A DNA stretch of 36,699 bases from a virus (Duplodnaviria; Caudoviricetes), in the IMG/VR virus record IMGVR_UViG_3300027769_000069, positions 1 through 36,699 of that record; one strand, written 5' to 3'. Below, in pieces: positions 1 through 36,699 of this stretch (the first letter of the stretch is position 1; every line of letters begins with the position of its first letter). A program made the translations under genes and the position numbers. Below the pieces are notes generated by a model. It was not told the origin of the DNA. It saw nothing but the letters and a program-made list of their open reading frames with translations, and searched no databases.

Positions 1-49
1 CCACAGGACATCTTCTTACCAGACTTCTTTTTCTTCATCTTTTTAGCCA

Positions 50-286
50 TTATTTCTTTCCTTTCTTAGATTTCTCCCACCTAACGGGCTTAGAACTCTT
101 CTTAGCCTTGACACCCTTGGCGGTGCATTGGGCTTTGGTTGGTCGGCAAGCGGGATAAGAGCCTTCTGAAGAGGCAGACTTGCGACCACACGGCCCACCA
201 GTCTTGCAGTTTACCCAGCCCTTACCATTGTTCCGCTTGAACCAACCATGTAATCCGTACTTCTTCTCTTGAGAAAAGTCAGCCAT
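50..286 (-). CDS. small Lys-rich phage protein (YPACRP motif)
   Basis: 78-aa ORF with WVNC...PCGR...YPACRP, coupled to neighbouring small basic ORFs. Confidence 0.75.
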   Translation of the reverse strand: MADFSQEKKYGLHGWFKRNNGKGWVNCKTGGPCGRKSASSEGSYPACRPTKAQCTAKGVKAKKSSKPVRWEKSKKGKK

Positions 287-399
287 TACTTCATACTCTT
301 CTTAGTCATCATCTTCTTCCCTGTCTTCTTAGCTGCTGCCTCAGCATCAGCCTTACCCTTAGCGGTATATGGGAAGGTCTTCTTACCTACCTTTGGCAT
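286..399 (-). CDS. small basic protein (MPKVGKKTFPYTAKGK...)
   Basis: 37-aa ORF read manually; GGAGG RBS upstream; its stop overlaps the next start. Confidence 0.65.
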   Translation of the reverse strand: MPKVGKKTFPYTAKGKADAEAAAKKTGKKMMTKKSMK

Positions 400-400
400 A

Positions 401-541
401 TTACTTTCCTCCCTTCTTGGTCTTATTGCCCCAGTTTTTGGCACCTACCTTACGGCATTTGACCATTGCGCCTGAAGCATACGCGCTATGTTTACCTTTA
501 TACCTAGCCATTACTTTGTTATAACAGGCATCTTTTGGCAT
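401..541 (-). CDS. small basic protein (MPKDACYNKV...SAYASGAMVKCRK)
   Basis: 46-aa ORF read manually; AAAGGTGA RBS upstream. Confidence 0.65.
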   Translation of the reverse strand: MPKDACYNKVMARYKGKHSAYASGAMVKCRKVGAKNWGNKTKKGGK

Positions 542-574
542 AATAATCACCTTTCTGTGATTCTAACTGCTTGG

Positions 575-742
575 TTATTTGAAAGACTTAAGGGTTTTGG
601 CTAGGTTGCATTGACGCTTTGTCCTAGTACTTAGCTTGCCGCCCTTGCAGTATTGGGTGATTGATTTTCCAGCAGCCTTAGCTTTCTTAGTTAAAGCACC
701 CGGTCTTTTGATTGCACCCTTAATCCAATTCTTTTTAGCCAT
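575..742 (-). CDS. small basic protein (MAKKNWIKGAIKRPGAL...)
   Basis: ORF with AAGGAG RBS before the MAKK start. Confidence 0.75.
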   Translation of the reverse strand: MAKKNWIKGAIKRPGALTKKAKAAGKSITQYCKGGKLSTRTKRQCNLAKTLKSFK

Positions 743-752
743 ATAAATCTCC

Positions 753-2408
753 TTAACTCCACGGTCCAATAGCAGTCAGTGGATTAGAACCCACAGGAAT
801 AAACGCAATATAAGTACCAAAGCCAACAGTGTTTGTACCACCGGGAGCTGCACTGAATGCAATCTTTGGTGTAATTGTAATAGAGTCAACTGTTTTAATT
901 ACACCAGTAATCCAAGCACTGTAACTATTATTATTAAATGTTGTTTGTGTAATCTGACCACCGTTGGTTGTGTTAAAGAAAGCTGTATCTTGTGCTCTTG
1001 ACGCTGCACCACCTGTAGATGGCGTACCTACAGTTGCAAAGTGGATTGTAGGTGGATTAGCAGAAATACCCTCAATAAACCTTAAGAATAAGTTTCTAGC
1101 TGTTGTAGTACCTGTATTTAAAATAAGATAACCACGAATAATATAAGTAGTATTTGCAGCTAAAGTTATAACATCTTGAGGAACATCAAAAATATTTTGA
1201 TCGCCAGTGGCACTGTTTAAAGACTTAGTAGTATTCACAGATGATATCTGCATTACAGGAACAACACCTCTGCCCGAAGCAGCGTTACCGTAAATAACTT
1301 TACCATCATACTCTAAACAACCTCCAACAGATGTTGAAAGAGTTATGGTTGTTAAAGTAAACTTTGGTGATTGGAACTCTACTAAAGATTCAAGAACACC
1401 AGTGCTTAGTGTAGTTCCTGCTGTACCCGTTACAGTTGTTAACCTTGCTCCTGTACCTTTACTAGTCATATCAATAGATAAACCAAAGCTGCTTGCAGAT
1501 GGGGCTGGGGCAATGTCTACTCTACCATTTGTACTGTTCTGGATTCTTTCATTATTTTGTAATGTAATATTACCACCGGCAAATAAAGTTCCTGTAGTAA
1601 GATCTCCTGTTTGCCATTCAAAAAGAGAACCATCAACAGTACCAGAAGCGGCATCAATTATAAAGTCAGTAGCACCGTTACCAATAGTTGTAATTGGTGA
1701 TGTAATAACAACATCTCCAGTTCCATTACTAATTGTTAATGTCCCAGAACCTGGGCCGTTAATACTACCAGTAACATCTATACCAGAAGTAAAGCTTTGT
1801 TTAGCAGTAAATGTTTGTATTTCGTTTAAGAATACTGGAGTATACCAGACTAACTGGGCAACTCTTGGAGATGGAAATGATTGAATCATTAAAGATTCTT
1901 TAGCAATACCCATACTAATAGGCCAGATATACTCATGGTTATTAGCTAAAGTTGATGGGCAAGAGTGAGATACACTTACAGAGTTTGTTAGATTATTTAG
2001 TTGTAACTTACCTAAGTTCTTTACTATAAGACTATCAGCAGATAGGTTATCAGATACAATAACATTATCCGGTAATCCAACTTGAAATCCATATGGTAGT
2101 GCTGGAGTAACTTCTATTTCATTGGTTGTTCCAGTTACAGATACAGTTTCTAAAGCAATTAACCTTGCTTCCCATGAGGATGCATTAGTTGGATCAAATT
2201 GTGAATTAACTATATTAGTTACTTTAGTTAACCCAGCACTAAGTGCCGCAATCTGCGTGTTTGTAGTAGATATAAATTGTAGTGTTGTGTTTTCTAGGGC
2301 AATTAAATCTGCATTAACTTCTATGATTGCAGCTTTTAACTCCTCATCAACATTAAATGCAAGCCTTCTAGCAACGGCTGATTGTTTTCTTCTTTCTAGA
2401 TCACTCAT
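753..2408 (-). CDS. putative tail fibre / virion structural protein
   Basis: 551 aa; N-terminal coiled coil followed by Thr/Gly/Ser-rich beta-like sequence; lies in the structural region after portal. Confidence 0.6.
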   Translation of the reverse strand: MSDLERRKQSAVARRLAFNVDEELKAAIIEVNADLIALENTTLQFISTTNTQIAALSAGLTKVTNIVNSQFDPTNASSWEARLIALETVSVTGTTNEIEVTPALPYGFQVGLPDNVIVSDNLSADSLIVKNLGKLQLNNLTNSVSVSHSCPSTLANNHEYIWPISMGIAKESLMIQSFPSPRVAQLVWYTPVFLNEIQTFTAKQSFTSGIDVTGSINGPGSGTLTISNGTGDVVITSPITTIGNGATDFIIDAASGTVDGSLFEWQTGDLTTGTLFAGGNITLQNNERIQNSTNGRVDIAPAPSASSFGLSIDMTSKGTGARLTTVTGTAGTTLSTGVLESLVEFQSPKFTLTTITLSTSVGGCLEYDGKVIYGNAASGRGVVPVMQISSVNTTKSLNSATGDQNIFDVPQDVITLAANTTYIIRGYLILNTGTTTARNLFLRFIEGISANPPTIHFATVGTPSTGGAASRAQDTAFFNTTNGGQITQTTFNNNSYSAWITGVIKTVDSITITPKIAFSAAPGGTNTVGFGTYIAFIPVGSNPLTAIGPWS

Positions 2409-2704
2409 TTCTTACACTTCCTACCCTTGGGGCAGGAAGCTTTAGAACCACCAGGCCCAGCCCAAAGGTTTTTACAGGCCCAGTACTTTGCTGATAGTTT
2501 ATTGTTAGCACTAGCACAGTTGTGTCTAGCCTTAAAGCTTTTACGAGCACCCTCGGAATAATTGTGACCGTAACCTTCAGCACCAAAGTGAATAATCTTT
2601 TCTTGCCCACCAGAACAAGCCTTAACCATTCTCTTTTTACCGGGAGATGTTGATGGTCTTGGTTTATTACAAGTCATTGATTTTTTATCTACTTGCTTTG
2701 CCAT
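2405..2704 (-). CDS. small basic conserved phage protein
   Basis: 99 aa with KIIHFG...SFKARHNC...SAKYWAC; stop overlaps start of the next gene. Confidence 0.75.
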   Translation of the reverse strand: MAKQVDKKSMTCNKPRPSTSPGKKRMVKACSGGQEKIIHFGAEGYGHNYSEGARKSFKARHNCASANNKLSAKYWACKNLWAGPGGSKASCPKGRKCKK

Positions 2705-2705
2705 A

Positions 2706-4310
2706 TTAAACTCCTAGGCTTGGGCCTAAAATCTTTAGTGCTTGTTCCGCAAACTGAGGTGGAATATTCTTGCCACCATTCTGCACTAGGTCTTGCTGTG
2801 CAGCATTGCCTACGGTATTCAATGCAGACTGTGCATACATCTTCTGCATTTCCATTTGCTGTTGTCTATCAGAAGCAGCCATTGCTTCTTTCTTAAGATC
2901 CTCTTCACTCTTGACCCAATTAGATGGATCAAAACCAAGCGAAGTAATCAAAGCTCTAGCATATGATTCCCACTTAAACGAGCTTGCTGCTTGTTCTGGT
3001 AGGTTTCTAACCATCTCACCCATTTGCAATAGTTTGGTAAGATCAGATTCTCTTGACAAGGATTGAAGACCAGTTAAGATTTCAATGTTAAGGATACCAT
3101 CCTTTTCATCAAACTGTTCTTTCATTCCTGGATCAATCTCATTGTTTTGTAACATTAAATAAATTGTACGTTTGACAACCGGAACCATAAAGTCCCTGGC
3201 GATTGCGGAGAATGTACCGCCAAGGATTGTTTCTAGTTCATTACCTACAGCACGCACAGCAGTAGCTGTAACTCTATCACCAGTTGGCATAGAAGCTGTT
3301 TGTAATAGGAAACCTTGGCCGACTTCTCTACGCATATTCTCTACGGCAGCGTTACCAACCTGTAATTGTGGGTTGATAGTATCGCCCGGAGAAATGGTAA
3401 ATACATCCGACTTGCGAGCAGGAACCCACTGGCCATTCACAGCAACAGATAGGTCATCAAGCTCTGTAATACCAGCAGGATCTACGCCCATGAAGAAGGT
3501 AGACCCAGCACCCATCCCTTGAATCAAAGCCCGTGTATAAGCTTCTAAGGTCTTTATGTCTGAGTATATATCTTCAACATGGGATCTGCCATAGTCTTCT
3601 CCTGCAACACTTGACCAACGAAGAATAACATATGGTAGAACATCGTAGTATCCTACATCAATTACTGTTCCGTCTAATTCTTTTTCTACTTTCCAGTTAC
3701 CTTCATCTGTCTGAGACACACGAATGTAAACTGTTTTAAATCCACTTTGATGTTCTTCACCAGCCATAAAGTCATAAGCACTTGCTGGTTCTTCATTACT
3801 TGGTGAAACAAACTCAAGGTAAATAAATTCCTTTACATCTCCATTAACATCTCGTCTAATAACAAATTGATCAAGACGAACAACACGATAAGAGAAATCA
3901 TTTTCCATAATAATCAGTACATCACCAACTACAATTAGGTGTTGCATTGCTAAGTATGATGCTTCTCTTAGGTTGTTAGATATAAGTTTCCGATAGACCT
4001 GATAGGATAGCTTGTCTAAATATTCTGAAATTTCTGGGCTAGGTTCTCTACCATTCTTAAGACCAAAAGAAAAGAATGGAGTATCATTTAGTGGAATAAG
4101 AACACTAAGAATCTTACTAGCTAAGGAAGTAACTCCACGAGATTGGACTGAAGAGTATGTCTGAAACAAGTTATCTTGTTGTGACATAGATTGATACGGC
4201 AATAGGGAGGGTACGGTTATTGCCGAGCAAGCTCTTGATTTATTTAATTTGGTATCTCTCTTGGCATGTAGAACAAGCCACCTATCTTTTATGGTCTTTT
4301 CGGAATTCAT
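2706..4310 (-). CDS. head-tail connector (portal), T7 gp8-like
   Basis: 534 aa; SRGVTSLASK, GEDYGRS and DRVTATAVR motifs typical of T7-like portals. Confidence 0.93.
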   Translation of the reverse strand: MNSEKTIKDRWLVLHAKRDTKLNKSRACSAITVPSLLPYQSMSQQDNLFQTYSSVQSRGVTSLASKILSVLIPLNDTPFFSFGLKNGREPSPEISEYLDKLSYQVYRKLISNNLREASYLAMQHLIVVGDVLIIMENDFSYRVVRLDQFVIRRDVNGDVKEFIYLEFVSPSNEEPASAYDFMAGEEHQSGFKTVYIRVSQTDEGNWKVEKELDGTVIDVGYYDVLPYVILRWSSVAGEDYGRSHVEDIYSDIKTLEAYTRALIQGMGAGSTFFMGVDPAGITELDDLSVAVNGQWVPARKSDVFTISPGDTINPQLQVGNAAVENMRREVGQGFLLQTASMPTGDRVTATAVRAVGNELETILGGTFSAIARDFMVPVVKRTIYLMLQNNEIDPGMKEQFDEKDGILNIEILTGLQSLSRESDLTKLLQMGEMVRNLPEQAASSFKWESYARALITSLGFDPSNWVKSEEDLKKEAMAASDRQQQMEMQKMYAQSALNTVGNAAQQDLVQNGGKNIPPQFAEQALKILGPSLGV

Positions 4311-4319
4311 TTACTCTCC

Positions 4320-4673
4320 TTATTCTGGTCTTGTTTCTTGTTCGTACTCTGGTCTTTCAATTGTTGGAGCATCTAGATTAAACCCCATACCTTCGGAGTC
4401 TGTTTCTTCTCCAACCTGACCAGTCATTTCAGCAAAGACAGCAGCTTCTTGTTCTTCTTGTGCTCTTAGTTCTTCTTCTTTAGCTAGAGCAGCTTCTTGT
4501 CTACGCTCTGCTTCTTCTTCCTTCTCCTGCTCTCGCTGAACTCTTAGTCTTTCTTCTGCTTCAAGTTGCATTTGCTTTTGTGCTTCTAATGCTTCTCTTT
4601 GCATGTCTCTTTGAAATTGAGTTTGCTGTTCCCAGCTAGGTCCTCTGGACCCACCTTTACCACCACCTCCCAT
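4320..4673 (-). CDS. hypothetical E/Q-rich coiled-coil protein preceding portal
   Basis: 117 aa beginning MGGGGK; occupies the position of T7 gp7.3-like genes. Confidence 0.7.
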   Translation of the reverse strand: MGGGGKGGSRGPSWEQQTQFQRDMQREALEAQKQMQLEAEERLRVQREQEKEEEAERRQEAALAKEEELRAQEEQEAAVFAEMTGQVGEETDSEGMGFNLDAPTIERPEYEQETRPE

Positions 4674-4675
4674 AG

Positions 4676-4846
4676 TTACTTCCTTTCTTGGGCATTATAC
4701 ATTGCCCGTATCTTCTGAACTAGTTCCACTTGTCCCGCTTTGTAACCCCTTTGATAATCTTTTAATTCTAGGTCGCTTGGATATAGGATTATCAACTTCT
4801 CCAAGTGTTGTACTAGTTCCTTGGATATTCTTAGGTTTTCTTTCAT
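4676..4846 (-). CDS. small conserved phage protein (MKENLRISKELV...AGQVELVQKI)
   Basis: 56-aa ORF read manually in an alternate frame to the 4695..4964 ORF; ends just before the next gene. Confidence 0.6.
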   Translation of the reverse strand: MKENLRISKELVQHLEKLIILYPSDLELKDYQRGYKAGQVELVQKIRAMYNAQERK

Positions 4847-4944
4847 TTTCTATAGTTCCATTCTTGTAATCATTAAGTACTTTTAAAACCAAGTGGAGGT
4901 CGGGGTCACGAATGACCCCTAACTTCCACTGCTTTAAAAGAATT

Positions 4945-5181
4945 TCAAGTCGGTTCATGTTCATCTGATTCCTTAATCATAATGTTTAGCATGAAATTCT
5001 TGGGGCCTGGTTCTATTTTATTTTCATAAATAGCTTCATGGAAATTATCTAAAAAGATTTTAACCATTGACTTATTATGAAACCCTACATCGAGTGTAGA
5101 GTTAGTAAGTTTAACTAGGTTAATAGCTTCTTTAACAACAGCATCCATGTCATATTCTGACTCTACAAATCTTGTTGGCAT
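4945..5181 (-). CDS. hypothetical protein
   Basis: 78 aa with AAGGAGG RBS. Confidence 0.7.
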   Translation of the reverse strand: MPTRFVESEYDMDAVVKEAINLVKLTNSTLDVGFHNKSMVKIFLDNFHEAIYENKIEPGPKNFMLNIMIKESDEHEPT

Positions 5182-5190
5182 AGAACCTCC

Positions 5191-7107
5191 TTATACAAGC
5201 TCACAACCATTAGCTGTGCAAGCCATAGCGTGAGCTGTCTTAGTTGAATCTTCTAGTTCATACTTGGATAATAAGCTCCAGTTTACATGTGTTGGCATCT
5301 TAGCTTCCATTGCTTCATACTCTTGTAGAGTAATAGATTCAAATGGAGCTTGTTGATAAACATGATCTTCAGATGGTAAGAATGAAACACCGGATACTAG
5401 GTTCCAGTTTTCCCATAACCAACCACCAATATACATAAAGTCAATGTCACTATAGTTTACAGTTACACTTGGCTTATGGTCGCAGTACCATAATTGATAA
5501 GCTAACCACAGATTTAAATGACCAATAGCATTTATTTCTTTTTGTGTTACACCAAAGTCAGCCTTAATAGGAAATGAAAACACAGCTGTGTGATCTGGTT
5601 TCATTACGCACGGCTCACTTGGTATACCAGAATCTCGCATGAAGTTAGCCATAGGTGAATCCTTTTCCATCCTGATACGACGAATATAATAATGATCGTA
5701 TCGTGGGTGTAGACCACTGGCTGAACCAGCAACACAAGATGTAGTTCCTTCTGGCTTGATACAAGTAATTGACTTACTTGGCTCAATCATAAGAACATCA
5801 GCCCATGCTTTGTTAATACCATGTGCTACAAACTTAAGTGCTTCTAGTAACTTCTTAAGTTCTTGTGCACCTTGGCCACCATTGGTTAGACTATTGTCAA
5901 AGATACCAGTCATACTAACACCTAGCAATCTTTCTTCTTTGCAGTTAGTTTCAAATGATGAATCATTATTACTAGCGAAGTAAGTAAAGTTTGTAAATGC
6001 TGATTGAATAGTACCAAGGATTGTAGCTAGTCTAATCTTTTCAATTAGCTGTGGTGCTTGGTCGTTAGGCTTTACTACAACTGTACTGAGATTGCAGAAT
6101 TGATTTGGTCTAAGAATAATTTCAGAGCATGGGTTAGTACCAAACTTAAAGTCTGGATTTCTACCAGCCTTGGCAGCAATACTCTTCATTGCTTCTCTAT
6201 TACAAATGCCACGCTCACCTGATCGTGAGTCATATAAAGATGACCACTCTTTTAGGAATGTACCCATGTCTGGCTTTGTTTCATAGACAGCAGAGTTATT
6301 AGCTAATGATCTACGACCATTCTTTTCCCACCAAGGACCACTCTTTGCGTGGGCCATCTCGTAATCGCTAAGGTCTGATAAGCTAATTAGTGCAGACCGC
6401 CTTACGCCACCACTAATAATACTGTCAGCAATCTGACATACAAGATCGTGTACTTCAATTGGTTTTAGTTTACGACCCCGAGCACTATAGAAGATGTTTG
6501 CTGTGAATTTAATAAGACGAATGAATGGTTCTGGGCCTGAGGCTCTACCACCAAAAGTCTTAAGTCTAGTACCGGCTGGTCGTATTTTACTTACGTCAAC
6601 CATAAAATGCTTACCATTGAACAGTTCTGTAATAAAATACTTATAAGCATTAGCCCAACCTTCTCTAGAATCTTCAACTACTATGGCAGAATCTACTTGT
6701 TCTAGATTATTGGGTACTTGAGATAGATTATTAATCTCATCTCTCTCTACAGAGAAGCCAACACCAGTGCCGCAAGCAAGAGTATAAAGAATATTAGAAA
6801 AAGATTCTACAGAGTTTACGGCAACATAGCAACAATTATAAGCAGCCACATCGTCCTTATCTAATGCTGAGCCAGCAGTCATTAGTGCTCTCATAGATCC
6901 AAAGATCTCGCGGTTTATCATCATCTGTTTAGCCTTATTAAGATCTTCCATCATTGATAATGGTAGCTTCTTCTTAAGATCAAACCGACTATTTAAGTAG
7001 TCAAAGTATCTAGTAACGGCTTCTTCCCAAGTTTCTCGTCTACCTAACTCGGGAACCCAACGGCAATACTTGTCTACTGCCACGAAATCTTCAAATATCT
7101 TACTCAT
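5191..7107 (-). CDS. nrdJ: class II (B12-dependent) ribonucleotide reductase
   Basis: YNC, GGVRRSA, GTNPCSEI, TCIKPEGT, HKPSVT and C-terminal ACTANGCE. Confidence 0.93.
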   Translation of the reverse strand: MSKIFEDFVAVDKYCRWVPELGRRETWEEAVTRYFDYLNSRFDLKKKLPLSMMEDLNKAKQMMINREIFGSMRALMTAGSALDKDDVAAYNCCYVAVNSVESFSNILYTLACGTGVGFSVERDEINNLSQVPNNLEQVDSAIVVEDSREGWANAYKYFITELFNGKHFMVDVSKIRPAGTRLKTFGGRASGPEPFIRLIKFTANIFYSARGRKLKPIEVHDLVCQIADSIISGGVRRSALISLSDLSDYEMAHAKSGPWWEKNGRRSLANNSAVYETKPDMGTFLKEWSSLYDSRSGERGICNREAMKSIAAKAGRNPDFKFGTNPCSEIILRPNQFCNLSTVVVKPNDQAPQLIEKIRLATILGTIQSAFTNFTYFASNNDSSFETNCKEERLLGVSMTGIFDNSLTNGGQGAQELKKLLEALKFVAHGINKAWADVLMIEPSKSITCIKPEGTTSCVAGSASGLHPRYDHYYIRRIRMEKDSPMANFMRDSGIPSEPCVMKPDHTAVFSFPIKADFGVTQKEINAIGHLNLWLAYQLWYCDHKPSVTVNYSDIDFMYIGGWLWENWNLVSGVSFLPSEDHVYQQAPFESITLQEYEAMEAKMPTHVNWSLLSKYELEDSTKTAHAMACTANGCELV

Positions 7108-7895
7108 TCTTTCTCCTTCTGTAAGTCTAAAATGTTTCTAACAGTCAGGTTATTAGGACTCCAAAGGGTAATCTGTCTTGTTTCTTTATTGAAATCGCCG
7201 TTCCTAAGAATCCTAACACACCTAGCTTGAGACATAGCAAAGTCGTTGGGTGCCATACTTGGCACCTTATCTTCTGGCCTTTTTGACCAGTCTTCTGCTA
7301 GGTACATATCCATAATAACCTTATCCCATTCTTCTGGTGGGTGGTTATCTAGTACCTTCTTTGCTTTAGCTGGGCCTACTTTCCACAAGCCCCAAATATT
7401 ATCAGTAGTATCACCTGTCATCCATTGTTGGTAGAAATATCTATCAGCTTCTGGTTCAGTAACACACACGGGTTCTGTTTCTTTATCTGGATTCCAATGC
7501 CATCCTGGAATCTGACGAAGATCTTTATCAACAGTAACACCAATACAACGACCCTCAGAAACAACCATACCAATAAGATCATCTGCTTCTAAATTATCTA
7601 CACACCTAGTTGTCAACTTGGTATCATAGATACATTCAATAGCATACTTCATTGAGTCTGGTGCTTTGAAATCATCTCTATGTCTTTTGTATTCTGGCCA
7701 GAACATACGCCTGTAGTTCTTTTCCCTGGGGCACGACATAGCAACATATACCGTGTCCACACCAGCGGGAGTCCAGTTAAGGATGTCTTGGTTGATTCTT
7801 TCTTGCAGTGCGTCAATACCTTCTTGGTCTGCCCAGAACGCCGCACGATAGGCCAAAATATCTCCATCCAGAATAGCTTCATTTGGTTTAATCAT
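7104..7895 (-). CDS. 5'-3' exonuclease, T7 gp6-like
   Basis: LDGDILAY, YKRHR, LEADD, DKDLRQIPG, GDTTDNI, GPAKA. Confidence 0.92.
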   Translation of the reverse strand: MIKPNEAILDGDILAYRAAFWADQEGIDALQERINQDILNWTPAGVDTVYVAMSCPREKNYRRMFWPEYKRHRDDFKAPDSMKYAIECIYDTKLTTRCVDNLEADDLIGMVVSEGRCIGVTVDKDLRQIPGWHWNPDKETEPVCVTEPEADRYFYQQWMTGDTTDNIWGLWKVGPAKAKKVLDNHPPEEWDKVIMDMYLAEDWSKRPEDKVPSMAPNDFAMSQARCVRILRNGDFNKETRQITLWSPNNLTVRNILDLQKEKE

Positions 7896-8535
7896 CCTCT
7901 TCTGTCCAATCCATTTCTTCAATTTCTAGTTTACCTAGTTCAACCCAAGCATCAAAGTCAGAATTAATATCTTCCTTTAGATGAGCTACAGTAGAACCAT
8001 TAAACAAAATAATATCAAACAAATCTTCGTAGTCACTATTTGGTTTACCGAATGAATCTTCTGCTTTGTTAGCTAGCTCTTCGCTTTCATGGGTTCTCCA
8101 AGTAGCATTATGTTCTGGTAGTTCTCTACCACCAGAGTCTACAAAGATTTGAATTGCTGCAAGTTCTCTACCAAGAGCAAGCTCATTCATGTATCTAACA
8201 TCATCTTGAATAAGAACGTACTCCCAGTATTCTTTTTCTTCAAGTTGATTATCTACTTCCTTTAGCATATACTCTTGAATAGATTCAAATGTTTTATTGA
8301 TCCAGTAATTTGGATCTTCCTTGCGCTTGCCAGCACCAAGTTCTTGACAGAACTTACGATACTCATCTGGGTTTGATTCCTTAGAGTATCCAAGTTCTGC
8401 TGCTGCTTTCTTTAATGAGTCAGCAAACGGAAGAATAACTGGAATAAATCCAGATTCAAATGCTTTCTTCTGTATTTCTTGGGCTACAGTTGTTTTTCCA
8501 ACTCGACCCTTGCCACTGATTTGAAAGATTCTCAT
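7888..8535 (-). CDS. deoxynucleoside monophosphate kinase
   Basis: P-loop SGKGRVGKTT, FADSLK, DDVRYMNE, HESE. Confidence 0.85.
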   Translation of the reverse strand: MRIFQISGKGRVGKTTVAQEIQKKAFESGFIPVILPFADSLKKAAAELGYSKESNPDEYRKFCQELGAGKRKEDPNYWINKTFESIQEYMLKEVDNQLEEKEYWEYVLIQDDVRYMNELALGRELAAIQIFVDSGGRELPEHNATWRTHESEELANKAEDSFGKPNSDYEDLFDIILFNGSTVAHLKEDINSDFDAWVELGKLEIEEMDWTEEDD

Positions 8536-8671
8536 TGTGTATGTGTCTCCAATTGCGAATAATATATCCTAGTCCAATGTTACCTCGTTCATATTCAATA
8601 ACAATGGGATGATTTGGATTGTTTGCTATAAACTCGTTTACTTGTCTCATAAAGTATACTGCATCTGTCAT
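8456..8671 (-). CDS. hypothetical protein
   Basis: 71-aa ORF coupled to the DNA polymerase stop. Confidence 0.55.
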   Translation of the reverse strand: MTDAVYFMRQVNEFIANNPNHPIVIEYERGNIGLGYIIRNWRHIHNENLSNQWQGSSWKNNCSPRNTEESI

Positions 8672-10392
8672 TAGTGTGTCTCCGACCAGTTATTACCAAT
8701 CTTGTATTCAGCTTCAATTAGACAGTTACACTTCATTAGATCACCAGCAGTGGTTGCTGATTCACAGATTATATTACCAATCTTGTGAGCATACTCTGGA
8801 TCACACTCTAGCTGAAGTTCGTCATGGACTGAGGCTACCCAAGCAAAATTGGATGAACCTACTTCTAGTTGCAATCTATGATTAGCAACACAAGCCCAAG
8901 CCTTGGCAATGTGGGCACCAGATGACTGGAGTAGGGTATTGAGAGCAGCATGTTCCTTACGAACGGGAATGGGTCGCCATCCAAATGGCTTGACAACACC
9001 ATCACTGAGAGTAGAGAAACGACACTGATCAATCAGCTTCTTAAGTCCGGGAATATTTGACAACAACTTATTCTTTACTTGCTTTGCCTTGTAGGTAGAA
9101 CAACCAATAGTCTTGCCAAACTTCTCATCGCCACCACCATACAAGAAGCAATAGATTGCAGTCTTGGCTGTGGATCTAGACTCTAGTTCCATAGCTTTCT
9201 GGTTGTGTGTATGGACATCACCTTCGCATACTTCCTTGGCATATGTGCCTCCGTCGTATGGATGTAAGTAATGTGCCAGCATCCGTAGCTCAAGACCCTT
9301 GAGATCAGAGCCAACCAGTACCCACCCATCCCGTGGCTTGAATAGAGCACGGGCACGGGGATCTGAGTGAACCTGTTGCATGTTAGGTTCCTTAGCAGAC
9401 ATTCTACCAGTAATAGTACCAAGGATATTTACATATCCGTGGATACGATTGTCTCGACTTGTCTTAGCTCGGCTAACCCAATCAGATACTTGACCCATTA
9501 GTTTGATAAGGTCGAAGTACTTGCACAGTGTCTTTGCTTCTGGATATTCTAGTTGAGATAGAACATCATGATCAACCTTTGGGTTTCCCTTGTCTGTTTC
9601 TGGTGGTTCCCAACCATACTTTTCCTGTAGTCTTTCAGCAATTTGCTGACGAGAACCAGGATTAAACACCTCAATCTTATCCTTAAGTTGCTTACCAGTT
9701 TTCTCAGAGACTCGCTTGATAATCTTGTCTGGGAAGATGCGTCGCATTTCATCTTCAATCTGTGACTTTTCAATCAACAGTTCCATTTCAAGATTCTCTG
9801 CCTTTTCTAGATCAAAACTAAAACCATTTTCTACTTGACCAGAGATCATGTCAGCAACGACATGCTCCATCTTGATTGCTCTTGAGTAGGTTTCCCAATA
9901 CTTAGAGCTAGTCAAGTGGTTGTAAAGCTTAGCAGTTACAACAGAATCCTGCAAGCAATAGTCACCCATCTCCTTAGAGTATGCATCCCAACCACCTTGG
10001 TAGTCAGACTTACATTCCTTTAGGTATTCACCCCAGGATCTAAGTGAGTTGCTTTGGTCAGCTGTTGGCGGTGTTTCTGGATACATCATTCTGGCTAGAA
10101 TAAGAGTATCAATTACACCAGTAAATGGTTCCTTGTTTAGTGGACCATACAATCTTTCAATAAATGGGATATCAAACCCATAGATGTTATGACCAACAAT
10201 TGTATCTGCTTGTCTTAGTAGTTCAATACCAACTTCAAGGTTGTCTTGTTCAAACAGGAATGAATCTCCTGATAGAATATCAACAATTGATAGGCACCAG
10301 ATCTTGCTGCCTTCCTTGATATAAGTCTTCTTCTTACCAGCAATTACTTCATTAAGTCCATCTGCTTCGACATCAAATGCTAATATTTTCAT
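8671..10392 (-). CDS. family A DNA polymerase, T7 gp5-like
   Basis: Exo DVE, GHNIYGFD, YCLQD; polymerase motifs DLKGLELR, AKTAIYCFLYG, VHDE. Confidence 0.96.
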   Translation of the reverse strand: MKILAFDVEADGLNEVIAGKKKTYIKEGSKIWCLSIVDILSGDSFLFEQDNLEVGIELLRQADTIVGHNIYGFDIPFIERLYGPLNKEPFTGVIDTLILARMMYPETPPTADQSNSLRSWGEYLKECKSDYQGGWDAYSKEMGDYCLQDSVVTAKLYNHLTSSKYWETYSRAIKMEHVVADMISGQVENGFSFDLEKAENLEMELLIEKSQIEDEMRRIFPDKIIKRVSEKTGKQLKDKIEVFNPGSRQQIAERLQEKYGWEPPETDKGNPKVDHDVLSQLEYPEAKTLCKYFDLIKLMGQVSDWVSRAKTSRDNRIHGYVNILGTITGRMSAKEPNMQQVHSDPRARALFKPRDGWVLVGSDLKGLELRMLAHYLHPYDGGTYAKEVCEGDVHTHNQKAMELESRSTAKTAIYCFLYGGGDEKFGKTIGCSTYKAKQVKNKLLSNIPGLKKLIDQCRFSTLSDGVVKPFGWRPIPVRKEHAALNTLLQSSGAHIAKAWACVANHRLQLEVGSSNFAWVASVHDELQLECDPEYAHKIGNIICESATTAGDLMKCNCLIEAEYKIGNNWSETH

Positions 10393-12094
10393 GGCGATAA
10401 ATTACTTCTCCTTCCGGCGTTACAACGAACGGTACATCCATAAGCTTGGCTGTTTGGTCGTTGTAGAACAGTGCGGTAGAGATACCACGACGGCCACCCT
10501 TACGGTTCTTTAGTACACGAATGTTAGTTGTGTTAGAGATAAGGGGATCAGGATGCTGAGCATTACGCTCTAGAGCAAATACATTGTCAGAGATCTGGGC
10601 AAGAGAACCAGAACCACGAAGGTCATTGAGATTGATACGATCACCTTCGTCTACATTCTTGTCTGTCTTCTTGATATGAGCAATGACATGGATAGTAACA
10701 CCAGTACGCTCAACCAGTTCTCGTAGCTTCTTCATTACTGAGTCTAGGACAAGTCTTTCGTCGTTTCCGTAATCAGTCCCAGCAGATAGGAGCATATTGC
10801 CCAGAAGGGTAATATGATCAAGGATGATAATTCGACAATCAAGACCAACAGCCATGTACTCAAGACGATTAATGATGTTAGTAATATTAGAATTACCAAT
10901 GTGGTCATAGAGATAAAGAGATTTCCCAGCGATCTCAGCCTTAGCGATTTTGTATTCTTCATCTGTTAGGTTATCCTCTACCATATCAACGGTAGCCTTG
11001 TTGTTCTTCTTTCTTAGTTCATTAAGCTGACGCTGAGACATGATCTTGCGTACAGGCTTACCAATCTTAGATGAGATTAGGTCATCTACAGTTTGCTCTG
11101 GAGATTCTTCAAGAAACACAGCACCAACATTTCTGCTGTGGTTTAGATGATCCATGATAAGTTCACGGATAATTGTTGACTTACCGTGACCAGTTGCTGA
11201 GGTCCATAGGTTTAGTCTACCAGAGTCTTGACCAATCATAAATGTAGTTAGAGAATCCCAAGGATACTCGTAAACATCATTGTTATGCTTGGTTGATTCA
11301 GATACTACCTGACTAACATGAAGGATTGAGTCTGGTGAATATGATTGTGCATTCCAGTATGCTTGTAGCAACTGTGCAGTCTCAGCATTAACCAGCATCT
11401 CATTTGGATCCTTACGAGGCAGAGCCATGATCTTTACCTTACCGGGTGGAAGGATCTCTGCAACCTCACGCGCAGCCTTCTGGCCAGGTTCATCCATATC
11501 AAAGCAGAGTACAATTGTTTCAAATGAAGCAATGAACTCATAGTTATCCTTGACAGCCTTAACCGCAGAGTTAACACCATTAGGTACTGAGACTACAGGA
11601 TACTTGTTATCAAACACCTGAGCCATAGTCAAGCAATCAATTGCACCTTCTGTAATGGTAATACGCTTACCACCAGTAGAGAATAGATGCTGACCATAGA
11701 ATGTTAGATTGCTGGTGTCACCAAGCCAAGCAAACTTCTTGCCATCATAACGGATGTGCTGAGCTTGCACTTGGCCTTGTGCATTGTAGAATGTTTCAAT
11801 CTCGCTGCCATTGATACCAGTCAGATAGCCATACTGCTTTGTAGTCTTCTCTGAGATACGCCGATGTGGTAGGGGCATAGCCTCACCTGATCGGAATGTT
11901 TCATTAGTATAAACCGGTGTTTCAATAACTTCTGTTGTCATACTTGTCTTTGTTCCTTTAACATAAAACTTACAGGCATAGCAATAGCTATGGCCATCAT
12001 CATATACTGCTAGGTTGTTACCAGATGTGTCTCCGCCTTTTGCTGCACATGCTGGGCAACGCTTACGATTAACTACCTTAGATTCTGTATCCAT
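10373..12094 (-). CDS. DNA primase-helicase, T7 gp4-like
   Basis: Cys4 zinc ribbon, TEGAID, FDMD Toprim, ATGHGKST, ILDHIT, LRGSGSLAQISD, KNR. Confidence 0.96.
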   Translation of the reverse strand: MDTESKVVNRKRCPACAAKGGDTSGNNLAVYDDGHSYCYACKFYVKGTKTSMTTEVIETPVYTNETFRSGEAMPLPHRRISEKTTKQYGYLTGINGSEIETFYNAQGQVQAQHIRYDGKKFAWLGDTSNLTFYGQHLFSTGGKRITITEGAIDCLTMAQVFDNKYPVVSVPNGVNSAVKAVKDNYEFIASFETIVLCFDMDEPGQKAAREVAEILPPGKVKIMALPRKDPNEMLVNAETAQLLQAYWNAQSYSPDSILHVSQVVSESTKHNNDVYEYPWDSLTTFMIGQDSGRLNLWTSATGHGKSTIIRELIMDHLNHSRNVGAVFLEESPEQTVDDLISSKIGKPVRKIMSQRQLNELRKKNNKATVDMVEDNLTDEEYKIAKAEIAGKSLYLYDHIGNSNITNIINRLEYMAVGLDCRIIILDHITLLGNMLLSAGTDYGNDERLVLDSVMKKLRELVERTGVTIHVIAHIKKTDKNVDEGDRINLNDLRGSGSLAQISDNVFALERNAQHPDPLISNTTNIRVLKNRKGGRRGISTALFYNDQTAKLMDVPFVVTPEGEVIYRHENISI

Positions 12095-12109
12095 AAAGAC
12101 CTCCATAAA

Positions 12110-12182
12110 TGCCCCCAGTAGGGATCGAACCTACGACCTATTGATTAAAAGTCAACTGCTCTACCAACTGAGCTATAGGGGC
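12110..12182 (-). tRNA. tRNA-Lys(UUU)
   Basis: Cloverleaf with GCCCCTA/TGGGGGC acceptor, anticodon loop CTTTTAA, TTCGATC T-loop; no encoded CCA. Confidence 0.93.
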
Positions 12183-12185
12183 GTA

Positions 12186-12269
12186 TGACTTCGGGGGGAA
12201 TCGAACCCCCACGCCGTTTAAGGCGGCAGATTTTAAGTCTGCTGCGTCTGCCTGTTCCGCCACGAAGCC
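12186..12269 (-). tRNA. tRNA-Leu(UAA)
   Basis: GGCTTCG/CGAAGTC acceptor, anticodon loop CTTAAAA, long variable arm CGCC..GGCG, TTCGATT T-loop. Confidence 0.92.
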
Positions 12270-12276
12270 ATGTATA

Positions 12277-12381
12277 TTACTTCTTAAACCGTTGATATTC
12301 TTTCCAACACCAGACTGAGATAACCCCAGTCAGAAACAGTAAGATAAGAATAGTCCGTTGTAGAAAGGTTACTTCATCCAT
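12277..12381 (-). CDS. 34-aa single-pass membrane peptide (MDEVTFLQRTILILLFLTGVISVWCWKEYQRFKK)
   Basis: Read manually; AAGGAGAACACCAATG translation start. Confidence 0.6.
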   Translation of the reverse strand: MDEVTFLQRTILILLFLTGVISVWCWKEYQRFKK

Positions 12382-12392
12382 TGGTGTTCTCC

Positions 12393-12683
12393 TTATGGAA
12401 TACGGATGATTAAATCATCACCAATGATTCGTACTTTAGCAGTAGGATACAAAGCTTTGATAAGATTAATCAACTCTTGTTCTACTTCTTTGCGCGTTTT
12501 TGTTTTCTTTGGAGTCTTCTTGTTTCCAATAAAGTCCCGTCCGTTGACGCTTTGATTTAAATCAAAATCGGGAGCATCATCAAAATCAGGACAAACAAAT
12601 AACATGTCTTGTACAGGAATAATAATTGTTTCAGCAGCAACTGCTGATGATGTAAGTATAAATGTTAATAGTAGTGTTTTCAT
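12393..12683 (-). CDS. hypothetical exported protein
   Basis: 96 aa with signal-peptide-like N-terminus MKTLLLTFILTSSAVAA. Confidence 0.7.
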   Translation of the reverse strand: MKTLLLTFILTSSAVAAETIIIPVQDMLFVCPDFDDAPDFDLNQSVNGRDFIGNKKTPKKTKTRKEVEQELINLIKALYPTAKVRIIGDDLIIRIP

Positions 12684-12898
12684 AGATTCTCCTTAGATGA
12701 ATTAATGTCGCGCTCAAGGTTCAACTTGTTAGTAACGCTTACAAGTTCAGCGCGAAGCCGTTCGATTTCATCAGCAGCACTCTCCCAACATTCCGCCATC
12801 TCGCGGCAAACAGAATGATCAACGAGAAGAGGCTCTTGACGAGTACCAAAGAAAATAGCATCGGCTTGCAGACGATTTACGATGTCTGGGTCAGTCAT
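12680..12898 (-). CDS. cassette-array protein 8 (MTDPDIVNRL...AADEIERLRAE)
   Basis: Start chosen at the RBS-bearing junction motif. Confidence 0.7.
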   Translation of the reverse strand: MTDPDIVNRLQADAIFFGTRQEPLLVDHSVCREMAECWESAADEIERLRAELVSVTNKLNLERDINSSKENL

Positions 12899-13178
12899 TG
12901 GTGTTCTCCTTGAAGCAGTCCCACCCCTTGCTCTGTGCGACATTGATAGCCCTCTGCTCATATCCGTTCCCCGTTGCGTAGCAATAACTACGCCTCGCCT
13001 CGTCACGCTCGGCGGTGAGGGATGCGTTCTCCTGCCGAAGTCGCTTGTTTTCCTGCCATGCCTTTTCGATCATCAAAACTGCCTCGGTCGGAGTCATCTC
13101 CACGATCACCTCTCCTTCGCACCCCATAAATGAAACGGGGCAGGAAGCATCAATCGTCTTTGGCTTCTTATCGCTCAC
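12891..13178 (-). CDS. cassette-array protein 7 (ERDEARR...GWDCFKE)
   Basis: 95 aa; carries the shared motifs; overlaps neighbours. Confidence 0.72.
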   Translation of the reverse strand: MSDKKPKTIDASCPVSFMGCEGEVIVEMTPTEAVLMIEKAWQENKRLRQENASLTAERDEARRSYCYATGNGYEQRAINVAQSKGWDCFKENTND

Positions 13179-13381
13179 TTGTTGTCCTCCTCAAAGCAAT
13201 CCCATCCGATGTACTTGGCGATATGACGCGCAGAAACCATGTCGTGCGAGAGTCTGTGGCAAACATCTCGCCTTGCTTGATTGCGTTCTTCCGTTAGCGT
13301 GGCGACGCGTCGTTGAAGTTCAACAATCGTTTTGCGGCACTTCAAGGCATTGCTGAAAAGTTGTGTTATGCGTGCAATCAT
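13175..13381 (-). CDS. cassette-array protein 6 (ERNQARR...GWDCFEE)
   Basis: 68 aa; ATGA-coupled to the upstream gene. Confidence 0.7.
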   Translation of the reverse strand: MIARITQLFSNALKCRKTIVELQRRVATLTEERNQARRDVCHRLSHDMVSARHIAKYIGWDCFEEDNK

Positions 13382-13611
13382 TTGCCGTCCTCCTTGAAGC
13401 AATCCCACTCTCGACGCTTGGCTTCAGCACGAGCGCGTCGCTTCATGTCATCCACGGATAGGCAGTTGCCTACGGCTTCGGCTTCACACCACATCCGCCT
13501 CGCCTCGTCGCGCTCTTTGATTAGCCGCTCAATCTCTTCTGCGATCTCATCGGCACAGTTGATGCTGTGAGACAGTCTCTTGATCCTTGCGATGGCATCG
13601 TGTTCGTTCAC
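13378..13611 (-). CDS. cassette-array protein 5 (EIERLIKERDEARR...EWDCFKE)
   Basis: 77 aa; GTG start overlaps the upstream stop; AGGAGG RBS. Confidence 0.7.
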   Translation of the reverse strand: MNEHDAIARIKRLSHSINCADEIAEEIERLIKERDEARRMWCEAEAVGNCLSVDDMKRRARAEAKRREWDCFKEDGK

Positions 13612-13913
13612 TTGGTTTCCTCCTTGTAACAATCCCAGCCCTTTCGCTTTGCGATCTCTTTAGGATCTCTTGCAAGAGGATAGTCTGGCAGAATAATCTC
13701 TGAGCACGGATTCGTGCCAAAGTTATTTGATGTATCACGACGATCCTCCTCAAGCATGATGATTCGTGCTTCTAGATCGCAAGAATATCTCCTCGCCTCG
13801 TCGCGCTCGGCGCGCAGCCGTTCAATCTCGTTGGCGGATTCTGTGAACATCTGGCGCATGAAAAAGCCGCCGTCCGATTCGCGCAGCCGGGTCACGATGT
13901 CGGGGTCAGCCAT
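13608..13913 (-). CDS. cassette-array protein 4 (MADPDIVTRL...ERDEARR...FGTNPCSEIIL...GWDCYKE)
   Basis: 101 aa from the RBS-bearing junction; contains an RNR-like insert. Confidence 0.72.
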   Translation of the reverse strand: MADPDIVTRLRESDGGFFMRQMFTESANEIERLRAERDEARRYSCDLEARIIMLEEDRRDTSNNFGTNPCSEIILPDYPLARDPKEIAKRKGWDCYKEETK

Positions 13914-14208
13914 TGGTGTCCTCCTTGAAGCAGTCCCATCCTCGCTGTTCTGCAACTTGCGTTTCAGTCCCACTCCACTTTTGCCACAGCAAATTGCACA
14001 CCTCCCGCCTCGCCTCGTCACGCTCGGCGGTGATGCGGTCGATCTCGCGGCACGACCACGCAGCAAGCGCAAACGCTTCCTTGCGAAGCCGTTCAATCAG
14101 CGCAGTACCCTCAAGATTCGTGCTGCTCAAGCCTCGGGTTTGCATCAGCAGTTGGTTGATTCGTTGGTTGTTATTCATCGGTGTTCTCCTTCGTTGGTTG
14201 TTATTCAT
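13906..14208 (-). CDS. cassette-array protein 3 (MNNNQR...ERDEARR...GWDCFKE)
   Basis: Two in-frame starts (14208 and 14178) created by a 30-bp duplication. Confidence 0.7.
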   Translation of the reverse strand: MNNNQRRRTPMNNNQRINQLLMQTRGLSSTNLEGTALIERLRKEAFALAAWSCREIDRITAERDEARREVCNLLWQKWSGTETQVAEQRGWDCFKEDTNG

Positions 14209-14220
14209 CGGTGTTCTCCT
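14161..14220. repeat. perfect 30-bp tandem duplication containing an RBS and ATG
   Basis: tcgttggttgttattcatcggtgttctcct x2. Confidence 0.97.
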
Positions 14221-14485
14221 TGAACATATCGCGAAGCACCTCAAGATGCCCATTGCTTTCAGCACCGTGTTCGATGCGGCAGTCGATCTCGGTGAGGATG
14301 GAGTTCGTTCGCCGCCTCGCCTCGTCCCGTTCCTTGCGTAGCCGCTCAATCTCGTCGGCGGCTTCTTGGCAGATCGGGCTAGGGCCGTGGACAAACACGG
14401 GTTCGGGAAAGCCGTCCTTTGCGTAATGCATCCGCGTAGTGATGGCGATATGGTTACGAAGTTGGGTCACAATGTCATCGCTCAT
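14201..14485 (-). CDS. cassette-array protein 2 (MSDDIVTQL...AADEIERLRKERDEARR)
   Basis: 94 aa with AAGGAG RBS. Confidence 0.72.
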   Translation of the reverse strand: MSDDIVTQLRNHIAITTRMHYAKDGFPEPVFVHGPSPICQEAADEIERLRKERDEARRRTNSILTEIDCRIEHGAESNGHLEVLRDMFKENTDE

Positions 14486-15050
14486 TGTTCTTCTCCTTTC
14501 GATCTTCGGTTGCCCTGTTCAATAAGAAAATAATCTCTTCAGCATCATCATGGGCAAACTGGTGCGGGAATGCACAGTAAGTCTGCTGCTTCCCCGGCTC
14601 ACAGTCTTCCTCAATGAACACACCATCATCTCGGAATGGGTTGGGCCTGATACGCCACTTGGCTCCTGATGTGTACACATCCTTGCAAACTGCTCGGCAA
14701 TACATTCGCTTGTACCGCCCAAGTTCTATTTCCAGACGCTTGCACTTATCTTCAAGTTTCTTGAGACTTAGAGCAAGATTGTTACGGTCGGTTTGGAGAT
14801 GCTCGTTCTCAAGTCGCAGGATGTCGTAAGCGTTCTCCTCTGCAAGAAGTTTTTTACGCAGCCGTTCGATCTTATTGGCTGCTTCCCAAGTTAGGTTTTC
14901 GCATCGGGTGAAGGCTTCACGGTGAACATAATGCAGCCCTTCGTTTTCTGCGAGTTTCTTCGTGTGGTGGTTGATGACACGAAGACGGGCCACAAGTTCG
15001 CCTTTTTCTTCTTCCTGCCACGCTTCAATACTTGCTGGATCATCAGACAT
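14475..15050 (-). CDS. cassette-array protein 1 (ELVARL...EAANKIERLRK coiled coil)
   Basis: 191 aa; GAAAGGA RBS immediately after tRNA-Arg. Confidence 0.72.
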   Translation of the reverse strand: MSDDPASIEAWQEEEKGELVARLRVINHHTKKLAENEGLHYVHREAFTRCENLTWEAANKIERLRKKLLAEENAYDILRLENEHLQTDRNNLALSLKKLEDKCKRLEIELGRYKRMYCRAVCKDVYTSGAKWRIRPNPFRDDGVFIEEDCEPGKQQTYCAFPHQFAHDDAEEIIFLLNRATEDRKEKNNER

Positions 15051-15073
15051 AGTTATTATCCTTTCTAGTTGAG

Positions 15074-15147
15074 CATCCCCAGCTGGACTTGAACCAGCAA
15101 CCTACAGCTTAGAAGGCTGTTGCTCTATCCAGTTGAGCTATGGAGAT
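15074..15147 (-). tRNA. tRNA-Arg(UCU)
   Basis: ATCTCCA/TGGGGAT acceptor, ACAGC-CTTCTAA-GCTGT anticodon arm, TTCAAGT T-loop. Confidence 0.92.
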
Positions 15148-15150
15148 GTA

Positions 15151-15222
15151 TGAGAACAGGTGGGACTTGAACCCACACTTTGGTGCATTGTCTGCTTGCC
15201 TCTACATTGGGCTACTGTTCTC
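15151..15222 (-). tRNA. tRNA-like element with aberrant anticodon arm (pseudo-tRNA)
   Basis: 8-bp GAGAACAG/CTGTTCTC acceptor, D-arm and GTGGG-TTCAAGT-CCCAC T-arm intact; anticodon arm reduced to GCA-GACAA-TGC. Confidence 0.7.
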
Positions 15223-15228
15223 GGAGTT

Positions 15229-15474
15229 TTAGTAATGTGTACGATTAGCCGTAGGGTACTCGGCTACAATGTAGAACACCCCAAAGATAAGGTGATCTAG
15301 TAGTCCAACCAAATGTTGCATCTCCTTACGCTCATCGGGCATAAGCGATACAGAAGACAAAGCAACAAGAGTTTTCCTTTGCTTCTTTAGATACTCAATA
15401 TCCACTGGTACATGGATAATACATCGCTCTGGATCTTGTGGATCAATACCGATATTGGTAGGTGGATTCTTCAT
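15229..15474 (-). CDS. hypothetical protein
   Basis: 81-aa ORF packed in the operon. Confidence 0.6.
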   Translation of the reverse strand: MKNPPTNIGIDPQDPERCIIHVPVDIEYLKKQRKTLVALSSVSLMPDERKEMQHLVGLLDHLIFGVFYIVAEYPTANRTHY

Positions 15475-15476
15475 TG

Positions 15477-15869
15477 TTAAATATTCTTGTAATGCTCTTC
15501 GATTACATTAGCAATGTTCTCAAAAGTTCCCTTGACAACGGTATTATCCTTGTTTCTAAATGGACGAGACTGACCATCATTCCAAGAAGCCAAGCAAACT
15601 TGCTTGTCTCCAATTAGGAAAGTACCGCAGTCTTTATTAGCACCCAAAACCATTCCAGCCCATTCCATAACTATGGGTGGAAGTAGTTCTGATTCGCCGT
15701 CAAATAGTCCATACTTACTCTTAATGTTATCTTTGGTGTCCTTAATATATAACTCACAGAGTACACCAAGGCAACAATGCCCAACATTATCACAAAGATT
15801 ATTCTTTGTTTGAGTATACTTACCAGATCGAAGGGCCTTAACCCACTTATTAGCAATTGATTTCTTCAT
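15477..15869 (-). CDS. conserved phage hypothetical protein
   Basis: KWVKALRSGKY...CCLGVLC...ND...F..IA pattern seen in small phage proteins. Confidence 0.8.
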   Translation of the reverse strand: MKKSIANKWVKALRSGKYTQTKNNLCDNVGHCCLGVLCELYIKDTKDNIKSKYGLFDGESELLPPIVMEWAGMVLGANKDCGTFLIGDKQVCLASWNDGQSRPFRNKDNTVVKGTFENIANVIEEHYKNI

Positions 15870-16087
15870 GGTTTAATTATATTACTTAGAATAATTCTTA
15901 CTACGGGATTAAAATCAGAGGCATCGCCTCCGTTCATAGAGATATCATAATACTCATTGTTTTTTACAATTAGAAGTTCACATCCATGAACATCGGTGTA
16001 AGTCTGGCCATCATTAAGCACAACGATTGTTACATATCCATTCTTGTCATAAGCATTAGGATCAACGTCATCTTCTAGATCAGCCAT
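15866..16087 (-). CDS. hypothetical protein
   Basis: Likely start MADLEDD, overlapping the upstream stop. Confidence 0.6.
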   Translation of the reverse strand: MADLEDDVDPNAYDKNGYVTIVVLNDGQTYTDVHGCELLIVKNNEYYDISMNGGDASDFNPVVRIILSNIIKP

Positions 16088-16598
16088 TACTACCCATCCA
16101 TCCTGCAAATCGCATACCAGGCTCCTTATAAAACCAATCAAAATCCAACTTGTATTCACTGGTTAGAGTCTTGTACAGTTCTTCTGGTGGACTCCAAGCA
16201 GTGTCGAATGAAACATAGATATCAGTATACTCATCATCTAGTGTACACTTTAGGAATTCATCAGATGTACAAGACCAATTAGCATCACCACCAACATCCC
16301 ACTTGGCCCCCCAGTTATTGATGTTCCAATCATACCAGTGTGCAGCACCATACTTTGACTTTAGATTCTTTACTTCTTGTTCAGTTAGAATCTGTGTTTC
16401 ACCTTCTCCAATCTTACGTTCATATCTTTCACCACCATCTACATAGTAATGATCAATATTCTTTAGCTCTTCAGGCATAGGCTTGAGCCGTTGAAAGCTA
16501 AACTGATGGCCATCAAAGTAGCCACAGTCAGTTAGGAAACGCTTTAGTTCCTGTGTAGTTCCACTAATAGTAATTTCGTTTGAGCACCAATTAGGCAT
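16080..16598 (-). CDS. DUF1281/YubB ferredoxin-like domain protein
   Basis: MPNWCSN, WYDWNINNWGAKW, FDTAWSPP, YKEPGMRFAG. Confidence 0.82.
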   Translation of the reverse strand: MPNWCSNEITISGTTQELKRFLTDCGYFDGHQFSFQRLKPMPEELKNIDHYYVDGGERYERKIGEGETQILTEQEVKNLKSKYGAAHWYDWNINNWGAKWDVGGDANWSCTSDEFLKCTLDDEYTDIYVSFDTAWSPPEELYKTLTSEYKLDFDWFYKEPGMRFAGWMGSNG

Positions 16599-16648
16599 AA
16601 TAAGATTCCTTTTGAGATAAAAACAGGCCAAGTTAACACTCGGCCTAA

Positions 16649-16722
16649 TAGAAGGGGCGGGAGTTGCACCCACATATTCACGCTTATAAGGCATGCGCTC
16701 TAACTATTTCAGCCACCCTTCT
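16649..16722 (-). tRNA. tRNA-Ile(UAU)
   Basis: AGAAGGG/CCCTTCT acceptor, CATGC-CTTATAA-GCGTG anticodon arm, GTGGG-TGCAACT-CCCGC T-arm with atypical loop. Confidence 0.82.
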
Positions 16723-16747
16723 GTGGTAGGGGATTGCTCCCCTACGG

Positions 16748-16999
16748 TTAACGCTTGCGCTTATTCTTTAGTCTAGAAAGCTCAACACAAGCATCATCAA
16801 TCAAACGAGTATGATTATCAACGCTTTGCTGCAATTCAAATTGCTTGGTAAACAAAGCATCAAAGTCATTACTTGACATATCCCTATCCATCTGTAGTTC
16901 ATTGTTAATCTGCCGGATACGCTTGGTAACCTGGTATAGATAAACAGTAGTACAAACAGCAAATGAAAATAGAACAATAAAACAAACTTCAGTAATCAT
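16748..16999 (-). CDS. membrane-anchored coiled-coil protein
   Basis: N-terminal hydrophobic helix followed by a coiled coil. Confidence 0.65.
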   Translation of the reverse strand: MITEVCFIVLFSFAVCTTVYLYQVTKRIRQINNELQMDRDMSSNDFDALFTKQFELQQSVDNHTRLIDDACVELSRLKNKRKR

Positions 17000-17013
17000 A
17001 TCTTTTCCTTGGC

Positions 17014-17385
17014 CTAATAATCCAACTGAACAAGTCCGTTGGGGATTGAATAATAGATCTCATCGAATGTATTAATACACCAGGGCAAACACTTGGCACA
17101 TGGTTTGGATAGCTTCATATCTCCCTTTGGACCAAACCTGAAATTAATCAACACAAGATCTGATCGTTGATTCTTAGGAACCTTCAAGAGCGCATCGAGT
17201 TCACTGTGGAGTTCGCAGTTCCTATAGCCATACTTCATGGCAAGAGGATGGGTCTTTCTCTTGTTAGTTCCAATACCAACGATACGATTATCTGCAACCA
17301 CGATTGATACATGGTTGTAGTTTCTTAGTTGACTTGAGTTCTGGTATTCTTCGTAAGCGATATCACGATACTTTGCGATGTCCAT
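17014..17385 (-). CDS. CMP/dCMP-type zinc deaminase family protein
   Basis: HSE...SKPCAKC zinc motif. Confidence 0.85.
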   Translation of the reverse strand: MDIAKYRDIAYEEYQNSSQLRNYNHVSIVVADNRIVGIGTNKRKTHPLAMKYGYRNCELHSELDALLKVPKNQRSDLVLINFRFGPKGDMKLSKPCAKCLPWCINTFDEIYYSIPNGLVQLDY

Positions 17386-17764
17386 CTTTGATAGTTTCTA
17401 CGGCTATAATAAAATAACCTTCTGTATCTTTGGGTGCCCATTCTTTTGAAATGAACAAAGCCCAGATTTGAGAATCATCTTCCCACAACTTCCCATTCAA
17501 TGAATCTAGAATAGCTTTGGAGTAGTTGTCTACATCAGCCCTTGGATATTCTAGTTTCGTTGTCTTAGGTCTTGTAATATAGCATCTAATATCTACAGCT
17601 AACTTACCGCTCAGTGGAGTAAAGTTCCGGCCTAGGACTTGGTTTATAACCTGAGCCGCTAGATGCCGGAACTTCTTATAAGGCCCTGTAAAATACGCGC
17701 CAAACTTGCCAACTCTAGGTCGGCTGGCAGCTACTGGGTTTACAGGAAACTTATACTCCATCAT
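17363..17764 (-). CDS. rusA: RusA-family Holliday junction resolvase
   Basis: RPRV, DVDNYSKAILDSLNG...EDDSQI. Confidence 0.9.
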   Translation of the reverse strand: MMEYKFPVNPVAASRPRVGKFGAYFTGPYKKFRHLAAQVINQVLGRNFTPLSGKLAVDIRCYITRPKTTKLEYPRADVDNYSKAILDSLNGKLWEDDSQIWALFISKEWAPKDTEGYFIIAVETIKDGHRKVS

Positions 17765-17774
17765 GAGTTAATCC

Positions 17775-18251
17775 TTAGAACGGAATGTCACTGGATACTT
17801 CTTCCTTTACCGCAGTAAATTCTGAAGAACCAGAGACATAGTTACGTTCAATTAGCTGAATTGATTCCATGTAAAATGAAACCGAATTGTCACGGGCAAT
17901 CAGAGCAGGAGTTACCTTGACTCGGACTACATCCGTACCAAACGGAATCATATCTGATGGCTTGTTATCAGGGCCAACACATGGGAAAGTCTTGATACCT
18001 TCCTTGGCCTTGAGTACGTTCTTAAACTTGATGGTCTTGGTACCTTCGGCATCCTTGAGGCCGTTGATCTTCTTACCACCTAGTTCCTTTACAGATGCTT
18101 GAAGCTGCTTCTGCAGCTCAGGAGTTAGCTCCACAGTTACGGAATGGTTTGGGTTTCCGAACTTATCATCTGGTGTCATTAGGTGTGACCACTTGACGGT
18201 CACATGCCCAGTGACAAAAGGCTTAGCATACTTATTCTTGGTTGTTGACAT
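17775..18251 (-). CDS. single-stranded DNA-binding protein, gp2.5-like
   Basis: WSHLMTPDDKFG N-terminal pattern, acidic tail ending DIPF; start at MSTTK with AGGAG RBS. Confidence 0.8.
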   Translation of the reverse strand: MSTTKNKYAKPFVTGHVTVKWSHLMTPDDKFGNPNHSVTVELTPELQKQLQASVKELGGKKINGLKDAEGTKTIKFKNVLKAKEGIKTFPCVGPDNKPSDMIPFGTDVVRVKVTPALIARDNSVSFYMESIQLIERNYVSGSSEFTAVKEEVSSDIPF

Positions 18252-18414
18252 CAGGTTCTCCTTCTTGCTTAGGCGCAATGTTGTTAATGTTACTACGGAT
18301 GTTGAAGCTAATTGCATCTAGCTGACGATAAATATCAGCAAGATAATTAACAACAGCTTCAACTGGTACTGCCCGAACTTGTTCAGGCTGCACTGGTGTT
18401 TCTGTTTCACTCAT
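18232..18414 (-). CDS. hypothetical protein
   Basis: 60 aa from MSETE with GGAG RBS. Confidence 0.6.
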   Translation of the reverse strand: MSETETPVQPEQVRAVPVEAVVNYLADIYRQLDAISFNIRSNINNIAPKQEGEPDVNNQE

Positions 18415-19073
18415 TAGAATATCTCCAAATAGGGTTGATTGCCATCTATTACAATACCACAACTGATGATGGCTTTCTTCAGATGTGCTTTAGAATATTG
18501 GAATACAGGATTTGATTGATCAATTCCTGCGCCAACATTCATACCAAAATACATGGTATTAGGGCCTTTAATCCAGTTTATACTGGCAATGCTGTGGTGG
18601 TGGCCGCAGACTACAGACTGTAGCCTAGCCTTAGCAGCATTGAATGATGGATACATTCCGCCCCATCCATCACCATGTGTATACAGTACGCCGTCTACGT
18701 CTGTTTCCATAACCCAGTTCCACTTGGGTGTGTTATAGATATCAGAGAAAGACTTGAGGTACATACTGGGTATGCCATGCTTGTTTGATTTACGATGAAC
18801 TCTTGCATCGTGATTACCAATACAAACAGTAGCATTTGGGAATGCTTTGTACCACCAGTACACTTCCCTTAGTGCATCCTTGTACTCTTCAAGAGGACCC
18901 GGTAGGTCCGGGTTCTTGTCATGCATTGAGATTGCTTCATGGTCAATTATATCTCCAATGAATACGGTGTTATTAGTCTTGTACTTTTTCTGCATTGCTT
19001 TGCAGAATTCAAGATAATTAGGATGCACTGCTGGGCAGTGTAAGTCACCGATTACTAGTGTTCGCATTTCCAA
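18414..19073 (-). CDS. calcineurin-like metallophosphoesterase
   Basis: GDLH, GDIID, GNHD, HGD, GHHH. Confidence 0.9.
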   Translation of the reverse strand: MEMRTLVIGDLHCPAVHPNYLEFCKAMQKKYKTNNTVFIGDIIDHEAISMHDKNPDLPGPLEEYKDALREVYWWYKAFPNATVCIGNHDARVHRKSNKHGIPSMYLKSFSDIYNTPKWNWVMETDVDGVLYTHGDGWGGMYPSFNAAKARLQSVVCGHHHSIASINWIKGPNTMYFGMNVGAGIDQSNPVFQYSKAHLKKAIISCGIVIDGNQPYLEIF

Positions 19074-19278
19074 ATCTCCTTTTAGCGTCTTCCTTCCATT
19101 GAACTGCTAGAGGAGGAAGAGGCTCGCCCCCATCTTCTTGGGGGATAGGAGCGTATACATCAATCTCTCCTCTGAGGTGCATCTCTTGCCACTTATTAAG
19201 TGTAATGCTTCCTCTGTCTCGCAGCTCGACGGGCTTGCTCACGCCGTTTCTTTTCTTGTTTGGCTTTGTATTTGTCAT
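19045..19278 (-). CDS. hypothetical protein
   Basis: 77-aa ORF. Confidence 0.6.
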   Translation of the reverse strand: MTNTKPNKKRNGVSKPVELRDRGSITLNKWQEMHLRGEIDVYAPIPQEDGGEPLPPLAVQWKEDAKRRFGNANTSNR

Positions 19279-19298
19279 AATTAAAGTCTTTAGTATCT

Positions 19299-19631
19299 TT
19301 ACGTCTTATGTTCTTCTGTTCTGCCATCTTTTAAATCCGTAATCTCAACGATCATTCTCTTTGGGATTTTATTTACCTGAGCTGTTTCATCAGGACCAAT
19401 AGTATTTGTTACTGCAAAATGATCTTCATCTTCATGCAATACAAAACCAACAGTAACCATGATTGGTAATGGAGACTTGCTAAATGATTGAGCTTTGCTC
19501 TTATCTAGCCACTCCTCACCACCCATAGTTACAGCATCAATCCAGAAGATCATAACCAGTTGACAGACTTCTTGTAGATATGTTACATTCTTAGGCAAAG
19601 AAGTATTCAGATCCGAGTACTTCTGAGACAT
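19299..19631 (-). CDS. conserved phage hypothetical protein
   Basis: W.DA...W...TVGFV...IPK pattern; start uncertain (GGAG precedes ATG at 19631). Confidence 0.65.
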   Translation of the reverse strand: MSQKYSDLNTSLPKNVTYLQEVCQLVMIFWIDAVTMGGEEWLDKSKAQSFSKSPLPIMVTVGFVLHEDEDHFAVTNTIGPDETAQVNKIPKRMIVEITDLKDGRTEEHKT

Positions 19632-22032
19632 CAAATTCTCCGTCTGGTTCTGGGCAGTCTGGAAGGAAGATGCCGTATTTTTCTTCGACTTCTTTCTTGA
19701 GTTTTTCAAGTTGATTCTCCTTGTGAATCAGAACAAATTGCTCACGAAGTAATACATGCATATGATCAATATCAGTTGCATATGTTCCAAAGGAATCGTG
19801 AACCATTGAAAATGCATTCATGCCACAGTCTAACATCCTACCGATAGTCATGAACATATGAGCAGCATCTAGCGCATGGATAAAGTTTGGAGAAATAGCG
19901 AGATACTGTGCCTTACCATCAAGATCTTCCGTAACAGTCGCGAATACCAACTGTTGCCTGTTAAATAGTTCCGCATAGGAAACCCTTTCTAGAACTTGGT
20001 TGTAAACATGATGTACTTCAAACCCACTAGGAGTTGTCCATACAAAAGGTTTATTCATAGCGTTAAGTACTTCTGCTACTTCTCTTAGCCATTCCTTACC
20101 CTTGTTGGGTGATTCCATAGTCTCACCAAGACCAGCTTGAATAGCCCTGCTTAGTTCAACTACGGCACCACCCCTGGATTCCTTTGGAACCCAGTCCACA
20201 TGTCCTTCTTGCTTGACATATTTCTGCATACCATAGAACGTAAGACCATAAGCATCACACATAGTAGGACGCTTTGTTACAGATCTAGGAAGTTTATTAT
20301 CCCAATTAAGAAGGAACACCTGATACCAGTTGTTCTCTGGATGTTGCTTCATGTACTCAGTACTTGCATCTGCAACATGCTGATAGAGATCTTCTGGTTC
20401 ATTACTGTTAAGTAGATTGGTAAGTTTGGCAAGCTTACGATTCTTCATAATAGCAGACCAATGTTGGCCACCATTATTAGCACCATCCATTTGAATATTG
20501 AGCTGCGTCATTCCATCCTTCCGAGCAATTTCAAAGATTGCTGCAAGGCGTTGGAACGATTTGTTCTTCTTCTTTAATGGATCAATCCACTCTTTGTTTG
20601 AGTATGGATCTTCTGCAATACGCAGTAGCATTTCCATGTTGTCATCTACCCACTTAACTCTTTGGTTAAATGGTTTCTTATCTTGGTCAAATAGGTTTGC
20701 TAGGTGTACCTTAAGCCAGAACAAACCACGCTCAGTCTGCTTGCGAGGCATAGCAAACTGAATAAGACCACGATCAAAGTCTACTCCCTGTGGTGACAAC
20801 AATTCACATACAGAGTAGGCTCTGCCTCTAAAGTCTAGAGTATACGGCATATAAAAGAAGTTCCAATCAAGCATCTTCTTTGCTAGTTGTAGCCGTACAA
20901 TCATACGACTACGAGATTGTTCTTCCTTATACCATTCTCCCCAAGCTTCATTAGATTCTTGCATCCACTTAGCTTGCTCTTCCTTTGTCCCTCCCTCCGG
21001 GTAGGGCCTACTAAATGCATAATCTTTAAATGTATATGCAGGAAGGTTAGCTAGTTTATGATCGTTCTCAAACATAGTTTTCATAACATCATAGACTTGC
21101 TTGTTAATCTTCCATTCAGTATGGCTAAGAGCATTGAGGCCACGAAGAACTAATTCACTTGGCCTTGAGTCCCAATCCTTAGGGTCTGCACCAACAGGAT
21201 GGTATCTCTTGATCATCTTCTTTCTGATCCAGGGTGACAAGAAGCCACCATCTTCCTTATCAGTATGTTTAATAGGAGGACAAATCATAGGACGATAAAC
21301 AAGACATGCTGCTTCTAGCATTTCATGTCGCTTACTTAGTTCCTTGAGAATCCAAGGAGCAAAGCAAACCAATAGGGACTTACGATTCTTACCATTCCAA
21401 TGTACTCTACTAACTAGAATATCACTAGAGAGAGCAATACGAATCATGTTATGGCCAAGGTCTTCCTTTTCCTTAGACTTAAGCTTAGGAATAGTACCAA
21501 CTTTTTGAGTGAATGCTTTACATCTCTTGACTGTCCAGTTCTTAATGAACTTAGATTGCTTACGCCAGTCTTCAGAAAACTTCTTCTTTGCTTGTTGGTA
21601 TGATACAATGCTAACAACATCATCAGCAATTAGCTTTGCAACTTGCTGTGCTACTGGGGCATTACTAGGAATACCCATTGTATCATCAAAGCTTTGAATT
21701 GTATTGCGTGTTAAGAACAACCGCATTACATTTCTAATTGTAATGTCTGCCATCTTAGCAGCACCAACACATAGTAAAGGTGCTAACCAATCAGGCGACT
21801 TACGGTTATTACAGCATTCATCAATCCACTTCTGATAGAAAGGAGTAAGATGAATGACTGCACTTTCAAGAAGCATTTGCTCAGGCTTTCCTTCATCAAC
21901 CGCACGATTGTACTCCTTCCAATACTTTTCAATACCATTATCTAAAAGATCTTCTTCAAATAACTTCTGATTAGTTACTCTATATTCTCTTTGTTCTTGA
22001 GATAGTTGTTCCCAACAGGGTGTTAAGCTCAC
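19591..22032 (-). CDS. T7-like single-subunit RNA polymerase (canonical)
   Basis: PMICPP, DFRGRAY, motif A MDGANNGGQH, motif B RSVTKRPTMCDAYG, SPNFIHALDA, motif C VHDSFG. Confidence 0.97.
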   Translation of the reverse strand: MSLTPCWEQLSQEQREYRVTNQKLFEEDLLDNGIEKYWKEYNRAVDEGKPEQMLLESAVIHLTPFYQKWIDECCNNRKSPDWLAPLLCVGAAKMADITIRNVMRLFLTRNTIQSFDDTMGIPSNAPVAQQVAKLIADDVVSIVSYQQAKKKFSEDWRKQSKFIKNWTVKRCKAFTQKVGTIPKLKSKEKEDLGHNMIRIALSSDILVSRVHWNGKNRKSLLVCFAPWILKELSKRHEMLEAACLVYRPMICPPIKHTDKEDGGFLSPWIRKKMIKRYHPVGADPKDWDSRPSELVLRGLNALSHTEWKINKQVYDVMKTMFENDHKLANLPAYTFKDYAFSRPYPEGGTKEEQAKWMQESNEAWGEWYKEEQSRSRMIVRLQLAKKMLDWNFFYMPYTLDFRGRAYSVCELLSPQGVDFDRGLIQFAMPRKQTERGLFWLKVHLANLFDQDKKPFNQRVKWVDDNMEMLLRIAEDPYSNKEWIDPLKKKNKSFQRLAAIFEIARKDGMTQLNIQMDGANNGGQHWSAIMKNRKLAKLTNLLNSNEPEDLYQHVADASTEYMKQHPENNWYQVFLLNWDNKLPRSVTKRPTMCDAYGLTFYGMQKYVKQEGHVDWVPKESRGGAVVELSRAIQAGLGETMESPNKGKEWLREVAEVLNAMNKPFVWTTPSGFEVHHVYNQVLERVSYAELFNRQQLVFATVTEDLDGKAQYLAISPNFIHALDAAHMFMTIGRMLDCGMNAFSMVHDSFGTYATDIDHMHVLLREQFVLIHKENQLEKLKKEVEEKYGIFLPDCPEPDGEFDVSEVLGSEYFFA

Positions 22033-22190
22033 TCATCATCTCCTTCTTCTGTTGCGTGGTGTTCCCATTCAGTATCGTAAAGATCTCTTTCACAATGACC
22101 ACAAATTTGACCCGCATAGTATGGTGCACCATCTACATGTCCACACATTGTGCAATCCATTCTTGGATTATCATCTTCATCAATATTCAT
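22029..22190 (-). CDS. small acidic zinc-ribbon protein
   Basis: 53 aa read manually: CTMC...CGHC; GTGA-coupled to RNAP. Confidence 0.6.
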   Translation of the reverse strand: MNIDEDDNPRMDCTMCGHVDGAPYYAGQICGHCERDLYDTEWEHHATEEGDDE

Positions 22191-22200
22191 TGAGTTTATT

Positions 22201-22222
22201 TCCTTAGCTATATACTAGGTTA
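22201..22222 (-). promoter_or_regulatory. candidate phage promoter TAACCTAGTATATAGCTAAGG
   Basis: Intergenic; near-identical copy at 26496-26516; TATAG resembles T7-type initiation regions. Confidence 0.5.
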
Positions 22223-22933
22223 TCAAGCCGTATCAACAATTGAATTGCCCCACACTAGGTGCTTCCAAGATACACGCATACTATCTGGGATTAGATCATA
22301 CATAGCTTGTGCATATTCTTGGATTTCCTTTTGTGCATGAGGATCAGTACGCTGTAGATAAAACCTAGCACAACTAGATAGATTACCAGTCCAATACCAT
22401 TCAGTATAGACACCTTGAGGTAGCACAAACCGTGCCTGTTCAGGACAAATACCAGACTTAATCAAATAATTGTAGGCAACAATTGCATTTTCACAGGCAA
22501 GGCTGTAAACTTCATGTGCATTGTTAGCTACATCAGTATCAATCTGTGAGTTACTACCCTGCTTGATAGAACCATCAGGCTTTGAACGCCATGTTGGTTG
22601 CATGAGTTCAGGTTCAGAAGACACATAACGACGGCTGATTTCGTTCTCAACAAAACCAACCTTGTGCTTGAAGAACTGAGTGCGGATTGGAATCGGTGCT
22701 TTGATATGCCAAGTCAAACTAGTATGAGCAAAGGGAGTCCAGTGCTTATGTTCTGCAAGATACTTAATTAGTTTCTTATCTTGTGCACTAAGCTTACCAT
22801 CTACTAGTTGAGAACGCTTGCCAAAGGATACACGGGCAGCATTAACAACTGATATATCGGAACCCATGTGATCTACCAGTGTAATGAATCCACCATTACC
22901 AATACTAGTTGTATTATTTAATTGCATCTTCAA
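22223..22933 (-). CDS. thyX: FAD-dependent thymidylate synthase
   Basis: VNAARVSF, HWTPF, KHK...NEISRRY, PEQARFVLP, HAQKEI. Confidence 0.95.
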   Translation of the reverse strand: MKMQLNNTTSIGNGGFITLVDHMGSDISVVNAARVSFGKRSQLVDGKLSAQDKKLIKYLAEHKHWTPFAHTSLTWHIKAPIPIRTQFFKHKVGFVENEISRRYVSSEPELMQPTWRSKPDGSIKQGSNSQIDTDVANNAHEVYSLACENAIVAYNYLIKSGICPEQARFVLPQGVYTEWYWTGNLSSCARFYLQRTDPHAQKEIQEYAQAMYDLIPDSMRVSWKHLVWGNSIVDTA

Positions 22934-23378
22934 TCTTTAGTTTATATTTGCGTAGCATGTCTTCAGCATTGGTTGTTATGACAGGCATATCAAACAATCT
23001 GTTAAGAACAAGAGAACATTTATGAACACAATCATCACGCTTAGGTGGAAATATAAATCTAGTTACAGAACTAGGCCACCTAAGAAACTTTTTAAATGGT
23101 GTCATTGGTGGTAGGGTATTTACATACATTACAATGTTACATAACTTTTCATCTGTTTCACCTATGTACAATGTAGTTGCTGCATCAAGACCCTTGAACA
23201 ACATACCCTCACCCTTTAGACTAACCCATCTAGGAATTTCAAAGTCATCAAAGCAATGCATTACATTGTTATCAAACTGTAGGCTGCAATGATTCCACTT
23301 GGTAAAGAGACTCCAATACCATTGCGAGAACGGACTCAGGGAGTTGTGAAGATTGTATAATCTGAGGTAAACTTTCAA
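22914..23378 (-). CDS. hypothetical protein, possibly permuted papain-like
   Basis: WNHCSL near the N-terminus and DDCVHKC later (His before Cys order). Confidence 0.5.
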   Translation of the reverse strand: MKVYLRLYNLHNSLSPFSQWYWSLFTKWNHCSLQFDNNVMHCFDDFEIPRWVSLKGEGMLFKGLDAATTLYIGETDEKLCNIVMYVNTLPPMTPFKKFLRWPSSVTRFIFPPKRDDCVHKCSLVLNRLFDMPVITTNAEDMLRKYKLKIEDAIK

Positions 23379-23538
23379 GTGGTACCGCCTTTCTTATTTC
23401 TTTGTATGGAATTTGTGGCGCACCATCTACATAGTCAATGCACCTGATTGTAATATCGATAACGGATATAGTTAGCATAAATAAAAGGGAGCACCTCCAG
23501 TTAAGGAAGTACTCCCCGAAGTTAATCAAGCTTGATAA

Positions 23539-24471
23539 TCAAGAGTGTTGTAGTGCGTATTCCATTACGCGGATCTTTGCCTTAGCACGATCCCCGAACA
23601 GAATATCATCGAACTTGTTATCAGTCTTGTTGTTGCCACGATAAATCTGGTCGTGATCCAACCAGTTAGTCACAGCATTTGCCGCAGTCCAGAGGTTTGA
23701 TCCGGTAATACGGCTTTCTGAATCAAAAGTATTAGACCACTTGATCATGGTGCTAACAGCCTTTGAGTTGTCATCAGCTTGGTCAGCGTTGACTGGGTTC
23801 TCATGGATGTTACCGAACTGACTGATGTAAACATTAGTCCAGAAGGTCTGAACAAAGTCAGTAGTAACTTCCCGTTGTGCCATAAGGTTAGCTTGCTTAG
23901 CAAACTGTTCCGTCCGAACACGGAAGAATTCAATACCATCAATCAAAGAACTAATACGACTCTGGATATTTCCAGTATGCTTGATGGTTACCGACATCTT
24001 GCTGCTGCGGAGAGCCGCATTAAGCGTGTTCTCACAGATGACGCGCACAGTGGTAGGCAGGACACTCAGGGTATGCTTACCATTATGAGCATTGGTTAGC
24101 AGGGTATAGGGTCGAACCTCATCGTCGCGGTTACCAACATTGAAGCTGTCACCACGCATGAGGAACCAGATACGTTCGCCAGCGTAGAGATTACCTACGG
24201 TTTCAATGCGAACATTCTTACCATTAATAGCCTCTGCCATAGCAGCGACTTCAGAGTTCTGGATAACTCGGTAACCAGAACCAACAATACCAAGCACACG
24301 ACCAGTATCCTGGCGCACGTTGGCATAGTACTGTCCATCAGCTTTGATCTCAGCTTCATGCTGATAAAGCACAGGCTGAGTAGTAACAGTCCAATCAAGG
24401 TTAGCATGAGCAATGGCCTCGGCCATGCTCATTCCATCTACATTACGACCGGCAGTTGTAAATATTGACAA
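23539..24471 (-). CDS. DUF932/DUF945-family protein
   Basis: LDWTV, LGIVGSGYRVIQN, NAHNG, VRVICENTL, LWTAANAVT; TTG start with GAAAGGA RBS. Confidence 0.85.
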   Translation of the reverse strand: MSIFTTAGRNVDGMSMAEAIAHANLDWTVTTQPVLYQHEAEIKADGQYYANVRQDTGRVLGIVGSGYRVIQNSEVAAMAEAINGKNVRIETVGNLYAGERIWFLMRGDSFNVGNRDDEVRPYTLLTNAHNGKHTLSVLPTTVRVICENTLNAALRSSKMSVTIKHTGNIQSRISSLIDGIEFFRVRTEQFAKQANLMAQREVTTDFVQTFWTNVYISQFGNIHENPVNADQADDNSKAVSTMIKWSNTFDSESRITGSNLWTAANAVTNWLDHDQIYRGNNKTDNKFDDILFGDRAKAKIRVMEYALQHS

Positions 24472-24669
24472 TCTTATTCCTTTCAATAAATGTTGCGAGT
24501 GGGATCCACTCACTTGAGGCGTCCAAAACCCACCCATCAAAGGTGTAGTCTAGGATAATTCCAGCATTAAGAAGCTTGATTACCAGTAATTCCGAAGAGG
24601 TATTCAGACCACTTGATGTTTGGGTCTGACTCGATCTCGTTTGGTTCGTCATACTCATAGTAAAATTCT

Positions 24670-24867
24670 TCAGTCGGATCCGGCTCGGGATCTGGGGTTG
24701 CTGCGGCGATTGAGTTCATATTCAATACAGTCTACTTCAATTTGATATGCAGGGTGAACATCCCTACCGGAGTTAATAAGATTAAGGAAGTAATCCCTAG
24801 CCTTAATTAACTCATCGGTAGTTAGAGTGTCAAATGATGGGCGATCTTTGATCTCACTCTGGTTCAT
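24670..24867 (-). CDS. hypothetical early protein
   Basis: ORF from MNQSE. Confidence 0.5.
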   Translation of the reverse strand: MNQSEIKDRPSFDTLTTDELIKARDYFLNLINSGRDVHPAYQIEVDCIEYELNRRSNPRSRAGSD

Positions 24868-25141
24868 GGCAATAAGGATCAGGAAGCATATCAAGTTCAT
24901 AAACGTAGTTGATAAACTCCTTAAGCTTACCCAATTGATCTTGAGTAAGAACTAGCATTGGCCTGTTTTCCATAAAGATAGGTCCGAAAGCAATGTAAAC
25001 ATTGCGCGGCGAGTAACTAATCTTATCAGTACTAGCTTCCTTTGAGAAGCCAAAGGTGACCTGATTAGTTTCTTCAAGACCCCTAAGGATTAGGTGTGCT
25101 GAGTTGGTTGTATTAAACTTGTATTGCTTGTTATTAAACAT
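24854..25141 (-). CDS. hypothetical early protein
   Basis: ORF from MFNNK overlapping the upstream stop. Confidence 0.55.
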   Translation of the reverse strand: MFNNKQYKFNTTNSAHLILRGLEETNQVTFGFSKEASTDKISYSPRNVYIAFGPIFMENRPMLVLTQDQLGKLKEFINYVYELDMLPDPYCHEPE

Positions 25142-25565
25142 TTGATTCTTCTTCAAACTGACCAAACGAAACATATTCTTGCATGTCGGGACCACCCCAA
25201 CATTCTGGAATCTGCTCAGAGATTACCTTGCTAAGTCTTTCTACCATTTCTGAATCAGAAAGACCCTTGTAATCAATAACCCTTACACCAATTTCTCCAA
25301 GACCATTAACCCAGTCGCGCCAGTTGGTTTCCGTAACAGCGGTAAGGCCGAAACCAACTTCGGCCAGCATCTTAGCATTAGTAGTAGGCTTAGAATTCTG
25401 GTCAAGCCATACACTCATTTCAATAAACTTTTCCTTGCAATCACCGATAAGATGATTGATCTTATCCAATCGGTTCTGCCGCTTACGTTCAATTAGTTCT
25501 TTGTTAATCATTGTAGTTTGCATCCACTTCCATAATCTCTTTTGAAATCTTTTGCAGTTGTTCAT
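25134..25565 (-). CDS. hypothetical early protein
   Basis: 143-aa ORF, start uncertain. Confidence 0.6.
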   Translation of the reverse strand: MNNCKRFQKRLWKWMQTTMINKELIERKRQNRLDKINHLIGDCKEKFIEMSVWLDQNSKPTTNAKMLAEVGFGLTAVTETNWRDWVNGLGEIGVRVIDYKGLSDSEMVERLSKVISEQIPECWGGPDMQEYVSFGQFEEESNV

Positions 25566-25652
25566 AAACGTGAGTCATATCACCCACAGTTTCATTACGT
25601 TCTTCGATAAGAATCATAAGATGATTAAATGTTTTGAAAATCTTTTCCATAG

Positions 25653-26024
25653 TTACCACCATCCAACAACAACACCGTTGTTCTTAGCTACAGTTTGGAA
25701 CCATGCTGCTAGTTCATGGGCAATAACCTGATCAACACCATAGATATTTCTAGATTCAAATCCAGGTTCTGAGTTGAATCCACTAAGGGCAAACTTAGTT
25801 AGGTTTTCTGCCATCTTAACAACAATATCTTCACCAATTACCTGTTGATACAACGATTGTCCAGTAACATACTCGACATAATCATTGTAGATCTTACCAC
25901 GAAACGAGCTCTGGTCCATACTAAAGGCACCAGAAACAAGGTAATTCTTAAGAAATAAACTATCAGGCAGTAGTTCTATCTTGTCTTCCCCTAACCGTTT
26001 ACCAGCATACGTATCAAGTCCCAT
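25653..26024 (-). CDS. conserved phage early protein (MGLD...FRGK.Y...WW)
   Basis: 123 aa with MGLD start and WW end, a common phage pattern. Confidence 0.75.
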   Translation of the reverse strand: MGLDTYAGKRLGEDKIELLPDSLFLKNYLVSGAFSMDQSSFRGKIYNDYVEYVTGQSLYQQVIGEDIVVKMAENLTKFALSGFNSEPGFESRNIYGVDQVIAHELAAWFQTVAKNNGVVVGWW

Positions 26025-26424
26025 TTAATTTCCTAAAGTAAAGTTCACATTGATCTTGAAATGGTTTCTCATTAACAGCAAATTCCATTCCGTAGTTAGT
26101 ACGGAACATGCTTGGGCTAAGCCAGTTCATGTTCTTTAGTTCGATTCTAAACCCCTCTTCCAAGGGTTGCCACACTTCATCTTGGTTTTCCTTAGCTTTA
26201 TAATCAAATGGAGTGTGGGCATTGTCATGGTATGACCAAAAAGCATCGCACCCAGAGCAAGATCCATAGTGGTACCAAATAACACCGTACCCAGCATCAG
26301 ACTTAAGGAGATACATAGTAACACCTTGATAATCTCCCTCACTGTGGGTTAACACAACAGTAGCCTGAAATTCAGATGCTACATTGGCAACAACTTCAGA
26401 AATATTGTTATACTTAATTTTCAT
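26014..26424 (-). CDS. hypothetical protein (GDYQG...YGSCSGCD)
   Basis: 136 aa with AGGAG RBS. Confidence 0.75.
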   Translation of the reverse strand: MKIKYNNISEVVANVASEFQATVVLTHSEGDYQGVTMYLLKSDAGYGVIWYHYGSCSGCDAFWSYHDNAHTPFDYKAKENQDEVWQPLEEGFRIELKNMNWLSPSMFRTNYGMEFAVNEKPFQDQCELYFRKLNGT

Positions 26425-26495
26425 GTTGATATATAACTCCTAGGTTTACCTAGGTAATATTAATACTATAGTAATAATAAATACCTAGGTTTAAG

Positions 26496-26516
26496 CCCTA
26501 GCTACATACTAGGTTA
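26496..26516 (-). promoter_or_regulatory. candidate phage promoter TAACCTAGTATGTAGCTAGGG
   Basis: 19/21 match to 22202-22222; directly after a terminator and ahead of the early gene block. Confidence 0.5.
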
Positions 26517-26520
26517 CGGG

Positions 26521-26563
26521 GAAAATAAAGGGCTACCTAGTATTACCTAGGTAGCCCTTTATT
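26521..26563 (-). terminator. intrinsic terminator-like hairpin
   Basis: 17-bp perfect inverted repeat aataaagggctacctag/ctaggtagccctttatt. Confidence 0.75.
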
Positions 26564-26576
26564 ACTTTGCACATCT

Positions 26577-26858
26577 TTAGAAGGGGAGTGGCGACGAAAC
26601 TTCAGTCACCGTAACGGTAACACCCTCGATGAGAGGGGGACGATCCAGCTTGGGGCTGGGGCGAGAGATCTTACCCTTGAGGGCAGGAGCCTTGGGATGC
26701 ATGGCATCCGTGTTGTTCCACACGCTCACTGGCAACTTCACGGTTTCGTCACCGATAACAACAGTGACATAACCATTGAACCGGGGAGACTTAGGATTAT
26801 CGGAGTTGACATTCCACAAGTCGATACGGCAGGACGAAACAACCAATTCATTCACCAT
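26577..26858 (-). CDS. putative small nucleic-acid-binding protein ending in LPF
   Basis: NPKSPRFNG...VSVW...PALKG pattern; SSB-like C-terminal PF. Confidence 0.6.
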   Translation of the reverse strand: MVNELVVSSCRIDLWNVNSDNPKSPRFNGYVTVVIGDETVKLPVSVWNNTDAMHPKAPALKGKISRPSPKLDRPPLIEGVTVTVTEVSSPLPF

Positions 26859-26972
26859 CTTGTTCACTTTCTTCAAAGGATTCTTCGGGAGACAGTCCAT
26901 ACTCGGACATCAGCTGCTCCCACTCGCTGATACCCTTCCAATTTGATTCTTGATCTATCATTGTTTTCCCTG

Positions 26973-27008
26973 GCAAAAAAGACAACCTAAGGGTTAGCCT
27001 AGGTTGTC
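26973..27008 (-). terminator. intrinsic terminator
   Basis: Minus strand GACAACCTAGG-ctaacc-CTTAGGTTGTC followed by TTTTTT. Confidence 0.8.
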
Positions 27009-27009
27009 C

Positions 27010-27758
27010 CATGTAGGTCTTTATATTATCTCTTACCAGAGTAGATATAGACCTTAGACTATCTACTCTTGGTTATCCAATAACCGATGAAACGGTACAC
27101 ATTAGGGGTGTTTCATGTCCCTAACTGACTTCCGGCTTGAATTGAGTCCCCCATGTAGATCCGTCAACCTACACAGGACGCACTATGCTTATTCTTCTAT
27201 TTAACCTCGCATAGTCGAGGTATCCCTAAAGCCGTGTTACCACCCTAGGATAAACGGGTGACACTTGCCTGCCTAAAGGCCGGTATAATAACCACAATGG
27301 TAGGCTTACCCATTGCTACACCCTTGCGGGGCGTTTATTACCTAGGTTTGCAGCTTAAGTAATATCCTTTTGGATTCTTCAGGTGTACACCCTTCATCCC
27401 TTTAAGTCTGAAAGATACCCCACAGGTTTCCCCGTGGGATACCAGCTAGACTCGGTTCTAGCACGGGTGGAAACTACCACCTATATCTTCATCTTGTTTA
27501 TACTTGTGTGGAAGCGCACAAGTAGAGATCTCTGCCGATTTAATGGGCATTACCCCGGGCCGTGGCTTGGCTGGGATTTTAACTGTGTTTTAAGCCACAG
27601 TCAACCACTATTTTGTTGTCCACAATTTATTAATCCCCTATGGACGGTTGCTTGGGATACCCTTGTTGGCTTAATCCAATGTTCCCCGGGTCGAGGTCTA
27701 GAAATCGCCACCCGTAGGTTACCCCAGGGGTGGGAGGATGTAACCGTGGCTGGGTTAC
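27010..27758 (-). ncRNA. candidate large structured ncRNA made of tandem hairpins and pseudoknots
   Basis: No credible ORF; more than 12 hairpins; three GNRA loops and G-U pairs favouring the minus strand; at least 5 loop-to-downstream pairings; terminator at the 3' end. Confidence 0.65.
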
Positions 27759-28001
27759 TCAGCTCAGCTTGCCGCTGAGAACGGCGATCTTGGCTTCAGC
27801 AGCCGAGATCATGGCATCGGTAGCACCGGGATTCAGGAGCACACCGCCGACCAAGCCGTTGATCTGCATCTTGATGCGATCTTCGGCAGGGATCTGCGCG
27901 AGGCGTTCCTGACGGGCCTGCACCTTGTCGGCGTGGGCCTGCACGGAAACCTTGATACCAAGGCGGTCGAGTGCCGCCTGACGAGAAGTGATGTTGTCCA
28001 T
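27759..28001 (-). CDS. small GC-rich hypothetical protein upstream of the ncRNA candidate
   Basis: 80 aa from MDNITSRQ with GAAAGGA RBS. Confidence 0.7.
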   Translation of the reverse strand: MDNITSRQAALDRLGIKVSVQAHADKVQARQERLAQIPAEDRIKMQINGLVGGVLLNPGATDAMISAAEAKIAVLSGKLS

Positions 28002-28326
28002 CACATTCCTTTCGTAAGGGGATAGTAACCAAGAACGCAACGAGCGTACATGACAACCTCCCAAACAGAAAAACTTGCGTTTTTCACACACGACATCCCG
28101 AAGGGTGGCGCGGCCTTCAGGGTATATTAAGTTACGATTGGGAAAAAAGCAGGTACCAAAGCTATCATGCCCGATTTTGGTAAATTCGATATAAAGCCAC
28201 GGTAAGTTGGGGGCTATCTAGGTATCCCCCGGTATATTCGGAGGTCACAGAGGGCATTCTAGGGGCCTTAACGGGTACACTAGGTTACTATGGGGTACAA
28301 AGCCGTAAGCCAACTCACGGGAACTA

Positions 28327-28384
28327 GGGTACTTATGGGTACAGGACCGGGTAAATTGGGTAACTCCTGGGTATGGTAAGGGTA
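28327..28384. repeat. helically phased GGGTA pentamer array
   Basis: GGGTA at 28327, 28337, 28349, 28358, 28369 and 28380. Confidence 0.75.
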
Positions 28385-28407
28385 CAGAGGTTAATAATAA
28401 CCTAATA

Positions 28408-28436
28408 GAAAATCCCCTAGGGGTTTCCTAGGGGAT
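28408..28436 (-). terminator. terminator-like hairpin
   Basis: ATCCCCTAGG/CCTAGGGGAT followed by TTTCT, just after the stop of the upstream CDS. Confidence 0.65.
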
Positions 28437-28441
28437 GATGG

Positions 28442-28978
28442 TCAGACCAGAATGGTGTATTCTGGCAGTCGCCTACCGCTGACCACGGGGACGATGCGGT
28501 GTGCTGGCAGCTTAGCGGACACGCACTGATCATTCCAGGTCTTGGACCAGGTGGACCAAGCTTCGGTAGTGTCAGTAGCGTAGACTGTCAGGGCAGCAAT
28601 GATGCTGCGGCTGGTTCCGCCAACCTCACGAACGTAGAAGTTGGACTTCAGTTCCAGCTTGCCAGTAGCCATCCACGGTGCACGACCGCTTGGGTCGCGC
28701 TGGATCGTGACACCCTTGGAGGTGTAGATCCAACCATCCAGATCGGCCTCGTACTCCTTGGCCATAATCTGGTGGATGCTAACGCCCATGCCCATCTGAA
28801 CAACACGCAGATGGCAGAACTCAGTCTTCTTCCCCTTGATGTCCACACGCCAACTAGTGGCGTTTGACCACACGCGGTAAGCGTGGGTCGTAGACGAGAA
28901 GAACATGGGCGCACCGACCGGGGTGGACAGAACTTCACTGCCACAACCGATCACGATCTCGGGCTTAGGAAGAGTCAT
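28442..28978 (-). CDS. GC-rich hypothetical protein
   Basis: About 178 aa; GGAG RBS favours the MTLPK start; follows the second RNAP. Confidence 0.7.
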   Translation of the reverse strand: MTLPKPEIVIGCGSEVLSTPVGAPMFFSSTTHAYRVWSNATSWRVDIKGKKTEFCHLRVVQMGMGVSIHQIMAKEYEADLDGWIYTSKGVTIQRDPSGRAPWMATGKLELKSNFYVREVGGTSRSIIAALTVYATDTTEAWSTWSKTWNDQCVSAKLPAHRIVPVVSGRRLPEYTILV

Positions 28979-29046
28979 AGACATCTCCATATGCTAGGTT
29001 TTATGGGAATTGGGATACAAACCTAGACAAACTTTCCCATATAAAT

Positions 29047-29074
29047 CCCCCCTAGGTTTGACCCTAGGGGGGAA
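29047..29074 (-). terminator. strong hairpin after the second RNAP
   Basis: tcccccctagg/cctagggggga inverted repeat, weak T tail. Confidence 0.55.
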
Positions 29075-29087
29075 GTTGCGGGGTAGA

Positions 29088-30992
29088 TCAGCGGAAGATG
29101 TGATCAGCAGCTGCGACGAATTCAGCTTCAGTCACATCGTTCTTGATCGTTGGGAAGAGCTTGCCAAGCTCCTCCTGCATGGAAGTGCGGTAGTTGCCCA
29201 CGCACTGGCGGTACATGTTCCGGGCATACACCTGGGACAAGTCCCGCATCCAAGGACCAATGCGAACAGTGATCGCATCGTGTCGGGTCGAAACAACACA
29301 ACCCTTGGACTTGGATTCCATGTCGTTGATGGTGTCAGTCAGGGTCCTGGCATCCTGACAGGTGGTTACAGCCACCAACGAACCGTTCGGCGTATCATCC
29401 CGGTTGACCACACCGGTAGGCTCGTAGGGAAGCACAGGCTGGCCAGTCTCATCACGGTGACCCGTAATGAATGGAGCCATCCTAGGCTGGAAGCGAGTGG
29501 GCCACCCACGCTCCTTGCACAACTCAAGGCAAGAGTGTGGGAGAGAGATGCTGATGGTGGGAAGATCCCGCTTCTGAGTCACGGGATCTACCGGGAACCA
29601 ATCCAAAGCAGGGACTGCCTTGTAGTGGTTGAACTTCACACCATCGTACTGGTAGGCGAAGGTTTCGCCATTGGCATAGCGAGCCTTCATGTGTGCCAAC
29701 CAGACATCACCCAGGTGGAACAGGGCAGGGTCCCACTTCTGGACCGCTGCCACTGACGCGTCACTGACCCGCTTGGCCAGCAGCTTGATGTCGGACTGAG
29801 GCCAGTCCTTGATCAAGCACAACTCCGGGCGGAAATCCTCAGCCCGAAGGACGGCTTCCTTGAGAGAGAACGGGGCAAGGACATTGCCTTCGTTATCTTC
29901 AAGCTGCCCACCCATCCCGTAGAGGAACACGGCACCGAGCTGTCGCCCAGTGTAATTGGTGACTGTCAGGACATTCTTGCCCCAGTCTTGCGACCGAACA
30001 AACGTCTTGACCTCTTCTGGGAATTCACCCTCAATGAAGGGGGTGATCCCAGCGTACACCTTCTTGCCTGCCATCACATCACGGCAAGCACGCGTTCCTC
30101 CCGCAGCCAGCGAAGTAGCAACTGGGCCTTGGGCATGGGCATCCTTGCCAATGTGACCAAAGCTGAGGCCAGTATTCCTAGCCTCTGCCAGTTGCTGACA
30201 GTTCTGGACAAAGCGGAGGATGTTGCGCTTCTTCAGCCCAACACCACGAAGACCACCAATGGGGTTAACAAACAACCCCAAGGCGAATTCTTCGTCCTTG
30301 CCAGTGCGCTGCACCACGTCGATGCCGACCTTGGCATCGGCTGCGATCATGTGTTCCCACATGTCGCAGTCTTCCTTGCTGACCTTGTTGGGTTCAGCAA
30401 GCTGCCAGAGGGCACACACATCCCCATCCAGCATCGTGGGCAGGACCTTGCCATCCCGATTGTATGCGTAGAAACGACCACCACGCAGATCGGGAGAGTG
30501 CCAGAATTGCACGGCCTCACCCTTGGTGAGCTTGGCCATGTTCTCAATCTGCCACTTGGCAAGGTACTCCATCAGGAAGATCGGCTCATTGACAATAACC
30601 TTGCGATCATTGTGGACAACCTCGTAAGTCTTGCGACCCATCATGGTTGCCACCTTGATTGCAAAGTCGAACATGCGCTCATCGCGCACGAACTGAACCG
30701 AGTCCATCACCAGCATGCCACTTGCGTGGCTGGCCCAACAACGAGTGTCAGGCATGAGGTCCATGATGTCCTCGCCCTGTCGCCGCAGGGTCCAGGACTT
30801 GTAGACCTGTGTTCCTGCCTTGTGCACTTCGCAGTGCATCCGGTATGCACCGGAGAGAATCATCTTACCGATGACACCTCCGGTAACGGCGAACGATGAC
30901 GGATCCACCCCCGCAAGGATGGATTCCGACTGGAGAGCCACGACCAGATCGTGGATTGAGTACTCTCCCTTACCCATGAATGGAATGTTCAT
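29088..30992 (-). CDS. divergent T7-type single-subunit RNA polymerase homologue (second copy)
   Basis: Colinear DLRGGRFY, GKDAHAQG (motif A), KNVLTVTNY (motif B, K-x7-Y), TCQDA and RHDAI (motif C). Confidence 0.78.
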   Translation of the reverse strand: MNIPFMGKGEYSIHDLVVALQSESILAGVDPSSFAVTGGVIGKMILSGAYRMHCEVHKAGTQVYKSWTLRRQGEDIMDLMPDTRCWASHASGMLVMDSVQFVRDERMFDFAIKVATMMGRKTYEVVHNDRKVIVNEPIFLMEYLAKWQIENMAKLTKGEAVQFWHSPDLRGGRFYAYNRDGKVLPTMLDGDVCALWQLAEPNKVSKEDCDMWEHMIAADAKVGIDVVQRTGKDEEFALGLFVNPIGGLRGVGLKKRNILRFVQNCQQLAEARNTGLSFGHIGKDAHAQGPVATSLAAGGTRACRDVMAGKKVYAGITPFIEGEFPEEVKTFVRSQDWGKNVLTVTNYTGRQLGAVFLYGMGGQLEDNEGNVLAPFSLKEAVLRAEDFRPELCLIKDWPQSDIKLLAKRVSDASVAAVQKWDPALFHLGDVWLAHMKARYANGETFAYQYDGVKFNHYKAVPALDWFPVDPVTQKRDLPTISISLPHSCLELCKERGWPTRFQPRMAPFITGHRDETGQPVLPYEPTGVVNRDDTPNGSLVAVTTCQDARTLTDTINDMESKSKGCVVSTRHDAITVRIGPWMRDLSQVYARNMYRQCVGNYRTSMQEELGKLFPTIKNDVTEAEFVAAADHIFR

Positions 30993-31219
30993 TGGGTTAT
31001 TTCCTCTCAATAAGAAGGAGAATGGGCCAACTTTATATAGCCTTGGACCATAGGCTTGCCCAACAGTAGGGCTATCTAACTACTTGGTACATGAACCAGC
31101 CTGTTTATGTACATTCCTGTACACAGAATGGTTATATCTCTCTTACTGGTATAGCCTCCTTTCAGAGCATCAGTAAGAGCAACCTCCACTTAAGGCGGGA
31201 GTAAACCAGCACTAGGCCA

Positions 31220-31252
31220 TAAAAAGAAATCCCCCAGATTACTCTGGGGGAT
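31220..31252 (-). terminator. intrinsic terminator
   Basis: ATCCCCCAGA-gtaa-TCTGGGGGAT followed by TTCTTTTT. Confidence 0.8.
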
Positions 31253-31260
31253 CTCCAAGA

Positions 31261-31398
31261 TCAGAAGTGGTTGCCGTAAACAACCATCGGATTGTACTTA
31301 TTAAACAGCTTAATCTTAGCCAAATCGTAAGACTCAGCCTCAATCTCAACCGTACGCACCGTTCCTTCAACATCACGAATCAAGAACTTGTAAGTCAT
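31261..31398 (-). CDS. 45-aa hypothetical protein (MTYKFLIRDVEG...)
   Basis: Read manually; GAAAGG RBS; bounded by terminators. Confidence 0.6.
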   Translation of the reverse strand: MTYKFLIRDVEGTVRTVEIEAESYDLAKIKLFNKYNPMVVYGNHF

Positions 31399-31450
31399 GA
31401 CTCTAACCTTTCTGTGGCATAGCCACATAGCAGGGCGGAATTGCCCTGGG

Positions 31451-31486
31451 AAAAAAACAACCAGAGAATTATTAGTTCTCTGGTTG
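31451..31486 (-). terminator. intrinsic terminator ending the late operon
   Basis: CAACCAGAGAA/TTCTCTGGTTG followed by T7. Confidence 0.8.
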
Positions 31487-31573
31487 CTTTGGTTTGATGG
31501 GGGGGATAGTGGGGGTAATCCACCCTCTGATTCCTTACCTACCCCCTCAAAAATTTCTGACCCCTAAGTCGAT

Positions 31574-34500
31574 TTACCTCAGTGAGTCTGGGGCTTTAAT
31601 CGGTGTAGTAGCCTGATCTTCCAACGATGGTTCTTTGATCTTTGGTTCTACTAGCTTAGGTGGAGTAGCTGGTTTTGTTGGCTCTACTGGCTTAGCTACT
31701 TCATCTGTTAAACCAAGAGATGGCAATCTGCGTTCTCTTAGTCTATCTACATACTGTTTTAGTTTTTGTGAAAGCTCTGCTTCAAACTGGCTATACATCA
31801 TTTGTTTGAATACAGAATCTGGAGTTGATAGATTCATATTCTGGTATTCGCCATAGGCAGTTGAGAATGCTGTATTTAGTTTCTTTCCTGTGCTATCACG
31901 CTTTCCAGAATCGTATGGTCCTTTGACTTTAGACTGTGCTTCATTTGCAAGTCCTTGGTTAACTGCTGCTTTTACAATACCATTACTAAATATTGGTATT
32001 AGACCTAATCCACCGTTATATGCAGCCTTTAGTCTTTCCTCGTCAGACTCTGCATTTATAAATGTATTAGTATTCTTTGCTAGGTTACCAAGTAATCTAG
32101 TTGCAGCAGTTAAACCTAAGCCTTGTAACTCTGGTTCAGTGCCACGTTTCCCAGCAACGGTATTAGCCAAATAGAATATTATATCTAGTATAAAGTTACC
32201 ATTAAGTGTAAGCATTGGGTTTCTAATTACAGACCGGGCTAGAATCTGTATTAATTTTTCTGAGGGCTTACCCTTTAGTAATCTGTCTATTTCATCTAAG
32301 CTAAGGAATCCAGACGCAACAGCAAGGAATGTCTGGTACATGATATCGCCTACAAAGTAGGCTAACATAAGTCCTGCCATCTTACTTGTAGACATTCTTG
32401 CACTATTCCTTAACATCATCTGTCCAGCAAACAAGATAGAGTATGATCTATACAGGGACATAAACTTAGCTAGTGGAGTATCATCTGTAATTGCATCCAT
32501 TACAGAGGAAGAAACTAATCCCTGTTTAACTGATAGTTCTTGGAACTTTTCAATAGATCCAACAGCTTTAATTAGTTCTTTCTTGCTTAATGATATACCA
32601 TCTACTAGAACTCTAAAGTCATCTGGTAGTTCAAGGATCTTATCCATGTAGGTTGTAATGCTAACCTTACCACTGTTTCTTAGATACTTAAGAGCTTCAA
32701 TAGTGCCTAGTTCAAAGATACCAGCAGCTTTCATTCTTAGTACAGACTCTGGTGATGGTAGACTGCGTTGACCACTGTTACGTAGTTTCTTTAGTAGAGT
32801 GACATAGCTTCGATAATCTTTCTTTTCAATAGAAGAATCAATTAACAGTCTACGAATTTCTTGTAGGTTGTTTGTATTGAGTTGTCTATTTAGTTGTGTT
32901 CTAGCAACAGAAGCCAGTGCTGTTCTTGCTGCAAGGGATGTTGCCATGTTTAAAGCTTGGGTTGCACTTAAGAATCTATTGAATCCTCTGTTTACTTTTT
33001 GGGTAAAGTCTACTTCGCCATACAACTGTTCCCAAGAACTTGCAAAGTTATTGTTGGAGTCCCATAGGATTTCTGCAAAGTCTGCAAAGTCTCCACGAAT
33101 TTGGGTTTGTTTCCAGCCATCACCAAAAGCACCGACGCTTAGTCTAAGTGAGTCTGCAATAAACTTACCGTAGAAATTCAATGCACCCATAGGCCCACCA
33201 ATAATAGATGAACCAAATGCACCAGCTACTGAGTCTACAAGAATACCAGCTGCAATCTGGTTTGGACTCCATAGGATATTTGCAGCTAGTGTACCATATC
33301 TAAGTAATGCAGCAGATACATTTGATCCTTCTGTTTCTCTGGATGCTGAACGCATATTCCACATAAACTTATACTTATGCTCTAATACAGTTAGTGCACT
33401 CTTAAGTAGTTCAACCTGTTCTGGTGTTAGCCCGGTTGCTCTTGGACCATTAGGAGTCATTTCAAATTGACCATAAGTTAATGATGAACCAGAACCTCTT
33501 TGTTTCTCATCAAGACTCTTGCTACCATTCTCAACATAGTCTTTTAGAATGGAGATTAACTTTAATATATCATAACCCTGTACATTAGTAATCTTATAGA
33601 TTAACGAACGGGATACCGCTTGTTGACCTAAGCCACTACCAATTGATTTTATGATGGATCTAATATCTCTAGAGAAGCCAGCACGAATTGACTGTAGTTC
33701 TTCTAATCCCAATGTATCTACATAAGCATCACCAAATATATCATCAACAGTCAAGTTGATATCATCTGCATATGTTACGGCTGCGCTTGTACCAATTGTA
33801 TTTACAAAGTCAATAGCAAGCAACTCCATAATAGAGTTAGTCTCTGGGTTTAGAATCTGTCTTTCTTCTTTGATCTTAATTGGGAACCGTTCGGTTCTCA
33901 TTGCGTTTATCTTCTTAGATAAACCTGGTGGGTTAGCTTCATCATTTGTTATTGTATTCTTAATAGCATCCCTAATAATGTTTATTTGTTCTGGAGTTAT
34001 GCCAGACTCATTTGCTATTAAGATTGAGTTAAGGTTATTAACTCTGTTGGTACTTGCCCGTAGCAAAGCTTTATATCCACGCTTAAGATCAACCATAGCA
34101 TTTATATTACCAGCAACAGCACCCCGTTTAATACTATCCTTTTTGTCGCCTAGTGAAGAAGATCCTTCTTTTTCTCTGGCAGCATATGATAAGATAGCAT
34201 TAAACATAATTGACTCAAAAGAGTTATTTGGTGTTATGCTTACGTTGCGTTCAATAAACGATAGGAATTCTTTATCGTTTCTAACATCAGACAATGAGCC
34301 AGTTGAAATAAGTGGCATACCCGATGTTAGCATAAATGTAACTGGATGAATCTTATCAGAATCAACTAGTTCTTTAAGTTGCTTTGCTCTAACTAAAGAT
34401 GTTAAACCAGATAGGAATTGTCTTCTTCTACCTTTGTAATTCTTTGGGTTTTTGTTTTCTCTAAACTGATCTATATCAAGTTTAAATGCCAAAAAACTAT

Positions 34501-36699
34501 CGTGGAATTTTCTATTCTTATCCTTTAGATTTGCATCCCTAATGATATTGTGTAGCATTTCAGAAGACTTGCGATAAACATCACCTAGTCTTCTAATTGC
34601 ATTTTGCTCTTCTGTTGTAAATGATGGATTAATAGTTCCGTTTACAAGATAGCTAAATGCTTCTAGTACTATATCTGATGCTTTGTTAGTTGCTCCTGGT
34701 TTTGGAACTACAGAACTAAACTGAGCTACAACCTGATTGTATACAGAAGAAACTTGATTAACAAGTAGATTAACTTGATACTGATTTTGCTTTAGGCCGT
34801 CCAATCCTTCGTTGCCTGTAAAGTAAGCATCTGTTGTTTGGGCTTCTGCATCAATTAGATTAGCAAGAGATACAACAATACCAAAGGGTGAGTTGTATGT
34901 TAATCCTGTTTGAGCACCAGTTAATCCTAAGATAGATGTACCAAAGGTTTGCATGGATTGGATCATTCTGTTTCGCTTATGGCCATCGTTTTCCATAGCA
35001 ATACCTTGGCTAAATAAACCCATAAGTTGTCTTGCAAGGTAAGCAGCAGTGCCTTTGCTATCTACACGTTTACCTCTAAAGTCACTTAGTTTTCTAATTA
35101 TGTGGTCTACCAATACTAGATTTTCTGTATCGTTTTCCGGCTCTGCAAACTCAGTACCACCAGTACTTCGATTCCGTAGTTCGGTAAGCGTAGTATAGTA
35201 TACTTCATCACTTATACCCAAGTGATCTCTGTTATTAACCCATCTATCTTTTATAGATTCTATTCTAGCAGCAACGGCAGTATGGCGTGGAGAACCTGGT
35301 TCTAATGTTGCTAGTTCATCCTTAAGTTGCTGGTACTCGCTCATATTCCTTTGCTTTTCAGTATCAAAGGCTTCTTTTTGTTCTGGCGTTACTCCTGGAT
35401 TATAGTTTATAGAAGCATCATAAATAATAAAACTGTCTTCCAATGCGTCTTTATAAACTTCCTGCACCGCTGTTCTTGTATCAGAAGTTGCATCAAAGAA
35501 TGCATTAAACACTCTGTTTACTTTTTCAGACACACCCCTATACTTTTTCTTAATCATCATTTCATCTAGGAAGATAGCCGCCCCATTAGCAAAGTAGGCA
35601 ATAGCATTGAATGTACGCTTCCACCAAGAATTAACCTTTGTAGTTATATCATTGGTTTCTTCCATAGCCTTTAGTTCTACACCATCCTTGCCACCAACAG
35701 CTCTAGTAATAAGCATCTGGCTGCCCCACATAACTAAAGCTTCTTCAACATTTTCTTGATAGAACTTAATTAGTTTGTTAATATCAGCTCTTGTTAGTGA
35801 TTGGTTTCCAGAGAATGCATTGATAACCATACGTTCAATTGCTTCTTGACCAGACTCAGTTTGTAGACTTTCCATTGCTTCTTCAAATCCAATTCTATCT
35901 CGGATCTTAGAATAGTTTAAAGCAATGTGTGATAGTTCATGAGATAGTGTTTCTACTGCTTGCTCTGCTGATCTTTCTGCAATTATTGCTTTTGCTTTAT
36001 CTGGTGATGCAGCAAAGACAATTTCAAATACATCATTTGTTTTGCGGATCTTAGCTAGTTTGTTGTTTTCGACTCTATCAATATTAATTGTTAGGTGTTC
36101 TTCTAACTCTGGATGTTTGTGTAATACATAACCAACCATTGCTCTATAGGTTTGTTCTGTTAATGAATCTAAACCTAAAGATTTAATTTGGTTATTTAAT
36201 GTTTCACCAGCTTTGTTAAACTTGCTTAAGAATACAGTTTCGTTTCCAAACTTAGTAGCTGTTTCAGTTGAATCAGTATTATAGAATGTTAATTCCAAAC
36301 CAGACTCGGCATTCATTAAATCTATAGTTTGCTTTGTTGCTAACTGAATAAGTTTCTTATCTTCTGCTTTTAGTTTTGTTCCTGCCGCTTCTAAAGAAGC
36401 AATAAACTTTACAGAAGCTGTTTCTACACTTAGTTCATTAGTTGGAATGTCGGCTCTTTGTAAGAAACCTCTAACTGAAGTATAGTATGGATTAGATAGT
36501 GGGTCATTGATTTGTTTTACTTGTCTTTGAATTCTAATAATGATTTCAGTTAGATTTTCAATAGTCTTTTGTTTTACACCCTTCTTTCTTAGGGTATAAG
36601 CAACTAAAGATTCTATAGAGTTTCTAGTCATATCTGGATTGGATATATACATAGAAACTACTGGCAATAGTTGTCTAATGTTTTCTTCATCAGTCATTA
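31574..36699 (-). CDS. large internal virion / ejection protein (probably 5'-truncated by the window)
   Basis: At least 1707 aa, helical composition, last gene before terminators; contains HELSH (HExxH). Confidence 0.7.
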   Translation of the reverse strand, partial: MTDEENIRQLLPVVSMYISNPDMTRNSIESLVAYTLRKKGVKQKTIENLTEIIIRIQRQVKQINDPLSNPYYTSVRGFLQRADIPTNELSVETASVKFIASLEAAGTKLKAEDKKLIQLATKQTIDLMNAESGLELTFYNTDSTETATKFGNETVFLSKFNKAGETLNNQIKSLGLDSLTEQTYRAMVGYVLHKHPELEEHLTINIDRVENNKLAKIRKTNDVFEIVFAASPDKAKAIIAERSAEQAVETLSHELSHIALNYSKIRDRIGFEEAMESLQTESGQEAIERMVINAFSGNQSLTRADINKLIKFYQENVEEALVMWGSQMLITRAVGGKDGVELKAMEETNDITTKVNSWWKRTFNAIAYFANGAAIFLDEMMIKKKYRGVSEKVNRVFNAFFDATSDTRTAVQEVYKDALEDSFIIYDASINYNPGVTPEQKEAFDTEKQRNMSEYQQLKDELATLEPGSPRHTAVAARIESIKDRWVNNRDHLGISDEVYYTTLTELRNRSTGGTEFAEPENDTENLVLVDHIIRKLSDFRGKRVDSKGTAAYLARQLMGLFSQGIAMENDGHKRNRMIQSMQTFGTSILGLTGAQTGLTYNSPFGIVVSLANLIDAEAQTTDAYFTGNEGLDGLKQNQYQVNLLVNQVSSVYNQVVAQFSSVVPKPGATNKASDIVLEAFSYLVNGTINPSFTTEEQNAIRRLGDVYRKSSEMLHNIIRDANLKDKNRKFHDSFLAFKLDIDQFRENKNPKNYKGRRRQFLSGLTSLVRAKQLKELVDSDKIHPVTFMLTSGMPLISTGSLSDVRNDKEFLSFIERNVSITPNNSFESIMFNAILSYAAREKEGSSSLGDKKDSIKRGAVAGNINAMVDLKRGYKALLRASTNRVNNLNSILIANESGITPEQINIIRDAIKNTITNDEANPPGLSKKINAMRTERFPIKIKEERQILNPETNSIMELLAIDFVNTIGTSAAVTYADDINLTVDDIFGDAYVDTLGLEELQSIRAGFSRDIRSIIKSIGSGLGQQAVSRSLIYKITNVQGYDILKLISILKDYVENGSKSLDEKQRGSGSSLTYGQFEMTPNGPRATGLTPEQVELLKSALTVLEHKYKFMWNMRSASRETEGSNVSAALLRYGTLAANILWSPNQIAAGILVDSVAGAFGSSIIGGPMGALNFYGKFIADSLRLSVGAFGDGWKQTQIRGDFADFAEILWDSNNNFASSWEQLYGEVDFTQKVNRGFNRFLSATQALNMATSLAARTALASVARTQLNRQLNTNNLQEIRRLLIDSSIEKKDYRSYVTLLKKLRNSGQRSLPSPESVLRMKAAGIFELGTIEALKYLRNSGKVSITTYMDKILELPDDFRVLVDGISLSKKELIKAVGSIEKFQELSVKQGLVSSSVMDAITDDTPLAKFMSLYRSYSILFAGQMMLRNSARMSTSKMAGLMLAYFVGDIMYQTFLAVASGFLSLDEIDRLLKGKPSEKLIQILARSVIRNPMLTLNGNFILDIIFYLANTVAGKRGTEPELQGLGLTAATRLLGNLAKNTNTFINAESDEERLKAAYNGGLGLIPIFSNGIVKAAVNQGLANEAQSKVKGPYDSGKRDSTGKKLNTAFSTAYGEYQNMNLSTPDSVFKQMMYSQFEAELSQKLKQYVDRLRERRLPSLGLTDEVAKPVEPTKPATPPKLVEPKIKEPSLEDQATTPIKAPDSLR

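Follow-up and report, generated by a model that had tools for sequence, protein, structure and literature searches.

The gene-free stretch at 27010-27758 of the window (the whole 36,699-nt piece of viral DNA analysed here, IMG/VR record IMGVR_UViG_3300027769_000069) is an array of modules, a Pistol ribozyme and three other conserved pseudoknot modules, and not one 750-nt RNA. The predicted ribozyme cut on the minus strand would probably free, or define the 5' end of, a 173-nt RNA with two pseudoknots. Judged by sequence comparison, the ribozyme, the two pseudoknot domains that follow it (PK-B and PK-C) and an intrinsic-terminator-like hairpin form one constant-length unit, conserved in a freshwater clade of uncultured phages that have a T7-like RNA polymerase (Table 1). 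The upstream 540 nt are 3'-UTR-like, with lineage-specific hairpins and the third pseudoknot, PK-A, and are not part of one large RNA.

Table 1. Features of the gene-free stretch in order along the minus-strand transcript; positions are those of the window.
Feature	Position	Strand	Sequence or pairing	Remark
41-nt conserved block	27699-27739	minus		just past stop codon of 80-aa gene
GNRA-capped hairpin of the 41-nt block	27733-28 / 27713-08	minus	CCACCC / GGGUGG, inner UGGG-GUAA-CCUA	
First small hairpin	27684-96	minus	CCUCG-ACC-CGGGG	between 41-nt block and PK-A
Second small hairpin	27666-79	minus	UUGG-AUUAAG-CCAA	between 41-nt block and PK-A
PK-A, H-type pseudoknot	27618-27658	minus		covariation
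PK-A S1	27654-58 / 27633-37	minus	AUCCC / GGGAU	
PK-A S2	27641-45 / 27618-22	minus	GUCCA / UGGAC	
PK-A loops		minus	L1 = AAGCAACC; L3 = UAAUAAAUUG	
Stretch downstream of PK-A	27533-27617	minus		
Hairpin in this stretch	27583-27600	minus	CUGUG-GCUUAAAA-CACAG	
Terminator-like hairpin	27410-27443	minus	13 bp, GAAA-capped, then UUUC	MFE fold
Module (d)	27315-27363	minus	8-bp hairpin, loop AGCUGCAAACC; then CCCC-GCAA-GGG hairpin; then UGUAGC	
Pistol self-cleaving ribozyme	27143-27220	minus		Rfam RF02679
Pistol P1	27216-20 / 27205-09	minus	CCUCG / CGAGG	
Pistol pseudoknot	P1 loop 27210-15 and C27209 with 27182-88	minus	ACUAUGC / GCAUAGU	7 bp
Pistol A-rich linker	27198-27204	minus	UUAAAUA	
Pistol P2	27194-97 / 27143-46	minus		
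Pistol P3	27149-78	minus		long, 30 nt
Predicted scissile junction	G27148 / A27147	minus		Rfam alignment
Predicted 3' cleavage product	26975-27147	minus		173 nt, ribozyme cut to terminator
PK-B domain	27077-27136	minus	outer helix GCCG 27133-36 / CGGU 27083-86	
PK-B hairpin	27102-24	minus	stem 27102-07 / 27119-24	
PK-B pseudoknot	loop 27110-16 with 27087-93	minus	AUGAAAC / GUUUCAU	
PK-C domain	27015-27069	minus	10-bp hairpin 27038-47 / 27060-69	
PK-C pseudoknot	loop 27049-54 with 27015-20	minus	AGGUCU / AGACCU	just before conserved ACAUGGGAC
Intrinsic-terminator-like hairpin	26975-27008	minus	stem GACAACCUAGG / CUUAGGUUGUC, then UUUUUU 26975-80	

The stretch is non-coding, lies on the minus strand and is represented in RNA libraries. 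No minus-strand ORF longer than 36 aa occurs in 27013-27758, and a 131-aa plus-strand ORF (27383-27778) has no match in Pfam or PHROG. A hidden or decayed gene was considered and rejected: tblastx matches to the related locus L003 fall in all frames, so that conservation is at the nucleotide level, and blastx against the neighbouring ORFs of the relatives returned only the adjoining gene's own tail. Folding energy is -261.1 kcal/mol for the minus strand (z = -4.9 against 20 shuffles) and -234.6 for the plus strand (z = -3.5 against shuffles), and a hairpin scan of the stretch found 14 hairpins against 6.2 in shuffles. Loops with a Watson-Crick complement of at least 6 nt no more than 60 nt away on the 3' side belong to four hairpins, against a mean of 0.54 (sd 0.76) in dinucleotide shuffles, with four or more in 2 of 300. 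The first-pass annotation, which had proposed this comparison, described the stretch as non-coding, on the minus strand and densely structured with non-identical pseudoknots, and that description is right. All five loop-to-flank pairings that it listed, (a) to (e), are found where it placed them, as are GNRA-capped hairpins at 27414-43 (GAAA), 27321-31 (GCAA) and 27708-33 (GUAA).

That annotation went on to join these elements into one novel non-coding RNA of about 750 nt, for example a type III toxin-antitoxin decoy array or a partner of the second polymerase, and here comparison with relatives parts company with it. The stretch is ORF-free and well folded, one contig of RNA run X1 covers all of it, and upstream, in the window as in L003, L009, L023 and L024, there is a divergent RNA-polymerase-like gene; but module order differs between phage lineages, PK-A standing after the terminator in L008, L009, L023 and L024, and conservation of the middle 390 nt is confined to the L048/L003 lineage. 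The supposed molecule would enclose a terminator-like hairpin (27410-43) and a self-cleaving ribozyme, tandem repeats are absent, and RNA contigs are fragmented within the stretch in 5 of 6 runs, so that we consider a single RNA of this length very improbable. ToxI consists of near-identical units of 36 nt (about 34-36 nt) arranged in tandem and is processed by its toxin. The window resembles ToxI and phage pseudo-ToxI in its pseudoknotted, phage-borne RNA and in the A/U-rich AAAU linkers of PK-A, PK-C and the ribozyme, but its modules are mutually unlike, an AUAAAU linker is a generic Pistol feature, and the repeats that define ToxI are missing (0 arrays at a score of at least 30 in Tandem Repeats Finder), which counts against the decoy option. 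The sole direct repeat is one 12-nt pair (27008-19 and 27150-61), specific to the window; an alternative P3 pairing through it, examined by eye, was dropped as too short. What ties the stretch to the second polymerase, the divergent gene nearby, is synteny only.

An Rfam covariance-model scan of 26800-28100 (both strands, E<=10) gave Pistol as the sole match with E below 0.1, and no match to GOLLD, ROOL, group I or II introns, RNase P, other ribozymes or tmRNA. ARAGORN likewise found no tmRNA in the window, which has 4 tRNAs elsewhere; the earlier observation that there is neither a tmRNA tRNA-like end nor an intron core is in keeping with these results. In the canonical relative stretch (L024, 4380-5000) Rfam produced only a chance match to the trpB motif, at 23 bits against 59. 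A strong Rfam match had been named beforehand as the outcome that would remove novelty, and it does so for the Pistol element, while most of the stretch is uncatalogued.

Relatives were reached through the T7-like polymerase, a search with the 640-aa polymerase-like protein having given none in viral contigs, and the RNA polymerases of the compared phages are 79-86% identical. L003 carries a 640-nt insertion that makes a whole-interval MAFFT alignment unusable there. Among cultured phages, 26900-27800 has no blastn match, and the canonical relative unit matches only over a 45-nt pistol core in Cellulosimicrobium phage DS1. A pattern search of genome contigs gave 5 matches, all at no more than 18.9 bits with covariance model R1 and thus at chance level, and no clue to the host.

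The Pistol class is treated by Harris et al. 2015 (PMC4604425) and reportedly also by Weinberg et al. 2015. Residues 27143-27220 of the minus strand score 40.5 bits with RF02679 against a gathering cut-off of 34.5 (E = 3.4e-4 in a search of the window, 1.2e-5 in one of 1.3 kb; a genome search agreed) and, judged by this threshold, by the pseudoknot and by the core purines, are a Pistol-family ribozyme. The 7-bp pseudoknot is present, though not scored by the Rfam model. In the cmscan alignment the core is kept, namely the purine before G33, G33, G40, C41 and G42 (env25 numbering), which read A-G...G-C-G; the roles of these residues follow the part of PMC6154101 that deals with them. P1, the pseudoknot, the A-rich linker, P3, the 2-nt junction and the core purines are all as in other Pistol ribozymes, as is the position next to phage genes, which passages of Harris et al. 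2015 (PMC4604425) give as typical of the class. The window copy is unlike the family in its long P3, in its weak P2 (GAAG/CUCA, with 2 of 4 Watson-Crick pairs plus G-A and A-C), in a GA junction where the family consensus is GU, and in the conserved cargo behind it, which is absent from the family description. P2 is weak also in higher-scoring relatives (GAGG/CCGA in L009), and the junction keeps its length of 2 nt; section 5 of PMC4604425 presents this length as strict and the GU identity as only modestly conserved.

The window's Pistol score is the lowest in the clade. Pairing of P1 and of the pseudoknot is complete (100%) in the 17 clade copies, 5 of the 6 pseudoknot pairs are changed on both sides, and so are 12 of the 18 counted pairs altogether, against a shuffle mean of 3.2. 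The ribozyme is also syntenic, occupying the same place in 5 of 6 related loci and, in a second set, in 15 of 19; an Rfam Pistol match lies directly upstream of the product unit in 18 of 22 sequences, and the other 4 have a pistol-like core. Cleavage of the minus-strand transcript is predicted between G27148 and A27147. Pairing (c) of the first pass is therefore real and covaries, but it is not novel, since together with a 'long G-U helix' listed separately it makes up the Pistol ribozyme, which accounts for only about 10% of the stretch.

A comparable arrangement is that of the HDV-like theta ribozymes, which adjoin tRNAs in gut phages according to portions of PMC10879173. There, too, a small self-cleaving phage ribozyme stands directly beside a structured non-coding RNA, and its position next to the tRNA suggests, as far as those portions go, that the ribozyme defines the end of that RNA. 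The ribozyme class differs, however, and the cargo of theta ribozymes in that account is a tRNA where the window has an uncatalogued double-pseudoknot RNA.

The predicted product of the window scores 107.6 bits with R1, a model built from the relatives plus the window copy, to which 22 distinct sequences were aligned. Unit length is 167-174 nt in 20 of them and 223 nt in L048 and L003, two loci whose PK-B resisted alignment with both MAFFT and the model and which were handled separately. In the resulting alignment (A6, fitted to the model; two helices of the window are out of register in it) paired cells amount to 93.6%, and 24 of 44 pairs are changed on both sides, against 12.9 in shuffles, none of 500 of which reach that count; slid controls give at most 9. 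In the stem of the PK-B hairpin both sides have changed in 4 of 6 pairs, and the 10 pairs of the PK-C hairpin, which has a different sequence in the relatives at the same place, are all changed in this way. For the pseudoknots the counts are 1 of 7 in PK-B, the other 6 being invariant, and 1 of 5 in PK-C. PK-B loop and partner read UUGAAAC/GUUUCAA in 19 group-2 sequences and UGAACA/UGUUCA in L048 and L003; the PK-C equivalents are AACCC/GGGUU in group 2 and UAACCC/GGGUUA in L048 and L003. Both pseudoknot pairings are nearly invariant across the 19 group-2 sequences, and their covariation comes from two or three lineages. An unsupervised loop-flank scan recovered both, with differing letters, in the window, L008, L023, L048 and L003. 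These are pairings (b) and (a) of the first pass, respectively, and both are borne out by comparison.

The terminator that the same annotation had pointed to is present, with its stem at 26981-27009 ahead of the U-run; every one of the 22 aligned units has it, always with the tail GUCUUU, and 7 of its 12 stem pairs are changed on both sides. A simple terminator scan did not list the hairpin, although its 6-nt loop is within the limits of the scan. Pairing of AUGGG with the product's 5' end as a terminal helix was tried by eye and dropped as too short.

We propose that the transcript would fold co-transcriptionally, that the ribozyme would cleave itself off and leave the downstream RNA with a 5'-OH, and that the host RNA polymerase would halt at the terminator, so that a discrete, compact RNA would accumulate. 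Its conserved unpaired stretches (for example AGCCG, UGAAACA, GUUUCA-CGGU and ACAUGGGAC) would be the likely contact surface for some partner. More tentatively, cut and terminator may together make a new class of double-pseudoknot RNAs of about 170 nt that act in trans early in infection and bind a protein of host or phage, with PK-A as a second new class that binds a ligand or a protein. The second, fast-evolving RNA polymerase encoded just upstream is one candidate partner of the product RNA.

Parts of the stretch were found in 6 RNA runs, and the cut site is bridged by a contig in one of them (X1). Contigs of X16 and X18 end at 27127 and 27155, either side of the cut site, which gives a weak hint of cleavage, since contigs cannot show RNA ends. 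Adjoining contigs in X16 have very uneven depths (78.5, 13.9, none and 74), a pattern that an even carry-over of DNA would not give. One X16 contig runs from 28074 to 27533; adapter letters at 26568 and 27533 suggest favoured fragment ends in this run, although 27533 sits in a palindrome. The uncovered intervals 27128-27532 (X16) and 27394-27467 (X17, X18 and X20) were not used as evidence; DNA run X10 also breaks near 27388-27447.

A further X16 contig, 26936-27127, runs through the terminator, so that some transcription does pass it, and the product may serve as a leader instead of as a free RNA. In attenuating riboswitches and leaders a conserved domain is followed by an intrinsic terminator and then by a ribosome-binding site and start codon. 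The window has this classical layout, its pseudoknotted domain with invariant unpaired bases being followed by the terminator, a ribosome-binding site and, 13 nt beyond the U-run, the AUG of the next gene (26961); L003 and L048 likewise have a gene start 10-16 nt past the terminator. PK-C directly adjoins the terminator stem through its 3' strand, and unpaired nucleotides are conserved while stems covary, as in aptamers. A cis-acting leader or attenuator, in which the cut trims the 5' end and PK-B and PK-C are a sensing domain that sets read-through into the genes behind, would account for these features; it is a serious rival, although we think it rather unlikely. In the group-2 phages the terminator leads into more non-coding modules (PK-A and others) and not into a gene, leaving most relatives without a gene at that point. 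There is no Rfam riboswitch match, neither an antiterminator nor a ligand was identified, and an antiterminator built from the 3' strand of PK-C was abandoned because by eye only 5-nt alternatives exist, which are too short. The downstream genes give no clue to a ligand, having no Pfam family and, in one case, weak PHROG matches of unknown function.

The reading that we favour has also to be set against mere intercistronic punctuation, in which ribozyme and hairpins cut, insulate and end-protect a long early transcript and the modules have no function of their own. Pistol ribozymes are intergenic in all relatives, and in L023 and L024 the ribozyme lies 1-50 nt after an ORF stop, as this account would have it. 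RNase III sites between T7 early genes cut the polycistronic transcript, and the window is similar in that its structured RNA lies between cistrons of the early region, in a phage that has a T7-like RNA polymerase; here, however, cutting would be autocatalytic, and the flanking RNA is far more conserved and complex. End-protection would not keep long unpaired stretches identical at 79-86% polymerase identity, and it leaves unexplained both the fixed unit length of 167-174 nt and the compensatory upkeep of two loop-to-flank pairings. Such passive punctuation is, in our estimate, improbable.

PK-A is a separate module whose position relative to the unit varies by lineage. In alignment A7 (23 distinct copies) the paired share of cells is 97%, all 23 copies pair in S2, and both sides have changed in 6 of 10 pairs, a count that 0 of 500 shuffles reach and that compares with 0-1 in slid controls; the canonical copy has no Rfam match. 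Pairing (e) had been drawn partly correctly: its stem (27618-22/27641-45) is S2, and its loop pairing (27632-37/27573-78) gives way to 27633-37/27654-58, which covaries in the 23 sequences. The element contains a -10-like TATAAAT, a sigma-70-like match (27604-27576, 10 of 12 positions) lies just behind it, and in L008, L009, L024 and many metagenome loci it comes after a terminator, all of which could point to a DNA-level signal, such as a promoter or origin element for a phage RNA polymerase, in place of an RNA fold. We give this only a slim chance. A duplex promoter needs neither compensatory changes nor an S2 that is always paired; each of 5 complete genomes of about 68 kb has one copy at no more than 2 mismatches, unlike phage-polymerase promoters; and promoter-like matches in the region are not in excess (3 against 2.9 in shuffles).

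The other upstream elements are more narrowly distributed. The 41-nt block is identical to L003 at 40 of 41 nt (97.6%), next to a flanking protein that is only 51% identical; its loop is GUAA in the window and GAAA in L048 and L003, it is present in a single copy, and those two loci alone were recovered when viral contigs were scanned for its pattern. In the places of the two small hairpins L048 has ACCCC-AAAC-GGGGU and GGUGG-CUGCAA-CCACC (by eye in alignment A2, and for two lineages only). Downstream of PK-A, the window has the motif CCAAGCCA in common with type-2 PK-A loci, in a by-eye comparison with L011, L018 and L065. The 27410-27443 hairpin has the 9-mers GGGGAAACC and GAAACCUGU in common with the L048 terminator and was not found in the group-2 relatives. 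In module (d) the hairpin and the block UAAACGCCCC(G)GCAAGGGUGUAGCA are kept in L048 with a different stem sequence, and the pattern scan found the block only in the L048/L003 lineage. The hairpin and loop pairing (d) of the first pass are both present, with one G-U each (loop GCUGCA with UGUAGC at 27315-20), but the loop-UGUAGC pairing has a C-A mismatch in L048 and its partner is deleted in L003, so that this pseudoknot is without comparative support.

Pistol ribozymes are chemically well understood. A search of Creative-Commons PMC and bioRxiv full text, with subscription journals outside its scope, returned no description of a pistol-plus-cargo unit. A ribozyme tied to a conserved cargo RNA whose length is fixed and which ends at a terminator offers a testable role, the making or trimming of a specific structured RNA. 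The product RNA (22 distinct sequences) and PK-A (23) are two RNA families absent from Rfam 15, with natural variants enough for covariation analysis and probing. A cargo that acts in trans would represent a novel type of early phage RNA and give Pistol ribozymes a first concrete job; as a leader, the cargo would be a new attenuator whose 5' end is set by a ribozyme.

The minus strand of 27013-27758 contains no open reading frame longer than 36 aa, and a 131-aa plus-strand frame has no family match in Pfam or PHROG. The first-pass annotation had read this stretch as one non-coding RNA of about 750 nt, made of five loop-to-flank pseudoknots (a to e) and additional helices, and every pairing that it named can be read from the sequence. 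The minus-strand fold (-261.1 kcal/mol, z = -4.9) is more stable than its shuffles and than the plus strand (-234.6 kcal/mol, z = -3.5; 20 shuffles each). A scan for stems of at least 6 bp with loops of 6-20 nt yields 14 hairpins, compared with 6.2 in shuffles, and for four of these a perfect complement of at least 6 nt to the loop lies no more than 60 nt away in the 3' direction, against a mean of 0.54 (sd 0.76); 2 of 300 dinucleotide shuffles reach four. The four cases are pseudoknots (a), (b) and (c) and the 27717-45 region in an alternative fold.

Pseudoknot (c), at 27204-27221, and a long G-U-containing helix lose their novelty, as they form P1 with its pseudoknot and P3, respectively, of a Pistol ribozyme identified by Rfam at gathering thresholds. 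Retained in the alignment are the A-rich linker, G33 with the purine that precedes it, G40, C41, G42 and a junction that is exactly two nt long; a review (PMC6154101) sets out what purine 32, G40 and G42 do. The junction is GA in the window and GU in the consensus, and Harris et al. (PMC4604425, section 5) describe the GU identity as only modestly conserved and the junction length as strictly so. The loop-junction pseudoknot, which the covariance model does not score, is a perfect 7 bp and departs from the consensus through paired changes; the weak points are a P2 with only two Watson-Crick pairs and the lowest score in the clade. Among 45 loci with related polymerases fetched as relatives, a Pistol match in the corresponding position, some 5 kb upstream of the polymerase, is present in five of the six scanned first (L003, L008, L009, L023 and L024, not L035) and in 15 of the 19 scanned later. 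When 17 clade ribozymes are aligned, all of them pair in P1 and in the pseudoknot, and 12 of 18 counted pairs are changed on both sides (shuffle mean 3.2, reached by 0 of 500; slid controls at most 2), with loop and partner occurring in four versions (ACUAUG/CAUAGU, CUUGGA/UCCAAG, CACUAGG/CCUAGUG and ACUAGA/UCUAGU). On sequence grounds the window ribozyme is a new member of the known Pistol family, and self-cleavage is predicted. We note that the copies at L024 4303-4464 and L090 667-829 have an insertion of ~100 nt in the P3 loop, and Rfam aligns them only in part (43 and 41 bits). A 12-nt direct repeat (27008-27019 and 27150-27161), found in the window only, makes the 3' strand of P3 nearly identical to the segment before the terminator, so that the 5' strand of P3 could pair with either copy.

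Downstream of the ribozymes lies a conserved series consisting, in order, of an outer helix, the pseudoknot domains PK-B and PK-C, and an intrinsic terminator. A single metagenome pattern scan returned 47 stretches, 22 with the unit (15 distinct) and 25 chance matches. Counted from the junction through the last base of the U-run, the unit is 173 nt long in the window; lengths in 20 of the 22 distinct sequences fall within 167-174 nt, and L048 and L003 have 223 nt. A covariance model (R1), derived from a 20-sequence alignment (A4), gives 107.6 bits for the window and 36-38 bits for L003 and L048. A 22-sequence alignment fitted to the model, in which two helices of the window are out of register, has 93.6% paired cells versus 82.7% in shuffles, and 24 of 44 pairs are changed on both sides versus 12.9, a count reached by 0 of 500 shuffles (slid controls at most 9). 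The two pseudoknots have low counts because their strands hardly vary across the 19 sequences of group 2, relatives that share their letters in PK-B and PK-C; support for these pseudoknots comes from three lineages in which, according to an unsupervised scan, complementarity is kept with different letters. Comparison of the relatives thereby establishes that the modules are conserved and covary, and that the ribozyme, PK-B, PK-C and the terminator keep a constant geometry. Pure insulation or processing of transcripts does not explain this unit, since both its invariant loops and its fixed length would be left unaccounted for. Rfam places a Pistol match directly upstream of 18 units out of 22. 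The remaining four (L082, L091, L093 and L110) are preceded at ~590-650 by a pistol-like core below the Rfam threshold; those of L091, L093 and L110 have neither a P1 hairpin nor an A-rich linker, and their P2 is a 4-bp Watson-Crick helix, and that of L082 keeps a 4-bp P1 and is without the linker.

Features of the window and its relatives, and contigs from RNA-library runs (X1, X16-X20); "changed" counts pairs changed on both sides in the 22-sequence alignment
Feature	Position	Strand	Description
T7-like RNA polymerase	19591-22032		Minus-strand-dominated window; Pfam RNA_pol 3.6e-82, PHROG 414
G+C-rich cassette	27600-31200		0.56 G+C vs about 0.39 elsewhere in window
41-nt block	27699-27739	minus	97.6% identical to L003; GNRA hairpin, loop GUAA vs GAAA
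Pistol ribozyme	27143-27220	minus	40.5 bits (cut-off 34.5)
PK-B	27077..27136	minus	Pseudoknot (b); hairpin, loop pairs with segment 3' of hairpin
PK-B hairpin			4/6 changed
PK-B pseudoknot			1/7 changed
PK-C	27015..27069	minus	Pseudoknot (a); 10-bp hairpin, loop pairs with 5-6 nt directly preceding conserved ACAUGGGAC
PK-C hairpin			10/10 changed
PK-C pseudoknot			1/5 changed
Terminator			7/12 changed
Window lineage			PK-B AUGAAAC/GUUUCAU; PK-C AGGUCU/AGACCU
Group 2 lineage			PK-B UUGAAAC/GUUUCAA; PK-C AACCC/GGGUU
L048 + L003 lineage			PK-B UGAACA/UGUUCA; PK-C UAACCC/GGGUUA
PK-A	27618..27658	minus	H-type pseudoknot
PK-A S1			ACCGC/GCGGU in relatives; AUCCC/GGGAU in window
PK-A L1			Conserved AAGCAACC
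PK-A S2	27618-22/27641-45	minus	5 bp; stem of (e)
PK-A L3			A/U-rich AUAUAAAUA
X1 contig	26566-28400		Single contig
X16 contigs	26568-26938; 26936-27127; 27533-28074		Depth 78.5; 13.9; 74; adapter letters at 26568, 27533
X17 contig	27199-27388		And others
X18 contig	27155-27393
X19 contigs	26783-26959; 27726-28074
X20 contigs	27221-27383; 27487-27689

The stem of pseudoknot (e) stands as S2 of a separate conserved pseudoknot, PK-A, which surrounds the 9-mer CAAGCAACC that the window shares with relatives. A pattern scan of viral contigs returned 16 stretches, 14 of them real and 2 by chance; an alignment of 23 distinct copies has 97% paired cells, S2 is paired in every copy, and changes on both sides affect 6 of 10 pairs (shuffle mean 2.5, reached by 0 of 500; slid controls 0-1). 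The core is present once per genome, allowing at most 2 mismatches, in all five complete genomes of ~68 kb, metagenome locus L091 has two copies of different subtypes (927-980 and 1150-1203) 220 nt apart, and Rfam gives no match for a canonical copy at E<=10. In the window, L048 and L003, PK-A sits in the 3' region of an 80-aa gene, some 400 nt upstream of the ribozyme; in L008, L009, L023, L024 and many metagenome loci it comes just after the terminator of the unit. Its position thus varies by lineage and the modules are separable, and a single RNA of about 750 nt is not supported; neither is the suggested array of ToxI-type decoys, as the stretch contains no tandem repeats. Pseudoknot (d), at 27315-27363, is conserved in the L048 lineage only, where its hairpin covaries; the proposed pseudoknot itself is not supported, with a C-A mismatch in L048 and no partner in L003. 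Two small hairpins behind the 41-nt block have counterparts of different sequence in L048, and the GAAA hairpin at 27414-43, directly followed by UUUC, resembles the L048 terminator.

Several further observations concern the surroundings of these modules. Relative to the 95%-identical L048, L003 has an insertion of ~640 nt (4039-4675) between PK-A and the ribozyme, which contains another CAAGCAACC and an ORF of 110 aa. A module of hairpin, linker and partner with a PK-A-like grammar lies about 60 nt upstream of the ribozymes of L013, L014 and L015, the linker being UAUAUAAAUA in L013 and AAUACAAAUA plus UAUAAAAAUA in L014 and L015; these loci are without PK-B and PK-C behind the ribozyme. Several hundred bases behind PK-A are conserved at the nucleotide level in L008 (~620-1300) and L024 (~4680-5000), and are probably more structured RNA because the frame there, open in L024 (132 aa), is broken in L008 and L009. 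A non-coding stretch behind the L011 terminator (~3590-3610) has a tRNA-like T-arm sequence, GGUUCGAAUC, with no Rfam tRNA call.

The window record is a 36.7-kb IMG/VR virus of about 54% completeness, with four tRNAs and nearly all genes on the minus strand, and the runs that hold its DNA are labelled freshwater or lake-water metagenomes. It has no close cultured phage, its polymerase being <30% identical to any. The 640-aa protein of the G+C-rich cassette has no sequence match in Pfam, PHROG or PDB; features and predicted structure in the ESM Atlas group it with single-subunit RNA polymerases (cosine 0.94, TM 0.61-0.64), which is a lead and not proof. Upstream of the ribozyme, each clade phage carries a G+C-rich ORF of 590-670 aa (window 27600-31200; L003 559-2436; L009 2012-3958; L023 1569-3341; L024 1217-3220) that evolves very fast, with 63%, 34% or undetectable identity to the window's protein, and that looks like a second single-subunit RNA polymerase, judging from the ESM Atlas and a weak blastp match of L023_590 to the T7-like enzyme. 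A second G+C-rich island (12750-14500; 0.52-0.58) is an array of small paralogous minus-strand genes whose 5' regions and internal segments recur every 200-500 nt (repeat families D1-D6 and D9), and neither Pfam nor PHROG gives a match for an ORF of >1707 aa at 31574-36697, which is open at the window end.

Parts of the stretch are present in six RNA-library runs, as assembled contigs only, from which ends and strands are not readable. Depth in X16 is very uneven, which speaks for RNA over DNA carry-over. Contigs in two studies end on either side of the predicted cut (27127 and 27155) and only that of X1 spans it, a weak hint of cleavage. The adapter letters terminating X16 contigs are from Illumina and suggest favoured RNA fragment ends; the end at 26568 is 9 nt past the stop codon of a 107-aa gene, and that at 27533 lies in the palindrome AGAGAUCUCU. 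Read-through of the terminator occurs to some extent, because the middle X16 contig crosses it. This read-through, and the position of the next gene, whose start lies 13 nt behind the U-run in the window with a similar arrangement in L003 and L048, speak for the main rival reading, a cis-acting leader or attenuator; yet most relatives carry further non-coding modules, not a gene, behind the terminator.

Rfam 15 contains neither the product RNA nor PK-A, and both are also absent from cultured phage genomes and from prokaryote genomes (one genome per species); literature searches of Creative-Commons PMC and bioRxiv found no description of a unit of pistol and product RNA. In the mechanism that we propose for this product RNA, the ribozyme would cleave itself at G27148/A27147 to yield a 5'-OH product, transcription would terminate at 26975-80, and the resulting 173-nt RNA would accumulate, with its conserved single-stranded stretches acting as a binding surface.
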